From: Bryobacterales bacterium
GTDB taxonomy: Bacteria > Acidobacteriota > Terriglobia > Bryobacterales > UBA6623
Direction of reading: 5' to 3'
DNA length: 64,000 nt
Assembly (NCBI GenBank): GCA_965242705.1
Contig: OZ251486.1
Span: 64,580 to 128,579 of the forward strand
Part shown: positions 1 to 64,000 of the stretch, piece by piece
Numbering within the stretch: the stretch's first letter is position 1
How the letters are laid out: every line of letters starts with the position of its first letter
The notes under the pieces: generated by a model
What the model was told of the DNA's origin: nothing
The model's input: only the letters and a program-made list of their open reading frames with translations
Database searches by the model: none
Position numbers and translations under genes: made by a program

Positions 1-840
1 CGCCGCATAAGTCAAATCAATGCGGCCGAACTCCCCGATCAAAAATGCTTCAACACGCCGCCCTATGCCGATTCCGAGATGCTGCGTTACATCGAGGCGC
101 TCCCCTCCGCAGACCCCCTCAGCGGCCCCCTGAGCGGTGTTGTGTACAGCAACGAAGCCCTTGCGCTGTCCTTCCGCGCAAGAGCCTCATGCCGATACTT
201 GCCGGGATTTCGAGACCCGCCGGCCGACGCCCGCCTCGACGCCGGGCAGAAGCGGGTGGCGGCGATGCTTGCCGACGCCCCGCACGGCGCTTGGGTGGTC
301 TGGCTCGAAAGCGAGTACCGCGATAATCTTACCGGCTATGGCGCAGCTTGGCTGAGCACGCTCCCCAACCTGGAACCGGCGGCGCAAACGGCCGACGGCG
401 CCGTGTTCAAGGTCAGCACGGACGCCGCGCCCCGCCCGAATCCGTATCGAGCCGCGCTGCGCGCGGCAACCGCAAATCCAGGGGTCGCAAATCAACGAGC
501 CGCAAACCCGGGCGCGCAAACCGCAAGCCAAGCCGGTTTCAACGTGTATTGGCGGGGCAAGGAGTTGGTTTACATCAAGCAAGAGTGCTTGGAGCAGGAC
601 GCGCGGACGCGCTTTTTCCTGCACGTTTGGCCGCAAGACGAGGCCGTGCTTGCCGCCGATCGCAAGCCGTACGGGATGGACAATCTGGACTTCCACTTCC
701 GCAAATACGGTGTGGCGCTCGACGGCGCCTGCGTGGCTGTCCGCCCCCTGCCCGACTATGCCGCCGCCCGCATCCGCACGGGACAGTTCACGCAAAAAGA
801 AGGCGCGGCGTGGCAAACCGAACTCACCCCCAACCCCTGA
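1..840 (+). CDS. hypothetical protein; 5' end probably lies outside the window
   Basis: ORF track 79..840. The same frame stays open back to base 1 with no stop. No recognisable catalytic motif. Confidence 0.45.
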   Translation, partial: RRISQINAAELPDQKCFNTPPYADSEMLRYIEALPSADPLSGPLSGVVYSNEALALSFRARASCRYLPGFRDPPADARLDAGQKRVAAMLADAPHGAWVVWLESEYRDNLTGYGAAWLSTLPNLEPAAQTADGAVFKVSTDAAPRPNPYRAALRAATANPGVANQRAANPGAQTASQAGFNVYWRGKELVYIKQECLEQDARTRFFLHVWPQDEAVLAADRKPYGMDNLDFHFRKYGVALDGACVAVRPLPDYAAARIRTGQFTQKEGAAWQTELTPNP

Positions 841-900
841 CCCGCCGACCGGCGGCGCGGGCTCCGCTCGCCTCTTGTGCAGACCTTCCTTAATGAAACT

Positions 901-1102
901 CTGCGCAGCCGTCAAGCATGACGGGGTTCATGCAGGTAAAAGAAGGGCTTCATGCAAAGTTTGCTCACTTTGCGCGCCTATGCGCGCCTATGCGCACTTA
1001 TTTTCGAAGTCGCGCCGCCGAAAATCGACCGGATGCCTTCAGATCTCTCTTCACTGAAGCCGTGCGGTTCCCCCTAACCCCTGCCGCGCGAAGCGCGGCC
1101 CG
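901..1102 (+). repeat. copy 1 of a ~200-bp structured intergenic repeat family (MITE/REP-like)
   Basis: Shares these blocks with copies at 2643-2856, 27298-27503 and 56486-56660: ctgcgcagccgtcaag..tgacggggttcatgc, cacttattttcga, gaaatcgaccgg, cactgaagccgtgcggttcccc and the terminal hairpin ccgcgcgaagcgcgg. Confidence 0.85.
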
Positions 1103-1118
1103 GCCGCCATCTGCTTGT

Positions 1119-1499
1119 TCAGGGCTTTTCTGAGCGGGGAAACCCGCCGAGCTTGGCCTGCAAGGCGCGCGCGGCATCCTCGGCCAGCAGGGCGGCATGC
1201 TTCGATTCATTGGGCAGGCCGTCAAGAGCCGCCTCGACGGCGGCGCCGCCGACCGCCGGCAGCGCATCGACCGCGGTGCCCTCGAGCAGCTCGGTCAGCG
1301 CCGAGCCGGCGGCGATGGAGGCCGTGCAGCCCCGCGCCTTGTAACGGACGGCAACGATTCGCCCATCCTCGACCCGCGCGGCAAGCTCGAGAATATCGCC
1401 GCACACCGGGTTTTCCACGCGAACCTCGACCGCGGGCGCGGGCAAGCCGCCGACGTTGCGCGGGTTCTGAAAGTGATCGAGCAGCCGCGCGCTGTACAT
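1119..1499 (-). CDS. iscU: IscU/NifU-like Fe-S cluster scaffold protein
   Basis: 126 aa with DHFQNPRNVG, PVCGD, ARGCTASIA and LLAEDA blocks typical of U-type scaffolds. The usual HC near the C-terminus reads HA here. Confidence 0.8.
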   Translation of the reverse strand: MYSARLLDHFQNPRNVGGLPAPAVEVRVENPVCGDILELAARVEDGRIVAVRYKARGCTASIAAGSALTELLEGTAVDALPAVGGAAVEAALDGLPNESKHAALLAEDAARALQAKLGGFPRSEKP

Positions 1500-1501
1500 G
1501 G

Positions 1502-1993
1502 CTATTCGCTGACCTGCCGCAGCGTCGTCTTGCGGCCGCGGTAATCGACCGTGTGGAAAATCAGTTCCCTGCGCATGTCGAGCTCGTGCTTGGGAATGGC
1601 GAAACGGGCGGCGGCAAGGGCGCGAACGCTCTCGCCGGGCGGGATTTCCTGCCTGTCGACCATCGGTTCGTCTTTCATGCCGCCGAGCGCCGGATAGTAG
1701 CGAAACAACTGCCGGATGTCGAAAACGCTGATGATTTTCCCCATCAGGCGGTTTCCCTGCGCATCGACGACCTCCATCTCCCGGCGGCCGACCGAGACGT
1801 CGTAGTTCGAGCTGTTGACCGCGCGGATGTTGACGATTGCGACGGAGTTGGCCTTGTCCATGCCCAGCGTCCTGACCGCGGTGATTTCGCCGCTCAGCGC
1901 GGGCGTGGCGCCGGAGTTGTAAACGATGATGCCGCCCGCAACGACCGTTGCGCCGAGCAGTCCGCCGAATACTTTTGGCCGGTTCAGGTTCAT
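1502..1993 (-). CDS. hypothetical membrane-anchored protein
   Basis: 163-aa ORF with an N-terminal hydrophobic helix (FGGLLGATVVAGGIIV). It lies 2 nt upstream of iscU on the same strand. Confidence 0.55.
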   Translation of the reverse strand: MNLNRPKVFGGLLGATVVAGGIIVYNSGATPALSGEITAVRTLGMDKANSVAIVNIRAVNSSNYDVSVGRREMEVVDAQGNRLMGKIISVFDIRQLFRYYPALGGMKDEPMVDRQEIPPGESVRALAAARFAIPKHELDMRRELIFHTVDYRGRKTTLRQVSE

Positions 1994-2033
1994 GGAAAGC
2001 GCGCGGCTGCCTACATTTTACAGCGGCGGAAAA

Positions 2034-2444
2034 TCAGGGCGCTGCAAAGAGAGCCGTTTTCCATCCCGAATGCACCTGGAAGCCGAGGCGCTCGAAGAAC
2101 TCGGGTTCGCTCGAAACGGCCAGAAGCTGCCGGACGCCGCGCTCGCGGGCGCGTTCCCGGCACTTTTCCACCAAACCGACGGCGATCCCGCGGCCGCGGT
2201 GCTCGCGGCTGACGGCAAGGCTGCGCACTTCCGCCAGTCTTGGGGAATAGACCTGCAACGCGCAGCAGCCTACGATTTCGCCGTCACGCGTGGCCACGAA
2301 AAACGAAGGCAGGCGGGGCAGGCTCTCTTGGTCGAGTTCGCCCGGAAAGGCGGCGATGAGGCGGCGGATTGCAGGCATGTCGCCGCGCTTCGCCGGGCGA
2401 ATCGTCAGCCCGCCGCTTGCGCCGGAAGACCGGCTCTCAAACAT
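2034..2444 (-). CDS. GNAT family N-acetyltransferase
   Basis: Internal ATG (residue 164) of ORF 2034..2933. Acetyl-CoA binding block RGRGIAVGLVEKCRERARERG. The longer ORF reads through the repeat copy and was not used. Confidence 0.75.
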   Translation of the reverse strand: MFESRSSGASGGLTIRPAKRGDMPAIRRLIAAFPGELDQESLPRLPSFFVATRDGEIVGCCALQVYSPRLAEVRSLAVSREHRGRGIAVGLVEKCRERARERGVRQLLAVSSEPEFFERLGFQVHSGWKTALFAAP

Positions 2445-2642
2445 GCTTTCATTATGTCGGGGGCGCGCCCCGCGACCGCCGCGCAAAGCGCGGCCCGACC
2501 CGCGGCCCGTGGAATAGCGGAGAAAGCCAAGGCCAGCGCGGCGAGGCAACAGGCCGCCGGCACTTTCGCGCGATCCAAGCCGCCGCCAAGCCGCCGCCGT
2601 CTTGCGCTGCGCATCCCTTCCGGTAAAGTAGCACGCGAAAAC

Positions 2643-2856
2643 GGGGCCGCGCTTCGCGCGGCAGGGATTAGGGGTTGGGGGTTGGGGGGAACCGCACGGC
2701 TTCAGGGAAGCGAGGGCTGAAGGCATCCGGTCGATTTCGGCGGGGCGGCGTCGAAAATAAGTGATCATTGGTGAACATTGGCGAGCAAGGTGAACAATCC
2801 GTGCATGAAGCGCTTCTTTTCGTTCCATGAACCCCTTCGTACTTGACGGCGGCGCC
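2643..2856 (-). repeat. copy 2 of the ~200-bp repeat family (inverted relative to copy 1)
   Basis: Reverse-complement match to copy 1 blocks. Starts with hairpin ggccgcgcttcgcgcggc, followed by four G-runs at 2664-2689. Sits 29 nt past the stop of the DGQHR gene. Confidence 0.85.
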
Positions 2857-2884
2857 CGGCTGTGATTGGGGCCGCGGGTTGCGC

Positions 2885-4363
2885 TCAGCCGCCGGCCATG
2901 ACGCGCGCGCGCATGTTCACGGCCTCTTGCCACATTTCATCGAGATATTCGCCGTCCGCCGGTCCGTCATGATGCAGGAGGAGTTCCTGCCATTTCTTGC
3001 GAAGTTCAGTCGTTTGTTCCTCGTCGAGCGAATCGAGATTCAGCATCCAGCGAAGGATATTTTCGGCAACCTGGGCGGCGCTTTTGCGGTCTTCGCTGCG
3101 CATGCGCCAGTGATCGCCGCGCGATACGAGCAGGAGATGGCGCCAAGGGGCATCGTGCAGTTCCCATGAAACCCGAGAGAGCGGCTCCAGAGCCGACTTC
3201 ATCCGTTCGACATCCGCGCGTCCGCCTTGCGGGAAGCCGTCATCGAGCAAGGCGCGCACGAGCTTGGCGAAAAGTTCCTGGCCGATGGGCCAGAACACAA
3301 GGTGGTCGTGAAGGTGATCGTGAAGATCGCCCTCCCAACCTTCCTCGGCATGGCAGATCAGATGCACACCGACGCTCTCGATCCGTTGGTAGGGGGCAAG
3401 TCCCTTGTAATCTTCCCTGTCATGGCATCTCATAAGCAAAGGATTCCGTTTCAGATCTGGGAGCGTTTCCAGGATTGCGTCCCAGTACGCCGACAATTCC
3501 GCGTAGGCATCGTCAATGAAATCTTCTTCCGGGCGAATCTGCTTGTCCATGCTTCCGCCGTCTGAAAACCACCCTCGATTTATGCGTTCCCGCGTCGTGA
3601 GAAGAGTTTCGTTCATTGCATAGAGCGTTTGCAGCGCGGTGAAATGAGAATCATTGCTTTTCAGGTTTTTCCCCTTCGTCAGAACCTTGAAAGATTCCTT
3701 TTCCCTGCCCGGCGCGCGGAAAAAATCGTGGTCGGTAATCAGGCGGCGGGTCAAAATGGCGAAAAGGTCGTCTTCGTCCATGATGATGTTGGTGTCGCGG
3801 TCGGTCGGCTTGGCGTAGCGGTTCAAACTGGAAAACAGCCTGCGGTACCGCCGCAGCCACTCCCTTTCGGATACGTCGTGATCTTCGCGCAAAACCACGA
3901 TTACGGAAAGAAAATCTTCGTCGAAGCCCGCGGGAGGATTCTCGCGGGTGTTTCCGTTGACAAGCAATTTGACGGCATGTACGCGGTGCTGGCCGTCAAG
4001 CGCGTAATACTTGGGTTCATCGCAGAAAGAAAGAATGCCGAAAGTTTCTCCAAGAGATTTTGCAAGACTCTCGGGCACGGCGGACGGGTCTATTCTTGAA
4101 AGAGGAGTCCACGCCGGCTTTCCATCCATGGCGGCGACCACAATGGATGAGAAAAAGCGATCTTCTCTGCGCACCAGATAGCCGACGATATCTTTCTTGA
4201 CGCGGTTTTCCCCGAGAGTTCTCTGAATGGCGTCGCTCAGGGTCTTGTCTTGGTAAATATCGTGGGCAAGATCGACCTCGTGCGCGATCTCGCGCATCTT
4301 CATGCGCACGATAAAATAGTTCCAGTTTCCCATTTGGGCGCGAATCGCCGGGTAGATTTTCAT
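2885..4363 (-). CDS. DGQHR-domain protein (DndB-like / Pbe-type, ParB-Srx superfamily)
   Basis: 492 aa with the literal motif YALDGQHRVHAV and an N-terminal FPAIR-like start (YPAIRAQMGNWNYFIV). Last gene of the 8-gene operon. Confidence 0.8.
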   Translation of the reverse strand: MKIYPAIRAQMGNWNYFIVRMKMREIAHEVDLAHDIYQDKTLSDAIQRTLGENRVKKDIVGYLVRREDRFFSSIVVAAMDGKPAWTPLSRIDPSAVPESLAKSLGETFGILSFCDEPKYYALDGQHRVHAVKLLVNGNTRENPPAGFDEDFLSVIVVLREDHDVSEREWLRRYRRLFSSLNRYAKPTDRDTNIIMDEDDLFAILTRRLITDHDFFRAPGREKESFKVLTKGKNLKSNDSHFTALQTLYAMNETLLTTRERINRGWFSDGGSMDKQIRPEEDFIDDAYAELSAYWDAILETLPDLKRNPLLMRCHDREDYKGLAPYQRIESVGVHLICHAEEGWEGDLHDHLHDHLVFWPIGQELFAKLVRALLDDGFPQGGRADVERMKSALEPLSRVSWELHDAPWRHLLLVSRGDHWRMRSEDRKSAAQVAENILRWMLNLDSLDEEQTTELRKKWQELLLHHDGPADGEYLDEMWQEAVNMRARVMAGG

Positions 4364-4373
4364 GGCGGCCTCC

Positions 4374-4823
4374 TTACTCGCCTTGGATCATTTCGGCGAC
4401 CTCATCGGAGAGATGATCGAGCGCCGCATCTTCTCCGCATTCTTTCAGAATCGTTATCAATCGAGGCAGGCCGGCAAGGGCATACGCATTGGCGATACGC
4501 AGCATTTCGTTGGGATCCTGAGCCACATCCACATTGCCGGTGTGCGCTATCGCCAGAAGGATGAGCGCATCGGAACGCCAAGGGTCACTGCTCAAGGCGA
4601 CTCCTTCCATGGCCTTGTAGAGCTTGCTTTTGGTTTTGGTTTCCGGCTTAAGCCCTTCCCTGACCGCGAGGCAAACCGCGAAAAACCACATATCCACATT
4701 CCGCGGGAAGGGGCTGTCTTCCGGATTATTTCGCGATCCTTCGGCGCGCGTCAGACAATAGGCATGGAAATATTCCCGATACTTTTCGGGCAGCATAATA
4801 GCGGTTCTGTCAAACGCGTTCAC
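4374..4823 (-). CDS. small acidic protein; possibly the Dnd/Pbe-associated small subunit
   Basis: 149-aa ORF, 10 nt upstream of the DGQHR gene and 9 nt downstream of the DndD-like gene. No motif I can name; the assignment rests on position only. Confidence 0.45.
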   Translation of the reverse strand: MNAFDRTAIMLPEKYREYFHAYCLTRAEGSRNNPEDSPFPRNVDMWFFAVCLAVREGLKPETKTKSKLYKAMEGVALSSDPWRSDALILLAIAHTGNVDVAQDPNEMLRIANAYALAGLPRLITILKECGEDAALDHLSDEVAEMIQGE

Positions 4824-4832
4824 TGATCCCTC

Positions 4833-6947
4833 CTAACTCTTTTCGCCATCCACTTCTTTCGCTGCAATGGTCTCACGACGTTCGCAAATTTTGCAGTACT
4901 GCCGGTGGCCGCAGCCGCAAAGCAAAACCCTGGTGTCTTTCACGCTCGGCTTGTTGATGAGAATTTTTGGGTAATGCGCAGGGTTGGTAAACGTGTAAGA
5001 TTGCCCGGCATAGGTATCGAGGATACCTTCACATCCTTTAATTTCGTCATGCGTCAAAAAAAGGATGAGTTGCGAACTCTGCCGCACCGTATATTGCAGG
5101 ATGGCGGTTTTCACAAAGCCGGCCGCCATACCCAAGGGCGTATCGATCACATTCGGAGCGCTTACTTCGCTCACTTTGGTTAACGCCAAGATGAAAGCAA
5201 TGGTAAGCGCCCTGCGGGATGCGCCGTTCAAATCCTGCGACGGATCGAGAGGTTGTTCGTGTCGGCCGAATACGACAATTTTGAAATCCGATGTAATCTC
5301 CACTCGGATTATTATGGATCTCTGCGATGCATCCGCGCCGATCATGCCCAGGAACAAAGCGTTCATTTTTTCACTGACTTTACGGAGCTCGCTGGTTTTC
5401 ATTGCCTCCAAAGAATTTCCCAGAATGTCTTGCAGGTCTTGGGCAACTTCAAGCTCGGCGGCAAATCTTGCTCCCTGTTTGTCTTTGCTCAAGAGTTTTG
5501 CGCGTTCAGCTTCCAGTGACTGGCTTTCCCGCCGCTTCGATTCGAGCCGGGAGCTGAGGCGTATCTCTTGATCGCGAGCATCTCTGGATTGGTTGCGGTA
5601 GCGGTCTCTTGTAGTCCTTAGCTGCTGGGTGTCACTATCGGGAATCTGTGCGATTTTTGCCTCCACCGCCCGCTCGGCTTGCCCATAATGCTTGCGTCTT
5701 TTTTCAGCGTCTTGACGCCGTGCGAATGCTTCTGCGTGTTTATCGGCCCATGTCCGATCTCCGACCGGCGACAAAAGTTCTTGCGCGCTGAAGAAGAGCG
5801 CCGTAACTTTCTCTTGAATTGCGTCCGAGTTCCGGCTTTTTTCGATCAGGAGTTGGATGTTCTCCCTGCGTTTCTTCCCATCGGCATTGTGCGTATCGAG
5901 ACTCTCGCCGCAAATGCAATCGGGTTGGTTCAGGCGTTCCTCAAGAACAGGAATTGTCTGACTGGGAATCTTGCCTTGGGCGCGCAGCCGCTCCAGAATC
6001 CCTTTGGCCTTGGCAAACGGCTCGGACAACAGATGCTTGCCGAGCAGTTTACTTTGGAACAAATTCGTATGATCATGGGCAGCCCGCTCGGAATCTTTTT
6101 CGGCCAGTTTTCGCCCTCGAACAGCTTCTTCTCTCCGTTTTTCGAGGTCTTCCCTGTTGCCCTTGCGCAAGGCTTCTGAAAGCTCGTCATCGGCTTTCGA
6201 TGCAAGGCCGTCAAGGTTCATACGGATTTCTTTGGCCTTTTTGATATCTTCCTCAAGCTCTGGAATTTCCTCCTGGAGTTGCGCCAAGCGTTTCGTCACT
6301 TCGTCAAGCTGCTTGCCGCCGCCAACACCTTTCGGAATTTTCTGGTTGATGACTCTGCGAACTGTGCGCAGGTGGTCGCGGGCGTCTTCGATCACTCCAA
6401 CACCCAAAAGCTGGAGAATTGCGTTTTGGACCCGCTTCGTTTGATCTCCCCCCTCAATGAAGCTCAAAGCTCGGTCGCCGTCAGTGAAGAACACCTCGCG
6501 CAAGTCCATTGGGAGATGGGATTGGATGTGCGCTTCGGCATGGTCAAGCGGCTCCGCGCCTCTTGATTCCATGTTGTACAAACTGATATTGTCGTTCTGC
6601 CTATCCCATTTCCCGCCGGCAACTTTTTCGGTAACCTGCCGAATCAACCGATACTTTCTCTCTCGGCCATGCTTGTCCAGCGTCACGTAATCGACTTCAA
6701 CAGAAATGGCAGGAGAAGCTTCTTCACCGCTAGAGGCATCCAACGGACTCAAGCGAAAATCCCTTCCCGGATCCGGCAATCCTTGGTCTCCGAAAAGCCC
6801 CCATTGCAGAGCATGCAGCAGCGTCGTCTTGCCGCTCTCGTTGGCGGCGCGGATTACCGTGAGATTGCGGTCAGTTTTGGTTGAAAAATCAATCTCGACA
6901 TCTTTCAGAAGTCGAAAATTTTCAATGTGCGCACGCAACAGTTTCAT
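4833..6947 (-). CDS. DndD-like SMC/ABC-type ATPase
   Basis: 704 aa. N-terminal IENFRLLKDVEIDF...ANESGKTTLLHALQWGLFG (Walker A). Long coiled-coil middle rich in E/K/R/L. C-terminal Walker B LILFLTHDE. Cys cluster CGCGHRQYCKICERRE at the tail. Confidence 0.8.
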   Translation of the reverse strand: MKLLRAHIENFRLLKDVEIDFSTKTDRNLTVIRAANESGKTTLLHALQWGLFGDQGLPDPGRDFRLSPLDASSGEEASPAISVEVDYVTLDKHGRERKYRLIRQVTEKVAGGKWDRQNDNISLYNMESRGAEPLDHAEAHIQSHLPMDLREVFFTDGDRALSFIEGGDQTKRVQNAILQLLGVGVIEDARDHLRTVRRVINQKIPKGVGGGKQLDEVTKRLAQLQEEIPELEEDIKKAKEIRMNLDGLASKADDELSEALRKGNREDLEKRREEAVRGRKLAEKDSERAAHDHTNLFQSKLLGKHLLSEPFAKAKGILERLRAQGKIPSQTIPVLEERLNQPDCICGESLDTHNADGKKRRENIQLLIEKSRNSDAIQEKVTALFFSAQELLSPVGDRTWADKHAEAFARRQDAEKRRKHYGQAERAVEAKIAQIPDSDTQQLRTTRDRYRNQSRDARDQEIRLSSRLESKRRESQSLEAERAKLLSKDKQGARFAAELEVAQDLQDILGNSLEAMKTSELRKVSEKMNALFLGMIGADASQRSIIIRVEITSDFKIVVFGRHEQPLDPSQDLNGASRRALTIAFILALTKVSEVSAPNVIDTPLGMAAGFVKTAILQYTVRQSSQLILFLTHDEIKGCEGILDTYAGQSYTFTNPAHYPKILINKPSVKDTRVLLCGCGHRQYCKICERRETIAAKEVDGEKS

Positions 6948-7189
6948 GAATTTTTCCTTTTGGTCGTCTGGGGTTTGTGACGAGAGCGGTAGAGAAACAT
7001 GCCGACCGTATTCACTTTGTCGGTGATCTGCTTGACTACCGTGGTGCGAGTTATTCTATGCCCGCGTTCCGCTTGCAGGACTTCTCCGAGCAGATGGACA
7101 AATTCTTTTTTGTATCCAGGACACCGTTCCGGAACCTTCTTGAGTTCCTCAAGCAAAACCTTGATAACCTTTTTGTCGTTGTAGGCCAT
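6944..7189 (-). CDS. small basic hypothetical protein (81 aa), translationally coupled on both sides
   Basis: Internal ATG of ORF 6944..7456. Its start overlaps the helicase stop by 1 nt, and its stop overlaps the DndD-like start by 4 nt (ATGA). Confidence 0.55.
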   Translation of the reverse strand: MAYNDKKVIKVLLEELKKVPERCPGYKKEFVHLLGEVLQAERGHRITRTTVVKQITDKVNTVGMFLYRSRHKPQTTKRKNS

Positions 7190-9384
7190 CAGTTCATTAC
7201 CCTTTCGTTGGCGAGGTTTTGCAGATGCCGCACGGCCTCGTAGGGGCCGCCGTTGAGCGGGCCGTTTCTGCTCAGGCGGGCGAACTCCCATACTCTTTCG
7301 AGTTCGGAGCGCACCAGCTTTCTTGCGTCGGCGTCGAGGGTTTCGACCGTTCGCGAGGACGTTCCCGGCGGCAGCACCACGAAATCGTGGATTACGGCAT
7401 GGGTTTTGCCGATCTCCTTGCAGGTGCGCAGCAGGCGTCCGCGCCGCTGTATCCATTGGCGCCGCACGGTCGTACTGGCCAGGACGTAGGCCGTTTCGAT
7501 CTGGGGGATGTTCACGCCTTCGTCGAGAACCCGCTTGGCGGTCAGGATGCGCAGGCCGCCTTCCTGGAAGGCCGCAAGTATCTTTCGGGTTTGTTCGCGG
7601 CTGCTCGTTTCCTCGGCCGTCAGTTGGTGGAAAAGGATGCGTCTTTCCTGCAGGAGAGCGTTGACCCGCGCAAGCTGCTCGGGCTGCTTGTCGGTCGCGT
7701 AGATCAGCGTGTGCTTGAAGGCGCGGGGGCCGCGGTCGTCAAGCAGGCTCGCCAGGATATCGAGTTTCTGTTGCGCGGTTTCCAGAATCAGCCGCCGCTT
7801 GCGCAGGAGATTGTCCAGATACGGATCCCTTTCGCCGTCTTCGGTTTTCCATGAGAGGGCGGAAATCTTTTCCGTCAATTCCTGCCATGCGTCCATCTCA
7901 CCGCGGCTCAGTTCGGCGAAATGGACGTGGTAATCGTATTCGGTGAGGCATTTGCCGACGGCCTGCTCGAGGGTAAAAGAGAAACAGATATCGCCGAAAT
8001 AGGCGATCAGGGCATCGGTTCCTTGCTCATCGTACTGGCGGACGGGCGTTGCCGAGAGGCCGAGCCGGAAGTCGAAGATTTCCGGCGGGTCGGCGGTGAA
8101 GGACGCGGCGCCCAGGTTGTGGCACTCGTCGGCGATGAGCAGCTTGGGGGCTTTCGCCGCGGCAACGTCGGCGATGAATTTGGGGGTGCGGAGCGTATCG
8201 TTGCTGACGACCAGCGCTTCGGCGCGGGAGTTGCCCATGCGCAGCCGCCGTCCGGCCTGTTTGATTTCGCGCTCCCGCTTGCCCGGCCCGCCGGCCTCCG
8301 CGAGGTTGATCGGGCGGACGCCGAATTCTTCGATTTCGCCGCACCATTGTTCGATCAACGGCCTGTAGGGAGCGGAAACGACTACGAGCAGCTTGCCGAC
8401 TTCGTCTTGCAGGCGGGCGGCGCAGATCATGGAGGTAATCGTTTTGCCCGAACCGGTGGCCATTTCGAGGATGCCCTTGCGGCCGCTTTTCTCCCAAGCG
8501 GCGACGGCCTGCCCCTGATGGGCGAAGTCTCCGCTTTCGTAGATCAGCCAATCGGGGATATGGAGTTCGGCTTTGCCGATAACCGGATCGGGGGGCGGGG
8601 ATTGCCCAAGGGAAGCCGCGCTGCGCTCGCCGGGCAGCGCCTCGGTCTTGTATTTCCGCACGAGCCGGCGCTCGACGGCTTCGGGAAGGCGCAGGACGCG
8701 GCAATTTTCATCGCCGCCGGCCCAGAGGGCATCGAACTCCTGCCGGAGCCGCTCGACGTGGAAAACGGCCTCGGCGCCTTTCCAGTCGCGGGAGAGGGTC
8801 AGTTGCTCCTTGTTTCTGGACAGCCCGCCCTGGGTGAGATTGGTCGAGCCGTGCAGCGCGGCGCGGTTGGCGCCGTCCGCGAAAAGCCAGACCTTCGGAT
8901 GAAACAGGGCATCGCGCATGACGGCGACCTGGATCAGCAGCCGGTTTTGGGTAATCAGCCAGGCAAGGCACTCGAGGGTATGCCGGGCCAGCGCGTCCTC
9001 GTCGGGCACGTCGTTGATCAGGATGCGTTCGGCAAGGCGGGTCAGGGCTTCGCGGTCTTGCGTCAGGACGTCGAAATCTTCAGCGGTGAGAAAGGGGCTG
9101 ACGATCATGCGCATGGGCGCCGCGGAGTTGCGCAGGAAGGTTGCGAGTCCGGGGCCGATTTCGGCCAACGAGGCGCTCGAAAAATACCCGGTCATGACGT
9201 CGAGGGCCGCGCTCGCCCGCAGCGCGGGGATGAGCACTTCTTCAGCGATGGAGTCGCCCGGAAGCACGTACAGGGGATGCGCAGCGGATACCGCCAACTG
9301 CAGATCGGCCGGCGGCAAGCTGAAGCCGCCGGCCATTTGCCGCAAGGTTTCCGCGGGCGGCTGTTCGAGGTTCACTTGTGGCAT
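7189..9384 (-). CDS. PLD-family (single HKD) nuclease fused to an SF2 DEAD/DEAH (ResIII-type) helicase
   Basis: 731 aa. HKD motif HPKVWLFAD...HGSTNLT. Helicase motifs MATGSGKT (I), LLIADECHNLG (II), LGLSATP (III) and QRRGRLLR (VI). Confidence 0.85.
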   Translation of the reverse strand: MPQVNLEQPPAETLRQMAGGFSLPPADLQLAVSAAHPLYVLPGDSIAEEVLIPALRASAALDVMTGYFSSASLAEIGPGLATFLRNSAAPMRMIVSPFLTAEDFDVLTQDREALTRLAERILINDVPDEDALARHTLECLAWLITQNRLLIQVAVMRDALFHPKVWLFADGANRAALHGSTNLTQGGLSRNKEQLTLSRDWKGAEAVFHVERLRQEFDALWAGGDENCRVLRLPEAVERRLVRKYKTEALPGERSAASLGQSPPPDPVIGKAELHIPDWLIYESGDFAHQGQAVAAWEKSGRKGILEMATGSGKTITSMICAARLQDEVGKLLVVVSAPYRPLIEQWCGEIEEFGVRPINLAEAGGPGKREREIKQAGRRLRMGNSRAEALVVSNDTLRTPKFIADVAAAKAPKLLIADECHNLGAASFTADPPEIFDFRLGLSATPVRQYDEQGTDALIAYFGDICFSFTLEQAVGKCLTEYDYHVHFAELSRGEMDAWQELTEKISALSWKTEDGERDPYLDNLLRKRRLILETAQQKLDILASLLDDRGPRAFKHTLIYATDKQPEQLARVNALLQERRILFHQLTAEETSSREQTRKILAAFQEGGLRILTAKRVLDEGVNIPQIETAYVLASTTVRRQWIQRRGRLLRTCKEIGKTHAVIHDFVVLPPGTSSRTVETLDADARKLVRSELERVWEFARLSRNGPLNGGPYEAVRHLQNLANERVMN

Positions 9385-10214
9385 GCGAGGCAGACCTTGG
9401 CTTTTCCGTAGAGGTCATCGATATCGACGGGTTCGGCGTCGGGGCGGAGCGGGTTGCGCTGGAAGGCGGCGCGCATGCGCTTGAGGCGGCGCTCGTGTTC
9501 TTGCTTGATTTGGGCGACGCGCTCGGGTTTGGCGATGTCGATCAGCGATTCGCCCTGGCTCCAGGTGAAGGGCGAGCCGTGGTCGCCGGCGTGTTTTTCG
9601 TAGCGCTTGGCTTCTTCGAAGTATTCCGGGTGCCGCTCCATCAGCCGCACCCATTCGATTTTTTGCTGGAAGAAGCAGAAGGTGCAGCCGCTGCGGGTGC
9701 GCCATTCGTAGTATTGGGGCAGCCCCAGTCCCGCGCCTTCCAGGATTTCAAGGACGCCGGCCTTGTCGATGCCGGCGTCCTTGAAGGGCAGGCGGACGAC
9801 GAGATCGTCGTGCTTGGAGGCGTAGCCTTCGCGGTATTCCTCATCGGCGCGGATGGCGACGTAGCTGAACACTCTGGCTCCGTTGTCGAGCGCGGGCTTG
9901 ATCCACTGCTCGAAAGGGCGCAGCTTCAATTGCCGCGTACACCAGCGGGACTGCGGCGAGGGCAGGAAGTTGCCGTATTGCTTGAGCCAGAAATCGAAAT
10001 CGCGGTCGGGATTCAGGCGCAGGATGGGCTTGCCCAGGAACCCTTCGAGCTTGACCAGGAATTCATAGACTTCGGGCAGTTCCTTGCCGGTATCGGTGAA
10101 GAAGTAGTCGATATCGAGCTCGGGGCGGGTCTGGCGCATATGGACGGCCAGCGCCGCGCTGTCGCGTCCGCCCGACAGGCCGAGGACGTGCCGTTCCGGT
10201 TGCGTCTTGCTCAT
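9372..10214 (-). CDS. sspD: PAPS-reductase / ATP-pyrophosphatase family protein, SspD-like
   Basis: 280 aa with PP-loop LGLSGGRDS. Cys cluster CTFC and a C-terminal CLAC. Start overlaps the sspC-like stop by 4 nt. Confidence 0.75.
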   Translation of the reverse strand: MSKTQPERHVLGLSGGRDSAALAVHMRQTRPELDIDYFFTDTGKELPEVYEFLVKLEGFLGKPILRLNPDRDFDFWLKQYGNFLPSPQSRWCTRQLKLRPFEQWIKPALDNGARVFSYVAIRADEEYREGYASKHDDLVVRLPFKDAGIDKAGVLEILEGAGLGLPQYYEWRTRSGCTFCFFQQKIEWVRLMERHPEYFEEAKRYEKHAGDHGSPFTWSQGESLIDIAKPERVAQIKQEHERRLKRMRAAFQRNPLRPDAEPVDIDDLYGKAKVCLACHK

Positions 10215-13200
10215 GGGGCGGCTCCCTCTCGGTCCGCCGGCTCCGCGGCGTCCGTCAGATAGCGGGCGCTCAACTCGGCCAGGGCGGCCAGAACGACGTT
10301 TCGCGGCGCTTCGCCGGCTCCGCGCAGCGCCGCGTCGATGCGGTCGCGCAGCGCCCGCACTTTGGGGCGGTCACGGTCGGCGAGGTCGAATTCGCCGCTG
10401 AGCGGCGTCGGGCGTCCGTCGATGCCGACGACCACGGCCAGGGCATGGCGCTTGTCGGGGCGGCCCTTGACGCGGGCGAAGGTTTCGGCGCGCAGGAACC
10501 GTTGGGCCATGGCGGCGAGCTCGATCGCGGCGCGGTCGATATCGGCATCGACCCAGGCCGCGGGGGGCTTGTTGACGGCCATGCTCGCCAAGCCTTGCAG
10601 GTCTTCGCCGCTGCCTTTGAATTGGGCGAGGCGGACGACAAAGGCTTCGAGGCGGTTGTCGCCGGCAAGCCCGCGGACGTTGGCGGCGCGGCCGCGCAGC
10701 TCGGCCAGCATCGCCGGCGAGCCGTTGGGCACTTGCAGTTCGGCCAGCAGCATTTCTTTCATGCGGGCGAGCATCCGCGGATAGGCTTGCTGCAATTCCT
10801 CCAGGCCTTCGCGGACCCGGGTTACGATGCGCCGCGCGGTTTCCTTTTCGCCGCCCGGCGCGCTGCCGTCCGGCGTTTCGCCGTCGAGAACCGAGGGCAG
10901 GTCGTCGAAGATCAAGCGGTTCGGGTCGTTGGCTTGCTTGAAGAGCCGGCGGATACGCTTGGCGGCGCCCGAGAGTCGCTGGGTGCGGCCCGTCCAGGGC
11001 GGCAAGCGGTCGTGGATAGCCACGAGGCCTCTGGCCACGTCGATGGGTTCGAGGTTGCGGAGCGCGTTCGTCTCGTCGAGGGCGCGCACCGCGGAGGCCA
11101 GCCCGGAGAGCAGCCGCCGCGCCTCGTCGTCGAGATTCATCCAGCGCAACTGCACGTCGGCGGGGTCGTTGACCAGATAATCGATATCGAGATCGGCGAC
11201 GCCCGCCTGGAAGACGCCTTGGCGGTAGAAGGCCAGATTTTCACGCTGCGAGAGCAGGAACGCTACGGCCAAGACGGGCAGCAGGCCGTCTTTGACGCCG
11301 TAGGGCGGCCGCCGCCAGACGTCGTAAATTTCGGCTATCGGGAGCGCCCGATTGGCGTTGTCTTGCAGGTATTTTTCGGCGGCCCGCCAAGCGGGCGACA
11401 GGTTGCGGTTATGCGGGGGGGGGGGGGGGGGGGGGGCAAAGCGCAGCCCGGCCGGCGTTTCGCGGTACAGGCCGGCGGCGTCGAGCAGGGAGTCGAACAG
11501 GCCGCCTTCGGCGGGGAAGCCTTCGATGCCGAGCCGCGGCTCGCCTTCGTTGCCGACCATGCGCCGCAGGAGGGCGTTGCGCGCGGCGGCGGCGCTGCTC
11601 GACGGCTTCACGCGGCAGAGGAGCTCGTTGGGCAGCCGCGGCGCCTGCGAGAAGCGGGCGTCGGCAAGGTCGGAAGCGATGGCGTTGCGCGCGGCGGGGG
11701 ACAGCGGCTTGGCGTCGGGCGCAAGGCTGCTGCGCCAGAGCGCGCCGTCGAACGCGCGGGTCAACTCGCTTTCGAGCTTGGCTTGCGCGTCGGCAACGCG
11801 GGCGCGGACCTGCTCGCGCGCCACCCGGTCGCCTTGCAACTCGGGCGTTTCGTCGCGTACGCGTTCGAATGCCGCCAACTCCGCCGTCAATTCGGGAATG
11901 CTCCTGCCGTGCCGCGAGGTTCCAACCATTATGTCCCATTCGCGGTTTCGCCGCACGACCGCCCGGCAAATTGCCTCTGCTTCCGCCTGCGTTTCGCCCT
12001 GCGCGGGGACGGCGAGGAAGAAGCTGCCGAGCGCGCCGCGGCTCGGCTCGCGGGCGGCGGCGTCTTCGAGGCCGCTGAGGGGAACTATGCCGACGTCGAA
12101 CCAGCGCAAGGCGCCCGTTTCGTGGTAGTGGCGCTTGGCCACGACGGGCTGCAGGCCGGCGAGCGCGTTGAGCGAGGCGAAATCGGTTTCGTCCGTTTCC
12201 GCCCGCGCCTGCTCCACCGCCCGGTCGATATCGAAGTCGCTGCCCTCGAAGACCGCCCAGGCGCCCTCGTATTTGCGGAATTCGATCAGACGCCACTGTT
12301 GCAGGCGCTCGAGGGTCTTTTCGATTTGCGGGGGGCTGCAATCGGGCAGGGCGAGTCGCAGCAGGCGGGGGCTTGCGGGCAGGCCGGAGCGGTCTTTGAG
12401 CATATCGGCCAGGGCGACCGTCTTGAGCAGGCGGAGATGCAGGGCGCCGCCGCCCTTGTCTTGGCAGCGTCTCAGGGCGTCCGCGGCAAGCGCCCAGCGG
12501 TATCCGTCGGGCGAAGCCAGGATTGAGGGTTCGAGATTGACGCGCAGGTAGTCCCAGAGGCGCTCGGGGCCGTAGAGATCGCCGCCGTCGGCGCCGCGCA
12601 GAAAATCCTGGAAGCCTTGAGGCTCGGCCGAGTTGAGGAAGCCGAAGATGCTGCGTTGATTCTGTCCGAAGCGCCGCCGCGAAACGGGGCCGAGCAGGCA
12701 GGAGACGAGGGGATGCAGCGGGCGGCATTCCTGCAGATAGTCGGCGAGTACGGAGTCGGGCTGCCCCGAGGCGAGCTCGGCTGCGCCGGCGGCCAGCTTT
12801 TCGAGGCGTTTCGTCCGGCGGACGTTTTGGTTTTCGACGGCGCGGCTGAGGATGTCGATCTGCTCGTCCGGGGCGGCGTTGACGACAAGATCGACGAAGC
12901 GGCCCTGAATTTTCGACCATTCGCCGCGCATCTCGCGCGAGAGGCGGTGGGCGTATTCGGCGAACGCCTGATGGAGGATGCCGACGACGATCAGCCTGCG
13001 GTTGCTGCGCGAGGCCAGCTCGGCCATCTGCTGGAACAGATGGATATCGGCCTCGCCGCGGGCCGCGGCTTCGAGAAACTTGCCCATTTCGTCGAGGAAG
13101 ACGACCAGGCCGCCGCAGTTGCGGGGGTTGCGCGCGGCGATGCGGGAGAGGGCGTCGAGGACGCCTTGTTCGGTCCAGCGCCGCGGTATTCGGCCGCGCA

Positions 13201-13609
13201 AGAGGCGAGACTTGACGAGGGCTTCGCCGATGACCTGCTCGGGGCGGCCGCGCCGGCCGACCACGGGCAGGGTGCGCCAGCCGCTTTTTCGCGGCGGCAG
13301 CGCCTCGGCGAGCAGGGCTGCGGTTTCGTTGCCCAAGGCTTCCGCCGCGCGGCCGCGGACGGCCTCGTTTCCGTTGAGCGCCGCGCTCAGGGCAACGACG
13401 AGGCTCGACTTGCCGCCGCCGTAGGGGCCGGTCCAGGTGAACGCGCCCTGGCCGTTTTCGGCCGCGTGGCGGGCCATGTTTTCGAGCACGTCGGCGGACG
13501 ACTGGGGGCAGAGGAAGCCCTCGAGCGCGGCCGGATCGCGGAGATCGGCGTCGATGCGCACCGCGCGCCGGAAGCGCCGGGACACGCGCACCCGATCGGC
13601 AAGCGGCAT
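10211..13609 (-). CDS. sspC: large P-loop ATPase, SspC-like (DUF499/BrxC-type)
   Basis: 1132 aa. Walker A GPYGGGKSS and Walker B-like VVFLDEMGKF. Start overlaps the sspB-like stop by 1 nt. Contains an in-frame C22 run encoding Pro7. Confidence 0.7.
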   Translation of the reverse strand: MPLADRVRVSRRFRRAVRIDADLRDPAALEGFLCPQSSADVLENMARHAAENGQGAFTWTGPYGGGKSSLVVALSAALNGNEAVRGRAAEALGNETAALLAEALPPRKSGWRTLPVVGRRGRPEQVIGEALVKSRLLRGRIPRRWTEQGVLDALSRIAARNPRNCGGLVVFLDEMGKFLEAAARGEADIHLFQQMAELASRSNRRLIVVGILHQAFAEYAHRLSREMRGEWSKIQGRFVDLVVNAAPDEQIDILSRAVENQNVRRTKRLEKLAAGAAELASGQPDSVLADYLQECRPLHPLVSCLLGPVSRRRFGQNQRSIFGFLNSAEPQGFQDFLRGADGGDLYGPERLWDYLRVNLEPSILASPDGYRWALAADALRRCQDKGGGALHLRLLKTVALADMLKDRSGLPASPRLLRLALPDCSPPQIEKTLERLQQWRLIEFRKYEGAWAVFEGSDFDIDRAVEQARAETDETDFASLNALAGLQPVVAKRHYHETGALRWFDVGIVPLSGLEDAAAREPSRGALGSFFLAVPAQGETQAEAEAICRAVVRRNREWDIMVGTSRHGRSIPELTAELAAFERVRDETPELQGDRVAREQVRARVADAQAKLESELTRAFDGALWRSSLAPDAKPLSPAARNAIASDLADARFSQAPRLPNELLCRVKPSSSAAAARNALLRRMVGNEGEPRLGIEGFPAEGGLFDSLLDAAGLYRETPAGLRFAPPPPPPPHNRNLSPAWRAAEKYLQDNANRALPIAEIYDVWRRPPYGVKDGLLPVLAVAFLLSQRENLAFYRQGVFQAGVADLDIDYLVNDPADVQLRWMNLDDEARRLLSGLASAVRALDETNALRNLEPIDVARGLVAIHDRLPPWTGRTQRLSGAAKRIRRLFKQANDPNRLIFDDLPSVLDGETPDGSAPGGEKETARRIVTRVREGLEELQQAYPRMLARMKEMLLAELQVPNGSPAMLAELRGRAANVRGLAGDNRLEAFVVRLAQFKGSGEDLQGLASMAVNKPPAAWVDADIDRAAIELAAMAQRFLRAETFARVKGRPDKRHALAVVVGIDGRPTPLSGEFDLADRDRPKVRALRDRIDAALRGAGEAPRNVVLAALAELSARYLTDAAEPADREGAAP
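11415..11436. repeat. perfect 22-nt G homopolymer (C22 on the coding strand) inside the sspC-like gene
   Basis: Read directly: atgc + 22 g + caaagc. It encodes APPPPPPPH in the intact 1132-aa frame. Confidence 0.9.
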
Positions 13610-14556
13610 CAGGCGGCGCCCTTTCCGTTGCGCGCCGGATAGTCCGCGGCGAGGAAGTCGAGCGTTTCAGCGCCGGTTGCCTTGCGCTTGCGGGTCAATT
13701 GCTTCAATCCTGCGGCTTCCGACCAGTCGTAGAGGTCGCCGCTGACTTTCTGGAGATCGGCGAGCCGATCGGCCAGGTCGTTTTCTTCGAGCAGGAAGAC
13801 GCGGCCCGGAGAACCCGGCTCGTGGGCAAGGGCTTCGAAGGAAAGGGTATTGCGGGCGTCGGGGAAACGCGACCAGAAATCGGTCACCGCGTAGCAGAAT
13901 ACCCCGGCGCCGAGCGAAGGCTTGCCGCCGCGCATGAAGCGGAAACCGTCGCGCCGGCCGAGCGGACGGATCAAGCCGAGCTCGGTCAGCGGCGACTCGA
14001 GGGTATCTTCGCGGCTCGCCTTGCCCGAGGGCGTTTGGGCCGCGTAGGTGCGCACGAAGCAGGCCACGTCGTTTTTGAGGGTGGCGATTGAGAAACGCCA
14101 GCCGCGCTCCAGGGCGAGTTTTTCCAGTGTTGCGGTCAGCAGAGCGCGTTCGAAGAACAGGGCCGGGAAGTGGCTGAATGCCCAGAACCAAGTGGTTTTG
14201 CGCGGATTGCCGCAGAGGCGCCAATGGATCGTCCAGGCGGCGGCGGGGTTTTCCATCCAGGGGTCGAGGCCGCCGGGGGCGAACAGCCGCCGTCCGAGCG
14301 GGGTGGGCGCGGACGCCGCGGCGTCGATCACTCCGGCGGTCTCGGCCCAATGGCGTATCGAGGCGACCATGTTCTTGCCGACGCCGAAGCGGGCTATGGC
14401 GTCTTCGGCGGAGAAGACCGACTCGCCGAGGCCGGCGTCTTGCGCGGCCGCGGCGGCATCGACGGCTTTTTTGAGCCAGCCGTAGCGCAGGGGAAAGGTC
14501 TCGTGCCCGGAAAACCGGGGCTGGTAGCCGTTTTCGTAGAGGGGACCCCGCGGCAT
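13609..14556 (-). CDS. sspB: DUF4007-type protein, SspB-like
   Basis: 315 aa with N-terminal YQPRFSGHETFPLRYGWLKKAVD, which I recognise as the DUF4007 signature. First gene of the operon. Confidence 0.7.
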   Translation of the reverse strand: MPRGPLYENGYQPRFSGHETFPLRYGWLKKAVDAAAAAQDAGLGESVFSAEDAIARFGVGKNMVASIRHWAETAGVIDAAASAPTPLGRRLFAPGGLDPWMENPAAAWTIHWRLCGNPRKTTWFWAFSHFPALFFERALLTATLEKLALERGWRFSIATLKNDVACFVRTYAAQTPSGKASREDTLESPLTELGLIRPLGRRDGFRFMRGGKPSLGAGVFCYAVTDFWSRFPDARNTLSFEALAHEPGSPGRVFLLEENDLADRLADLQKVSGDLYDWSEAAGLKQLTRKRKATGAETLDFLAADYPARNGKGAA

Positions 14557-14682
14557 GGAATGGTCAATCTCGGCCGATCAGCCGGCTCGACTCAGCCGGT
14601 TCGACATGGGCGGTTCGACATGGGCGGCGCTTCGCGCTATGGTCAATGCTTGGTCGGCGGCAGGCTTCAGGCATCGGGAACC
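14557..14682. promoter_or_regulatory. divergent sspB/sspA intergenic region with direct repeats (candidate operator/promoter)
   Basis: Perfect tandem ggttcgacatgggc at 14598-14611 and 14612-14625. atggtcaat occurs at 14560-14568 and 14639-14647. Near-repeat gccgg(c/t)tcgac at 14581 and 14595. Confidence 0.45.
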
Positions 14683-15858
14683 ATGCGCGGCGCAACGACG
14701 GTCTATGCGGACTATCAGGCGACAACGCCGGTTGACCCGCGTATTATCGCAAAGATGGCCCCGTGTTGGGGCGAGGCGTTCGGCAATCCGCATTCGAGCG
14801 ATCACGCGGTCGGCAGGCTGGCGGAGGCGAAGGTGCGCGAGGCGGCCGCGTCCGTTGCGGCGCTGATCGGCGCCGATGACGACGAGGTGGTTTTCACTTC
14901 CGGCGCTACTGAAGCCAACAATCTGGCGCTGCTGGGATTGGCGCGGAGGGCGCCGGCGGGGCGGCGGCGCATCCTGACCAGCGCCGTCGAGCACAAGTGC
15001 GTATTGGCCGCGGCGCGGGCGCTGCAGGAGCGCGAAGGCTTCACGGTGGAGACGATTCCCGCGGACGGCGAGGGGTTCGTCGATCTCGAGGCGCTGGAGC
15101 GGCTGCTGGGCGACGACGTTCTGCTTGTTTCGGCGATGGCGGTGAACAACGAGGTGGGAACGATTCAGGACATCCCGCGGATTGCGGCGGCGGCGGCGGC
15201 GCGCGGGGTCGTCTTCCATTGCGACGCGGCGCAAGCGCCCTGCGCAATGGACATCGGCAGCCTTGCCGACCATGCCGGCCTGGCGAGTCTTTCGGGGCAC
15301 AAGATGTACGGCCCGCAAGGCATCGGCGCGCTGTACATTCGCCGGGATTTGCAGGAGCGCATCGAACCGCTGATTTACGGCGGGGGGCAGCAGAACGGCC
15401 TGCGTTCGGGCACCATGCCCATGCCGCTTTGCGTAGGCATGGGCGCGGCGGCGGCGCTGGCGGCGGGGGGCGAAGCGGCCGAGGAGCGCGAGCGGGTCGG
15501 GCGGCAGCGCGACCGGTTCGCGGGTCTGCTGGAAGCAGGGGCGTTCCCGGTTGCGGTGAACGGACCGGCTGCGGGGCGGCGGCACCCGGGCAACGCCAAC
15601 ATCCGTTTCGACGGGTTCGATGCGCACGACGTTCTGGGGGCGCTGCAGCCGCGGCTGGCGGCGTCCACCGGCTCGGCCTGCGCGTCGGGCATACCCGAGC
15701 CGTCGCACGTGCTGCGCGCGCTCGGCCTGACGGCGGCGCAGAGCGAAGCCTCGATCCGTTTCAGTTTCGGCAGGTTCACCAGCGACGACGAGATCGAAAC
15801 AGCGGCTCGGCTGGCGCTCGAGGCTCTGGAGTCGGCGTCGGCGGGGCGCGGCGGGTAA
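14683..15858 (+). CDS. sspA: class V PLP-dependent cysteine desulfurase, SspA-like
   Basis: Internal ATG of ORF 14170..15858. VYADYQATTPVD start, FTSGATEANN, SLSGHKMYGP (PLP lysine) and STGSACASG (active Cys). Confidence 0.8.
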   Translation: MRGATTVYADYQATTPVDPRIIAKMAPCWGEAFGNPHSSDHAVGRLAEAKVREAAASVAALIGADDDEVVFTSGATEANNLALLGLARRAPAGRRRILTSAVEHKCVLAAARALQEREGFTVETIPADGEGFVDLEALERLLGDDVLLVSAMAVNNEVGTIQDIPRIAAAAAARGVVFHCDAAQAPCAMDIGSLADHAGLASLSGHKMYGPQGIGALYIRRDLQERIEPLIYGGGQQNGLRSGTMPMPLCVGMGAAAALAAGGEAAEERERVGRQRDRFAGLLEAGAFPVAVNGPAAGRRHPGNANIRFDGFDAHDVLGALQPRLAASTGSACASGIPEPSHVLRALGLTAAQSEASIRFSFGRFTSDDEIETAARLALEALESASAGRGG

Positions 15859-15875
15859 GGCGCGGCGGCGGGCGG

Positions 15876-18770
15876 TCAGGGGTCGAGGCGGGCGCAGATT
15901 TCGCGGACGGCGGCGGCTGCGTCGGCCATGCGCGCCTGGAACGCCTCGAACGAATCGGCGTCCGCGGCGTTTTGGAAGAGCAGGTGCAGCTTTTCGGCAA
16001 CGGCGCCGTCCGCCGCTTCGCCGCCGATGAGGGTTTGCAGCGCGTCGATGCGCGTCCAGAGCCGCCAGGCGCCGCGGAGGCGCTCGGCGTCTTCGGCGGA
16101 GAGCGCGCCTTGCGCGGCCAGCGCCTGGAGCGCTTCGCCGTTGGCTCCGCCGGCGGGAACGTCGGCGGGTTCGCGCAGCAGCAGGTATTGGATGAGCGTT
16201 TCGACGGCGTCGAGTCCGGCGCGGCAGAGCGCCGGCGGCCCTTCGGCCGCGGCTTCGTCGAGGCGCGCGCTTGCCGCTTCGAGCGGGCGGCGGAGTTCCC
16301 GGGGGTCGAGATTTTCGGTCGAGGCGCCGCGGACGAGCGCTTCGAGGCGCGCGGCTATGCCGCTGTCTCCGGCTACGGTCCGCGCGCGGGTCAGGGCCAT
16401 GCGCCCGCGGGGGCCGGCGCTTTGGCGAAAGAAGCGATCGAAGGAGGCCAAATCGGCCGCTGCGGGTTCGCCGGTTTCGTTGCCGAGGGCGGCGGCGTCC
16501 GCCTGGTAGATGCCGCGCCGTCCGCCGAGGGCGGAGAGCACATGGGCCAGGAAGCGGTCGAACCAGTCCGCCGCGGCGAGCGGCTGGGGGCCGTCGGAGC
16601 GGGCGTCGGCGGGGGCGTCGTAGATGAGCGCGAGATCGAGGCCGGAGGCGGCGGTCAGCGCCCGGCTTGCCAGGGGGCCGACGGCGGCGAGCGCGGCGGA
16701 CGCGCCCGGAACGCGGCCGAAACGCTCGGCGAGGTCGGTTTCGGCGAGGTCGTAGAGCGCTTCGAGGGCGCAATCGGCGATGCCGCTCAGCAGGCGCGGC
16801 TCGTCCAACGGGTCGAGGCTGTGGAAGAGGAGCTGAGCGCAGACGCGAAAGCGGGCGCGGTCAACCCATTCGGCGAGGCGGTCGAGGGCGGCTTCGGAGT
16901 CGGCCGCGGCTTCGAGATGGGCGGCGAGATCGGCGGCCAGCGCGGCGCGGTCGGGCGGCGCGGCGTCGGTTTCGGGATCGACGAGGGTTTCGAGCAGGAG
17001 AGGCCGCGCCGCGAGCAGGCTGTTGACGGCGGGCGCCGAGACCATGATTTCGGCGACGCTTTCAAGCGCCTGGAGATTGGCCTGGAAGAGGGAGAGGACG
17101 GGCAGCAGGCCGTCTTGCAGTCCGTCGAAGAGGCGGTCGAAACGGGCGATGGCGCGGTCGGGGTCGGTTGTGCCGCAGACGGCGATCAGCAGGGGGGAGG
17201 TGAGCGTTTGCAGGATTTCGCGGGATGTATCGTCTTGCGCGGAGGGGCATTGCCCGTTTTGCCATTTTTCGACGATGCGCGCGGCGGCTTGCGGGTCGGC
17301 GAAGCCCATGCGCTGCAGGTGGCTCCCTTCGGCGGCGGCGGGCGATTCGTCCGCGGCGGCCGTTTTGCCCGGGAAGGGGAACTCGAAGAAGGTTTCGTAC
17401 TGCAACTCGACGCGCCGGAGGCAGGCGATGAGTTCGCGGGTGAAGGCGCCGCCGTCGGGGTAACCGAGGAAGCGCGAAAGGGTTTCGAACTCGGCGGGGT
17501 CTTTGGGCAGGGAGTGCGTTTGTTTGTCGGCCACCATCTGGACGCGGTGTTCGGCGCGGCGCAGGAAGCGGTAGGCGTCGATGAGGTCTTCGGTGGTTTC
17601 GGCGGCGACGTGGCCGGCCTTGGTGAGGGCGCGCAGCGAATCGCAGGTGGGGATGGTGCGCAGGCGGCGGTTTTTGCCGCCCCAGATCAACTGATGGACC
17701 TGGGCGAAGAATTCGATTTCGCGGATGCCGCCGCGGCCGAGCTTGAGGTTGTGGCCGGGGGCGCCGATGGTTCCGCTGCCGTGCTGGGCGTCGATGCGTT
17801 TCTTGATGTCGTGCAGGTCGCGCATGGCCGGGAAGTCGAGGTTGCGCCGCCAGACGAAGGGGGCGAGCCGCTTGAGGAAGGCTTCGGCGGCGCGGCGGTC
17901 GCCGGCGACGGGTCTGGCCTTGATCAGGGCGACGCGCTCCCAGGTTTGTCCGCGCTCGGGGTAGTAGCGCTCGGCGAACGGGGCGGCGATGACCAGGGGA
18001 GTTGAAACCGGGTCGGGGCGGAGGCGCAGATCGACGCGGAAGGCCATGCCGTCGATGGTGCGTTCGGAGAGGAAGGCGATGAACCAGCGGGCCAGGCGGA
18101 GAAAGTGTTCCTGCGCCTCACAGGATTTGCGCGCCGGGACGCGGTCGGGGTCGTAGAGGAAGATGAGGTCGATATCGGAGGAATAATTGAGTTCGCGGCC
18201 GCCGAGCTTGCCGAGGCCGAGGACGATCAGCCCCGAGCCTTCTTCCGGGTTTTCGGGGTTGGGCGGGTCGATGGCGCCGCGGTCGGCGAGCCGTTTGAGC
18301 AGCACGCGGAGGGCGGCCGAGCAGGAGGCGTCGGCGAGGCGGGAGAGCGCGCCGGTGACGGCTTCGAGCGTCCAGACTTCGGCGATATCGGCGAGGGCGA
18401 CGGCGAGCGCGGCGCGGCGGCGGGCGCGGCGCAGGGCGCGGCGGGCGGCCTCTTCGCCGGCGTCGGCGGGCAGCCCTTCGATCTCGGCGCAGATTGCTTC
18501 GATGCAGCGGTCGGGGCCTTCGGTCCAGAGCCGGCGCAGGAAGGCGGGCTCGCGGACGAGGCAGTTGCTGAGGAAAGGACTCGCGCCGAAAATGCAGGAG
18601 AGCATGGCGCGGCCGGCGGGCGATTGGGGGAGCGCTTCGGCGAAGGCGCGGTCTTCGCCGCCGTCGAGGCGCCGGGCGGCGTCGTTCCACTTGCGGAATT
18701 CGATTTCCCGCCGGTTGGCGTTGCCCGTATCGGGCCAGGCTTGCGGGTTGTCGAATGCGGCGGGATCCAT
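15876..18770 (-). CDS. glnE: bifunctional glutamine synthetase adenylyltransferase/deadenylase
   Basis: 964 aa with two nucleotidyltransferase halves. GLGKLGGRELNYSSDIDLIFLYD motif. Confidence 0.85.
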   Translation of the reverse strand: MDPAAFDNPQAWPDTGNANRREIEFRKWNDAARRLDGGEDRAFAEALPQSPAGRAMLSCIFGASPFLSNCLVREPAFLRRLWTEGPDRCIEAICAEIEGLPADAGEEAARRALRRARRRAALAVALADIAEVWTLEAVTGALSRLADASCSAALRVLLKRLADRGAIDPPNPENPEEGSGLIVLGLGKLGGRELNYSSDIDLIFLYDPDRVPARKSCEAQEHFLRLARWFIAFLSERTIDGMAFRVDLRLRPDPVSTPLVIAAPFAERYYPERGQTWERVALIKARPVAGDRRAAEAFLKRLAPFVWRRNLDFPAMRDLHDIKKRIDAQHGSGTIGAPGHNLKLGRGGIREIEFFAQVHQLIWGGKNRRLRTIPTCDSLRALTKAGHVAAETTEDLIDAYRFLRRAEHRVQMVADKQTHSLPKDPAEFETLSRFLGYPDGGAFTRELIACLRRVELQYETFFEFPFPGKTAAADESPAAAEGSHLQRMGFADPQAAARIVEKWQNGQCPSAQDDTSREILQTLTSPLLIAVCGTTDPDRAIARFDRLFDGLQDGLLPVLSLFQANLQALESVAEIMVSAPAVNSLLAARPLLLETLVDPETDAAPPDRAALAADLAAHLEAAADSEAALDRLAEWVDRARFRVCAQLLFHSLDPLDEPRLLSGIADCALEALYDLAETDLAERFGRVPGASAALAAVGPLASRALTAASGLDLALIYDAPADARSDGPQPLAAADWFDRFLAHVLSALGGRRGIYQADAAALGNETGEPAAADLASFDRFFRQSAGPRGRMALTRARTVAGDSGIAARLEALVRGASTENLDPRELRRPLEAASARLDEAAAEGPPALCRAGLDAVETLIQYLLLREPADVPAGGANGEALQALAAQGALSAEDAERLRGAWRLWTRIDALQTLIGGEAADGAVAEKLHLLFQNAADADSFEAFQARMADAAAAVREICARLDP

Positions 18771-18850
18771 CGCGGTTGCAGGCTGAGCGTCTATAACCTT
18801 AGCAGACGCGCCGCGGCAAGCCTACGCCGCGCCAAAGGCGCGGAGCGCGA

Positions 18851-19375
18851 TCAATCCTCGCCGCGTCCCGGCCTGGGCTTCAAGTTGGCTGCCTGCAGAA
18901 AAGCCAGAAGGCTCGCTACAAGGACATAGCCGCCCAATTGCGATTCGTTGTCCGTTACGGAAAGATACAATCCCAGGATGAGTCCCAAAACGGAGACCGT
19001 GATAACGATTCCGTCTTTGACGCTCTGGTGTCTCAAAATCCTGAGTCGGAATTCATGGTCGCGTTGATTCTGTTTGTCACGGTTAGCAAGATGCTGCTTG
19101 AAGCCTTCGAGCTTGACATTCTCGTTGTGTTTTTCGACTTCGGCCATGATTCCGGCCGTTTCCGGATCCGGGCCGATGGTTGTGCGTGAAAAATGGCCGG
19201 CGATTTCGAGCCGAGCTTTGTCGTTTTCCTCTGCTGCAAGTTTCTTCAGGGCATCCGCCCTGTCTTCGCGAGATGAATTTCCAGATTCGGAACCGCCTGC
19301 TTCGCCCGCAGCCTTGACCGCTCCATCACCGGTTGTTGCATCTTTTTCGGCAGGCTCGATCTCGTCTCCGGTCAT
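18851..19375 (-). CDS. hypothetical membrane protein (two C-terminal TM helices)
   Basis: 174 aa. Acidic/charged N-terminal half, then IVITVSVLGLILGLYLSV and YVLVASLLAFLQAA. AT-richer than its flanks. Confidence 0.5.
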   Translation of the reverse strand: MTGDEIEPAEKDATTGDGAVKAAGEAGGSESGNSSREDRADALKKLAAEENDKARLEIAGHFSRTTIGPDPETAGIMAEVEKHNENVKLEGFKQHLANRDKQNQRDHEFRLRILRHQSVKDGIVITVSVLGLILGLYLSVTDNESQLGGYVLVASLLAFLQAANLKPRPGRGED

Positions 19376-19376
19376 G

Positions 19377-19646
19377 TCAACGACTCCACAGCCTGTTTCT
19401 CAGGAGCATCCCGACCCAGCGGGCATTGAATCTCGCCAGCATCTCGGCTTGAGCGGTTGGGCGGTCGAGTTTTTGCACATGGAACCTGTCGGCGCCGGCG
19501 TTGACCGGAACCACTCTGGGCACACTGTCCGGGTCGGCTGCCCTCATCGCGTCCGCGGCTCGGATTGCCTCGTCGAGGGAGACCGGCGTTTGGCCGCAGC
19601 GGCCGATATCGAAGGAATCGTATTCAAGCAGGTCGAAATCATGCAT
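19377..19646 (-). CDS. hypothetical small protein
   Basis: 89-aa ORF ending 1 nt before the start of the 174-aa gene. Confidence 0.4.
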   Translation of the reverse strand: MHDFDLLEYDSFDIGRCGQTPVSLDEAIRAADAMRAADPDSVPRVVPVNAGADRFHVQKLDRPTAQAEMLARFNARWVGMLLRNRLWSR

Positions 19647-19777
19647 GGCAGTACAAATGTTACAACACTCGGCAAGCGGGATCGCGGGGCGTCCGCGGCG
19701 GCGTCCCTTTGCCGTCCCGCCCGGCTATCCCCCGGTTCAGCGAAAGCCCTGTCGGGGCGGTTCGGGGAATTGGGGGG

Positions 19778-20101
19778 TCAGGCGCTGAACGAGCTGCCAC
19801 AGCCGCAGGTGGAGGTCACGTTGGGGTTGTCGAACTTGAAGCCCGCGCCTTCCATCGTCTCGACGTAGTCCACGCGGCAGTTGTCGAGGTAGAGCAGGCT
19901 GGCCTGATCGACATAGACTTTCAGCCCCTCGTAGTCGTAAATCTTGTCGAGGGGCAGGCGGTTGTTCTCGAAGGCCATCGAGTACTGGAAGCCCGAGCAG
20001 CCGCCGCCGACGACGGACAGGCGCAGCCCCTGGGGGCGCGGGGTTTGCTGGGACATAATCTCGTTCACTTTGGAGACGGCGGTTTCGGTCAACTGAATCA
20101 T
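19778..20101 (-). CDS. erpA: HesB/IscA/ErpA-type Fe-S cluster insertion protein
   Basis: 107 aa from the internal ATG of ORF 19778..20335. GGGCSGFQY and a C-terminal CGCGSSF signature. Confidence 0.85.
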   Translation of the reverse strand: MIQLTETAVSKVNEIMSQQTPRPQGLRLSVVGGGCSGFQYSMAFENNRLPLDKIYDYEGLKVYVDQASLLYLDNCRVDYVETMEGAGFKFDNPNVTSTCGCGSSFSA

Positions 20102-20186
20102 TGGATACGCTCCTGACGGAAGTTCGGACTTTTCCATTATACACGGTCTGCCACAATGGAAGGGCTGATTTTTCGGGGAGGCGGCC

Positions 20187-21275
20187 ATGGAACGTTCGCT
20201 GCGCGCGGGATTGTTGCTTTCGACTGTTGCGTTTTCAATTGTTGCGGGGGCGGCTCCGTTGGCCGCCGGGACGCGGATCGGCTTCGTCGGCCTGCGGCAT
20301 GGGCATTGCTGGCGGCAGTTGCAAAACGCGGGCAACGCGGCCGAGGCCGAGTTCGTAGGCGTTGCCGAGTCCGAGCCGGAGCTCTTGGCGGAAGCGAAGA
20401 AGATCCGGCCGGAGGCTTATTACACGGACGACTACCGCGAGTTGGTCGAGCGGCGGGAGCCGGAGATCGTCTGGGCGTTCGTGGAAAACAACCGCCACCG
20501 CGAGATTCTCGAGTACATGGCGCCGCGCGGCGTCCACGTGATTTTCGAGAAGCCTTTGGCGGCGTCGCATGAGGACGCGGTTGCCATGCAGCAACTCTCG
20601 CGCCGGCACAAGGTCAAGGTGATGACCAACTATCAGATGGCCTGGTGGCCGACGAATCACGAGATGCGGCGGCAGGCGGCGGCGGGCAAGGTGGGCGACG
20701 TGTGGCGGCTGCACGGCATTGTGGGGCACGGCGGGCCGGGCGGCAGGGGCCGCGGGAAATTCTTCTTTTCGTGGCTGACCGATCCGATCCAGAACGGCGC
20801 GGGCGCGCTGGTCGATTTCGGCTGCTACAACGCGGTCTGGGCGGCGTGGTTCAAGGGGCTGCCCGATACGGTTTACGCCGCGGTGAACCGCTTGCAGCGG
20901 GAGCGCTTTCCCAAGGTGGAGGACAACTCGGTGATGGTGCTGACTTATCCCGACGGCGTGGGCCTTTTCGAGGGCAGTTGGGATTTGCCGCGCGGCTTCC
21001 AGGAGCTCGAGGCGTTCGGGCGGACGGGCAGCCTGGCGATGAACCGCGACGAGGTGGAGTACCGCGATGGGCGCAAGCCGCCGGAACGCATCGAGGCGGC
21101 GCCGCTGACGCCGGAAACGGACGATCCGATTCGCTACATGATCGATCGCGTGGTCAACGACAAGCCGCTGGGGCACATTGTGGCGCTGGACATCAACGTG
21201 CAGGCGGTGGAGATACTGGAAGCGGCCAAGCAATCGATTCGCGAGGGGCGCGCCGTGCGGTTGCCGCTCAGGTAA
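20187..21275 (+). CDS. Gfo/Idh/MocA family oxidoreductase with N-terminal signal peptide
   Basis: 362 aa. Signal-like N-terminus followed by the Rossmann start RIGFVGLRHGH. Confidence 0.7.
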   Translation: MERSLRAGLLLSTVAFSIVAGAAPLAAGTRIGFVGLRHGHCWRQLQNAGNAAEAEFVGVAESEPELLAEAKKIRPEAYYTDDYRELVERREPEIVWAFVENNRHREILEYMAPRGVHVIFEKPLAASHEDAVAMQQLSRRHKVKVMTNYQMAWWPTNHEMRRQAAAGKVGDVWRLHGIVGHGGPGGRGRGKFFFSWLTDPIQNGAGALVDFGCYNAVWAAWFKGLPDTVYAAVNRLQRERFPKVEDNSVMVLTYPDGVGLFEGSWDLPRGFQELEAFGRTGSLAMNRDEVEYRDGRKPPERIEAAPLTPETDDPIRYMIDRVVNDKPLGHIVALDINVQAVEILEAAKQSIREGRAVRLPLR

Positions 21276-21277
21276 GG

Positions 21278-21385
21278 CGGGCCGCGCTTCGCGCGGCAGT
21301 CGCGGGGCGGCTTCGCCGCCGGTCACGGGTCGGGCCGCGCTTCGCGCGGCAGTCACGGGTCGGCGGGTCGCGAGTCGCGGGGGTC
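21278..21385. repeat. two tandem GC-rich REP-like hairpin units between convergent genes; possible bidirectional terminator
   Basis: gggccgcgcttcgcgcggcagtc(g/a)cggg occurs twice, with stems ccgcgc-ttcg-gcgcgg at about 21282-21296 and 21335-21349. The same hairpin caps repeat copies 1-3. Confidence 0.7.
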
Positions 21386-21393
21386 TGGGGGGC

Positions 21394-22965
21394 TTACCAG
21401 TGCCGCTTGCGGACGGACATGAGCTCGGGGTATTTTTCGTCGGCGTCGCCGATTTCGGCCTTGAGGCGCAGCAACTCGGCCTTGAGGTTTTCCGCGGCGC
21501 TTGCGTATTCGGGGCGGCCGTACACGTTGGTCAGTTCGCGGGGGTCGTTGCGCAGGTCGTAGAGTTCCCAGCCGGGCGGGGTGGGGCCGGCGGCGGCGCC
21601 GGGCGCGTCGAGCGGCAGTCCGTAAAAGAAGATCAGCTTGAAATCCGCGGTGCGGACGCCGTAATGGGCGGGGTTGTCGTGGTGGGCCATGTGCATCCAG
21701 TAGCGGTAGTAGGTTGACTTGCGCCAATCGGCGGGCGTTTCGCCGCGCAGCAGGGGCAGCAGGCTGCGTCCCTGCATGAAGTCGGGGGTTTGGAGGCCGG
21801 CGAAGGCCAGCAGGGTGGGCGCGAGGTCGGTGTTGTTGACCAGCGCCCGAGCGCGCGAGCCGGCGGCGGCGGTCGGCGGGTGGCGCACGAGCAGGGGGAT
21901 GCGCAGGGATTCCTCGTACATCCAGCGCTTGTCGATATAGTCGTGCTCGCCGAGCATGAAGCCCTGGTCGGATGTATAGACGATGACGGTATTATCGAGT
22001 TCGCCTTCGTCGTCGAGGTACTCGAGCAGGCGGGCGACGCCGTCATCGACGCCGCGCACGGTGCGCAGGTATTTCTTCAGATAGCGCTGGTAGGCCGCGC
22101 GCTTGTAGGCGCGGGCGCTGAGCGCGGGGCTGACGAACATGTGATGCCCCATGTTGCGGCGGGCGTTGCGCTTGCCGATCGAAGTGCCCATGCCTTTGGT
22201 GGCCGCGGAGCCGTGGTTGGGGGTTTTCCACAGACTGGGCGGCTCGGGGACGTCCGCGTCGGCGTAGAGGAAATCGTAGCGCTCGGCGTTTTCGAAATTG
22301 TCGTGGGGCGCCTTGAAGTGGTGCATGAGGAAAAACGGCTTTGCGCGGTCGCGGCGCTTGAGCCAGTCGAGCGAGAGGCGGGTAATGACGTCGGACGAGT
22401 GGGAGGAATCGTAGGCGGAGAAGCGGCGCGTATTGCGCGGCCACGTCCCGCCGGATTCGCGCATGACGGGGTTGAAGTACGACCCCTGTCCGGGCAGGAC
22501 GCAGTAGTAATCGAAGGCGGCGGGCTCGCGCTTGAGGTGCCATTTGCCGACCATCGCCGTTTGATAGCCGGCTTGGCCGATCAGCCGGGGCAGGTGCTGG
22601 CGGGCGGGCTCGAGGTGTCCGCTGAGCGTCGTGACGCGGTTGACGTGGCTGTATTGGCCGGTGAGCAGCGTGGCCCGGCTGGGCGTGCAGATCGAGTTGG
22701 CGCAGAAGGCGTTTTCGAAGAGCATGCTTTCGGCGGCGAGGCGGTCGAGGGCGGGGGTGGGGTCGAGGGCGGCCAGGCGTCCGCCGTAGGCGCCGAGCGC
22801 GTGGGCGGCGTGGTCGTCGGACATGATGAAGAGGATGTTCGGCTTGTCGGCGGCGGGCAGGCGGAAGCCCGCGGCGAGGAAACAGAGCGAAAGGAAGATA
22901 CGCGAAAGCAAGATACGCGAGAGGAAGATCGGGTGTTTCATCGGGGGTTGCGTTTCAGGCGGCAA
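21394..22965 (-). CDS. sulfatase family protein (secreted)
   Basis: 523 aa. Signal peptide, FIMSDDH, and sulfatase signature CTPSRATLLTG. Confidence 0.85.
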   Translation of the reverse strand: MPPETQPPMKHPIFLSRILLSRIFLSLCFLAAGFRLPAADKPNILFIMSDDHAAHALGAYGGRLAALDPTPALDRLAAESMLFENAFCANSICTPSRATLLTGQYSHVNRVTTLSGHLEPARQHLPRLIGQAGYQTAMVGKWHLKREPAAFDYYCVLPGQGSYFNPVMRESGGTWPRNTRRFSAYDSSHSSDVITRLSLDWLKRRDRAKPFFLMHHFKAPHDNFENAERYDFLYADADVPEPPSLWKTPNHGSAATKGMGTSIGKRNARRNMGHHMFVSPALSARAYKRAAYQRYLKKYLRTVRGVDDGVARLLEYLDDEGELDNTVIVYTSDQGFMLGEHDYIDKRWMYEESLRIPLLVRHPPTAAAGSRARALVNNTDLAPTLLAFAGLQTPDFMQGRSLLPLLRGETPADWRKSTYYRYWMHMAHHDNPAHYGVRTADFKLIFFYGLPLDAPGAAAGPTPPGWELYDLRNDPRELTNVYGRPEYASAAENLKAELLRLKAEIGDADEKYPELMSVRKRHW

Positions 22966-23009
22966 GGGCGGGAGCGGGCGGCGGCGCTGAGAGATGGAGC
23001 AATGGGAAC

Positions 23010-24491
23010 ATGGAACAGGGTAGAATCGAAGCGATGCTTGCCGTAACCCTTGCCGCCCTGACGGTTGCCGCGCTTCCGGCGGCCGCGGCGCCGAACGTGC
23101 TTTTTCTGTTCGCCGACGACCAGCGGCCGGATGCGATCGGCGCTTACGGCAACCGTTACATCCGCACGCCCAATCTCGACCGGCTTGTTGCCGGCGGCTA
23201 CAGTTTCCGCAGCAACTATTGTCTTGGCGCGCAGGGCGGCGCGGTTTGCGTGCCGAGCCGGGCCATGCTCAACACGGGCAAGAGTTTTTTCAAGATTCCC
23301 ATGGACATGGAGGGGCACACGACGCTGCCGCAGTTGCTGGGGCAAAACGGTTATACGACGTTTGCGACGGGCAAATGGCACAATCAGCGCCCTTCGTGGC
23401 TGAAAAGTTTTCAGCGGGGCAAGCATATCATGTTCGGCGGCATGTCGGATCACCGCAAGGTTCCGATTGTCGATCTGGGCGCGGACGGCAAGCTGACCGG
23501 CGAGCGCGAGAGCGTGCGTTTTTCGAGCCGTTTGTTCGCCGACGCGGCGATCGAGTTCCTGCACAACTACAAGGAGGAGAAGCCGTTTTACGCCTATGTG
23601 GCGTTTACCGCGCCGCACGACCCGCGCAATCCGCCGCCGCGCTATCGGCGGATGTATTACCGCAGCCGTCCGCCGCTGCCGCCGAATTTCGCGCCGCAGC
23701 ATCCCTTCGACAACGGCCACATGAGGGGGCGGGACGAGAGTTTGGCGCCGTGGCCGCGCACGCCCGAGGTAGTCGGCGATCAGCTTGCCGAGTATTACGG
23801 GCTGATTACGCATCTCGACCGGCAGATCGGGCGCATCTTGCGCAAGCTGGAAGCGACGGGGCGCGCGCGCAACACGATTGTCGTTTACGCCGCCGACCAC
23901 GGTCTCGCCGTAGGCAGCCACGGCCTGTTGGGCAAGCAGAACCTGTACGAGCACTCGATGGGCGCGCCGTTGATTTTCTCGGGGCCGGGCATTCCGAAAA
24001 ACAGGCAGACGCGCGCTTTGAGCTATTTGCTGGACGTTTTCCCCACGCTGTGCGCGCTGCTGGGCGTGGAGGCGCCGGGCGATCTCGACGGCCGCGACCT
24101 GTCGCCGATCTGGAGGGGCGAAAAGGAGAAGGTGCGCGAGGCGGCGTTTACTTCGTTCCGCGACCTGATGAAGGCGGTGCGCGATGAGCGCTGGAAGCTG
24201 ATCCGCTATCCGAAGATCGACCATACGCAGTTGTTCGATCTGGAGAACGACCCGTACGAGCGGAAGAATCTGGCGGGCGAGCCGGCGCAGAAACAGCGGG
24301 TGGAGCAGTTGACGGCGCTGATGCGCAAGCTGCAGAAGGAGGCGGGGGACGACCATCCGCTGACCGCGGCGGAACTCGCGCCCAGGCGGATCGAGTTGAA
24401 GAACAGCGAGCGCGTGCGCGACCGTTGGCAGCCGGCGTGGATTTTCGACAAGTATTTCGAGGAGCCTTACGGCAAGCTGTCGGCGCGTTGA
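23010..24491 (+). CDS. sulfatase family protein (secreted)
   Basis: 493 aa. LFLFADDQR and CVPSRAMLNTG. An alternative start at 23034 gives a cleaner signal peptide. Confidence 0.8.
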   Translation: MEQGRIEAMLAVTLAALTVAALPAAAAPNVLFLFADDQRPDAIGAYGNRYIRTPNLDRLVAGGYSFRSNYCLGAQGGAVCVPSRAMLNTGKSFFKIPMDMEGHTTLPQLLGQNGYTTFATGKWHNQRPSWLKSFQRGKHIMFGGMSDHRKVPIVDLGADGKLTGERESVRFSSRLFADAAIEFLHNYKEEKPFYAYVAFTAPHDPRNPPPRYRRMYYRSRPPLPPNFAPQHPFDNGHMRGRDESLAPWPRTPEVVGDQLAEYYGLITHLDRQIGRILRKLEATGRARNTIVVYAADHGLAVGSHGLLGKQNLYEHSMGAPLIFSGPGIPKNRQTRALSYLLDVFPTLCALLGVEAPGDLDGRDLSPIWRGEKEKVREAAFTSFRDLMKAVRDERWKLIRYPKIDHTQLFDLENDPYERKNLAGEPAQKQRVEQLTALMRKLQKEAGDDHPLTAAELAPRRIELKNSERVRDRWQPAWIFDKYFEEPYGKLSAR

Positions 24492-24516
24492 GGCCGGCGG
24501 GGGGCGGCGCGCGGGG

Positions 24517-25803
24517 TCAGCAGGCCAGGGCGGCGCGGGCGCCGGCCCAGTCTTGCAGGTTGCCCAGCACGGCCAGAGCCAAGCGTTCCTGCCGGAACCA
24601 TTCGTTGGCCAGATCGCGGATTTGGCGGCGCGTGACGCTCTCGACGGCGTCGTTGATTTCGTCGAACGAGAAGCAGCGGCCGTGGCAGGCTTCCTGGCGG
24701 GCCAGGTTGCTCATGCGGCTGCCGGTGGATTCCAGGCTGAGCATCAGGCTGCCCTTGAGTTGGTCTTTGGCGCGGCGGATTTCGGTTTCGGGGACGAGGT
24801 TTTCTTTCAGATCGCGGAACTCGCGCAGGGCGTATTCGATGACGCGGTCGAGCGAGTCGAGCGAGGTTCCGGCGTGGACCGAGAGGCAGCCGGTGTCGGA
24901 GTAGAGGCCGAGGTCGGCATAGACGGCGTAGGCCAGGCCGGCTTCCTCGCGGATTTTCTGGAACAGCCGGGAGCTGAAGCCGCCGCCGAGCAGGGTGTTG
25001 AGCACGAAACCGGCGTAGCGCCGCGCGTCTTTGACGGAAAACGTCTCGGCGCCCAGGGTCAGGTGGACCTGTTCGAGGGAGGGTTTGTCGCGGAGGACGA
25101 TTTCCGGGGTCGGCGCGGGCGGTTGCGGCGGCTCGGCGGCCGGGGCGGAATCGGGGCCGGCGAAACGTTGGCGCGCTTGCTCGACCAGCGCTTCGTGGGC
25201 GACGTTGCCCGCCGCGGTCAGCAGCAGGTTGGCCGGGGTGAAGGCGCGCTCGAAAAAGCCGCGGAGTTGGGCTTTGGAAAAACTTTCGATCGATCGCCGG
25301 TTGCCGATGATCGGGCGGCCCATGCCGTGGTCTTTCCAGAAGCTGCCGGCGAAGAGGTCGCCGATGAGGTAGTCGGGGTTGTCTTCGTCCATCTTGAGTT
25401 CTTCGAGGACGACGCCTTTTTCGCGCTCGATGTCGTCGTCGGCAAACGTCGGGCGCTGCGCCATGTCGGCGAGGATGTCGAGCGCGCGGGGCAGGTGTTC
25501 GTCGAGGACCTTGGCGGTGAAGGCGGTGGTTTCTTTCGAGGTGAAGGCGTCGAGATGTCCGCCGAGGGAGTCGATGGAGACGGCGATTTCCTTGGCGGAG
25601 TAGTTTTCGGTGCCCTTGAACACCATGTGTTCGACGAAGTGGGTGATGCCGGTTTCGGCGGCGGTTTCGTGGCGCGAGCCGGCGTTGAGCCAGACGCCTA
25701 CGGAGACCGAGCGCACGGCGGGCATGGATTCGCTGATGATGCGCAGCCCGTTGGGCAAGACGGTTTTGCGGACATCGCGGGCGCTGCTCGGCATCAAGGC
25801 CAT
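24517..25803 (-). CDS. M16 (pitrilysin/insulinase) family zinc peptidase
   Basis: Internal ATG (residue 160) of ORF 24517..26280. Inverted zinc motif HFVEHMVFKG. Confidence 0.85.
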   Translation of the reverse strand: MALMPSSARDVRKTVLPNGLRIISESMPAVRSVSVGVWLNAGSRHETAAETGITHFVEHMVFKGTENYSAKEIAVSIDSLGGHLDAFTSKETTAFTAKVLDEHLPRALDILADMAQRPTFADDDIEREKGVVLEELKMDEDNPDYLIGDLFAGSFWKDHGMGRPIIGNRRSIESFSKAQLRGFFERAFTPANLLLTAAGNVAHEALVEQARQRFAGPDSAPAAEPPQPPAPTPEIVLRDKPSLEQVHLTLGAETFSVKDARRYAGFVLNTLLGGGFSSRLFQKIREEAGLAYAVYADLGLYSDTGCLSVHAGTSLDSLDRVIEYALREFRDLKENLVPETEIRRAKDQLKGSLMLSLESTGSRMSNLARQEACHGRCFSFDEINDAVESVTRRQIRDLANEWFRQERLALAVLGNLQDWAGARAALAC

Positions 25804-25807
25804 CGTA

Positions 25808-27277
25808 TCAGGCGGGCGGGCGCGGTTCAGGCGGGCGGGCGGGTTTGCGCCGGAACAGGCGGTGGCCGCGGACTTCGAGGCCGGCCTGGAGCAGGAGCCT
25901 TTCCCAGTCTTTTTTGCGTCCGATGTCGGAGCGCGAGAGCAGGGCGCGCTTTTCTTCCTGGCGGGTGAGGGCGGCGAATTTCCGGTGCAGCGGATAGGTT
26001 TCGTCCACCAGGGCGTCTTTGCGGTGGAGGATGGGCGGGTTTTGGGAAAGGGAGAAATCGCGGAAGCTGTAATCGGCGTTGGGCAGCCAGACCGCGAGGG
26101 ATGAATGCAAGGCGGGGTGGGCGTCGGCGTCGAAGCGGGGATAGCGCAGGAAACTGACTTTTTTGCCGTCGGCGGAGAGTTTGAGCACGTCGTATTCGGC
26201 ATCGCCGACGATTTGGCGGGCGGCGAAGAGTTGCAGCCGGTTGAGGGCGGGAAGCTGCTCTTCGGCGGAGCCGTGGGCATAGAGAGAGCCGGCGACGAGT
26301 TTGCCCACGGGGGCGGCCTGCGCGGCGGCGGCGGCCTGCCGCGGGTCTCCGAGCGAGAACAGGAAGCGTTCGCCGTCGGCGCGGGCGGCGCGGTACGACG
26401 GCCAAAGGGCGCGGATATCGGCCTGGGTTTCGGCGGGCAGCAGCGAGGCGCGCGCGGCGGGCAGTCCGCGCAGGCGCACGGCGGCGTAATAGACCAGGAA
26501 ATTTTCGCGTTTTTGGCAGCGCAGGTTTTCGAGTTCGGCGGGGTCGAGGGCGGCGGCGGCGAGTTTGCGGATGCGCTGCGAGGAGCCGAAGCGCTCGGCG
26601 AGCGCCGCGAATTGGGGGAATTCGCCGGGGCGAGGCAAGCGGGTCAGCTTGCGGGCGAGGTCGAGGTAGGCGGCGCCGACGTCGGACGACTGGAATTCGG
26701 CGATGGTGAAGCGCCGTCCGAGAGCGGAGCGGCCGAGCGAAGCGCGGGCCAGGTATTCCCTTTCGAGCGCGGCGTCTTTGAAGACGTAGGCGATGCCGAG
26801 TCCGGCGGGCGCCGGCTTGCGTCCGCATACGGCTTCGAGGAAGGCCTGAAACTCGGCTTGGGTATAGACCTTCTGGAAGCCGCCTCCGGCGGTAACCCGG
26901 CCGTCTTCGAAGGCTTCGCCCGCGAGCGGGCCGCGGTCCACGCGCACCGCGGCCACGAGAACGCGGCGGGCGAGCGAGAACGCCTTGCGCAAGACCTGCC
27001 CGCGCTCGGCCGGGTTTTCGATGACGTTGAGGACATAGCCGAGGTTGACGACGTCGGCCTCGCGGATGGAGTCTTGCGGCCGGTAGTGCGGGTCCCAGCC
27101 GGAGGCCGCGACGCCGTTGTCGCGGAGGTAGCGGATATCGTCGCCGCGTCCGCAGCCGTAATCGAACACGCTCGCGCCCGGGCGGATCAGGCCGTGTTCC
27201 CAGGCGAGGGCGATGGGCCGCGACAGCCGGAACCGGCGCATCGCCGTGCGGAAGCGTCGAATGGTCGTCTCGGCCAT
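25808..27277 (-). CDS. SAM-dependent methyltransferase-like protein; resembles the DNA phosphorothioation-associated putative methyltransferase family
   Basis: 489 aa. Motif I VFDYGCGRGDD and VVNLGYVLNVIE, followed by a long C-terminal extension. Transcribed divergently from the dndA/dndC-like operon. Confidence 0.55.
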   Translation of the reverse strand: MAETTIRRFRTAMRRFRLSRPIALAWEHGLIRPGASVFDYGCGRGDDIRYLRDNGVAASGWDPHYRPQDSIREADVVNLGYVLNVIENPAERGQVLRKAFSLARRVLVAAVRVDRGPLAGEAFEDGRVTAGGGFQKVYTQAEFQAFLEAVCGRKPAPAGLGIAYVFKDAALEREYLARASLGRSALGRRFTIAEFQSSDVGAAYLDLARKLTRLPRPGEFPQFAALAERFGSSQRIRKLAAAALDPAELENLRCQKRENFLVYYAAVRLRGLPAARASLLPAETQADIRALWPSYRAARADGERFLFSLGDPRQAAAAAQAAPVGKLVAGSLYAHGSAEEQLPALNRLQLFAARQIVGDAEYDVLKLSADGKKVSFLRYPRFDADAHPALHSSLAVWLPNADYSFRDFSLSQNPPILHRKDALVDETYPLHRKFAALTRQEEKRALLSRSDIGRKKDWERLLLQAGLEVRGHRLFRRKPARPPEPRPPA

Positions 27278-27297
27278 CGACCCATAGAATAGTGCGC

Positions 27298-27503
27298 GGG
27301 CCGCGCTTCGCGCGGCAGGGGTTAGGGGTTAGGGGGAACCGCACGGCTTCAGTGAAAAGAGAGCTGAAGCCACCCGGTCGATTTCGGCGTCGCCGCGTCG
27401 AAAATAAGTGATCATTGCCGATCATTGGCGATCATTGCTGAACATTTGCGCATGAAGCGCTTCTTTTCGGCGCATGAACCCCGTCAGACTTGACGGCGGC
27501 GCA
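27298..27503 (-). repeat. copy 3 of the ~200-bp repeat family, in the divergent promoter region of island 2
   Basis: Same blocks as copy 2. Internal 10-bp tandem gatcattgcc/gatcattggc/gatcattgct at 27410-27439. Confidence 0.85.
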
Positions 27504-27647
27504 GGGACTGTGAGTCGGGGCGCGCTTTGCGAGGCAGTCGCGGGCCGCGGGTCGGGCGGCTGCGTCCGCCGTTGTTGCCTGCTTGTCGGGTTTTTTGCCG
27601 GGGATTTCTCCCGCTGCGCCGGCGGGTATCGGCTCTCGGAAACTGCT

Positions 27648-28937
27648 ATGCTGTCGGACAAGCGGGACCGCCTCAAAGTGAGCAGCCGCAACGGCATTCG
27701 AATCGAGCGCGAAGCGGGCAATGCCGTTTACCTGGACTATGCGGCGACGACGCCCGTTGACCGCCGGGTGATCGCGGCGATGAGCCGCTGTTTGGGGATT
27801 GACGGCGTGTTCGGCAACGCGGCGTCGCGGCCGCATCGGTTCGGACAGGAAGCCCGCGAGGCTGTGGAGAAAGCGCGGGAACAGGTGGCCGCGCTGCTCA
27901 ACGCCGACCCCGCCGAGATCGTCTGGACATCGGGCGCCACTGAGTCGATCAATCTGGCGATCAAGGGCGCGGCGCATGCCCGCGCCGGGCGGGGCAGGCA
28001 TATCGTCACTTCGGGACTGGAGCACAAGGCGGTTCTGGACTCGTGCGGCCAGTTAGCCCGCGAGGGGTTCGAGGTTACCCATCTGCGCCCCGGCGCGGAC
28101 GGGCTGATTTCGCCGGAGAGCGTTGAGGAAGCCCTGCGCGACGACACGATTCTCGTTTCGCTGCTGCATGTGAATAACGAAACCGGCGCCGTTACCGACA
28201 TCGAGGCGGTCGGGGAAGTTACGCGCTCCCGCGGAATTGCCTTTCACGTGGACGCCGCCCAGAGCGCGGCGCGTTTGCCGCTCGATATGCGTTCGGTTCA
28301 GGCCGACCTGGTTTCCCTCAGCGCGCACAAGATGTACGGGCCGAAGGGCGCCGGCGCGTTGTATGCGCGGCGCAGGCCGCGCGTCCGGCTGGAGCCGCTG
28401 ATCCACGGCGGCGGCCATGAGCAGGGGCTGCGCTCGGGGACATTGGCGACCCATCAGATCGTCGGCATGGGCGAGGCCGCAAGGCTGGCGCGCGAGCGCC
28501 GCGCCCGCGACGCGGTGGCGGCCGCCGCGCTCGACCGGCGCTTGCTCGATTCGCTGCTGGGCATGGAGCGCGTTTCCCTGAACGGCAGCGCAACGCGCCG
28601 CGCGCCGGGCATCGTCAATGCCGCCTTCGCCTGCGTCAAGAGCGAATCGCTGATGATGGTGTTGAAGGATGTTGCCGTTTCCTCCGGCTCGGCCTGCACA
28701 TCGTCGCGCATCGAGCCGTCGCACGTCTTGCAGGCGCTGGGCGTCCCCGGCGATCTTGCGGCTTGTTCGATCCGTTTCAGCCTGGGGCGCTTCACGACCG
28801 CACAGGAAATCGACTTCGCCGCGCGGCGCGTGCGGGAATCCGTCGAAGCCCTGCGCGAATTGTCGCCGCAATGGCAGGCGCCGGCGGGGCGCGGCGCGGA
28901 AACGGGTTTTCGGCATGAACAGGCGGTGACGGCATGA
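27648..28937 (+). CDS. dndA: class V cysteine desulfurase, DndA/IscS-like
   Basis: Internal ATG of ORF 27474..28937. [32 protein letters not shown] and SSGSACTS. Stop overlaps the dndC-like start (ATGA). Confidence 0.75.
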
Positions 28938-30124
28938 GCGAAGGCCTCGTTTCAATAGGCGTTGCGGGCGGGGCCGCGCGCGCCGCCAAGCGCATCCGCG
29001 ACACGGTGGATGTTCTGCGCACGGAATACCTGCGCGAAAATTTCGAGCCGTGGGTGTTGGCCTATTCGGGCGGCAAGGATTCGACGCTGCTGCTGCAACT
29101 GACTTGGGAGATGCTGCTCGATCTGCCCGACCCCGAACGCCGCCGCGAGATCTTTGTGGTCGGCAACGATACGCTCGTCGAATCGCCGCTGGTAATCCGC
29201 CATCTCAAAACCACGCTGAAGGCGATCGACGAGGCCGCCGCGTTGGACCGGCTGCCCATCGAGACGCGAATCACCAAGCCGCATATCGATCAGACTTTCT
29301 GGGTCAACGTGATCGGGCGCGGCTACATCCCGCCGACACGCAATTTCCGCTGGTGTACCGACCGGATGAAAATCATCCCCACGGGCGGGCTGCTGAAAAC
29401 GCTGGTGCGCCGGCACAAGAGCGCCGTGCTGCTGGTCGGGACGCGCAAGAGCGAGTCGCAGAACCGGCGCCGCAACATGGCCAAACACGGCGCTTCGGCA
29501 ACCGCGATGAACCCGCACGGCTCCATCGAAGGATGCCGCATGTTCGCGCCTCTGGCCGAGTTCGAAGACGATGACGTCTGGTTGACCCTGATGCAGCGCG
29601 ACCCGCCTTGGGGCGGCTCGCACGACGCCTTGATTACGCTGTACCGCAACGCCGGCGGCGGCGAATGTCCGCTGGTGCTGACCAAAGACGACGCGCCTTC
29701 GTGCGGGACGACCTCGCCCCGTTTCGGCTGCTGGACGTGTACCGTGATCAACAAAGACCGCAGCTTGCGCGGGTTGATCGACTCCGGGCACGAGGACGCG
29801 GAAATGTTCGAGCGGCTTTTCGATTTCCGCGAGTGGCTGATCGAGTTGCGCGAAAACGACGCCAACCGCAGCCGCGTCCGGCGCGACGGCAACACGTGGT
29901 ATCGAGCCGACGGCAGCTTGGTTATGGGGCCGTTCACGCTCGACGTGCGGCAACGGATACTCGACCGCCTGCATGCGCTGGAAAAAGAACTGGGGGAGAA
30001 GCTGATTTCCGCCTCAGAGTTGGAAGTGATCGATGACATCTGGTATAGGGATCGGATTCAGGAAGATTGCCGCATGGCCTTTCAGAATTCATATGCACTA
30101 GCAGATGAAGGAGCACTGACTTGA
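28934..30124 (+). CDS. dndC: DndC-like PAPS-reductase-fold sulfurtransferase
   Basis: 396 aa. [20 protein letters not shown]-loop, [10 protein letters not shown], and the DndC-type cysteine block [10 protein letters not shown]. Confidence 0.75.
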
Positions 30125-30126
30125 AA

Positions 30127-31911
30127 ATGCCCCGTCGTACCGTCATTGAGGCCAAGGCAACATTGTTCTCAGACCTGTTCCATCAGGGAAGGTTCTCTGT
30201 TCCCTGGCATCAGCGTTACTATGATTGGAAAGCAGAGGATGTCCAGGCGTTACTCTACGATATCGACGAAGCGGTTAAAGAAGACCGTGATTGCTATTTT
30301 CTGGGTGCGATCATGTTAGTGGAGGCCGGTAATGGATTGTGGGAAATCAACGACGGTCAACAGCGAATGGTGACGATATCGTTGATTTGCGCATCACTAT
30401 GCCGACGATTTGCACATAGCGCAGGCGGTTCGCAACGCGAAGGCCTTGCGCTGCGCATGTTATTCGATCTGGATGACAAAGAGACATGGATACTGGATAA
30501 TGCTGAAAATTATCCTCCCCGGATTTCTCCCCCGAGAAACGACGGAACACGGTATCGACAAATGATTCGAGGCAACACAATTGGAACCAATGGAATGCTC
30601 AATTCAGCGTGGGAAGAAATTGAAAAATTCTTTTCCCCGATGAGTATGGAAATGTTGGAAGAATATTTTGATTTTATTCTCGGAAAACTCGAAGTTGCGT
30701 GTTTGTATGTGCCGCGTCGAATTGATCCGAACGCGGTTTATGAAACAATCAATTCCCGGGGAAAGCAACTCGACGACTTGGATCGGATTCGCAATTTTCT
30801 ATACTCCTACTTCAATGCGGCCGAAGACTCCGAGAAGAGAATTTCGCTGCATGAAGACCTAGAGAGAATTCGTTTCCTGATTCGGAATACAGAGAAGGCG
30901 TCCGAATACATGCGCTGCCACTTGCAATGCAGGTACGGCTTTCTCCGCAAGGATAATTTCTATCGCGACGTGAGGGATGCTGTCCGCATCCAGAGAGATA
31001 AAAAATACGATTCAAATGATTCCCCAGCAGATTACGCATTCATACTGACCAAACAAATTGCACAGCCCGAGTCTCTGGATCTCTTCCGCACAATGACGGC
31101 AACAAATCCGAATCCGGAGTTCATCCGGGCATTCGAGACTGCTTCAGGAACAAGTAAATCACCGAGAAGTTTGGCGGTTTTTATTAGGGAGTTGCAAAGA
31201 TACAAAGTCACTCAACCTTTGGTTTTTGCCATCTTGACTCGATACATCCGCGAGCCGGATAAACGTAGAAAAAAAGCGGTTGCGAGACTGGCTAACAAAA
31301 ACTTGAATCGCTTGGCGACATTTGTTCTCAGAACAGCATTTGTTGCACCAAAGTTCGAGCCGTCGCACTTCGAGACCGAGTTTTCCAATTACGCCAAAAA
31401 TATCATGAGCGCCACCGAATTTCCCGATGATGAATTCGCCACCTTCTTGAGGGAGTGCGACCGGTCGGAGTATGGGATATTGGATGATTCCAGATTCCAA
31501 GATGCCATGATCGAAGCAAGAATGACAGGAGATAGAAAGATAAAGCAGTTCTTGCTCGGCATCAACAGCATCCGGCAACGCGACGTACGGTTATTGAACC
31601 AGCGCTTTTGTACTATCGAGCATATCCTTCCGAAATCCCCACAACATTGGGGCGGCTGGATCGGATTCAAAGATGTTGACGGGACCGATTGGTTTCAGAG
31701 AATTGGAAACCTGACACTCATGGGGCCGGAAGACAATAAACCGGGTGATAAGTACAACGCTTCTTTTGCGAAGAAACGCGCGAGCTATGGGGAGAGCAGT
31801 CTTGCTATTACGCGGGAGTTGAAAGATTATGATGATTGGACTCCAGCCCGCATTGAATCAAGGCAACGGGATATGGTGAAACGAGCAACGATTGTCTGGA
31901 AGTTCGTTTGA
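30127..31911 (+). CDS. DUF262-DUF1524 (GmrSD/SspE-family) protein: ParB-like NTPase N-domain plus His-Me nuclease C-domain
   Basis: About 594 aa. N-terminal WHQRYYDW and INDGQQRMVT (DGQQR). C-terminal IEHILPKSP...IGNLTLMGPEDNKPGDK. The ATG lies 2 nt after the dndC-like stop; the ORF track starts at TTG 30121. Confidence 0.8.
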   Translation: MPRRTVIEAKATLFSDLFHQGRFSVPWHQRYYDWKAEDVQALLYDIDEAVKEDRDCYFLGAIMLVEAGNGLWEINDGQQRMVTISLICASLCRRFAHSAGGSQREGLALRMLFDLDDKETWILDNAENYPPRISPPRNDGTRYRQMIRGNTIGTNGMLNSAWEEIEKFFSPMSMEMLEEYFDFILGKLEVACLYVPRRIDPNAVYETINSRGKQLDDLDRIRNFLYSYFNAAEDSEKRISLHEDLERIRFLIRNTEKASEYMRCHLQCRYGFLRKDNFYRDVRDAVRIQRDKKYDSNDSPADYAFILTKQIAQPESLDLFRTMTATNPNPEFIRAFETASGTSKSPRSLAVFIRELQRYKVTQPLVFAILTRYIREPDKRRKKAVARLANKNLNRLATFVLRTAFVAPKFEPSHFETEFSNYAKNIMSATEFPDDEFATFLRECDRSEYGILDDSRFQDAMIEARMTGDRKIKQFLLGINSIRQRDVRLLNQRFCTIEHILPKSPQHWGGWIGFKDVDGTDWFQRIGNLTLMGPEDNKPGDKYNASFAKKRASYGESSLAITRELKDYDDWTPARIESRQRDMVKRATIVWKFV

Positions 31912-33329
31912 TACCTGATGCAGCAGAACTGCGGCGTCTCGCCGAAGAACAGCTTGGCGTTCCGGCGACGCTCCACGACTATCAATGGGAAGGGGTTGCA
32001 TTCCTGTATCGATCCCCGGCTGCTCTGCTTGCCGATGAGATGGGCTTGGGGAAAACCGTCCAGACTGCGACCGCGCTGGCGCTTCTTTTGAACGGGCGGA
32101 ATGAAATACGCCGGGTTTTGATCGTCGCCCCGGCGTCTCTGACGACAAACTGGATGGCGGAGCTTGAAACCTGGGCGCCGTCGCTGACTGTGCGGCGCGT
32201 TCAGGGAACCGTACGCGATCGGGAAGCGTTTTATCTGCTGCCGATTCCGGTTCTCGTGAGCTCCTACGAGCAGATTCGGCAAGACGGCCTGGACCGTATC
32301 CCGTCGGGCGCCTTCGATCTCGTCGTGCTCGATGAAGCTCAGCGAATCAAAAACAGAGACTCCACTACCGCGTTGGCCTGCCGGCTGCTGCCGCGGAAGC
32401 GCGCTTGGGCGCTATCGGCTACGCCCCTGGAAAACGACGAGGCCGATGCCGCATCGATTCTCGGATTCCTCGACCCATCGATCCGACGAGAGCTTTCCGG
32501 GACGCACCTAGTCAGGAAGTTGGAGTCGATGATGCTTCGGCGGCGGAAGGCCGATGTTCGAGCCGAACTGCCGCCAGTTATCCTTCAGGACATGAAACTC
32601 GACCTCTCGAAGCCGCAGAGGGAGAAATACGATGAGTTGTGGTTGAACCGGGCGGCGACCGTCCGGGCAAACGCAGGTGACGGAGACGCCAGCACCGCCT
32701 TGCTCGGGATGATCACGCGGCTGAAGATCATTTGCAATCTCGATGCGTCCGCGAACGCCTCGTCGAAATTGGCCGCCCTCAGGACAGTCAGCGAGAGTGC
32801 GGGGAAATTTGCTCGAATTCTTGTTTTTTCGCAGTTTGTTGAAACGCTGCGGTGGATTTCTGCTAGAATTGGTCTGGCGCACGATCTCGTGACAGGGTCG
32901 ATGCCGCTTGCCGAACGGCAGGCGTCCATGGACCGGTTCAAGAGCGGGCGGGCTCCGCGGTTGTTGCTGGTGTCCCTTCGGGCTGGCGGCGTGGGGTTGA
33001 ATCTGGGAGAGGCGACGCATATCGTGATGTTCGATAGATGGTGGAACCCCGCCGTTGAGATCCAGGCAATCTATCGAGCCCACCGCTTTGAACGCGATGA
33101 GCCGTTGCACGTCGTTCGTTTTCTGGTGACCGATTCGATTGAGGAACATATCGCGGAGATACTGGAACGGAAGGAGTATCTTTTCGATAAAGTCATTGAG
33201 TCCGCTCAGACGACTGCCCCCCGGTTCACAAAGAACGAGTTGATGCGGGTTCTGAATCTCTCGGTAGGAGACATCCTTCCGATCCCAAACGAAGTTAAGG
33301 AGACCCAAAACCATGGCAAAGATTGTTGA
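31908..33329 (+). CDS. minimal SNF2-family helicase/translocase
   Basis: 473 aa. LADEMGLGKTVQ (I), LVVLDEAQRIKN (II), ALSATPLEN (III) and GGVGLNLGEATHIVMFDRWWNPAVEIQAIYRAHR (V-VI). TTG start overlaps the upstream stop. Confidence 0.85.
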   Translation: MIPDAAELRRLAEEQLGVPATLHDYQWEGVAFLYRSPAALLADEMGLGKTVQTATALALLLNGRNEIRRVLIVAPASLTTNWMAELETWAPSLTVRRVQGTVRDREAFYLLPIPVLVSSYEQIRQDGLDRIPSGAFDLVVLDEAQRIKNRDSTTALACRLLPRKRAWALSATPLENDEADAASILGFLDPSIRRELSGTHLVRKLESMMLRRRKADVRAELPPVILQDMKLDLSKPQREKYDELWLNRAATVRANAGDGDASTALLGMITRLKIICNLDASANASSKLAALRTVSESAGKFARILVFSQFVETLRWISARIGLAHDLVTGSMPLAERQASMDRFKSGRAPRLLLVSLRAGGVGLNLGEATHIVMFDRWWNPAVEIQAIYRAHRFERDEPLHVVRFLVTDSIEEHIAEILERKEYLFDKVIESAQTTAPRFTKNELMRVLNLSVGDILPIPNEVKETQNHGKDC

Positions 33330-34158
33330 ATACAAGGATATTCCGCTTGATGATTTGACGATCGGCAAGGGGCAAGTGCGCACTCAGGATGCCAGCAAAG
33401 GTATTGATGATCTGGCCAGAAGCATTGAGGCGCAAGGCTTGCTTCAACCGATTGTCGTCTGCCCTGCAAGCGAAACCGGAAAATGGGAAATTCTCACGGG
33501 TCAGCGACGGTTTTTGGCGCATAAGATGCTGAACAAAGAAAGCATCGCAGCAGCCGTTCTCGATGAGCGCGCTGAGGAAGCCGAGGCCAAGGCTATCTCG
33601 ATTACCGAAAATCTGATTCGACGCAAACTCTCCGGGAAAGACCTTACGGACGCAATCGTGTTCCTGTACAACATTTATGGGACCATTAAGGGTGTGACTG
33701 AAGCCACGGGATTGCCTTATCGGGAAGTACGGCATCACGTAAGATATCCGCGACTGTTGCCCGAATTGAAAGAAATGGTCAATGACGGCAGGCTCGATGT
33801 CAATGTTGCGGTAAAGGCGCAGGATGCCGCTACCGCAGGGGATTATGGGGATCCCGATCCCGAGGTCGCAATTAACGCAATTAAATTTGCCGAAGAAATG
33901 ACTTCAATGACGGGGCCTCAACGCAAGAAGCTTGCCGAAGAACGCAAAAAGGACCCTGAAAAACCGGTGGATGATGCGATCGAAGCTGCGAAATCCGGGG
34001 GGAAGATAACCCAGATAGTCGCGACAGTGACTCAGGACACGCACACTGCCGTCCGACGTTTTGCAAAGCAGGAAGGGGCCACCCAGGACGAGGCAGCGGT
34101 TATGCTCATTGAAGAAGCGCTGGTCAATCACGGTTTGCTGAATTCCGAGATACCATAG
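33313..34158 (+). CDS. ParB/Srx N-terminal domain protein
   Basis: 281 aa. QGLLQPIVV (box II), ILTGQRRFLA (GxxRxxA-type box) and ITENLIRR. Overlaps the SNF2 gene by 17 nt. Confidence 0.8.
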   Translation: MAKIVEYKDIPLDDLTIGKGQVRTQDASKGIDDLARSIEAQGLLQPIVVCPASETGKWEILTGQRRFLAHKMLNKESIAAAVLDERAEEAEAKAISITENLIRRKLSGKDLTDAIVFLYNIYGTIKGVTEATGLPYREVRHHVRYPRLLPELKEMVNDGRLDVNVAVKAQDAATAGDYGDPDPEVAINAIKFAEEMTSMTGPQRKKLAEERKKDPEKPVDDAIEAAKSGGKITQIVATVTQDTHTAVRRFAKQEGATQDEAAVMLIEEALVNHGLLNSEIP

Positions 34159-34884
34159 ATGCTGGCTGGTTTGAACCCTCTGGAACTTGGACGTCTGCGG
34201 ATGTCCGTGGGCTATGGGAGGCACAAGAGAGGCCGTCCGCTTTCTCCTATTGAGGTCGGTTTGCTGTTCGATCAAGCCCGCAGGGCCGGCGACTCGCTCA
34301 GGGATTGCGCACAGGCGGTTCAGCTTGACGGAACAAGACAAATCGCTCGGTTTTTGCGAATTGTCGAATTACCCCAAGACATTCAGCATTTGATTGGTTG
34401 GGGAACCCCCAAGGGTGCCATCGGCTTTTCGGCGGCGTTCGAGTTGGCGCGCCTCCAAGATGAGAAAGATCAGCGCACTACTGCCGAAGCGGTGCTGAAA
34501 AATGGTTTGGACAGCAAAGAAGTCCGACAAGTCGTGCAGCTTCGGGCACGGTCGGGGCAGGCTATTGATGCGTGCGTTCAGGAAGTCTTGGGCATGCGTC
34601 CGGTGATCGAGAAACGCTATGTCTTTATTGGGTCAATCGTTGATGGGAACATCGGGGAAATACTCGGCAAACTCAGACAAGCAGAGAGAGATTCGATTCT
34701 GAAGTCGTGTATCGAAAGCCTTGAACTTCGAGGAGCATCGGGACGGCTGGGCGAACGGTTTTTCACGCTGGTAGGAGACGAACGTTTTAACTCATCAATG
34801 AACAGTATCGGCAAAGAGAATATCGAGAACCAGCTTCGAGATCATATTGAGAAGGTTATTGCGAATGTCGGATATCGTTGTTGA
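34159..34884 (+). CDS. hypothetical protein resembling the HTH/central region of ParB without the N-terminal ParB box
   Basis: 241 aa. LSPIEVGLLF...LRIVELPQDIQHLI...GFSAAFELARL follows the ParB HTH-region spacing. ATG immediately follows the upstream TAG. Confidence 0.4.
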   Translation: MLAGLNPLELGRLRMSVGYGRHKRGRPLSPIEVGLLFDQARRAGDSLRDCAQAVQLDGTRQIARFLRIVELPQDIQHLIGWGTPKGAIGFSAAFELARLQDEKDQRTTAEAVLKNGLDSKEVRQVVQLRARSGQAIDACVQEVLGMRPVIEKRYVFIGSIVDGNIGEILGKLRQAERDSILKSCIESLELRGASGRLGERFFTLVGDERFNSSMNSIGKENIENQLRDHIEKVIANVGYRC

Positions 34885-35893
34885 TGTTTTTGCAAGCGGC
34901 GCCGTCCGCCTCGGTTCGCAAGTCGTGTGCGATGGTTTTGCCGATGGATATCCTCTCCGTGTCCAGACGCATATCCACGCCGACCACATGGCCGATTTCG
35001 ACAGAAGCAAGGGTTTTCAAGATATCCTGATGAGTCCGGAAACCCATGAACTTCTGATTGCGGAACGCAATGCGGACCTTGAGTACCGCGACAACCTCCT
35101 GCGGGTCGGGCGCGGCGACGAGCGAATGCTTGAAGACGGCTCAAAGCTCTTCTTCCTGCCGTCCAATCACATGCTTGGCTCGCGCCAAGTTGCGCTGGAA
35201 TTACCTGACGGCCGGCGAATCGGCTATTCGAGCGACTTCGGATGGCCTCTTGATGAGGTCATCAAGGTCGATCAGCTTGTCGTGGACAGCACTTACGGCA
35301 GCCCCCGAAGCGTCCGCCGCTACACTCAGGCCGAGGCGGAAGAATGCCTGTTCGATCTCGTATGCGAGCGATTGCGGCATGGCCCCGTGCATGTCTGCGC
35401 TTACAGGGGAACGATTGAGCGAGTTTTGCAAGTACTCGGGGACAATGTAGGGGTTCCGATTCTGGCTACCGAGCGGCTCATGCGCGAAGTAGGGGTTTAT
35501 CAAAAGTACGGGTTCGCCGCCGGGAGCCTGGATAAAATCGATTCGGACAAAGGCTTGGCGGCCATGAAGGAGAGGTCGTATGTTCGGCTGTATTCGAAGG
35601 GTGACGGGTTTGGCAACGAACCGATCGGCGGAACCCGCATTACTTGCAGCGCGTTCATGGTGGATGCGGATCATCCATTGAAGACCTATTCGGACCGAAC
35701 ATACAGCGTGGCGTTATCCAATCACGCGGACTTCGATGAAACGCTGGCGTATGTTCAGGCCACCGGCGCCAAACGGGTGGTTACAGACAACACACGGACC
35801 TACGGCGTAGAGTTGGCCATCGCCATCAACAACCGTTTTGCGGGCGTTCAGGCCGAGCCTTCCACAAACAAACCCGGCCCGCGCTGGAATTAG
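34865..35893 (+). CDS. metallo-beta-lactamase-fold hydrolase (possible nuclease)
   Basis: About 342 aa from ATG 34865 (the ORF track starts at TTG 34847). HxHxDH motif VQTHIHADHM and a later SNHAD. Overlaps the upstream gene by 20 nt. Confidence 0.7.
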   Translation: MSDIVVDVFASGAVRLGSQVVCDGFADGYPLRVQTHIHADHMADFDRSKGFQDILMSPETHELLIAERNADLEYRDNLLRVGRGDERMLEDGSKLFFLPSNHMLGSRQVALELPDGRRIGYSSDFGWPLDEVIKVDQLVVDSTYGSPRSVRRYTQAEAEECLFDLVCERLRHGPVHVCAYRGTIERVLQVLGDNVGVPILATERLMREVGVYQKYGFAAGSLDKIDSDKGLAAMKERSYVRLYSKGDGFGNEPIGGTRITCSAFMVDADHPLKTYSDRTYSVALSNHADFDETLAYVQATGAKRVVTDNTRTYGVELAIAINNRFAGVQAEPSTNKPGPRWN

Positions 35894-36058
35894 GCGGTAC
35901 GCTCCCGATTCGGCGCGGTGCTGGGCGCGGCGGTCGAGGGGCGGCGCGTTGAAGGCGGGCTGCGGGGGCGGTTTCCATGCGGCGGCGGGATTTTTGCGAG
36001 TTTTTGGGGCGGCGGGCGCTTTTTTGCGCGCCGGCGGAATTGGTACAATTGCGGCGGC

Positions 36059-38887
36059 ATGAGAGTTACGGCTTGGGTTCGTTTCTTTTTCGGTTCGGCT
36101 GCGGTCTTTTTCGGTTCGGCTGCGGCGGCTTGGGCGCAGACGCCGTTGACTGCGGAGGGCGTGGTTTCGTTCCGCGTGCGCTTCGGGCTTACCGATAGCG
36201 CGCAGACGTCATGGGACGGCGCGGTTACCGTTTCCAACGGCGAGCTGCTCGGGCTGCGCGATTGGCGTCCGCGTCCCGAGAACGCCGTCGAGGCGCCGAA
36301 CAAGTGGCGGTTTTCGACGCTCAAGGGCGTGAATTACCGGTATCCGGCGTACTACATCATTCCCAACACGGGGGTTGTGGAGTACTACTGGACTCCCGGG
36401 GTGATCGTCGACGTGAAGGCGGAGGCCGGGACGCGGGTCAACGTGCGCACCGACCAGGGGCGGTTTTCGTTCAACGCGAGGGACATTCCTCTGGCCGCGC
36501 CGAAGACGTTTCTGGACGGCGGCGCCGTCGTGGAGCGGGTTGCGCCGGCGGAGAAGCTGACAGGAGAGGAGTACGAGGACGATTTCGCGGCGATTCTGGG
36601 CGGCGAAGACGGCGAGATATGGGTTGCCTGGATTGCCTACAAGGCGGGGGCGAACCACGTGCTGGCGCGGCGGTTCGACGGCGCCGAGTGGGGCGGGGCG
36701 ATGGAAATCACCGAGGGGCCGAGCGACGCCTATCTGGTGAAGATGGGGCGGGACAAGGGCGGCGACCCGTGGTTCGTCTGGGCGAACCAGACGGGCGGCA
36801 ATTTCGATCTCTACGGGCGGGCGCTGAAGGGCGGCTCGCTGACGCCCGTTGTGCGCCTGAGCGACAGTCCCCAGCCCGACGCCTTTCACAACTTGGCGAC
36901 GGACTCGAACGGCGGCCTGTGGCTTGTCTGGCAGGGGTTCCGCGGCGGCAAGTCGGACATTTTCGCGCGGCGTTACGACGGCGGGCGCTGGGGGGACGCG
37001 CAGAAGGTTTCGACTTCGCCGGCGAACGATTGGGAGCCGGTCATCGCCGCCGGGCGCAGGGGAGAGATTCATGTCGCCTGGGACAGTTACGACAAGGGCG
37101 ATTACGACGTGCTGCTGCGCACCTGGGACGGGGCGAAGTGGGGCGAGGTCGAGGCGATCGCCGGCACGAGGCTTTACGAAGCCCACGTTTCGCTGCAGGT
37201 GGATGGGGAGAACCGGTTGTGGGCGGCGTGGAACGAGAGCGGCATGAACTGGGGCAAGGACACGGGGGCGCTGCTCAGCGTGGAAGGCACGCGGCTCTAC
37301 CATTACCGGCGCATGCGGGTCGCGGCGCGGGACGGCCGCGGGGGCTGGCGGGTTCCGGTTGCGGACATCAACGATTCGCTGCCGGCGCATATGGACGACC
37401 GGCACAACGATTTTCCGCAGCTTGCGCTGGACGGGCGGGGGAGGGTGTGGCTTTTCGGGCGCTACCGCACGATTCGGCAGCGCGACATGCCCGACGAGAC
37501 GCCGCTGCACCGCGCCTGTTGGGAGATTTGGGGTTCGACGCTGGACGGCGATCGCTGGACGGTTCCGCTGGAGTTGCCGTTCAGCCAGAGCCGCCAGGAC
37601 GTGCGCTGGGGCGTCGCGCCGGACGGCAAGGGCAATCTGTTTGCCGCGTGGGCGATGGACAACCGCGATTTCGAGGATTTTCTGTACACGCATGAGGACG
37701 TGTACGCGGCGAAGCTGCCCAATCTGGAGCGGAAGACCGCGGCGCCGGTGCTGAGGGCGCGCGCGGAGCCAACGCTGTACTACCACGACCTGGCGCCCAC
37801 CGAGACCGCCGATCTGGAGCGGCTGCGGACGTATGAGATTCGTTCCGGCGGCAAGGTTTACAAGATTTACCGCGGCGACACGCACCGGCACACCGAGTTT
37901 TCGATGGACGGCAACAACGACGGCTCGCTGCTGCAAACCTACCGCTATGCGATCGACGCGGCAGGCCTCGACTATTTGCTGGCCAGCGAGCACAACCACT
38001 TGGGCGGCCCGGACAACGAATACGTCAACTGGCTGCTGCAGCAGACGGTGGACGTGTTTTCGGTGTCGGGGGCGTTCCAGCCGTATTACGGGTACGAGCG
38101 CTCGATCAGCTTTCCCGACGGGCACAGGAATATCCTGTTCGCCAAGCGGGGCAACCCGACGCTGCCCATGGCGCCGGAAGAGCGCAACCACGAGAAGGGC
38201 GCGGGGCGGCTTTACGATTACCTGAAGAAGCACAAGGGCATCGCCATTTCGCACACGCCGGCGACGCGCATGGGCACGGACTGGCGGGACAACGACCCGG
38301 ACGTGGAGCCGCTGGTGGAGATTTTTCAGGGCGATCGCGTTTCCGCCGAATACGAAGGCGCGCCGCTGGCGGCGAACAGCGAGAATCCGGCGTCGCAGGT
38401 GGGCGGCTTCCAGCCGGCGGGCTACGTGTGGAACGCTTGGGCGAAGGGATACAAGCTGGGCGTGCAGGCGGCTTCGGATCACCTTTCGACGCACTATTCT
38501 TACGCCTGCACGATAGCGGAGGAGTTTACCCGCGAAGGCATGATCGAGGCCATGAAGCGCCGCCACAGTTACGGCGCGACGGACAACATCATCCTCGATT
38601 ACCGGCTGCGCACCGCCGACGGGAAGGAGTATCTGCAGGGCGATATCGTCACGGTCGAGGGCGGGTTCACGCTGGCGGTCAAGGTGATCGGCACGACGCA
38701 TCTGCGCCAGATCGACATCATCAAGAACCAGGAGTTTTTGCACAACCGGCAGAATCTCGCGCAGGAGACGAGTTTCGATTTCACTGACAACGACAAGCAG
38801 CCGGGCGAGGATTTCTATTACGTGCGCGTGGTGCAGGACGACAACAACGTAGCTTGGTCGTCGCCGATCTGGGTCACGACGCGGTGA
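36059..38887 (+). CDS. large secreted protein with a C-terminal PHP/CehA-McbA-type metallohydrolase-like domain
   Basis: Internal ATG of ORF 35918..38887 gives the signal peptide MRVTAWVRFFFGSAAVFFGSAAAAWAQ. W/G-rich repeats in the N-terminal half. GDTHRHTEFS and LASEHNH metal motifs. Confidence 0.55.
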   Translation: MRVTAWVRFFFGSAAVFFGSAAAAWAQTPLTAEGVVSFRVRFGLTDSAQTSWDGAVTVSNGELLGLRDWRPRPENAVEAPNKWRFSTLKGVNYRYPAYYIIPNTGVVEYYWTPGVIVDVKAEAGTRVNVRTDQGRFSFNARDIPLAAPKTFLDGGAVVERVAPAEKLTGEEYEDDFAAILGGEDGEIWVAWIAYKAGANHVLARRFDGAEWGGAMEITEGPSDAYLVKMGRDKGGDPWFVWANQTGGNFDLYGRALKGGSLTPVVRLSDSPQPDAFHNLATDSNGGLWLVWQGFRGGKSDIFARRYDGGRWGDAQKVSTSPANDWEPVIAAGRRGEIHVAWDSYDKGDYDVLLRTWDGAKWGEVEAIAGTRLYEAHVSLQVDGENRLWAAWNESGMNWGKDTGALLSVEGTRLYHYRRMRVAARDGRGGWRVPVADINDSLPAHMDDRHNDFPQLALDGRGRVWLFGRYRTIRQRDMPDETPLHRACWEIWGSTLDGDRWTVPLELPFSQSRQDVRWGVAPDGKGNLFAAWAMDNRDFEDFLYTHEDVYAAKLPNLERKTAAPVLRARAEPTLYYHDLAPTETADLERLRTYEIRSGGKVYKIYRGDTHRHTEFSMDGNNDGSLLQTYRYAIDAAGLDYLLASEHNHLGGPDNEYVNWLLQQTVDVFSVSGAFQPYYGYERSISFPDGHRNILFAKRGNPTLPMAPEERNHEKGAGRLYDYLKKHKGIAISHTPATRMGTDWRDNDPDVEPLVEIFQGDRVSAEYEGAPLAANSENPASQVGGFQPAGYVWNAWAKGYKLGVQAASDHLSTHYSYACTIAEEFTREGMIEAMKRRHSYGATDNIILDYRLRTADGKEYLQGDIVTVEGGFTLAVKVIGTTHLRQIDIIKNQEFLHNRQNLAQETSFDFTDNDKQPGEDFYYVRVVQDDNNVAWSSPIWVTTR

Positions 38888-38921
38888 GGGCGCGCGGGGC
38901 GCGAACGGCGGGGGGCGGCGC

Positions 38922-39491
38922 ATGGCTGCGCAACGGATTCGCTGCGCCTGGGCGGGGCATCCGCTGTTGGCCGAGTACCACGATCGCGAATGGGGCGTTC
39001 CGGTTCATGACGACCGGAGGCTTTTCGAGTTGCTGATTCTGGAGGGCGCGCAGGCCGGGTTGAGTTGGCTGACGGTGCTGCGCAAGCGCGAGGCGTACCG
39101 CGAGGCTTTCGCCGGGTTCGACCCCGCGCGGGTGGCGCGGTTTTCGGCGGAAAAGCGGGCGAAGCTGCTCGAAAACCCCGGAATCGTGCGCAACCGCCTG
39201 AAGGTTGCCGCGGCGGTGAGCAACGCCAGGGCGGCGCTGGCCGCACAGGAGGAGTTCGGCAGCCTGGACGCTTATTTGTGGGGGTTCGTCGAGGGCAAGC
39301 CGATGCGCAATGCGTGGAAGGACGCGGGCGAGATTCCGGCGACGAGCAAGGAGTCCGACCGCATGAGCCGGGAACTGAAGCGGCGCGGGTTCCTTTTTGC
39401 GGGATCGACGATCTGCTATGCGTTCATGCAGGCCGCGGGCATGGTCAACGACCATGAGACGGGCTGTTTCCGCTACGGCGCCTGCGGTTAA
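38922..39491 (+). CDS. tag: DNA-3-methyladenine glycosylase I
   Basis: 189 aa. [23 protein letters not shown] and a C-terminal DHxxxC zinc-snap motif. Confidence 0.9.
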
Positions 39492-39724
39492 AACTTGACG
39501 CCGCGCTTGGCCAGATCGTCGAGGACGCGGTCGATGCCGCGGCGGTTGATGATCTTGATGCCCTTGGCGCTGACGCGCAGTTTGACCCAGCGCCTGCGGG
39601 ACGGCGACCAGAAGCGCTTGTCGTGAACGTTGGGATGGAATACCCGGCGCGTTTTGTTGTGCGCGTGGGAAACGTTGTTTCCGGTCATCGGGCCCTTGCC
39701 GGTAACGATGCAAACCTGTGCCAT
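39488..39724 (-). CDS. rpmB: 50S ribosomal protein L28
   Basis: 78 aa from the internal ATG of ORF 39488..41206. [27 protein letters not shown]. Confidence 0.9.
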
Positions 39725-39799
39725 TGGGTTCAGCATAGCACGGCCGGCCGCGGGGCGGCATGGGGGCGGGGATATACTTGAAGGCAGCGGCGTCTTGCG

Positions 39800-40963
39800 A
39801 TGCGGCGGTACTATTTCGATCACAACGCGACGACTCCGGTCGCGCCGGAAGTGCTGGAAGCGATGCTGCCCTATTTGCGGGGCGCACACGGCAACGCGTC
39901 GAGCATTCACAGTTTCGGACAGGAAGCGCGGCTGGGCGTGGATCGCGCGCGGAGGCAGGTCGCTTCGCTGCTGGGCTGCGCGGCGCGGGACATCGTGTTC
40001 ACCAGCGGCGGCACGGAGGCCGACAATCTGGCGGTTTTCGGCACGTTGCGGGCGGCGGGCGGCGGCGCGCGCCATGCGATTACGAGCTGCGTCGAGCATC
40101 CGGCGGTCTTGCAGGCGTTCGAGAAGCTGGAGAGCGAAGGCGTTGCGGTGGATTATCTTCCGGTGAACGCGGACGGGCTGGTTTCCGTCGATGACGCGCG
40201 GGCGGCGCTGCGTCCCGACACGGCGTTGATTTCGGTGATGCACGCCAACAATGAGTTGGGCGCGATTGAGCCCGTAGCCGAGATCGGCCGGACGGCTCAT
40301 GAAGCCGGGGTGCGCTTCCACACGGACGGCGTGCAGAGTTGCGGCAAGATTCCGACCCGCGTCGGCGAGCTCGGCGTCGATTTCTTCAGTTTGAGCGCGC
40401 ACAAGTTTTACGGACCCAAAGGCGTCGGGGCGCTTTACGTGCGCCGGGGCGTACAGCTCGAGAACGTGCAGTACGGCGGGCGTCATGAGCGCGGGCGGCG
40501 GCCGGGCACCGAGAACGTGCCGGGCATCGTCGGGCTGGGCGCGGCGGCGGAATTGGCTGAAAGGAATCTCGCGGCGGAGGGCGCGCGGCTGGCGGCGCTG
40601 CGCGATCGCCTGGAGGAGGAGGTCTTGCGGAACATCGAACAGTGCCGGGTCAACGGCCGAGGGGCGCCGCGCGTGCCCAATACGACCAGCATTCAGTTCG
40701 ACCGCATCGAGGGCGAGGCGCTGCTGATTGCGCTCGACCTGCGCGGCTGCGCGGTTTCGAGCGGCGCGGCGTGTTCGAGCGGCGCGGTGGAGCCGTCTCA
40801 CGTGTTGATCGCGGCCGGCCTCGACCGCAACCGGGCGAAATCGACGCTGCGGTTTTCGTTGGGCAGAGAGACCGACGACGAGCACATCGACGCGCTGACG
40901 GGGGCCTTGACGGAAGCGGTAACGCACTTGCGGGCGCTTTCTCCGGCGCATGCGGAGGCGTGA
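39800..40963 (+). CDS. cysteine desulfurase (NifS/IscS-type), likely housekeeping
   Basis: 387 aa. [32 protein letters not shown] and SSGAACSSG. Confidence 0.85.
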
Positions 40964-40997
40964 GCGGATGCCGGGGAAACAGGCGGGAGGGAAAGGA

Positions 40998-41945
40998 ATG
41001 CGGATCGGGGTTTGTTTCTCGGCGCTCGCCTTGGCGGGCGTTGCTTTGCGGGCGCAGGGGCCGCCGACCGACCGCCTGCGCGAGTTGGCTTTCGCCAAGC
41101 AGCCGGCCGCGGCGCGCGATCTTTTCGAGTCGAGCCGGGCGGGGCGGGAAGCGCTCACGCCGGAGTGGCTGGAGGCGATGTCGTGGGTCGGGCGGGCGGG
41201 CGCCATCGGCGGCGATTGGGAGATCGCCGAGACCTACGCGCGGGCGACCGTCGAAGGCTGCGAAAAGCTGCTGCGGAGCCGCGAACTGGACGCCGACGGC
41301 GAGGCGCCGCTGCCCATCGCCCTGGGGGCGGCGATCGAAACCCTGGGCAAGTTCTACGATGCCGCCGGCGGCCGCGGCCGCGCGGCCGCCTATTTGCGGG
41401 AGCAGAGCCGCAAGTACGCGGGCGCCTCGATCGAGACGCGCATCAACAAGAACCTGAACCTGCTCGACCTGGTCGGCAAGTCCATGCCCGAACTGGAAGC
41501 GGCGCAGTATTTGCGCGCGCAGCCGAAACCGCCGACGCTGGAGCAGTTGCGGGGCGGCGTGACGCTGTTTTTCTTCTGGGCGCATTGGTGCAGCGACTGC
41601 AAGAAGCAGAAACCGATATTGGAGCGGCTGCACGAGCGTTACGCCGGGCGCGGCCTGCGCATCGTCGGCCCTACGCGCCTGTACGGCTACGTCGGCAGCG
41701 GCGATGACGCGGCTCCCGATGAGGAACTGGCCTATATCGAGGGGGCGTACAGCCGGCGTTATCCGCTGCCGGCGTGGATGCCGGTTCCGCTCAGCGAAGC
41801 GAACTTCGTGCGCTTCGGCGTCAGTTCGACGCCTACGCTGGTGCTGACCGACCGTTCGGGAATCGTGCGCCTCTACCACCCGGGGCGCATGGGCGAGGCG
41901 GAATTGGCGCGGGAGATCGAGGCGCTGGCGGCAGCGGAGGATTGA
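40998..41945 (+). CDS. TlpA-like thiol:disulfide oxidoreductase with N-terminal helical domain
   Basis: Internal ATG preceded by ggagggaaagga. Signal peptide, then thioredoxin motif [13 protein letters not shown]. Confidence 0.7.
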
Positions 41946-41975
41946 CGGGCCGGCGCCGGACGGAGCGTGCGCGGC

Positions 41976-42269
41976 TTAGCGCCGGTTGTTTTGAACCAAG
42001 ACGCCCGCCAAGGCGCCGATTGCCGCCGAACCCAACGCCGTCAAGATTTGCGGCGGTTCCTGGCCGTTCCAGGCCAAGGCTGCTCCGCCGCCCGCTGCAA
42101 TCAGGATCGTCGCTGCGAGCGCACAGGCGACGATGCGGTAAAACAGCCTGTCGGTCTCGAACGCCGGCCTTGCCCTCTGCGGTTCAATAGAGCCTCGGCC
42201 TTTGGGTCTTCCTTCACCGCTCCAATCTTGACCGCCAAGCCGGTCTTGCTCTGCGTCGTTCGGCATCAT
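41976..42269 (-). CDS. small hypothetical membrane protein
   Basis: 97 aa from the internal ATG of ORF 41976..42572. Two hydrophobic helices. Confidence 0.4.
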   Translation of the reverse strand: MMPNDAEQDRLGGQDWSGEGRPKGRGSIEPQRARPAFETDRLFYRIVACALAATILIAAGGGAALAWNGQEPPQILTALGSAAIGALAGVLVQNNRR

Positions 42270-42280
42270 CTGCGCAACTT

Positions 42281-42529
42281 TCAGTTTTTGCCCACTCCGG
42301 GCAGAATCAACTGTTCGATCGAGCCGTTCTTGTTTCTGATGAGCAATTGGCCGTCGTTTTCGATTACGTCCACGAACTCGCGCATCAGATTCAACGCCGT
42401 GCTGACGGTGGCCGCTTTGTTTCTCATGTTCAGTGTTTCCGTCAAACGTTCCGCATTCGCCGCGTCTTTGTCTGACAACTCCATCCTTACTTGTACGGAC
42501 ATCGCATCTCCTCGTAATTTTCGAACCAA
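42281..42529 (-). CDS. small hypothetical protein
   Basis: 82-aa ORF ending 11 nt upstream of the 97-aa gene. AT-richer than its flanks. Confidence 0.4.
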   Translation of the reverse strand: MVRKLRGDAMSVQVRMELSDKDAANAERLTETLNMRNKAATVSTALNLMREFVDVIENDGQLLIRNKNGSIEQLILPGVGKN

Positions 42530-42575
42530 AGTTAGAAGGACATAAAGATATCGTCGAGATACGCTTGTGCATGAA

Positions 42576-43544
42576 TTATCGCATAGGCGCCGGCTTGACT
42601 TCGTGCAGCAGGGGCTCGCCGCGCAGGCCGCGCAGCAGGTTTTCGACGGAAAGCTCGGCCATTTTCGCGCGCGTTTCGACCGTGGCGCTGCCCAAGTGGG
42701 GAGTGATGGTGACGTTGTCGAGCGCCAGCAGCGGGTGGCCGCGCGGCAGCGGCTCGGGTTCGGTAACGTCCAGGCCGGCGCCGGCGATGCGTTTCTCGCG
42801 GAGCGCCTCGTAGAGGGCTTGCGTATCGACGATCGCGCCGCGGGCGACGTTGATCAGGAACGCGGAGGGCTTCATGCGGGACAGGGCCGGCGCGTCGATG
42901 AGGTTGCGCGTTTCGTCGGTCAGCGGGCAGGCCAGAACAACGTAGTCGGCGCGGCGGAGCAGGTCATCGAAGGAAACCCAGGCTGCGCCGAAATCGGCCT
43001 CGTCCGCTCGGCGCCGGCGGTTGTGGTAGAGGACGCGCATGCCGAAGCCGCGGGTGCGCTTGGCGATTTCGCAGCCGATGCTGCCCAGGCCGACAATGCC
43101 CAGCGCGGCGGAGTGGACTTCGCGGCCGTGCATGAAGCCCGGGTCGTAGCGCAGGAACGCGGGGGAGCGGGCGTAGCGGTCGCCTTCGGCGGCGCGGCGC
43201 GCCGCGGCGAGCAGCAGGGTGAAGGCCATGTCGGCCGTTGCGCCGTCGAGGATGCCGGGCGTGTTGCCCACGGGGACGCCGCGCGCGGCGGCAGCGGCGA
43301 GATCGATGTGATCGACGCCGACGCCGTAGTTGCTGATGACGCGTACGCCGCGGAGCCGGTCGAGCATGGCGCCGTCAACGGGGACGTGTCCGTAGGTATA
43401 GATGCCGTCCACGGGTTCCGCGCGGCCGGCGAGGGCGACTTGCCAAGGGAGCCATTCGATTTTGCCGCCGCCCAACCGCAGGATGACGTCGTCGAGCGGG
43501 CCGTCGGCGATGACCTGGGCAAGAGACATGGGAGCAAGGGGCAT
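42576..43544 (-). CDS. D-isomer-specific 2-hydroxyacid dehydrogenase (glyoxylate/hydroxypyruvate reductase-like)
   Basis: 322 aa. GIVGLGSIGCEIA NAD-binding motif and TPHLGSAT. Confidence 0.85.
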   Translation of the reverse strand: MPLAPMSLAQVIADGPLDDVILRLGGGKIEWLPWQVALAGRAEPVDGIYTYGHVPVDGAMLDRLRGVRVISNYGVGVDHIDLAAAAARGVPVGNTPGILDGATADMAFTLLLAAARRAAEGDRYARSPAFLRYDPGFMHGREVHSAALGIVGLGSIGCEIAKRTRGFGMRVLYHNRRRRADEADFGAAWVSFDDLLRRADYVVLACPLTDETRNLIDAPALSRMKPSAFLINVARGAIVDTQALYEALREKRIAGAGLDVTEPEPLPRGHPLLALDNVTITPHLGSATVETRAKMAELSVENLLRGLRGEPLLHEVKPAPMR

Positions 43545-43578
43545 GGGGTTCGACCATTGTATCCGCCGCGGCGGAGTT

Positions 43579-44559
43579 TCAGGCGCCGGCGGCGGGGTCG
43601 GCCGCTTTCCACAGCGTGACGCTGTTTTGCGTTTGCTGCTCGACGCGGCCCTCGCGGGACATGTATTCGAGATGGGCGAGCGCCTCGGCCATGGCGAAGC
43701 GCCGCGAGGCGGCCGGGCGCTCTTGGCCCCAGACGACGCCGGCGATATCGTAGGCGTGCAAGGGCCGGCCCCGTACGGCGTCCAGTATCTGATCGCAGCG
43801 CTTGCGGTGGTGGCTGCGGACGCCGGCGATCCACTCGCGATGCCCCGTGAACGGGCGGCCGTGGGAGGGCAGTACCTTGTCGATGTCGAGCAATTCGAGC
43901 ACGCGCAGGGAATTGAAATACTCGCCCAGAGGGTTGCCTTGATAGAACCAATGCACGCCGATATTGGGGGTTGTGCGCTCGAGGATGGCGTCCGTGGAGA
44001 ACAGCAGGCGCTGCTCGGGGCAGTGGAAGCAGAGCATCGCGGGCGAGTGACCGGGGGCCATGACGGCGCGCAGCGTACCGCCGGAGAAGGCGATCGTGTC
44101 GCCGTCTTCGATGGGTTCGTCCGCCAGGAAGCGCTCCATGCTCTCGGAGACGCCGCTTGCTTCCTCGCGCATGGCGTCGATATCGGCTTGGGGTACGCCG
44201 TGGGCGCGCATGTAGGGTTCGGCGCGATCGAAGAAGCGGCGGCCGGGGCCGCGCGGCTTGACCATTTCGGCTTCGACGGGATGCATGCGGATGGGCGCCC
44301 CCGATCGCCTGCGGATTTCGGCCGCCGCGCCGACGTGGTCGGGGTGCATGTGGCTGATCAGAATCCGCGCGATGACGCGCCAATCGAGATTGAGGCTTGC
44401 CAGAGAGGCTTCCAGCGCCAGCAGCGATTCCTCGGTTTTCAGTCCGGCATCGAGCAGGAGATAGCCGTCGGGTTGGCGGAAAAGAAACACATTGACGCTG
44501 CTCAACGCCCAAGGCAGGGGCAGCCGGATTTGCCAGGCTCCTTCCCCGGCAGGCCACAC
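43579..44559 (-). CDS. MBL-fold metallo-hydrolase
   Basis: ISHMHPDHVG motif. The start is taken as a GTG (V of KVWPAGEG) because the 681-aa ORF runs antisense through the next gene. The start is approximate. Confidence 0.65.
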   Translation of the reverse strand: MWPAGEGAWQIRLPLPWALSSVNVFLFRQPDGYLLLDAGLKTEESLLALEASLASLNLDWRVIARILISHMHPDHVGAAAEIRRRSGAPIRMHPVEAEMVKPRGPGRRFFDRAEPYMRAHGVPQADIDAMREEASGVSESMERFLADEPIEDGDTIAFSGGTLRAVMAPGHSPAMLCFHCPEQRLLFSTDAILERTTPNIGVHWFYQGNPLGEYFNSLRVLELLDIDKVLPSHGRPFTGHREWIAGVRSHHRKRCDQILDAVRGRPLHAYDIAGVVWGQERPAASRRFAMAEALAHLEYMSREGRVEQQTQNSVTLWKAADPAAGA

Positions 44560-44700
44560 TTTGGGAGTTGGATGCGGGGGCGGCAAGGCTTTCGGAGGGG
44601 GAGCGGGGAAGCTGCGCCCGGGACTCTCGATTGTAGCAACGCGGTTGTCGCCTATGCTGATAGCGATGGCCCTGGATTGCCTTGAGGAGGCCGGCCGGCG

Positions 44701-45834
44701 ATGCGCCTGCCCGGGAAGATAACCTGCGGGGCGCTGCCGGCCGCGGCGGCGCTGCTGTTCGCGGCGGCCGGCGCCGCACGGGCGTACGAGCCGGCAGCCG
44801 TGCTGAAGTGCGGCGTGGAAACGTACGGACCGTTTCTGGATTTCGAGTTCCGCTTTTTCGCGGGATTGCAGATCGCTCTGCCGGTCAAGCATTACCGCGG
44901 ACAGAAGCCGTCGCTGGGGCTGCTGGTTACGGTGACGCCGGTCGAGGAGACGCCGGGCCGGCCGGTCGAGTTGTTCGACCGCTTCGGCGCCAAGCAGGAG
45001 GTGCCCGACGACGCCAAGGGCATGCTGATCGTCAATCCGTCGTTTTCGATAGGCGCGGGGCGCTACCGCGTGGATTGGCGGCTCGACGACGACAGCGGCG
45101 GCGCGTGCGCGGGGTCGTGGAAGCTGAAGGCCGCCTTGTCGCGCGACCAGAGAAGCGTCAATCTGGCGCTGGGGCCGGGTGAAATCGTCGAGTCCGCGGT
45201 TTCCCTGTTTCGGCCGGAACCGCCCATCGCCCGCCCGTTGCCGGCGGCGGCGCCGCGGAGATTGAAAATCTTCGTCAGCATGGACATCCGCCGGCGCCGC
45301 GGGCAGGTTGCGCGGCCGAGCCTGTTCCGACTGCATCCGCATTTCTCGACGGTCAGGCAACTTGCGCGGAGCCGGGCTTTCAATGAATTCTCGGTTGTGC
45401 TGTTCAGTTTCGAAGATCAGGAGATCGTTTACCGCCAGGATTATGCGCCGGCGATCGACTTTCAGCCGATGCGCGGGGCGATCGACAAGCTGGACCCGCA
45501 GACGGTGGACGTTGCGCAGCTTGGCAAAGGCCGCGAGATGGACTACTTCGAGAGCATGCTTTCCGTAGAGCTGCTGGCCGGGGAACCGCCGGACGCCGTT
45601 GTTTTCGTGGGACAGGAGACGCACTTCGGGCGGCAGGTTTCCGAGTTCATGCGCGGGCGGCTGCGGCGGACCGAGGCGGAGTTCGCCTTTCTCGACACGT
45701 CGCGCCTGGCGTGGAAGGGGGCCATGGGCAACGTGGTGCGGGCGGTGAAGGGGAAGGAGTATCGGCTGCGCAAGCCTTCCGACCTGTCGAAGGCGCTGCA
45801 GGCGATCGAGCGCAACCTGGACGGGGGCGGGTGA
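44701..45834 (+). CDS. secreted hypothetical protein
   Basis: 377 aa with a signal peptide ending AARAYE. No motif I can name. Confidence 0.5.
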   Translation: MRLPGKITCGALPAAAALLFAAAGAARAYEPAAVLKCGVETYGPFLDFEFRFFAGLQIALPVKHYRGQKPSLGLLVTVTPVEETPGRPVELFDRFGAKQEVPDDAKGMLIVNPSFSIGAGRYRVDWRLDDDSGGACAGSWKLKAALSRDQRSVNLALGPGEIVESAVSLFRPEPPIARPLPAAAPRRLKIFVSMDIRRRRGQVARPSLFRLHPHFSTVRQLARSRAFNEFSVVLFSFEDQEIVYRQDYAPAIDFQPMRGAIDKLDPQTVDVAQLGKGREMDYFESMLSVELLAGEPPDAVVFVGQETHFGRQVSEFMRGRLRRTEAEFAFLDTSRLAWKGAMGNVVRAVKGKEYRLRKPSDLSKALQAIERNLDGGG

Positions 45835-45867
45835 CGCGCCGGCCTATGCCGTTACCATGAAGTACCG

Positions 45868-46431
45868 GTGTCCGAGCCGATTTGCAGCCTTGCGCAGGGA
45901 GGGGTGAGCGCCAATTCTCCGCTTGCCGGAACCGAGTTCGAGGTTGCTCCGCGGGCGCGCTTGCAGATTCTCAGGCGGTACCGCCGCATTGCCATGGTGG
46001 GGCTGTCGGCGAACCCGATGCGTCCCAGTTATTTCGCCGCGGTGTATCTGCGGAATCGGGGCTACGAGGTGATTCCCGTGAACCCGCGGGCGGGGTCGAT
46101 ATTGGGGCGGCGCTGCTACGCCTCGCTGAAAGACGCGCCGGCGCCGGTCGAGGTCGTCGATATTTTCCGGCCCGCGCGTTTCGTTCCCGCGATCGTCGAA
46201 GAGGCGATCGCCGTTGGGGCGAAGGTAGTATGGATGCAGTTCGGCGTAATCCACCTGGAGGCGGCGCAGCGGGCGCGGGACGCGGGCCTGGAGGTGGTGA
46301 TGGATCAGTGCATGAAGGTCGAGCATGCGCGGTTTTTCGGCGGGTTGAACACGATGGGCTTGAACAGCGGCGTGTTGTCGGCGCGCAGCCGCGAGGCGCA
46401 CGACGGCCGCCGGGGGGCGGCGTCCCGATAG
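45868..46431 (+). CDS. CoA-binding domain protein
   Basis: 187 aa. IAMVGLSANPMRPSYF...GYEVIPVNP pattern of YccU-type CoA-binding proteins. Confidence 0.7.
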   Translation: MSEPICSLAQGGVSANSPLAGTEFEVAPRARLQILRRYRRIAMVGLSANPMRPSYFAAVYLRNRGYEVIPVNPRAGSILGRRCYASLKDAPAPVEVVDIFRPARFVPAIVEEAIAVGAKVVWMQFGVIHLEAAQRARDAGLEVVMDQCMKVEHARFFGGLNTMGLNSGVLSARSREAHDGRRGAASR

Positions 46432-46521
46432 CGCGCGGCGGCGGCTCCTTGCAAGCGGGAGAGGGTACAATGATTTGCTCGTCATTGCCGGAGAAAATAC
46501 CACTCTCCGCCCCCTGCCCCG

Positions 46522-49500
46522 ATGCTTGAAGAGTTGCAGCAGGCGTTGGCGCGGCTCGTCGATGGGCCGCTGCGCGGCGGAGCCGCGGGGCTGCTCGAAA
46601 CGCTCGGCTACCGCAGCGAGCGCACCTCGCACTTGAGCGGCGTCGCCGAATTCCTCGACGATTTCCGCGCCGAAAGATTGCCCGCCAAGCAGCGCGCCCT
46701 GTTCGATTCCTGGCGCGCCGTCGATATCGTCTTTCAGGTCACCGACGACGAGATCGCCGAGCAGACGGGGCAGGCCGCGGCGTTTTTCGACCGCGGCCGC
46801 ATCCAGTCGTTCCTGTTCCTGGCGGTCGAACTCGCCGCAGACGCCTACAACCGCACGCACTTGGCCGAGACGACCCGCGCCGTCAACCGCCTGTTGCCCA
46901 TGCCCGCCCTGGTCTTCTACCGGCACGGCGCAACGCTGACCCTGGCCGTCGTCCACCGCCGCGTTCACAAGCGCGACGCCGAGCGGGACGTGCTCGAGCG
47001 GATCACGCTGATCAAGGACATCCGTCTCGCCGACCCGCACCGCGCGCACCTCGAAATCCTCGCCGGCCTCGCCCTGCCGCGCATGCGGGAGGCGGGCGTG
47101 GGCAGCTTCGACCGGCTGCATATCGAATGGGAGCGGGCGCTCGACGTCGAGCAACTGAACCGGCGCTTCTACGGCGAGTTGTTCCGCTGGTTCGAGCGGG
47201 CGGTCAAGCAGTGCCGCTTCCCCGACGACGGCGGCGGGCAGGGCTGCAACGAGCGGCACGTCATCCGCTTGATTACCCGCCTGCTGTTCATCTGGTTTCT
47301 CAAGGAGAAAGGCTTGGTTCCCGCCGATCTTTTCGAGGAGGATTTCGCCGGCGGCGCGCTGAAGCGCTGCGAACCGGCGGAGAGCGGCTACTACCGCGCC
47401 GTGCTGCAGAACCTGTTCTTCGCCACGCTGAACACGGCGATCGACCGCCGCGCCTTCAGTACGCGGGACAAGCGCGTCCACCGCGACTTCAACAAATACC
47501 GCTGCCGCGCTCTTTTGGCCGACCCCGAGGGCTTCCTGGCCAAGCTGCGCGCCGTGCCCTTCGTCAACGGCGGCCTGTTCGAGTGCCTCGACGACTTCGA
47601 GGGGCAAGGCGCCGGCGGGCGGCGCATCGACGCCTTCACCGACAACCCGGCGCAGCACAGGGATCTGAGCGTGCCGGCAAGCCTGTTCTTCGACGCCGAA
47701 GGCCTGTTCCCCTTGCTGCGCCGCTACAAGTTCACCGTGGAGGAAAACACGCCGCTCGACCGCGAGATCGCGCTCGACCCGGAGTTGCTGGGGCGCGTCT
47801 TCGAGAACTTGCTGGCCGCCTACAACCCCGAGACGCAGCAAACGGCGCGCAAGGCCACCGGCTCGTACTACACGCCGCGGCATATCGTTGACTACATGGT
47901 CGATGAGGCGCTGACCGCGGCGCTGGCGGCGAAAGCCCGCCCCGCCGATCACGGGCAGGAGGGCTCGGCTGCGTTCTGGCGCGAGCGGCTGCGCTACCTG
48001 CTCGATTACGAGGACGCTTTCGACGACGCCGCGGAACTGTTCGACGCGGGGGAAACCGAGTCCGTGGTGCGCGCCGTGGCCGAGTTGCGCATACTCGATC
48101 CGGCGGTCGGATCGGGCGCCTTTCCCATGGGCGTACTGCACAAGCTGACCCTGACGCTGCGCCGCCTCGACCCGCACAACGCGCTCTGGGAAAGAATCCA
48201 GAAGGAACAGGCGGGGCGCAAGGCGGGCGAGGCGTTCGAGGCGGCGAACATCCGCGCGCGGGACGAGGAACTGCTCGACATCAGCCGCATCTTCGAGATT
48301 TACCGGGATTCGGATTTCGGGCGCAAGCTGTATCTGATGCAGAACGGCATCTTCGGCGTGGACATCCAGCCGGTGGCCTGCCAGATCGCCAAGCTGCGTT
48401 TCTTCATCTCGCTGGTCGTTGAGCAGCGGACGAACGACGACGCGCAAGACAATTACGGCATACGTCCGCTGCCCAATCTGGAGACGCGCTTCGTGGCCGC
48501 CGACGCGCTGATCGGGCTGGGATCGCGGAAGCGGGAGAACGGAGTCCTGGGCAGCGGCGACGTCGAACGGTTGGAAGACCACCTGCGGCGGGTGCGCGAA
48601 CGCTACTTCAACGCGCGCACGCGGGCAACGAAGCTGAAGCTGCGCAAGCAGGACGCGGAGTTGCGCGCCGCGTTGGCGGAGGCGCTGCAAGACTTGTGGC
48701 GGCGCGGCCCGGAGACGACCCGCGCCGTGGCCGACTGGGACCCCTACGACCAGAACGCCCGCGCCGCCTGGTTCGATGCCGAATGGATGTTCGGCGTCAC
48801 CAAGGGTTTCGACGTGGTCATCGGCAACCCGCCCTACGTGCGCGGCGAGAAGATTGAAGGCAAGGCGAAGCTGCGCGCCGCGTTCGGGGATTTCTACCGC
48901 GGGACGGCCGACATCTACACCTACTTTTTCAGGAGAGGCGTGGAGTTGCTGGCCGGGGACGGGCTGCTCTGCTTCATTACCTCGAACAAGTTCATGAGGG
49001 CGGGCTACGGGGAGCCGCTGCGGGCTTTTCTGAAGCGGGAGGCGCCGCCGATTTCCCTGCTCGACTTGGGGCATACCGGGGCTTTCGACGCCACGGTTCG
49101 CCCGGCGGTCATGCTGACGGCCAGGAACGGCGGCCGGGAAACTTTGCGCGCCGCCGCCGTACGGGACAGGGGCAGAGTGACGGACTTGGGCGGCTTCATG
49201 GAGAAGAACGGCTTTGCGCTGCCGGTCGCCGCCCTGCCGGACAAGGGCTGGTCATTGGTGGAGCCGGCGCTGCTGCGCCTGCGGGACAAGATCGAGGCCG
49301 CCGGGGAGCCGCTCGGCGAGTATGCGGAGCATGGGCTTTACCGCGGCATCATTACGGGCTTGAACGATGCTTTCGTCATCGACGAAGAGACGCGCGAGCG
49401 GCTGATCGCCGAAGACCCGAAAAGCGAAGAGCTCATCAAACCGTGGCTGCGCGGTCGGGACGTTCGCCGCTGGCTCGTGAATTGGGCGGGCCTGCATGTG

Positions 49501-50100
49501 ATTTTCACGCGCCAAGGTACGAACATCGAACGCTACCCCGCCATCAAGCGGCATCTGCAGCAATTTCGCGCCGATTTGGAGCCGAAAACCGGTCGCGGCG
49601 CCAAGCAGGGGCGGGCTCCGGGCAGTTACAAGTGGTTCGAGATTCAGGCCGCCATTGCCTATCACGAGGCATTCAATCGACCGCGGATCGTCTATCCCGA
49701 CATCGGAACGGAAATGCGGGCGGCGCTCGACCGAAAAAGCAGGTTGATGGGCAACACGTGTTACATGATTCCCGGCGATGACGGTTACCTTCTCGCTCTG
49801 TTGAACTCAAAGCTCATGGACGTCTATTTCCGCCTTGTCATGCCCTGCCTGGACGATCCGTTCAGCGGCGGAGACATGAGATTTTTTCGCGCCGACATGG
49901 AGCGCGCGCCCATCGCCTTGGCGAAATCGAAAACGAAACGGCGCTTGGCCGGTCTCGCCAACCGAATCCAGGATGCGCAGCAAGCCGACCCCGGCGCCGA
50001 CACAACCGCCGACGAGCGCGAACTCAACCGCATCGTGTACGACCTCTACAACCTCGACGCAACCGACGCCGCCCTGATCGAGCGGAACGCCCGGCACTGA
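46522..50100 (+). CDS. large Eco57I/PglX-like gamma-class N6-adenine DNA methyltransferase (type IIG/IIL-like), solitary
   Basis: 1192 aa. TGSYYTPRHIVDYMVDE, ILDPAVGSGAF (motif I) and VIGNPPYVRGEK (motif IV NPPY). Long N- and C-terminal extensions. Confidence 0.8.
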   Translation: MLEELQQALARLVDGPLRGGAAGLLETLGYRSERTSHLSGVAEFLDDFRAERLPAKQRALFDSWRAVDIVFQVTDDEIAEQTGQAAAFFDRGRIQSFLFLAVELAADAYNRTHLAETTRAVNRLLPMPALVFYRHGATLTLAVVHRRVHKRDAERDVLERITLIKDIRLADPHRAHLEILAGLALPRMREAGVGSFDRLHIEWERALDVEQLNRRFYGELFRWFERAVKQCRFPDDGGGQGCNERHVIRLITRLLFIWFLKEKGLVPADLFEEDFAGGALKRCEPAESGYYRAVLQNLFFATLNTAIDRRAFSTRDKRVHRDFNKYRCRALLADPEGFLAKLRAVPFVNGGLFECLDDFEGQGAGGRRIDAFTDNPAQHRDLSVPASLFFDAEGLFPLLRRYKFTVEENTPLDREIALDPELLGRVFENLLAAYNPETQQTARKATGSYYTPRHIVDYMVDEALTAALAAKARPADHGQEGSAAFWRERLRYLLDYEDAFDDAAELFDAGETESVVRAVAELRILDPAVGSGAFPMGVLHKLTLTLRRLDPHNALWERIQKEQAGRKAGEAFEAANIRARDEELLDISRIFEIYRDSDFGRKLYLMQNGIFGVDIQPVACQIAKLRFFISLVVEQRTNDDAQDNYGIRPLPNLETRFVAADALIGLGSRKRENGVLGSGDVERLEDHLRRVRERYFNARTRATKLKLRKQDAELRAALAEALQDLWRRGPETTRAVADWDPYDQNARAAWFDAEWMFGVTKGFDVVIGNPPYVRGEKIEGKAKLRAAFGDFYRGTADIYTYFFRRGVELLAGDGLLCFITSNKFMRAGYGEPLRAFLKREAPPISLLDLGHTGAFDATVRPAVMLTARNGGRETLRAAAVRDRGRVTDLGGFMEKNGFALPVAALPDKGWSLVEPALLRLRDKIEAAGEPLGEYAEHGLYRGIITGLNDAFVIDEETRERLIAEDPKSEELIKPWLRGRDVRRWLVNWAGLHVIFTRQGTNIERYPAIKRHLQQFRADLEPKTGRGAKQGRAPGSYKWFEIQAAIAYHEAFNRPRIVYPDIGTEMRAALDRKSRLMGNTCYMIPGDDGYLLALLNSKLMDVYFRLVMPCLDDPFSGGDMRFFRADMERAPIALAKSKTKRRLAGLANRIQDAQQADPGADTTADERELNRIVYDLYNLDATDAALIERNARH

Positions 50101-50255
50101 GCGGCGAGGCGGGCGGCAAGCAATTGGAATTCCGGCTGTTCGCTTCCGCGAATTGATGAGCAGGCGCATGTCGCAGTGGCGCAGGCGCCGCGACGCGCTC
50201 AACCGGGCGCCGCTCGCGCATGCCGACTGGCGCTATGGAAGCGCAGCGGGCGCGG

Positions 50256-51674
50256 TCAGACGCGGAAGGCGCGCAACAAGCGGCGGCCGGCGAAGAAGGT
50301 CAGGAAAAACATGGCGAAGCCGGGCAGGCTGGCGGCGGCGTAGTCGCCGAGGCCCAGCTTGTCCCAGGCGACCACGGTAAGGAAGCCGACCGCGGAGGTC
50401 GCGATCGCGCCGGTTTCCGAAATGTTCGCGTTGACGATGCGCAGGATAATCAATCCGCCGATGGAAACGCCCAGGCCGGTATAGGCGAAGATCACCAGCG
50501 TGAAGATGTTGTCGCCGGCGAACAGGGCCAGCAGAGCGGCCGCGGCGGTCACGCTCAGGGTGCCGATTTTGGCGCCCCACAGCGAATCGCTGGGCGGCTC
50601 GGGCATATCGCGCATCAACGAGGCCGAGCAGCTCAGGATTTGCGAATCGGCCGTGGAGAGCGCAGCCGAGAACACGCCGGCCAGAACGAAACCGGTGGCG
50701 ACGGCGGGCAGCATTTCGCGGGACGACAGCAACAAGGCCAACTCCGGGTCGAACTCGTCGACGTCTTGCAGGATGACCCGCGTACACAAACCCGCCAGAG
50801 TGAACAGGATGGAAAAGAAGGCCTCGAAGCCGTAGCAAGCGCGCACGAACTTCTTGATGTCGCCGCCTTCCTTGACGGCCATGGCGCGGATCAGAATATG
50901 CGGCTGCCCGATCACGCAGCAGCCCACGGTGCAATAGCCCAGCAGAAACAGCGCCAAGCCGGAAAACCCGCCGATGGACATGTTTTGCGGGAACCAGGCC
51001 GTCTGATTGGCGTCGGTCGCCGTTTGCGCGAAGCGCTCGACAAGGTTGGCCGCGCCGCCCGATTCCACGACGGTCATCGCCAGGATGACCACCACGCTCA
51101 GGATCATCAGCAGGCTTTGCACCACGTCGGTCCACATCGAAGCCCGGATGCCGCCCGACCAGCAATAGAAAGCGATGGCCGCCACGCTCAGGCCCACGCC
51201 GACCAACGGCGAGTAGCCCAGAGCCACTTCCAGAGACTTGCCGCAGGTCTTCAGTTGCGCCGCGGCGTAGAAACAGAGGAAGAAAAGCGTAATGAAGCCG
51301 ATGAAGCGCCGCAGCCAGAAGCGGTTTTCGCCGTGCCAAAACGTAATCAGTTCGGCGATGCTCAGCGCCCATCCGCCTATGTTCATGGCCTGCAGGCGCG
51401 TGGTAATCAGGGCGTAAACGGAAAAATACCCGCTGAGCAGGCCGATGGAATACCAGATCACGCCCAGTCCCTGGGTATAGGCCACCCCCATGAACGCCGT
51501 GAACATGAACCCGCTGTACCCCGAGGCCGCGCTCGACAGCGCCAGAACGTAGGGGGAAATGGTCTGATTGGCCAGGAAGTAGTCCGTCTCGGAGCCGCGG
51601 CTCTTGCGCGACGCCCAAATGCCGATGGGCACGGTAACGCCCACGAAAAAGAGCAGAAAACTGGCTTCAATCAT
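50256..51674 (-). CDS. sodium:solute symporter family transporter
   Basis: 472 aa, polytopic, with SGGIRASMWTDVVQ typical of the SSF family. Confidence 0.8.
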   Translation of the reverse strand: MIEASFLLFFVGVTVPIGIWASRKSRGSETDYFLANQTISPYVLALSSAASGYSGFMFTAFMGVAYTQGLGVIWYSIGLLSGYFSVYALITTRLQAMNIGGWALSIAELITFWHGENRFWLRRFIGFITLFFLCFYAAAQLKTCGKSLEVALGYSPLVGVGLSVAAIAFYCWSGGIRASMWTDVVQSLLMILSVVVILAMTVVESGGAANLVERFAQTATDANQTAWFPQNMSIGGFSGLALFLLGYCTVGCCVIGQPHILIRAMAVKEGGDIKKFVRACYGFEAFFSILFTLAGLCTRVILQDVDEFDPELALLLSSREMLPAVATGFVLAGVFSAALSTADSQILSCSASLMRDMPEPPSDSLWGAKIGTLSVTAAAALLALFAGDNIFTLVIFAYTGLGVSIGGLIILRIVNANISETGAIATSAVGFLTVVAWDKLGLGDYAAASLPGFAMFFLTFFAGRRLLRAFRV

Positions 51675-51765
51675 GCGTTCCCCCGAGAGCTTGCCGCCGC
51701 GCGGAGCGCTGCCCCGACAAGGCGAATATAGCAGAGATCGGGGCTTGCCCCCGGCGCCGCGGGCC

Positions 51766-53109
51766 TCAGCGCCATTCGACGGTCATGCGCAGGCCGCCGC
51801 GCGGACGCAGGGTAATCAGCGCCTCCGGCTCGACCGTTTGACCGGGAACCATTCGCAGCCTGCATTGCCGCGCGGCCGCGGCCAGGATGCAGACCGCTTC
51901 CAGCGCGGCGAACCCGGTGCCGATGCACTTCCGCGGCCCTCCGCCGAAGGGATAGTAGGCGAAAGGCGCCGGCCCGCCGTGGTCGTCGAGGAATCTGCGC
52001 GGGTCGAACTTTTCCGGCTCGGGCCAGCAATCGGGCAGGCGATGGGTGTCGTAAATGGAAATCGACACGATCTCCCGCTTGCTGACGGTGTAGCCGCCGA
52101 TGACGTCTTCCTCGATCGCCGAGCGTGAAACGAGCCAGGCCGGCGGGTACAGGCGCATGGACTCCTGCAGCACGGCGCGGCACCAGTTCAGACGCGCCGC
52201 GGACGCCGCGGTCAGCGCCTCCCCGTCCAACACGCGGTCAACCTCGTCTTCGACTGCGCGCGCGGCTTCGGGGTGCTCGGAGAGCAGGTAGAACGTCCAA
52301 CTCAAAGCGTTCGCGGTCGTCTCGTGGCCGGCGAGCAGCAAGGTGGTTACTTCGTCCTGCAACTGCGTCTCGCTCATGGCGCGGCCGCTTTCTTCGTCCC
52401 GCGCGTCCAGCAGCTTCGACAGCAGATCGTCGCCGGGGGGCCTCTGCCGGCGCTCGGCAATCAGCTTGGCGACAACCGCATGCAGCCGCCGGCGGGCTTC
52501 ATTCACGGGGCGCTTCTCCGGCATGGACAAAAAGCCCAGCCTGGTTGACAACGAGCCGAGGCGCTCCAATGCCCGGCGGCTGAGAACGTGGAAGGCATCG
52601 CCGATTTCAGTTGCCGACTCGCCGGCGTCGACGCCGAACAACGACTGCGCGGCGACCTCGAGCGTCAGCCGCGCCATATCGCGGCATACGTCGCGGGCGC
52701 CGCCGCCCGCCCGGCGCCAGCCTGCGAGCATCGCTTCCGCGCGCGCGGCCATAAGGGGCGCCAGCGCTTCCACGCGCTCCTTTTGGAACGCCGGCTGGAT
52801 GGCCTGCCGCTGCCTGCGCCAGAGATCGCCGTTGCTCGTCAGCAGGCCGTTGCCGACGATCGGCTTCAGAACGCGGTAATGCACGTTGTCTTTGTCGTAG
52901 TTGACATGATTGTCCCGCAGCACGCGCCAGGCATGTTCGGGACGGCGCAGCAAATAGCCCGACGTCGTTCCCAATCGAATCCGCACGACATCGCCGTAGC
53001 GATCATGCAGGACGCGGCGAAAGGCGAGCGGATCGCGCCGCAGTTGCTTCAGCAGCCGCAGCGTCTCGTGCCAAGCCGGCCCCGGAGCCTGCTTTCCGCC
53101 GCGCGGCAC
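51766..53109 (-). CDS. cytochrome P450
   Basis: 447 aa. Heme loop FGGGPRKCIGTGFA, EXXR (ESMR) and AGHETT. Confidence 0.9.
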   Translation of the reverse strand: MPRGGKQAPGPAWHETLRLLKQLRRDPLAFRRVLHDRYGDVVRIRLGTTSGYLLRRPEHAWRVLRDNHVNYDKDNVHYRVLKPIVGNGLLTSNGDLWRRQRQAIQPAFQKERVEALAPLMAARAEAMLAGWRRAGGGARDVCRDMARLTLEVAAQSLFGVDAGESATEIGDAFHVLSRRALERLGSLSTRLGFLSMPEKRPVNEARRRLHAVVAKLIAERRQRPPGDDLLSKLLDARDEESGRAMSETQLQDEVTTLLLAGHETTANALSWTFYLLSEHPEAARAVEDEVDRVLDGEALTAASAARLNWCRAVLQESMRLYPPAWLVSRSAIEEDVIGGYTVSKREIVSISIYDTHRLPDCWPEPEKFDPRRFLDDHGGPAPFAYYPFGGGPRKCIGTGFAALEAVCILAAAARQCRLRMVPGQTVEPEALITLRPRGGLRMTVEWR

Positions 53110-53110
53110 G

Positions 53111-55024
53111 TTACGAGCCGCTCTTGAGAAACTCCAGGAACTCGGCGGTGTCGCGCGTTTGCCCGGAGAAGGTTCCCGCCGGCGTCCCGTCGGGGCGCAG
53201 CACGGCGTAGAAAGGAATCGTCGAGGAGTTGAAGCGGGAAATTTGCAGTTCCTGATGCGCCTCGCTGCCGGCGTCCAGACCGTCGGTATAGAGTTCCGCC
53301 AACACCAGGTCTTCCAGCGCCGCCGCGATCTCGGGCCGGGTGAACATGTTGGCCTTCATCCATTTGCAGTTCGTGCAGGCGTATCCGGTGAAGTTCACCA
53401 GCAGCGGTTTCCCGCTCGCCGCCGACTCGGCGAGCGCGCCCTCGAAATCGTCCTTGATCCACTTGGCGGCCGGATTCCCGCCGCCGGAGGCGAAGAATCC
53501 CGACTGCGCGGCCTCGGGCACATAGGCGTCGATCTCGCCGAGCCTGCCGCCGAACATGCCGGGAATCAGGCTCAGGGCGAAGACCGCGAACGCGGCGCCG
53601 GAGCCCAGCCGGACCAGGCCGACGCCCTCGGTCGGGCCGTCTTCGCTGAGCCGCACCACGCCCCACAGATACAGTGCGGCCAAGATGAACAGCGCAATCC
53701 AGGCCGACAGGAAACGCTCCCGGGTGAGCAGGTTCCAGCCGAACGCCTGATCGGCCGTACTGAGGTACTTCAAGCCGACGGCCAGGATGACCAGCCCCAT
53801 CGTGCGCTTGGTGACGGCAAGCCAGCCGCCGCTGCGCGGCAGTTTGCCCATCATCGCCGGAAACAGGGCAATGGCGAAAAACGGCGCCGCCAAGCCGACG
53901 GAAAACAGGAACATGCCGAACACGGGATAAACGATGCTGCCGCTCGACAGCGACCCGGCCAGCAGCGAACCCACGAACGGCCCCGTACAGGCGAACGAAG
54001 CCAGCGTAAACACCAGGCTCAACATCAGAGTGGAGGCCGCTCCCGCCCCCGCCGCGCGCCGGTTGGCGGCGGTCATGACGCCGCTGGGCACGACGATTTC
54101 GAACGCCCCCAACATACTCGCCGCGAAGGCGAAAAACACCAGGGCGATCAGCAAATTGACCCAGACGTTGGCGCCGAGTTGACTCATGCCGAAAGGCCCG
54201 GCGACCGCCGAAACCGCCGCGCCGAGCGCGGTGAAAAAGAAGACCACGCCGAGACAAAACAACCCCGCTTGGCGCATCGCCGCGCCGTGCGAAGTTTCTT
54301 CGCCGCCCAGAAACGAGCCCATGTAGATCGGAATCATGGGGAAAACGCACGGGGTCAGAATGGCCAGCAGGCCGAAGCTCAGCGCCACCAGGGCGAAGCC
54401 GAACAACCCTTGTTCGGCGCCGGCCGTCCGGCCGTACGCTGCGCCGTAGGCCGCGGCGGGCGGCGGCTGCGCCGCGGGCGCCGACGCGGCGAAAAGCTTC
54501 ATCGGCTGGTAGTTTTCGGGGACGGCCGCCGCCCGCCCGCCCGCGCCGGGCGCAACCGTGACGACCGCCGCCGCCGTCTTGCGCTTCGGCGGCAGGCATT
54601 GCCGGTCGTCGCATGCGCCGTAACGCACCCGGGCTTCGATGCGCTGTTCGCCCGCCGCGCCCTCGGCCAACTCGATTTCGACGAAAAACTCGACCGAGTG
54701 CTCGTACCACTCGCTGTTCATCTGGAAGTTCGGGTCGAAGACGACCGCCGGCTCGGGCTGGTGCGCCCGCCAGGACGCTACGGCCGGCGAGTCGGCGATC
54801 TGCAAGTCGAGCGCGATCGGTTTCCCCTGCGGCGTCGTCGAGGAATACAGGTGCCAGCCGTCGTCGATGGATGCCGTCAGGCGGGCCGCGGCGCGCCCGC
54901 CAGGCGCGGCTTGCGCGGGGTCGAGCGCGAGCGACCACTGCACGGGGTCGAGCGCCTGCGCGGCCGCCGTCGTCAGAAACGCAAGCGAACACGCAAGCAG
55001 CCGCAAGCTACGCATCGTTGTCAT
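53111..55024 (-). CDS. dsbD: thiol:disulfide interchange protein DsbD-like
   Basis: 637 aa. Signal peptide, central CcdA-type TM core (LTPCVFPMIP) and a C-terminal thioredoxin CTNC. Confidence 0.8.
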   Translation of the reverse strand: MTTMRSLRLLACSLAFLTTAAAQALDPVQWSLALDPAQAAPGGRAAARLTASIDDGWHLYSSTTPQGKPIALDLQIADSPAVASWRAHQPEPAVVFDPNFQMNSEWYEHSVEFFVEIELAEGAAGEQRIEARVRYGACDDRQCLPPKRKTAAAVVTVAPGAGGRAAAVPENYQPMKLFAASAPAAQPPPAAAYGAAYGRTAGAEQGLFGFALVALSFGLLAILTPCVFPMIPIYMGSFLGGEETSHGAAMRQAGLFCLGVVFFFTALGAAVSAVAGPFGMSQLGANVWVNLLIALVFFAFAASMLGAFEIVVPSGVMTAANRRAAGAGAASTLMLSLVFTLASFACTGPFVGSLLAGSLSSGSIVYPVFGMFLFSVGLAAPFFAIALFPAMMGKLPRSGGWLAVTKRTMGLVILAVGLKYLSTADQAFGWNLLTRERFLSAWIALFILAALYLWGVVRLSEDGPTEGVGLVRLGSGAAFAVFALSLIPGMFGGRLGEIDAYVPEAAQSGFFASGGGNPAAKWIKDDFEGALAESAASGKPLLVNFTGYACTNCKWMKANMFTRPEIAAALEDLVLAELYTDGLDAGSEAHQELQISRFNSSTIPFYAVLRPDGTPAGTFSGQTRDTAEFLEFLKSGS

Positions 55025-55050
55025 GCCCTTTCAATTCGACCCGCCGCCGG

Positions 55051-56163
55051 TTATTGCGGAATCAGCGCCGCGGCGCCGATCACGCCGTTCAGATTTTCGT
55101 CGGGCGACGGCTTGTCTCCGGCGCCGAAAAGCACTTTCAGACGCCCCTCTTCGACCAGGATTTCCGGGTCGCAAACGACGGCGCGGCTCCACTCCGCTCC
55201 GCCGGCCAAGCGGGGCGCATTCTCCATCTTTTTCCAGTTTACCCCGTCGGGCGATTCGGCCCAGCCGATCTGCCTGTGCTCGCCTCGGCTGCGTCCGGCG
55301 TAGAGCATGTAAAACGTGTCTCCGGCGCGGAAAACCGCAGGCTCGCCGACGCCGCGCTCGTCGAACGCGCCCGGCCCCCCGCCGGCAAGCAGCGGGTTGC
55401 GGTGCTCTTTCTGCCAATGGACGCCGTCGCGCGAACGGGCCAGCCCCAGACGCTGGCGGCCGTGCCTGTTCTGCCCCAGATAGAAGAGATAAAACCATTC
55501 GCCGCAAGCCAGCGCATAGGGGTCGGCGACGGCCGTTTCGTCCCATGAGCCGCGCGGGCCGGGCCGCAGCACGGGCGCCGGCCGCTTGCGCCAGCGGAAG
55601 CCGTCGTCGGAGTAGGCCAAGGCGATATGCACGGCCTGCCGCGGGCCGGCCTGATACCAGTAAAGCAGCCCGCCTCCGGCAACCGCCGCCGCCCCGTTGG
55701 CGGCGATGTAAGACCCCTCCCAACCCTCGGGCGACAACACGGGGCCGTGCTTTTGCCAATGCGTTCCGTCGGCGGACGAGGCCGTCCCCGTGCGCCAGGT
55801 CTTGCCGTCGAACCCGGAGTAGAGGTTCAGATAGCGCCCCCGGAAACGAACGACCGACGGGTTGAGCGCATCGACCGCGTCCCACTCGCCGGGCGCACCG
55901 CGCTCGATGACGGGCCGCGGCAGGGTTTCCCACGCCATGCGTCCGGGGTCGAATGCGGGCAGAACCGGCGCGCAGCCCTCGACGGCGAACCGCGCCTGCA
56001 AGGGCGGATCGAACATGCGCCCGCAGGAAACCAAGACGGGCAGGCCGCAGGCGAGCAGGACGCAGGCGGCGGAGCGTCCGCGCGGCGCGCGTTGACGGCG
56101 GCGCCGCCCGGCTGCCGAAACCATCATGCGCGCGAGTGGGGCAATCCGCGGAATTGCAGGCAT
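55051..56163 (-). CDS. beta-propeller glycoside-hydrolase-like protein (GH43/GH130-type fold)
   Basis: Internal ATG of ORF 55051..56475 (alternative start at 56127). Repeated W..G....SW D/E blades and a twin-Arg-like RRRRQ signal. Confidence 0.5.
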   Translation of the reverse strand: MPAIPRIAPLARMMVSAAGRRRRQRAPRGRSAACVLLACGLPVLVSCGRMFDPPLQARFAVEGCAPVLPAFDPGRMAWETLPRPVIERGAPGEWDAVDALNPSVVRFRGRYLNLYSGFDGKTWRTGTASSADGTHWQKHGPVLSPEGWEGSYIAANGAAAVAGGGLLYWYQAGPRQAVHIALAYSDDGFRWRKRPAPVLRPGPRGSWDETAVADPYALACGEWFYLFYLGQNRHGRQRLGLARSRDGVHWQKEHRNPLLAGGGPGAFDERGVGEPAVFRAGDTFYMLYAGRSRGEHRQIGWAESPDGVNWKKMENAPRLAGGAEWSRAVVCDPEILVEEGRLKVLFGAGDKPSPDENLNGVIGAAALIPQ

Positions 56164-56485
56164 TCCGCGGGCGCCTCGCCGTATTCGGCCGGTTTTTCGT
56201 CGGGCATGGCGTCGAAATAGGCCCGCAGGTTCACGTCGGTTTCGGCGGGCGGCCGGGCGTAGGGAGCGTCTTCGAAGCGCGGTCGAAGCATGGGCGCGCG
56301 CGGCCGGTCGGCGGCGGCCGGCAGGGTCTATTGTATTCCATCCCGCGGCCGATTTGCCCTTGCGGCAGCCGGACGTTTGGTTTGAGAAAACTCTGCGCAA
56401 GCAGGCAACAACGGAGGGCGCAGCCGCCCGACTCGCACCCCCCCGACTCGCACCCCCCCGACTCAAAAGCCCCAACGCACAATCA

Positions 56486-56660
56486 CTGCGCAGCCGTCAA
56501 GCCTGACGGGGTTCATGCGCCGAAAAGAAGCGCTTCATGCGCAAATGTTCAGCAATGTTCAGCAATGATCACTTATTTTCGACGTTTTGCCGCGGAAATC
56601 GACCGGATGGGTTCATATCTCTTTTTACTGAAGCCGTGCGGTTCCCCCCAACCACTGCCG
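56486..56660 (+). repeat. copy 4 of the ~200-bp repeat family; overlaps the 3' end of the MFS gene
   Basis: ctgcgcagccgtcaagcctgacggggttcatgcgccgaaaagaagcgcttcatgcgc ... cacttattttcgac ... gaaatcgaccgg ... actgaagccgtgcggttcccccc. Internal 10-bp tandem at 56541-56570. Confidence 0.85.
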
Positions 56661-57899
56661 CGGCGCCCGCAGCGGGCGCTCCGGGTCGATGAAAAGCCAG
56701 AGACCGGCGCTCAGCGCGTAGTACGCCGCCGACAACAGCAGCGGAAGCTGCCACGAGCCGGAGCGGTCAACCATCAGCCCGATCAGCCAAGGCGCGAGGG
56801 CGCCGCCGATTTGCCCGAACGAGTTCATCGCGCCGGAGACGACGCCCGCATGAGAGCCGCCGATATCGAGGCAGGCCGCCCAGGTCACGGCCAGGATCGA
56901 CTCCGCGGCGCCGAAACTCATGGCCAGGCAGACGAGCGCCGCGGCGTTGTTTTCGAGCAGCGCGGCGGGCGCGAGAAACGCCGCCGCGCCCAGCAAGCCG
57001 GCCATGGCGGGCAGCCGCCGCGCCGCGCGCAGCCGAACCCGCGCAGCCAGCCGGTCGCTCAGCCAGCCGCCCGCCAGGTTCGCCGCCGCGCCGCACAACA
57101 GCACGGCGGCCGAGACCGGGCCGACGCCGCCCAATTCGACGCCGCGCTCGTTCTGCAGATAGGTCGGCAGCCATTGGATGTAAAAATACAGCCCCCAGGT
57201 ATAGCCGGAGTACATCGCCGAGAGCGCCCAGACGTTGCGCTCGGCCAAGAGCGCCGCCCAAGGCGTGCTATGCCGCCGGGGCGCGGCGGCGCGTCCGCCG
57301 CGGATCGCCGCCAGTTCCGCGGTGCCGACGCCGGGGTGCTCCGCCGGATCGTTGCGGAACCAGCTTCGCCAGGCCGCGGCCCAAACGATGCCCATGACGG
57401 CGAAAATCCAATAAACCGACCGCCAGCCCCAGCGCGTCATCAAGGCGATGGCGAGCCACGAGGTCGCGGCGAAACCGATGCGGCTGCCGAACATGATCAC
57501 GGCTTGGGCGCGCGCCCGCTCACGCGCCGGAAACCAGTGCGAAACCGCTGAGGCGCAGCCCGGAAACGCTCCGGCCTCGCCGCAGCCGAAAAGGAATCGA
57601 ATGGCGATCAGGCTGGTCAGGTTCCAGGCGGCGCCGGTCAACGCCGTGAAGGCCGACCACCAGAGCACGATGCGCGTAAGCAGCGCCCGCGCGCCGAAGC
57701 GGTCGGCCAGGAAGCCTCCGGGAATCTCGAAAAGCACGTAGCCGAGCACGAAAAAAGACCCCGCGCGTCCAAGTTGTTCGTTGGTCAGTCCCAGTTCGTC
57801 GGACATGGCGCCGGCGGTGGTTCCGAAGCAGACGCGGTCCATGTAGGTGATCGTCATCAGGACAAACATGAAGCCCAGAACCCGGTAGCGCGTTGCCAT
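56625..57899 (-). CDS. MFS transporter (anion:cation symporter-like)
   Basis: 424 aa. MDRVCFG...GFLADRFGAR motif and 12-TM pattern. The last ~12 codons and the stop lie inside repeat copy 4. Confidence 0.8.
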   Translation of the reverse strand: MATRYRVLGFMFVLMTITYMDRVCFGTTAGAMSDELGLTNEQLGRAGSFFVLGYVLFEIPGGFLADRFGARALLTRIVLWWSAFTALTGAAWNLTSLIAIRFLFGCGEAGAFPGCASAVSHWFPARERARAQAVIMFGSRIGFAATSWLAIALMTRWGWRSVYWIFAVMGIVWAAAWRSWFRNDPAEHPGVGTAELAAIRGGRAAAPRRHSTPWAALLAERNVWALSAMYSGYTWGLYFYIQWLPTYLQNERGVELGGVGPVSAAVLLCGAAANLAGGWLSDRLAARVRLRAARRLPAMAGLLGAAAFLAPAALLENNAAALVCLAMSFGAAESILAVTWAACLDIGGSHAGVVSGAMNSFGQIGGALAPWLIGLMVDRSGSWQLPLLLSAAYYALSAGLWLFIDPERPLRAPRQWLGGTARLQ

Positions 57900-57920
57900 G
57901 CCTGAATCTCGGCGGCGGCG

Positions 57921-58880
57921 TCAGGGAACGAACGCCCGCACCGCCCGGCCGCGGCCCTCGACCGCAAAGGGCGCCGCTTCCGCGGGAATCAGAAAGCAGT
58001 CGCCCGGCGCGAAAGGCGCGCGGTTGAGCGTTCCCTTGCCCTCGGTCACGAGCAGCGCGTGGACCCTTTCAGCGTCGGGGCGGTAGGCGAACCCGGCGTC
58101 CCAACTCAACCGCTCGCCGGCGAAATAGCGGCATTGCGCGAGGCGCTCGACGCGGCAGCCGCCGTCGGCGATGCATTCGGCGGCGGTCGGCGAAGGGCGC
58201 AGCCGCGCGTCGGCGGCGCCCGCCGCGCGGTCGATATGCAGCGGACGCGGACGGCCGTCGGCGCCGAGCCGTCCGAAATCGTAGAGCCGGTAGGTCACAT
58301 CGGAGTTCTGCTGGATTTCGCAGATCGAGACGCCCGGACCGAGAGCGTGCAACGTGCCCGGCGGCACAAGAACCGTTTGCCCGGCGCAGACCGGAACCCA
58401 ACGCAGATAACGCTCGATTTCGCCGGCGCGGGCCGCGCGGGCCAAGTCGTCGGGCGGCAAATCCTCGACCAGGCCGAGCGCGATGCGGGCGTCAGGCCGC
58501 GCCGCAAGCACGTGCCACATTTCGGTCTTGCCCGGGCCGTTTTCGTGGGCAAGCGCATAAGCGTCGTCCGGGTGGACCTGCACGGACAGGGGCTGCGCGG
58601 GGAACAGCAGCTTGACCAGGATCGGGAAGTACGGGGCGTTCTCGGCGAAGCCGCCGTTCGTTCGGCTGCCGGCGCCCATCAGCCGGCTTCCGTACTCGCT
58701 CAGCAAGCTGCCGATGGCGCGGCCCGCGAGCGGCCCCTCGACGACCGCGTTTTGCTCGTGCGTGTACCAAGCTTCGCCGACGGGTTCGGCGGACTTGCCG
58801 AACAGCGGCGCGAGGTCGGTGGAACCCCATATCTTCCGCCGAAACGACGGACCGAGTTTGAGGGGTTCCAGCCGCGTCAC
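57921..58880 (-). CDS. manA: class I mannose-6-phosphate isomerase
   Basis: GTG start at residue 189 of ORF 57921..59444, overlapping the upstream stop (GTGA). SVQVHPDD, GKTEMWHVL and PPGTLHALGPG...YRLYDFGR. Confidence 0.75.
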   Translation of the reverse strand: MTRLEPLKLGPSFRRKIWGSTDLAPLFGKSAEPVGEAWYTHEQNAVVEGPLAGRAIGSLLSEYGSRLMGAGSRTNGGFAENAPYFPILVKLLFPAQPLSVQVHPDDAYALAHENGPGKTEMWHVLAARPDARIALGLVEDLPPDDLARAARAGEIERYLRWVPVCAGQTVLVPPGTLHALGPGVSICEIQQNSDVTYRLYDFGRLGADGRPRPLHIDRAAGAADARLRPSPTAAECIADGGCRVERLAQCRYFAGERLSWDAGFAYRPDAERVHALLVTEGKGTLNRAPFAPGDCFLIPAEAAPFAVEGRGRAVRAFVP

Positions 58881-60052
58881 GAGAGACCGCGGATGAACCT
58901 GTCGATCCGCGCGATGCCGCGTTTCAGGTCTTCCATCGACGCGGCGTACGAAATCCTGACGTGTTCCTTCGTACCGAACGCTTCGGCGGGAACCACCGCG
59001 ACGCGCGCTTCGGCCAGCAGCTTTTGGGCGAAGTCCATCGGCGCGCCGATGCCGCCCTTGCCGAACGTGCAGGAAATGTTGGGGTAGGCGTAGAACGCGC
59101 CGCCCGGTTCGGGGCACGCGACCCCGGGGATGGCGCGCAGCGCCTCGATCACGTAGGCGCGGCGCTCGCGGTACTGCGCCAGCATCTCGGCGACCGAGTC
59201 TTGCGCGCCGGTCAAGGCCGCCACCGCCGCTTTTTGGGCGATCGAGGTCGGGTTCGAGGTGGAGTGGCTTTGCAGCTTGTTGATGTTGCCGATCAACTCC
59301 GCCGGGCCGAGCGCGTAGCCCAGCCGCCAGCCAGTCATGGCGAACGTCTTCGACAACGAGCCGATGACGATGACGCCGCGCTTCGCGCCGGGCAGCGAGG
59401 CCACCGAAAACGGCTCGGAGCCATAGACGAAATGGCAGTAGCACTCGTCGCTCATCAACAGAATGCCGCGGGCCGAAGTCAATTCATGGATTTTTTCGAA
59501 CTCTCCGCGCTCGACCACGGCGCCCGAAGGGTTGTTCGGGGAGTTGACGATGACGATCTTCGTCTTGTCGCTGACCGCGCCCGCGATGTCCGCGGCGGTC
59601 AGGGAAAAGCCGTTCGCTTCCTGCGTTTCGACCTTGACGGGGACGCCGCCGTGATAGCGGATCACATCGAAAAACGTGACCCAGTAGGGCACGGGCAAAA
59701 CGACCTCGTCGCCGTCTTCGATCAGCGCCGCCATGCAGTTGAAGATGGCGTGCTTGCCGCCCACCGAGGCGATGCATTCGCTCGGCTCGTAGGCCGTGCC
59801 GAAATCGCGCGCGTGCCAAGCTGTAATCGCCTGTTTCAACTCGGGGATGCCGCCCGCCGGCGTGTAGCGGGTGAAGTTTTCTTCGAGAGCCCGGACGGCG
59901 GCGGCCTTGATGTTGTCGGGCGTGGGGAAGTCGGGTTCGCCGGCGCCGAAGGCGACGACATCGACCCCTTCGCGCTTGAGGCGTCCGGCTTCGGCCGTCA
60001 CGGCCATGGTCGCGGATTCGCTGATTCGCGAGATGCGCTGGGTAAACTCCAT
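58877..60052 (-). CDS. class I/II PLP-dependent aminotransferase (aspartate aminotransferase-like)
   Basis: 391 aa. NSPNNPSG, SLSKTFAMTGWRLGY (PLP lysine). Confidence 0.85.
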   Translation of the reverse strand: MEFTQRISRISESATMAVTAEAGRLKREGVDVVAFGAGEPDFPTPDNIKAAAVRALEENFTRYTPAGGIPELKQAITAWHARDFGTAYEPSECIASVGGKHAIFNCMAALIEDGDEVVLPVPYWVTFFDVIRYHGGVPVKVETQEANGFSLTAADIAGAVSDKTKIVIVNSPNNPSGAVVERGEFEKIHELTSARGILLMSDECYCHFVYGSEPFSVASLPGAKRGVIVIGSLSKTFAMTGWRLGYALGPAELIGNINKLQSHSTSNPTSIAQKAAVAALTGAQDSVAEMLAQYRERRAYVIEALRAIPGVACPEPGGAFYAYPNISCTFGKGGIGAPMDFAQKLLAEARVAVVPAEAFGTKEHVRISYAASMEDLKRGIARIDRFIRGLS

Positions 60053-60072
60053 CCCCTAAGATTACAAAGTTT

Positions 60073-60564
60073 TCAGGCGCCTCCGCGCATCGCGCGCAGC
60101 CGCTTGGCGGCGCAGGGAGGCACGAGCGCATCGACGGCGCCGCCGCGGCGGGCGACTTCCTTGACCAGCCGCGAGCTCAGGTAGCTGTAGGCTTCCGAAG
60201 GCAGCATGAAAACGGTTTCCAGTTCCGGCGCGAGCTTGCGGTTCATCAGCGCCATTTGCAGCTCGTATTCGTAATCGGAAACGGCGCGGATGCCGCGCAG
60301 GATGAGATTCGCCCCCTGCTTGCGGGCGAAATCCACCAACAGGCCGTCGAAGCTGTCCACGCTGACGTTGGCGAGCGGGGCAACCGACTCGGCGAGCATC
60401 GCCAGCCGCTCTTCGAGCGTAAACGCGGGCTGCTTGGAATCGTGCCGCAGGGCGGCGACAACCAGCCGGTCGAACTGTCTGGAAGCGCGCTCGATCAGGT
60501 CGAGATGCCCGTTGGTGATCGGGTCGAACGACCCCGGGTAGATGGCGACGCGGCGTTCCGGCAC
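60073..60564 (-). CDS. coaD: phosphopantetheine adenylyltransferase
   Basis: GTG start (residue 29 of ORF 60073..60648) gives about 163 aa beginning PERRVAIYPGSFDPITNGHLD. ISSTLVRE-like SSRLVKEV. Confidence 0.85.
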   Translation of the reverse strand: MPERRVAIYPGSFDPITNGHLDLIERASRQFDRLVVAALRHDSKQPAFTLEERLAMLAESVAPLANVSVDSFDGLLVDFARKQGANLILRGIRAVSDYEYELQMALMNRKLAPELETVFMLPSEAYSYLSSRLVKEVARRGGAVDALVPPCAAKRLRAMRGGA

Positions 60565-60758
60565 GAGGCTATTGTAGCCGCAGGCCGCGGCTTTCTGCCT
60601 GCAAGCGTTTGTCGATCCCGGATCCGCCGGGGCAGGAGAGGCCGGCAAAGGCGGAACATCTTTTCACGCCGGCCGCGGATTGGGCGAGGAGCTATGCCCG
60701 CTTGCGCAGCGGAGGCATGGCATCGACCGCGTAGGCCGCCGGCTGCGCCCGGCCCGTC

Positions 60759-61535
60759 TCAGCGGCCCTGCCAAGCGGGCTCGCGCTTTTCCAGGAAGGC
60801 GCACATGCCTTCCTGCGCGTCGGCGGCCAGCGCGTTCATGCTCATGACTTCCTTGGCGTAAGCGTAGGCCTTGGGTTGATCGAGATCGATCTGGGCGTAG
60901 AAGGCCTGCTTGCCGAGTCCCACGGTCAACGAACTCGCGGCGGCGATTTGCAAGGCCAGCGCGCGCGTCTCCTCAACCAGCTTTTCGCTGGGAACGACGC
61001 GGTTGACGAGCCCCCATTCCGCCGCCGTATGGGCGTCGATGGGCCGCCCGGTCAACAGCATTTCAAGCGCCCGCTTGCGCCCGATCGCGCGGCTGAGCGC
61101 CACCATGGGCGTACTGCAGAAAAGCCCGATCTTGACGCCCGGCGTGGCGAATCGGGCGGACTGCGAGGCGACCGCCAGATCGCAAGCCGCGGCCAATTGG
61201 CAGCCCGCCGCCGTGGCCAAGCCGTCAACTTGGGCGATAACCGGCTGCGGAACTTTCTGCACGGCGGTCATCAAATCGGTGCAGATATCGAAGACCCGGC
61301 GGTAGTGGTTGAGGTCGGCGCCGGTCATTTCGCGCAAGTCGTGCCCGGCGCTGAAGACCGGCCCTTCCGCCGCCAGGATGATCGCGCGGATCTCGCGGTC
61401 GGCGCCCAAGCGCTCGACGGCCGCCTGCAGATCGAGCATCGTATCGATCGACAGCGCGTTGCGGCGCTCCGGGTTGGCCAGCGTGACCGAGGCGATCGGA
61501 GCTTCCCGCACAAGGCGGACGGATGTTTCGATCAT
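60759..61535 (-). CDS. enoyl-CoA hydratase/isomerase family protein
   Basis: 258 aa from the internal ATG of ORF 60759..62246. Crotonase fold blocks FSAGHDL and VDGLATAAGCQLA. Confidence 0.85.
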   Translation of the reverse strand: MIETSVRLVREAPIASVTLANPERRNALSIDTMLDLQAAVERLGADREIRAIILAAEGPVFSAGHDLREMTGADLNHYRRVFDICTDLMTAVQKVPQPVIAQVDGLATAAGCQLAAACDLAVASQSARFATPGVKIGLFCSTPMVALSRAIGRKRALEMLLTGRPIDAHTAAEWGLVNRVVPSEKLVEETRALALQIAAASSLTVGLGKQAFYAQIDLDQPKAYAYAKEVMSMNALAADAQEGMCAFLEKREPAWQGR

Positions 61536-61577
61536 GGTGACCTCAGCATAACAATCGGGGTATGCTGTTCGGAACCC

Positions 61578-62936
61578 ATGCATCCGATACTCATTTTTCT
61601 CATCGCGACGGCTGCGGTTTTCCTGTTGATCGTCCGTTGGAAGATTAATGCGTTCGTTGCGCTGATATGCTCCGCGATCCTGATCGGAGTCCTTTCGCCG
61701 GAAATCCCGCTCGAGAGGGCGATCTCCGAAACGATCGACGCGTTCGGCGGCCTCGCGGGGAGGATCGGCATCGTCATCGCCATGGCCGCGGTCATCGGGC
61801 AATGCCTGATGGAAAGCGGCGCCGCCGAAAAGATCACCCGCCGCTTCGTCGCCTGGCTCGGCGAGAAGTATTCCTCGCTGTCGATGGTCATCAGCGGTTA
61901 CGTGCTGTCGATCCCCGTCTTCTACGACACCGTGTTCTATCTGCTGGTGCCTCTGGCGCGCTCGATGAGCATGCGCGCCAACGGACGCAACTACCTGCTT
62001 TACACGCTGGCCATCGGCGCGGGCGGCGTGACCACGCACGTCTTCGTGCCGCCGACGCCCGGCCCGCTGGCCATGGCCGAGACGCTTCAAATCGACCTCG
62101 GACTGGTGATCCTTGTCGGCGGCCTGGTCGCCGTTCCGGCCGCGTTGTCTTCCTGGGCGTTCTCGATCTGGGTTGACCGCAAGATGAACATTCCGATCCG
62201 CGAAGCGCCCGGGCTGTCTCTGAAAGAGCTCGAGGAGATCGCCCACCGGCCCGAAAGCGAATTGCCGAGCTTTGCGCGGTCGCTGCTGCCGATCGTCCTG
62301 CCGCTGATCCTGATCACGGCGAACACGGTCACCTCCACTTTCTTCCCCGCGAGCCCCGTGCGGCCCATCGCGGCTTTCCTGGGGAACCCCAGCCTTGCGC
62401 TGATCCTCGCCGCGGCGTCGGCGCTATGGGTTCTGGCCGCTCACAAGGGGCTGACGCTGCGGGAAATGGCCAAGCCCACCGAAGAGGCGATCAAGAGCGC
62501 GGGGCTGATTATCCTGATCACCGCCGGCGGCGGCGCCTTCGGGCGCATGCTGGTGAAGGCTGGAGTCGGAGACGCGCTGGGCGGCTGGGCGCAGCAGGCC
62601 GGCCTCTCGCTGATGCTGCTGGGGTTCGGCGCAGCGATGCTCTTCCGCATCGCGCAAGGCTCGGCGACAACCGCGATGATCACCTCTTCGGAAATCCTCG
62701 CGCCGCTCATCGCGGCGTCGCCGCCGGCCTACCACCCGGTCTATATCCTGACGGCGATCGGCTCCGGCTCAATCGTCGGCGGCTGGATGAACGATTCCGG
62801 TTTCTGGGTCTTCAAGACCATGACGGGCTTGACCGAAATGGAAGCGCTGAAGACGAAAACGCCCTCGCTGATCGCCCTGGGCGCCGGCGGGCTGCTGGCC
62901 TCCATGATCGGCTCGGCGCTGTTCCCCATGAACTGA
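61578..62936 (+). CDS. GntP family permease
   Basis: Internal ATG of ORF 60876..62936. Polytopic, with FVPPTPGP and GGGAFG blocks typical of GntP. Confidence 0.8.
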   Translation: MHPILIFLIATAAVFLLIVRWKINAFVALICSAILIGVLSPEIPLERAISETIDAFGGLAGRIGIVIAMAAVIGQCLMESGAAEKITRRFVAWLGEKYSSLSMVISGYVLSIPVFYDTVFYLLVPLARSMSMRANGRNYLLYTLAIGAGGVTTHVFVPPTPGPLAMAETLQIDLGLVILVGGLVAVPAALSSWAFSIWVDRKMNIPIREAPGLSLKELEEIAHRPESELPSFARSLLPIVLPLILITANTVTSTFFPASPVRPIAAFLGNPSLALILAAASALWVLAAHKGLTLREMAKPTEEAIKSAGLIILITAGGGAFGRMLVKAGVGDALGGWAQQAGLSLMLLGFGAAMLFRIAQGSATTAMITSSEILAPLIAASPPAYHPVYILTAIGSGSIVGGWMNDSGFWVFKTMTGLTEMEALKTKTPSLIALGAGGLLASMIGSALFPMN

Positions 62937-62967
62937 CGCGCTCGCGGGGGCGCGCTCGGGCGCGGCG

Positions 62968-63306
62968 TCAATCGAACCATTCGTCGGCCGGGTCGAAGGC
63001 CGGAATCGGCACGTTGACGATCTTCATCCGGCCGACCGCGCGATGACGACAGCCCGGCTTGATCATGACCGACGTCATCGGACGCACCGGCACGCGCTCG
63101 CCGTCCAGTTCCATGTAGCCCGAGCCTTCGAGGATGAAATAAATCTCCGTCATTTTCTTGTGGTAATGCGTCTCGGAGTCGGTCTTGATGTCCACGACGT
63201 GCAGCGTGGCCGTCTTGTTTTCGGGGGAAGCGAAGGCGCGGCGCGCCTGTCCGCAGGGGCACTCGACCGGAGCGATTTCATCCAGTTGTTCGACGAGATA
63301 GTTCAT
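62968..63306 (-). CDS. cupin domain protein
   Basis: 112 aa. HYHKKMTEIYFILEG...G..H cupin motifs. Confidence 0.7.
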   Translation of the reverse strand: MNYLVEQLDEIAPVECPCGQARRAFASPENKTATLHVVDIKTDSETHYHKKMTEIYFILEGSGYMELDGERVPVRPMTSVMIKPGCRHRAVGRMKIVNVPIPAFDPADEWFD

Positions 63307-64000
63307 GCCGTTTCCATTCGCTGCGCCGATTCGAGGCCGCGCAGCTCGATCTCCTTTTGTCGAATAACGAATTTTCGCACCTTGCCGGTGACGGTCATCG
63401 GGAATTCCTCGACGAAGCGAATGAACTCGGGAATCTTGAAATGCGCAATCCGCCCCCGGCAGAAGTCCTTCAATTCATCTTCCGTCAGCGATTCCCCGCC
63501 GCGGGGCCTGACCCAGGCCAGCACCCGCTCGCCGAGGCGCTCGTCCGGCAGCCCCAGAACGTAAACGTCGGCCACTTTGGGATGCGCGTGCAGGAACTCC
63601 TCGATTTCGCGGGGGTAGATGTTCTCGCCGCCGCGGATAATCATTTCCTTGGCGCGGCCGGTGATGCGGAAATTGCCGTCTTCGCGCATGACGGCGAGGT
63701 CGCCGGTATGCAGCCAGCCGTCGGCGTCCACCGCCGCGGCGGTCGCCGCCGGATCGTTGTCGTAGCCTTTCATCACCAGGTAGCCGCGGGTCAGCAACTC
63801 GCCCTGAACGCCGATCTCCGCGGCGCCGCCCGACGGGCCGGCGATTTTCACCTCGGTACAGGGCATGGCCGCGCCGACCGTCGCCACGCGCGCTTCCAGC
63901 GGGTCGTCGGTCGAGCTCTGCGTAATCACCGGCGACGCCTCGGTCTGGCCGTAGGCGATGGTCATTTCCGCGCAGTGCATCTCGGCCGCCACGCGCCGCA
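63303..64000 (-). CDS. AMP-dependent acyl-CoA synthetase/ligase, C-terminal part (5' end beyond the window)
   Basis: YGQTE, GELLTRGYLVMKGY, WLHTGD, GRAKEMIIRGGENIYP and PMTVTGKVRK. The frame stays open to the window edge. Confidence 0.85.
   Translation of the reverse strand, partial: RRVAAEMHCAEMTIAYGQTEASPVITQSSTDDPLEARVATVGAAMPCTEVKIAGPSGGAAEIGVQGELLTRGYLVMKGYDNDPAATAAAVDADGWLHTGDLAVMREDGNFRITGRAKEMIIRGGENIYPREIEEFLHAHPKVADVYVLGLPDERLGERVLAWVRPRGGESLTEDELKDFCRGRIAHFKIPEFIRFVEEFPMTVTGKVRKFVIRQKEIELRGLESAQRMETA

What the first reader, a model, noticed from the sequence alone, without database searches (positions are those of the whole stretch)
31908..35893. AT-rich SNF2 / ParB / ParB-HTH-like / MBL four-gene sub-module as a candidate new effector set
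A minimal 473-aa SNF2 motor carries little beyond the two RecA lobes. It is followed by a bona fide ParB/Srx N-domain protein (GLLQPIVV, TGQRRF). Next comes a protein that looks like the ParB HTH region alone, then an HxHxDH MBL-fold enzyme. ParB/Srx folds recur across this window (DGQHR, DGQQR, GQRR). This suggests nucleotide-gated DNA clamps or nickases acting with a translocase and a nuclease. The combination is not one I can map to a named system.
Basis: inference. Interest (0 to 1): 0.75.

Follow-up and report, generated by a model that had tools for sequence, protein, structure and literature searches.

The report
DndC defence cassette without DndD/E
The four genes are real. They are the back half of a seven-gene operon, spread by gene transfer among mostly sponge-associated bacteria, in which the DNA-sulfur-modifying enzyme DndC has lost its usual helpers DndD/DndE and sits instead with a GmrSD-type nuclease, an SNF2 motor, a ParB clamp, a ParB-like DNA binder and a beta-CASP nuclease; I found no description of this variant of phosphorothioate-based defence.

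Summary
SNF2 (31908-33329), ParB (33313-34158), a ParB-HTH-only protein (34159-34884) and an MBL enzyme (34865-35893, shown here to be beta-CASP) are intact, overlapping genes with conserved catalytic motifs.

They are not a free-standing set. They form the 3' half of a translationally coupled cassette: IscS, DndC, GmrSD(DndI/SspE-like), SNF2, ParB, HTH, beta-CASP (27648-35893).

- **Conservation:** the cassette recurs, collinear, in 42 of 50 genome loci from at least seven phyla. All are MAGs, and many carry sponge-symbiont names.
- **Displacement:** DndC relatives at or below 53% identity are followed by DndD(+DndE). Cassette-clade DndC (61% or more) never is.
- **Two modules:** pairwise-identity correlations separate [DndC+GmrSD] from [SNF2+ParB+HTH+beta-CASP], as do the loci where the cassette is split.
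- **Distant variants** keep ParB-HTH-beta-CASP next to a PP-loop enzyme. One contig fuses HTH to the nuclease.

PADLOC has no model for the HTH or beta-CASP proteins, and I found no paper describing the combination.

Best reading: a phosphorothioate-type modification/restriction system in which a ParB-based scanning and nuclease module replaces DndD/E. Whether that module helps writing or does the restricting is unresolved. It is a new variant of a known kind.

The parts
27648..28937 (+). IscS/DndA/SspA-type cysteine desulfurase, the sulfur donor. The ORF is open from 27474; the likely start is ATG 27648.
   Evidence: NF010611 IscS 554 bits (cut-off 548); PADLOC SspA 511 and DndA 504 bits. The profile match begins at ORF residue 84. 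An in-frame ATG at 27648 gives MLSDK...[11 protein letters not shown]. Its stop overlaps the DndC start by 4 nt. It is adjacent to DndC in 36 of 50 related loci.
28934..30124 (+). DndC, a PP-loop / 4Fe-4S DNA phosphorothioation sulfurtransferase (396 aa).
   Evidence: TIGR03183 DNA_S_dndC 328.9 bits (cut-off 290.4); PADLOC DndC 370 bits. The SGGKDST PP-loop and Cys141/201/245/257/266/269 are conserved in 48 sequences. It is 51% identical to Mesorhizobium dndC, which sits in a canonical IscS-DndC-DndD-DndE operon.
30121..31911 (+). GmrSD-type DUF262 (ParB/Srx-fold NTPase) + DUF1524 (HNH) protein with DndI/SspE-like architecture (596 aa). It is the most AT-rich and most variable gene of the cassette.
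   Evidence: GmrSD_N 78.6 and GmrSD_C 77.7 bits. PADLOC HEC-06 214 bits, Dnd-range 'Orf5' 158 bits, SspE 51 bits. PDB: a DUF262 protein 9jfl and the SspE HNH region. INDGQQR and EH.LP...GN...N are conserved. GC 0.47. Mean pairwise identity is 0.47, and rho with DndC is 0.80.
31908..33329 (+). Minimal SNF2-family dsDNA translocase (473 aa).
   Evidence: SNF2-rel_dom 157 bits, Helicase_C 72 bits. GLGKT and DEAQRIKN are conserved. Best defence-library hits are DpdE 200 bits and ZorD 196 bits, helicase core only. It is absent in the two SNF2-less genomes, L009 (also sampled as L002-L004) and L042, and frameshifted in L029 and L035.
33313..34158 (+). ParB/Noc-type protein (281 aa): N-terminal NTP-binding ParB domain, HTH, and a distinct C-terminal region.
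   Evidence: ParB_N 54.7 bits; TIGR00180 68 bits. PDB Noc 7ol9 E 1.2e-11 over residues 6-156. Boxes GLLQPIVVC / GQRRFLAH / ITENLIRR are conserved, with the Q of GQRR invariant. The C-terminal RHH-like hit is only E 0.029.
34159..34884 (+). ParB paralogue (241 aa) that lacks the NTPase domain: a ParB-type HTH DNA-binding domain plus an uncharacterised C-terminal alpha/beta domain. It is the signature gene of the cassette.
   Evidence: HTH_ParB 24.4 bits. Profile vs PDB: Spo0J E 0.006. AF2 pLDDT 88; Foldseek Noc/ParB DNA-binding domain E~2e-3 over about 110-125 residues. 531 homologues, unnamed or 'hypothetical protein'. 198 clusters at 50% identity with E<=1e-30.
34865..35893 (+). Beta-CASP metallo-beta-lactamase-fold nuclease (342 aa; ORF open from TTG 34847).
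   Evidence: Lactamase_B_2 21 bits; TIGR04122 ligase-associated exonuclease 52.6 bits. PDB SNM1A E 7e-4. AF2 pLDDT 87; Foldseek CPSF73/Artemis/SNM1A/Apollo/RNase J E~1e-14. H36, H38, D40, H41, H102, D124, D141, H176 and H287 are invariant in 24 sequences. It is fused to the HTH protein in L144.

Best explanation
The four genes are half of a single seven-gene, horizontally mobile operon that is a DndC-based (phosphorothioate-type) DNA modification and restriction system.

Shown here:
- IscS and a bona fide DndC are translationally coupled to GmrSD, SNF2, ParB, HTH and beta-CASP.
- This clade of DndC has lost DndD and DndE, which follow every other DndC sampled. The five other genes sit in their place.
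- The operon has two co-evolving halves: [DndC+GmrSD] and [SNF2+ParB+HTH+beta-CASP].

Inferred mechanism:
1. IscS passes sulfur to DndC, which writes phosphorothioate marks on host DNA.
2. ParB, whose NTP pocket is conserved, loads on DNA as a nucleotide-gated clamp.
3. Its NTPase-less paralogue supplies a second DNA-binding domain and tethers the beta-CASP nuclease.
4. The optional SNF2 motor drives the complex along DNA.
5. This platform takes over the ATP-driven DNA-scanning role of DndD/DndE for DndC, and also delivers a nuclease to DNA that lacks the mark.
6. GmrSD acts like DndI/SspE: a PT-sensing NTPase-nickase that is released from marked self DNA and nicks unmarked foreign DNA.

I put about 0.85 on 'one PT-linked functional system'. 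I put about 0.45 on this particular division of labour.
For: 1. One operon. Gene junctions overlap or abut: 4, 4, 4 and 17 nt, then abutting, then 20 nt.
2. Co-conservation.
   - A genome scan seeded on the 241-aa protein gave 50 loci.
   - 47 carry DndC and 42 carry all six non-IscS genes at 80% coverage or more, collinear in all but the three split loci (L032, L049, L050) and contiguous except for insertions in L035 and L053. 36 also carry IscS.
   - Identities are 55-75% across Acidobacteriota, Chloroflexota, Thermodesulfobacteriota, Binatia, Gamma- and Alphaproteobacteria, Gemmatimonadota and Bacteroidota/Rhodothermales.
3. Displacement.
   - A metagenome scan seeded on DndC gave 80 loci.
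   - The two at 68% identity or more carry GmrSD-SNF2-ParB-HTH-MBL.
   - All 78 at 53% or less lack them. 65 show DndD (usually plus DndE) directly downstream. Of the other 13, 12 are cut by a contig end about 0.1-1.2 kb past dndC; L128 is the exception.
   - No DndD or DndE lies within 10 kb in any of the 54 cassette loci.
4. DndC is genuine. It scores above the TIGR03183 cut-off, has the PP-loop and cluster cysteines, and is 51% identical to a DndC in a canonical DndCDE operon.
5. GmrSD has the DUF262+DUF1524 architecture of DndI and SspE, which are PT-sensing NTPase/nickases (PMC11662687).
6. Catalytic motifs are conserved in all components.
7. Distant variants (HTH 32-40% identical) keep the linkage in other orders.
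   - L140 is SNF2-ParB-HTH-MBL-DndC.
   - L146 is GmrSD-SNF2-ParB-HTH-MBL.
   - L144 is ParB, an HTH::beta-CASP fusion, then a PAPS-reductase-family gene.
8. Precedent. A ParB-like ATPase (DpdB) assists a DNA-modifying enzyme in Dpd systems, and an SNF2 protein (DpdE) belongs to that system (PMC12839542).
9. Horn et al. reported that PT genes are enriched in sponge metagenomes 'even though not functionally complete' (PMC5099237). That is what a DndD/E-less cassette would look like.
Against: - No chemistry or phenotype is available. PT in these genomes is unproven.
- DndD/E, or SspB/C, could be encoded elsewhere in the genomes. This window itself carries SspBCD-PbeABCD 13 kb away. I could not scan whole MAGs.
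- Co-evolution ties DndC most tightly to GmrSD (rho 0.80) and only weakly to ParB/HTH (0.26-0.29). This fits the rival in which the four genes are purely a restriction arm better than it fits my division of labour. These correlations are also confounded by linkage.
- SNF2 plus a nuclease is typical of restriction modules.
- The trio ParB-HTH-MBL occurs between transposases with no DndC in a 7-kb contig (L141-143).
- The HTH::nuclease fusion rests on one Logan contig and could be an indel.
- No parS-like site was found.
- The beta-CASP substrate, DNA or RNA, is undetermined.
Confidence: 0.5

Rival explanations
1. Two-arm system. IscS-DndC-GmrSD is a self-sufficient writer (plus reader), in which the DUF262-HNH protein itself targets or nicks DNA for DndC. 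SNF2-ParB-HTH-beta-CASP is purely the restriction/effector arm, functionally analogous to DndFGH or PbeABCD, and plays no part in writing the mark.
For: - DndC-GmrSD rho is 0.80, against 0.26-0.49 between DndC and the four genes. The latter is similar to the writer-restriction correlation reported for DndCD-DndFGH (0.58, PMC6459918).
- The split loci L049 and L050 place IscS-DndC-GmrSD and SNF2-ParB-HTH-MBL on divergent units.
- Translocase plus nuclease is the usual make-up of restriction arms. The SNF2's best defence-library hits are DpdE, ZorD and DrmD.
- The HTH::nuclease fusion reads naturally as a DNA-targeted effector.
Against: - DUF262-DUF1524 proteins characterised so far (SspE, DndI) are readers/effectors, not writer subunits.
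- L032 places SNF2 with the DndC unit.
- L144 and L026 lack GmrSD yet keep the PP-loop enzyme with HTH (and ParB, MBL in L144).
- The literature holds that DndC needs an NTPase/DNA-binding pair (PMC10853773).
Confidence: 0.27
2. The four genes are an independent, PT-unrelated defence system that merely shares a defence island with DndC-GmrSD.
For: - Module-like co-evolution and occasional separate transcription units.
- The trio without DndC in L141-143.
- The window is a defence-rich region with a second PT system.
Against: - 47 of 49 informative genome loci have DndC within a few kb, in fixed order, with overlapping stop/start codons.
- The linkage survives gene-order permutation in distant subfamilies (L140, L144, L146).
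- The reciprocal scan from DndC finds the cassette genes only, and always, with the cassette clade of DndC.
Confidence: 0.08
3. The module is a DNA-repair or maintenance unit for sulfur-modified DNA, not an anti-invader weapon. An SNM1-like 5'-3' exonuclease plus an SNF2 remodeller and ParB would process breaks that arise at oxidised PT sites.
For: - The beta-CASP protein's only sequence-level PDB hit is the cross-link-repair exonuclease SNM1A. Its best NCBIfam hit is the ligase-associated DNA-damage-response exonuclease.
- PT DNA is known to be prone to oxidative cleavage (my own knowledge).
Against: - Canonical Dnd and Ssp systems need no such repair module.
- The cassette carries a GmrSD-type restriction nuclease.
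- Low GC, spread across phyla and a rapidly diverging GmrSD are hallmarks of defence islands.
Confidence: 0.07
4. ParB and its paralogue are a chromosome/plasmid partition or nucleoid-occlusion pair unrelated to the neighbouring enzymes.
For: The best solved-structure matches of the 281-aa protein are Noc and Spo0J/ParB.
Against: - There is no ParA/Walker ATPase partner and no parS-like repeat.
- The setting is chromosomal, between housekeeping genes. No homologue was found on 72,556 plasmids for the MBL partner, and none in viral contigs.
- The genes are strictly embedded in the DndC cassette.
Confidence: 0.02

Closest known systems
DndABCDE phosphorothioation system with DndI (IscS-DndBCDE-DndI) or DndFGH
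   Same: An IscS/DndA desulfurase and a true DndC (51% identical to a DndC in a canonical operon). A DUF262+DUF1524 protein with DndI architecture. Operon logic of a mark-writer plus nuclease(s).
   Different: No DndD (SMC/ABC-like ATPase), no DndE, no DndB and no DndFGH in the cassette. SNF2, ParB, a ParB-HTH paralogue and a beta-CASP nuclease occupy the DndD-DndE position instead. The Dnd survey (PMC10853773) treats DndD/CxC+DndE as the universal core.
SspABCD-SspE
   Same: The same logic of desulfurase, PP-loop enzyme, NTPase, DNA-binding/nicking protein and a DUF262-HNH PT sensor (SspE). It shows that the DndD/E pair can be replaced by unrelated proteins (SspC AAA+, SspB).
   Different: The PP-loop enzyme here is DndC-type, not SspD (PADLOC SspD only 26 bits). 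There is no SspB (DUF4007) or SspC in the cassette. A genuine SspBCD set lies elsewhere in the same window (9372-14556).
Dpd 7-deazaguanine DNA modification/restriction system
   Same: It uses a ParB-like NTPase (DpdB) to help a DNA-modifying enzyme act on DNA, and includes an SNF2-family protein (DpdE, the best PADLOC hit of the window's SNF2 core).
   Different: Different chemistry (a TGT-type base exchange, not sulfur). DpdE is over 850 aa with extra domains. There is no beta-CASP nuclease and no NTPase-less ParB paralogue.
ParB/Noc/KorB CTP-dependent DNA sliding clamps
   Same: The 281-aa protein has the ParB N-domain boxes and the adjoining HTH, and aligns with Noc/Spo0J over about 150 residues.
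   Different: No ParA, and no identified parS. The GERR box reads GQRR in all 47 orthologues. The C-terminal region differs. It is paired with a paralogue that lacks the NTPase domain.
Beta-CASP nucleases (SNM1A/Apollo/Artemis; CPSF73/RNase J; Cas14 of type VII CRISPR)
   Same: MBL motifs 1-4 and beta-CASP motifs A-C are all present. The size (342 aa) and fold match the SNM1/Artemis catalytic core (TM about 0.65).
   Different: Sequence identity is only 13-19%. The substrate is unknown. The context (ParB partners, DndC) is unprecedented among the matches.
PbeABCD
   Same: A PT-associated multi-gene restriction module that includes a helicase.
   Different: PbeA is a PLD+SF2 helicase and PbeC an SMC-like ATPase. 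None of the four genes matches a Pbe model. A real PbeA/PbeC pair is present elsewhere in the window (4833-9384).

Membership tests
Dnd phosphorothioate modification system (DndABCDE) | Cysteine desulfurase (DndA or IscS) | tested here: met
   NF010611 554 bits (cut-off 548); PADLOC DndA 504 bits.
Dnd phosphorothioate modification system (DndABCDE) | DndC PP-loop / 4Fe-4S sulfurtransferase | tested here: met
   TIGR03183 328.9 bits against a cut-off of 290.4. SGGKDST and six conserved Cys.
Dnd phosphorothioate modification system (DndABCDE) | DndD SMC/ABC-like ATPase next to DndC | tested here: not met
   tblastn with two DndD sequences finds nothing within 10 kb in 54 cassette loci. The only hit in the window is the PbeC-like gene 22 kb away, at 18% identity. 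DndD is present after 65 of 78 non-cassette DndC genes.
Dnd phosphorothioate modification system (DndABCDE) | DndE (double RHH DNA-binding protein) | tested here: not met
   No tblastn hit in any cassette locus. There is no room for it, because the genes overlap.
Dnd phosphorothioate modification system (DndABCDE) | Phosphorothioate linkages actually present in the DNA | not testable with these tools
   Needs LC-MS/MS, iodine cleavage or polymerase kinetics.
DndI / SspE-type PT-sensing effectors | N-terminal DUF262 (DGQxR NTPase) plus C-terminal DUF1524 HNH nuclease | tested here: met
   GmrSD_N 78.6 and GmrSD_C 77.7 bits. INDGQQR and the HNH residues are conserved. PADLOC Orf5 158 bits and SspE 51 bits. 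PDB SspE HNH region.
DndI / SspE-type PT-sensing effectors | NTPase stimulated by PT-DNA, and nicking of unmodified DNA | not testable with these tools
   A biochemical property (PMC11662687).
ParB/Srx CTPase clamp family | ParB N-domain with conserved NTP-pocket boxes, followed by an HTH | tested here: met
   ParB_N 54.7 bits. Alignment to Noc over residues 6-156. The boxes are conserved, with GERR reading GQRR.
ParB/Srx CTPase clamp family | ParABS partition context (ParA partner, parS sites) | tested here: not met
   No ParA in the cassette. No shared palindrome or k-mer outside coding motifs.
ParB/Srx CTPase clamp family | CTP binding/hydrolysis and clamp closure | not testable with these tools
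   Needs biochemistry.
Beta-CASP metallo-beta-lactamase nucleases | MBL motifs (HxHxDH, H, D) plus beta-CASP motifs A (D/E), B (H), C (H/V), and the fold | tested here: met
   H36/H38/D40/H41, H102, D124, D141, H176 and H287 are invariant. Foldseek hits CPSF73/Artemis/SNM1A at E~1e-14 with probability 1.00.
SNF2 family translocases | SNF2-type helicase motifs in two RecA lobes | tested here: met
   PF00176 157 bits and PF00271 72 bits. GLGKT and DEAQ are conserved.
Named multi-gene restriction modules (DndFGH, PbeABCD, SspFGH, Zorya, DISARM, Dpd) | Full-length match of the four proteins to the system's component models | tested here: not met
   PADLOC: the SNF2 matches only the helicase core of DpdE/ZorD/DrmD. 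ParB has only weak PD-Lambda-5 hits (E 1e-4). HTH and MBL have no hits.

The most novel reading that the evidence does not exclude
This is a third architecture for DNA phosphorothioation. A nucleotide-gated ParB clamp and its NTPase-less paralogue bring the DndC sulfurtransferase to DNA, in place of an SMC-like DndD or an ORC-like SspC ATPase. The same platform carries a beta-CASP nuclease that polices unmarked DNA. The cassette is a self-contained mobile unit that has swept through phylogenetically unrelated members of sponge and coral microbiomes.
Probability: 0.3. Interest if true: 0.85.

Novelty: new variant of a known kind. Interest (0 to 1): 0.7.

Why it matters
- **A challenge to the accepted core.** Phosphorothioate systems are thought to need DndD/DndE (or SspB/SspC) alongside the sulfurtransferase. 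A widespread DndC clade that has discarded both and always travels with ParB, a ParB-HTH paralogue, a beta-CASP nuclease and usually an SNF2 motor would show a new way to couple a DNA-backbone-modifying enzyme to DNA.
- **New roles for two families.** It would extend ParB-type clamps and beta-CASP nucleases into modification-based immunity.
- **An old puzzle.** It offers an explanation for the observation that sponge metagenomes are rich in 'incomplete' Dnd systems.
- **A testable unit.** The operon is compact (about 8.2 kb) and self-contained, and can be tested in E. coli.
- **Annotation.** These genes are currently named 'hypothetical protein' or 'putative mRNA 3-end processing factor'. Defence-system finders would report, at most, an orphan DndC and a lone GmrSD.

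Tried and rejected
- **Pbe from memory.** I first recalled PbeABCD as a DUF4007/PAPS-reductase/SNF2/ParB system. Reading the paper showed this was wrong: PbeA is a PLD-helicase and PbeC is SMC-like. Pbe matches other genes in the window, not the finding.
- **parS-like site.** 12- and 14-mers shared across 43 cassettes all fall in conserved coding motifs of IscS, DndC and other cassette genes. No shared palindrome was found.
- **Signals in the window.** Promoter and terminator scans were no better than shuffles. The repeats are unremarkable apart from a local GATCATTG x3 upstream of IscS, which is absent from other loci.
- **RHH fold in the ParB C-terminus (a possible DndE analogue).** Pfam RHH_6 reaches only E 0.029, below threshold, and a family-profile search of PDB was negative. 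Left as unproven.
- **Phage or plasmid carriage.** No relative of the beta-CASP protein in IMG/VR or in PLSDB plasmids.
- **Enterobacterial plasmid PAPS-reductase-family genes.** At 25-30% identity to DndC they are a different family with a different context, so I dropped them.
- **Truncated DndC.** The 396-aa DndC covers only 378 of 481 profile positions. Short DndCs (355-375 aa) also occur in canonical DndCDE operons, so this is not a defect.
- **Origin of the window.** An exact-sequence look-up of the window's own HTH protein found nothing on record.

Full report
**1. What is there**

The window is about 64% GC. From 30.1 to 35.9 kb GC falls to 0.47-0.58.

On the + strand, seven ORFs are packed with overlapping or abutting stops and starts:
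- a cysteine desulfurase (ORF 27474-28937, likely start ATG 27648)
- DndC (28934-30124)
- a GmrSD-type protein (30121-31911)
- SNF2 (31908-33329)
- ParB (33313-34158)
- a 241-aa protein (34159-34884)
- an MBL-fold protein (ORF from 34847; homologues and gene calls put the start at ATG 34865, 342 aa)

The four genes of the finding are therefore real, and their domain assignments hold.
- **SNF2:** PF00176 157 bits plus PF00271 72 bits and nothing else. It aligns with the SsoRad54 catalytic core and with ISWI/Chd1 motors.
- **ParB:** ParB_N 54.7 bits and TIGR00180 68 bits. It aligns to Noc/Spo0J through N-domain and HTH.
- **241-aa protein:** HTH_ParB just above threshold (24.4 against 22.6 bits). 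A family profile hits Spo0J (E 0.006). A confident AF2 model (pLDDT 88) has an N-terminal half that matches the ParB/Noc DNA-binding domain and a C-terminal alpha/beta domain that matches nothing convincingly.
- **MBL protein:** an AF2 model (pLDDT 87) hits CPSF73, Artemis, SNM1A, Apollo and RNase J at E~1e-14. All MBL and beta-CASP motif residues are invariant in 24 homologues.

**2. The neighbours change the picture**
- The gene two upstream of SNF2 is a bona fide DndC. It scores TIGR03183 328.9 bits against a cut-off of 290.4, has the SGGKDST PP-loop and conserved cluster cysteines. It is 51% identical to a Mesorhizobium dndC that lies in a textbook IscS-DndC-DndD-DndE operon.
- It is preceded by an IscS/DndA/SspA-type desulfurase.
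- It is followed by a DUF262+DUF1524 protein. That is the architecture of DndI and SspE, which are PT-sensing NTPase/nickases (PMC11662687). It hits the Dnd-range 'Orf5' and SspE models of PADLOC and the SspE HNH region in PDB.
- PADLOC has no model matching the 241-aa or the beta-CASP protein.

**3. Co-conservation**

The 241-aa protein has 531 homologues. The 120 best are at least 59% identical and about 240 aa long, and those carrying any name are 'hypothetical protein'.

A scan of one genome per GTDB species with their alignment returned 50 loci, all of them MAGs.
- They come from Acidobacteriota (Bryobacterales, Vicinamibacterales, Thermoanaerobaculia), Dehalococcoidia, Thermodesulfobacteriota, Binatia, Gamma- and Alphaproteobacteria, Gemmatimonadota and Rhodothermales/Bacteroidota.
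- Several have sponge-symbiont names, such as Ca. Poriferihabitaceae with the genera Poriferihabitans and Spongiihabitans.
- From my own knowledge, the bin prefixes APA_, RHO3_, COS1_ and Plut_ denote sponge and coral metagenomes.

tblastn with the seven window proteins gave these counts:
- DndC in 47 of 50 loci
- all six non-IscS genes at 80% coverage or more in 42, collinear apart from the three split loci (L032, L049, L050), with insertions inside the cassette in L035 and L053
- IscS in 36

The window's closest relatives are two Bryobacterales MAGs (75-82% identity) with the same flanking host genes, so the cassette is stably inherited in that lineage. The 55-75% identity across phyla indicates horizontal spread. 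No relative occurs in IMG/VR viral contigs or PLSDB plasmids.

**4. Displacement of DndD/DndE**

A reciprocal metagenome scan seeded on cassette-clade DndC returned 80 loci.
- Only two are 68% identical or more, and both carry GmrSD-SNF2-ParB-HTH-MBL.
- The other 78 are 53% identical or less, and none has those genes.
- Of these 78, 65 have DndD, usually followed by DndE, directly after DndC. Of the remaining 13, 12 are cut by the contig end about 0.1-1.2 kb past dndC. The exception is L128, which has a DUF262-like ORF.

Conversely, neither DndD nor DndE is detectable within 10 kb in any of the 54 cassette loci.

The comparative survey of Dnd systems regards the DndD/CxC-DndE pair as the universal core, without which the modification apparatus 'would be nonfunctional' (PMC10853773). 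It therefore anchored on those genes and would not have seen this clade. Horn et al. noted that PT genes are enriched in sponge metagenomes 'even though not functionally complete' (PMC5099237). The cassette is a plausible reason.

**5. Internal structure**

Across 39 non-redundant cassettes, Spearman correlations of pairwise identities define two modules.

| Pair | rho |
|---|---|
| DndC-GmrSD | 0.80 |
| SNF2-HTH | 0.74 |
| HTH-MBL | 0.65 |
| SNF2-MBL | 0.61 |
| ParB-HTH | 0.58 |
| between the two modules | 0.26-0.49 |

- GmrSD is the most divergent component (mean identity 0.47 against about 0.63) and the most AT-rich (0.47).
- Gene order supports the same split. In L049 and L050, GmrSD-DndC-IscS and SNF2-ParB-HTH-MBL are divergent units. 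In L032, SNF2 goes with the DndC unit.
- SNF2 is dispensable. It is missing in L009 (the same genome was also fetched as L002-L004) and L042, and frameshifted in L029 and L035.

These correlations are confounded by linkage and shared history, so I treat them as suggestive only.

**6. More distant relatives**

A profile search of 1.84 billion cluster representatives found 198 clusters at E<=1e-30 and 432 at E<=1e-10, so the family is broader than the sponge clade.

Context look-ups of members only 32-40% identical in HTH showed:
- SNF2-ParB-HTH-MBL followed by DndC (L140)
- GmrSD-SNF2-ParB-HTH-MBL (L146)
- ParB followed by a single 582-aa ORF that fuses HTH to the beta-CASP domain, then a 250-aa PAPS-reductase-family gene (L144)
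- a ParB-HTH-MBL trio between transposases with no DndC in 7 kb (L141-143)

The linkage to a PP-loop enzyme thus survives permutation of gene order. The fusion is a single contig and could be an indel. If real, it argues that the HTH protein is the DNA-binding subunit of the nuclease.

A reduced variant, L026, has IscS-DndC-(SAM methyltransferase+HNH)-HTH. L040 is a decayed copy next to an IS605 TnpB.

**7. Mechanism**

Shown:
- one operon
- a true DndC with its sulfur donor
- loss of DndD/E
- intact catalytic motifs in the GmrSD NTPase and HNH, the SNF2 ATPase, the ParB NTP pocket and the beta-CASP metal site

Inferred:
- IscS and DndC write phosphorothioate on host DNA.
- ParB loads as a nucleotide-gated clamp.
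- The paralogue tethers the beta-CASP nuclease.
- SNF2 adds translocation.
- This platform supplies the NTP-driven DNA-scanning function that DndD/E (or SspC/SspB) provide elsewhere, and delivers a nuclease to unmarked DNA.
- GmrSD acts as a DndI/SspE-like PT sensor and nickase.

A ParB-like ATPase helping a DNA-modifying enzyme has a precedent in DpdB (PMC12839542).

The ParB GERR box is invariantly GQRR. From memory, the equivalent glutamate matters for CTP hydrolysis in M. xanthus ParB, so this clamp may hydrolyse slowly. That is speculation.

The main rival is that the four genes are purely a restriction arm (a DndFGH analogue) and that GmrSD is DndC's DNA-handling partner. The co-evolution data fit this rival somewhat better. 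The distant variants that lack GmrSD fit it worse. I cannot separate the two readings with sequence alone.

My probabilities:
- one PT-linked system, about 0.85
- my division of labour, about 0.45
- the pure restriction-arm reading, about 0.27
- an independent co-located system, a repair module or a partition function are minor

**8. Comparison and novelty**

The cassette works like a Dnd or Ssp modification-restriction system. It passes the membership tests for DndA/IscS, DndC and a DndI/SspE-type effector. It fails two defining features of DndABCDE, namely DndD and DndE, and it matches no named restriction module.

Full-text searches for the gene combination found nothing. The two most relevant comparative papers do not describe it.

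I class it as a new variant of a known kind. It is interesting to specialists because it contradicts the assumed universality of the DndD/E core, recruits ParB and beta-CASP proteins into PT biology, and appears to be a habitat-linked mobile defence unit.

**9. Limits**
- There are no functional data.
- The whole genomes were not scanned for unlinked DndD/E.
- The window itself holds a second PT system (SspBCD-PbeABCD-DndB-like, 2885-14556). That system lacks its own SspA and might share the cassette's desulfurase.
- Habitat attribution rests on record titles and taxon names.

Noticed in passing
window 2885-14556 (- strand): A second phosphorothioate-type island: SspB (13609-14556), SspC (10211-13609, PADLOC 1244 bits), SspD (9372-10214), PbeA (7189-9384, 641 bits), PbeC (4833-6947), two small ORFs in the PbeB/PbeD positions, and a DGQHR DndB-like protein (2885-4363). 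It has no SspA of its own; the nearest desulfurase is the one in the DndC cassette 13 kb away.
   Followed up: partly
L144:656-2404: One Logan contig encodes the ParB-HTH protein and the beta-CASP nuclease as a single 582-aa ORF. A ParB gene lies upstream and a 250-aa PAPS-reductase-family gene (25% identical to DndC) downstream. It may be a Rosetta-stone fusion, or an assembly indel at the normally overlapping gene junction.
   Followed up: partly
L026:5323-11778: A Vicinamibacterales MAG has a reduced variant: IscS, DndC, a 588-aa SAM-methyltransferase+HNH fusion in the GmrSD position, then the HTH protein. No SNF2, ParB or recognisable beta-CASP gene is present.
   Followed up: partly
L141-L143 (JGI metagenome contigs): A distant ParB-HTH-beta-CASP trio (ParB and MBL 47-52% identical, HTH 32%) sits between DDE transposases, next to a divergent 330-aa protein with no Pfam match. 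No DndC is visible on the 5-7 kb contigs.
   Followed up: no
L040:7654-10953: A decayed copy: an IS605-type TnpB and a WYL-domain regulator lie directly upstream of the HTH gene, and only an 83-residue stub of the beta-CASP gene remains.
   Followed up: partly
window 27409-27438: Three direct GATCATTG(C/G) repeats lie in the roughly 370-nt non-coding gap upstream of the likely IscS start (ATG 27648). This may be an operator. The motif is absent from all other fetched loci.
   Followed up: partly
window 36084-36125: A perfect tandem duplication of a 21-nt unit (TCTTTTTCGGTTCGGCTGCGG) lies in the 5' part of the 989-aa DUF3604 ORF just downstream of the cassette.
   Followed up: no
window 27474-35893: Base composition inside the one operon is very uneven: IscS 0.68, DndC 0.62, GmrSD 0.47, SNF2 0.58, ParB 0.52, HTH 0.53, MBL 0.57. 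This hints that the cassette was assembled from, or has exchanged, modules of different origin. GmrSD is also the fastest-diverging gene.
   Followed up: partly
L020:4618-5736; L029 and L035 SNF2 regions: Some cassette copies carry an internal stop in DndC (L020) or a split SNF2 reading frame (L029, L035). These are either pseudogenisation or MAG consensus errors.
   Followed up: no
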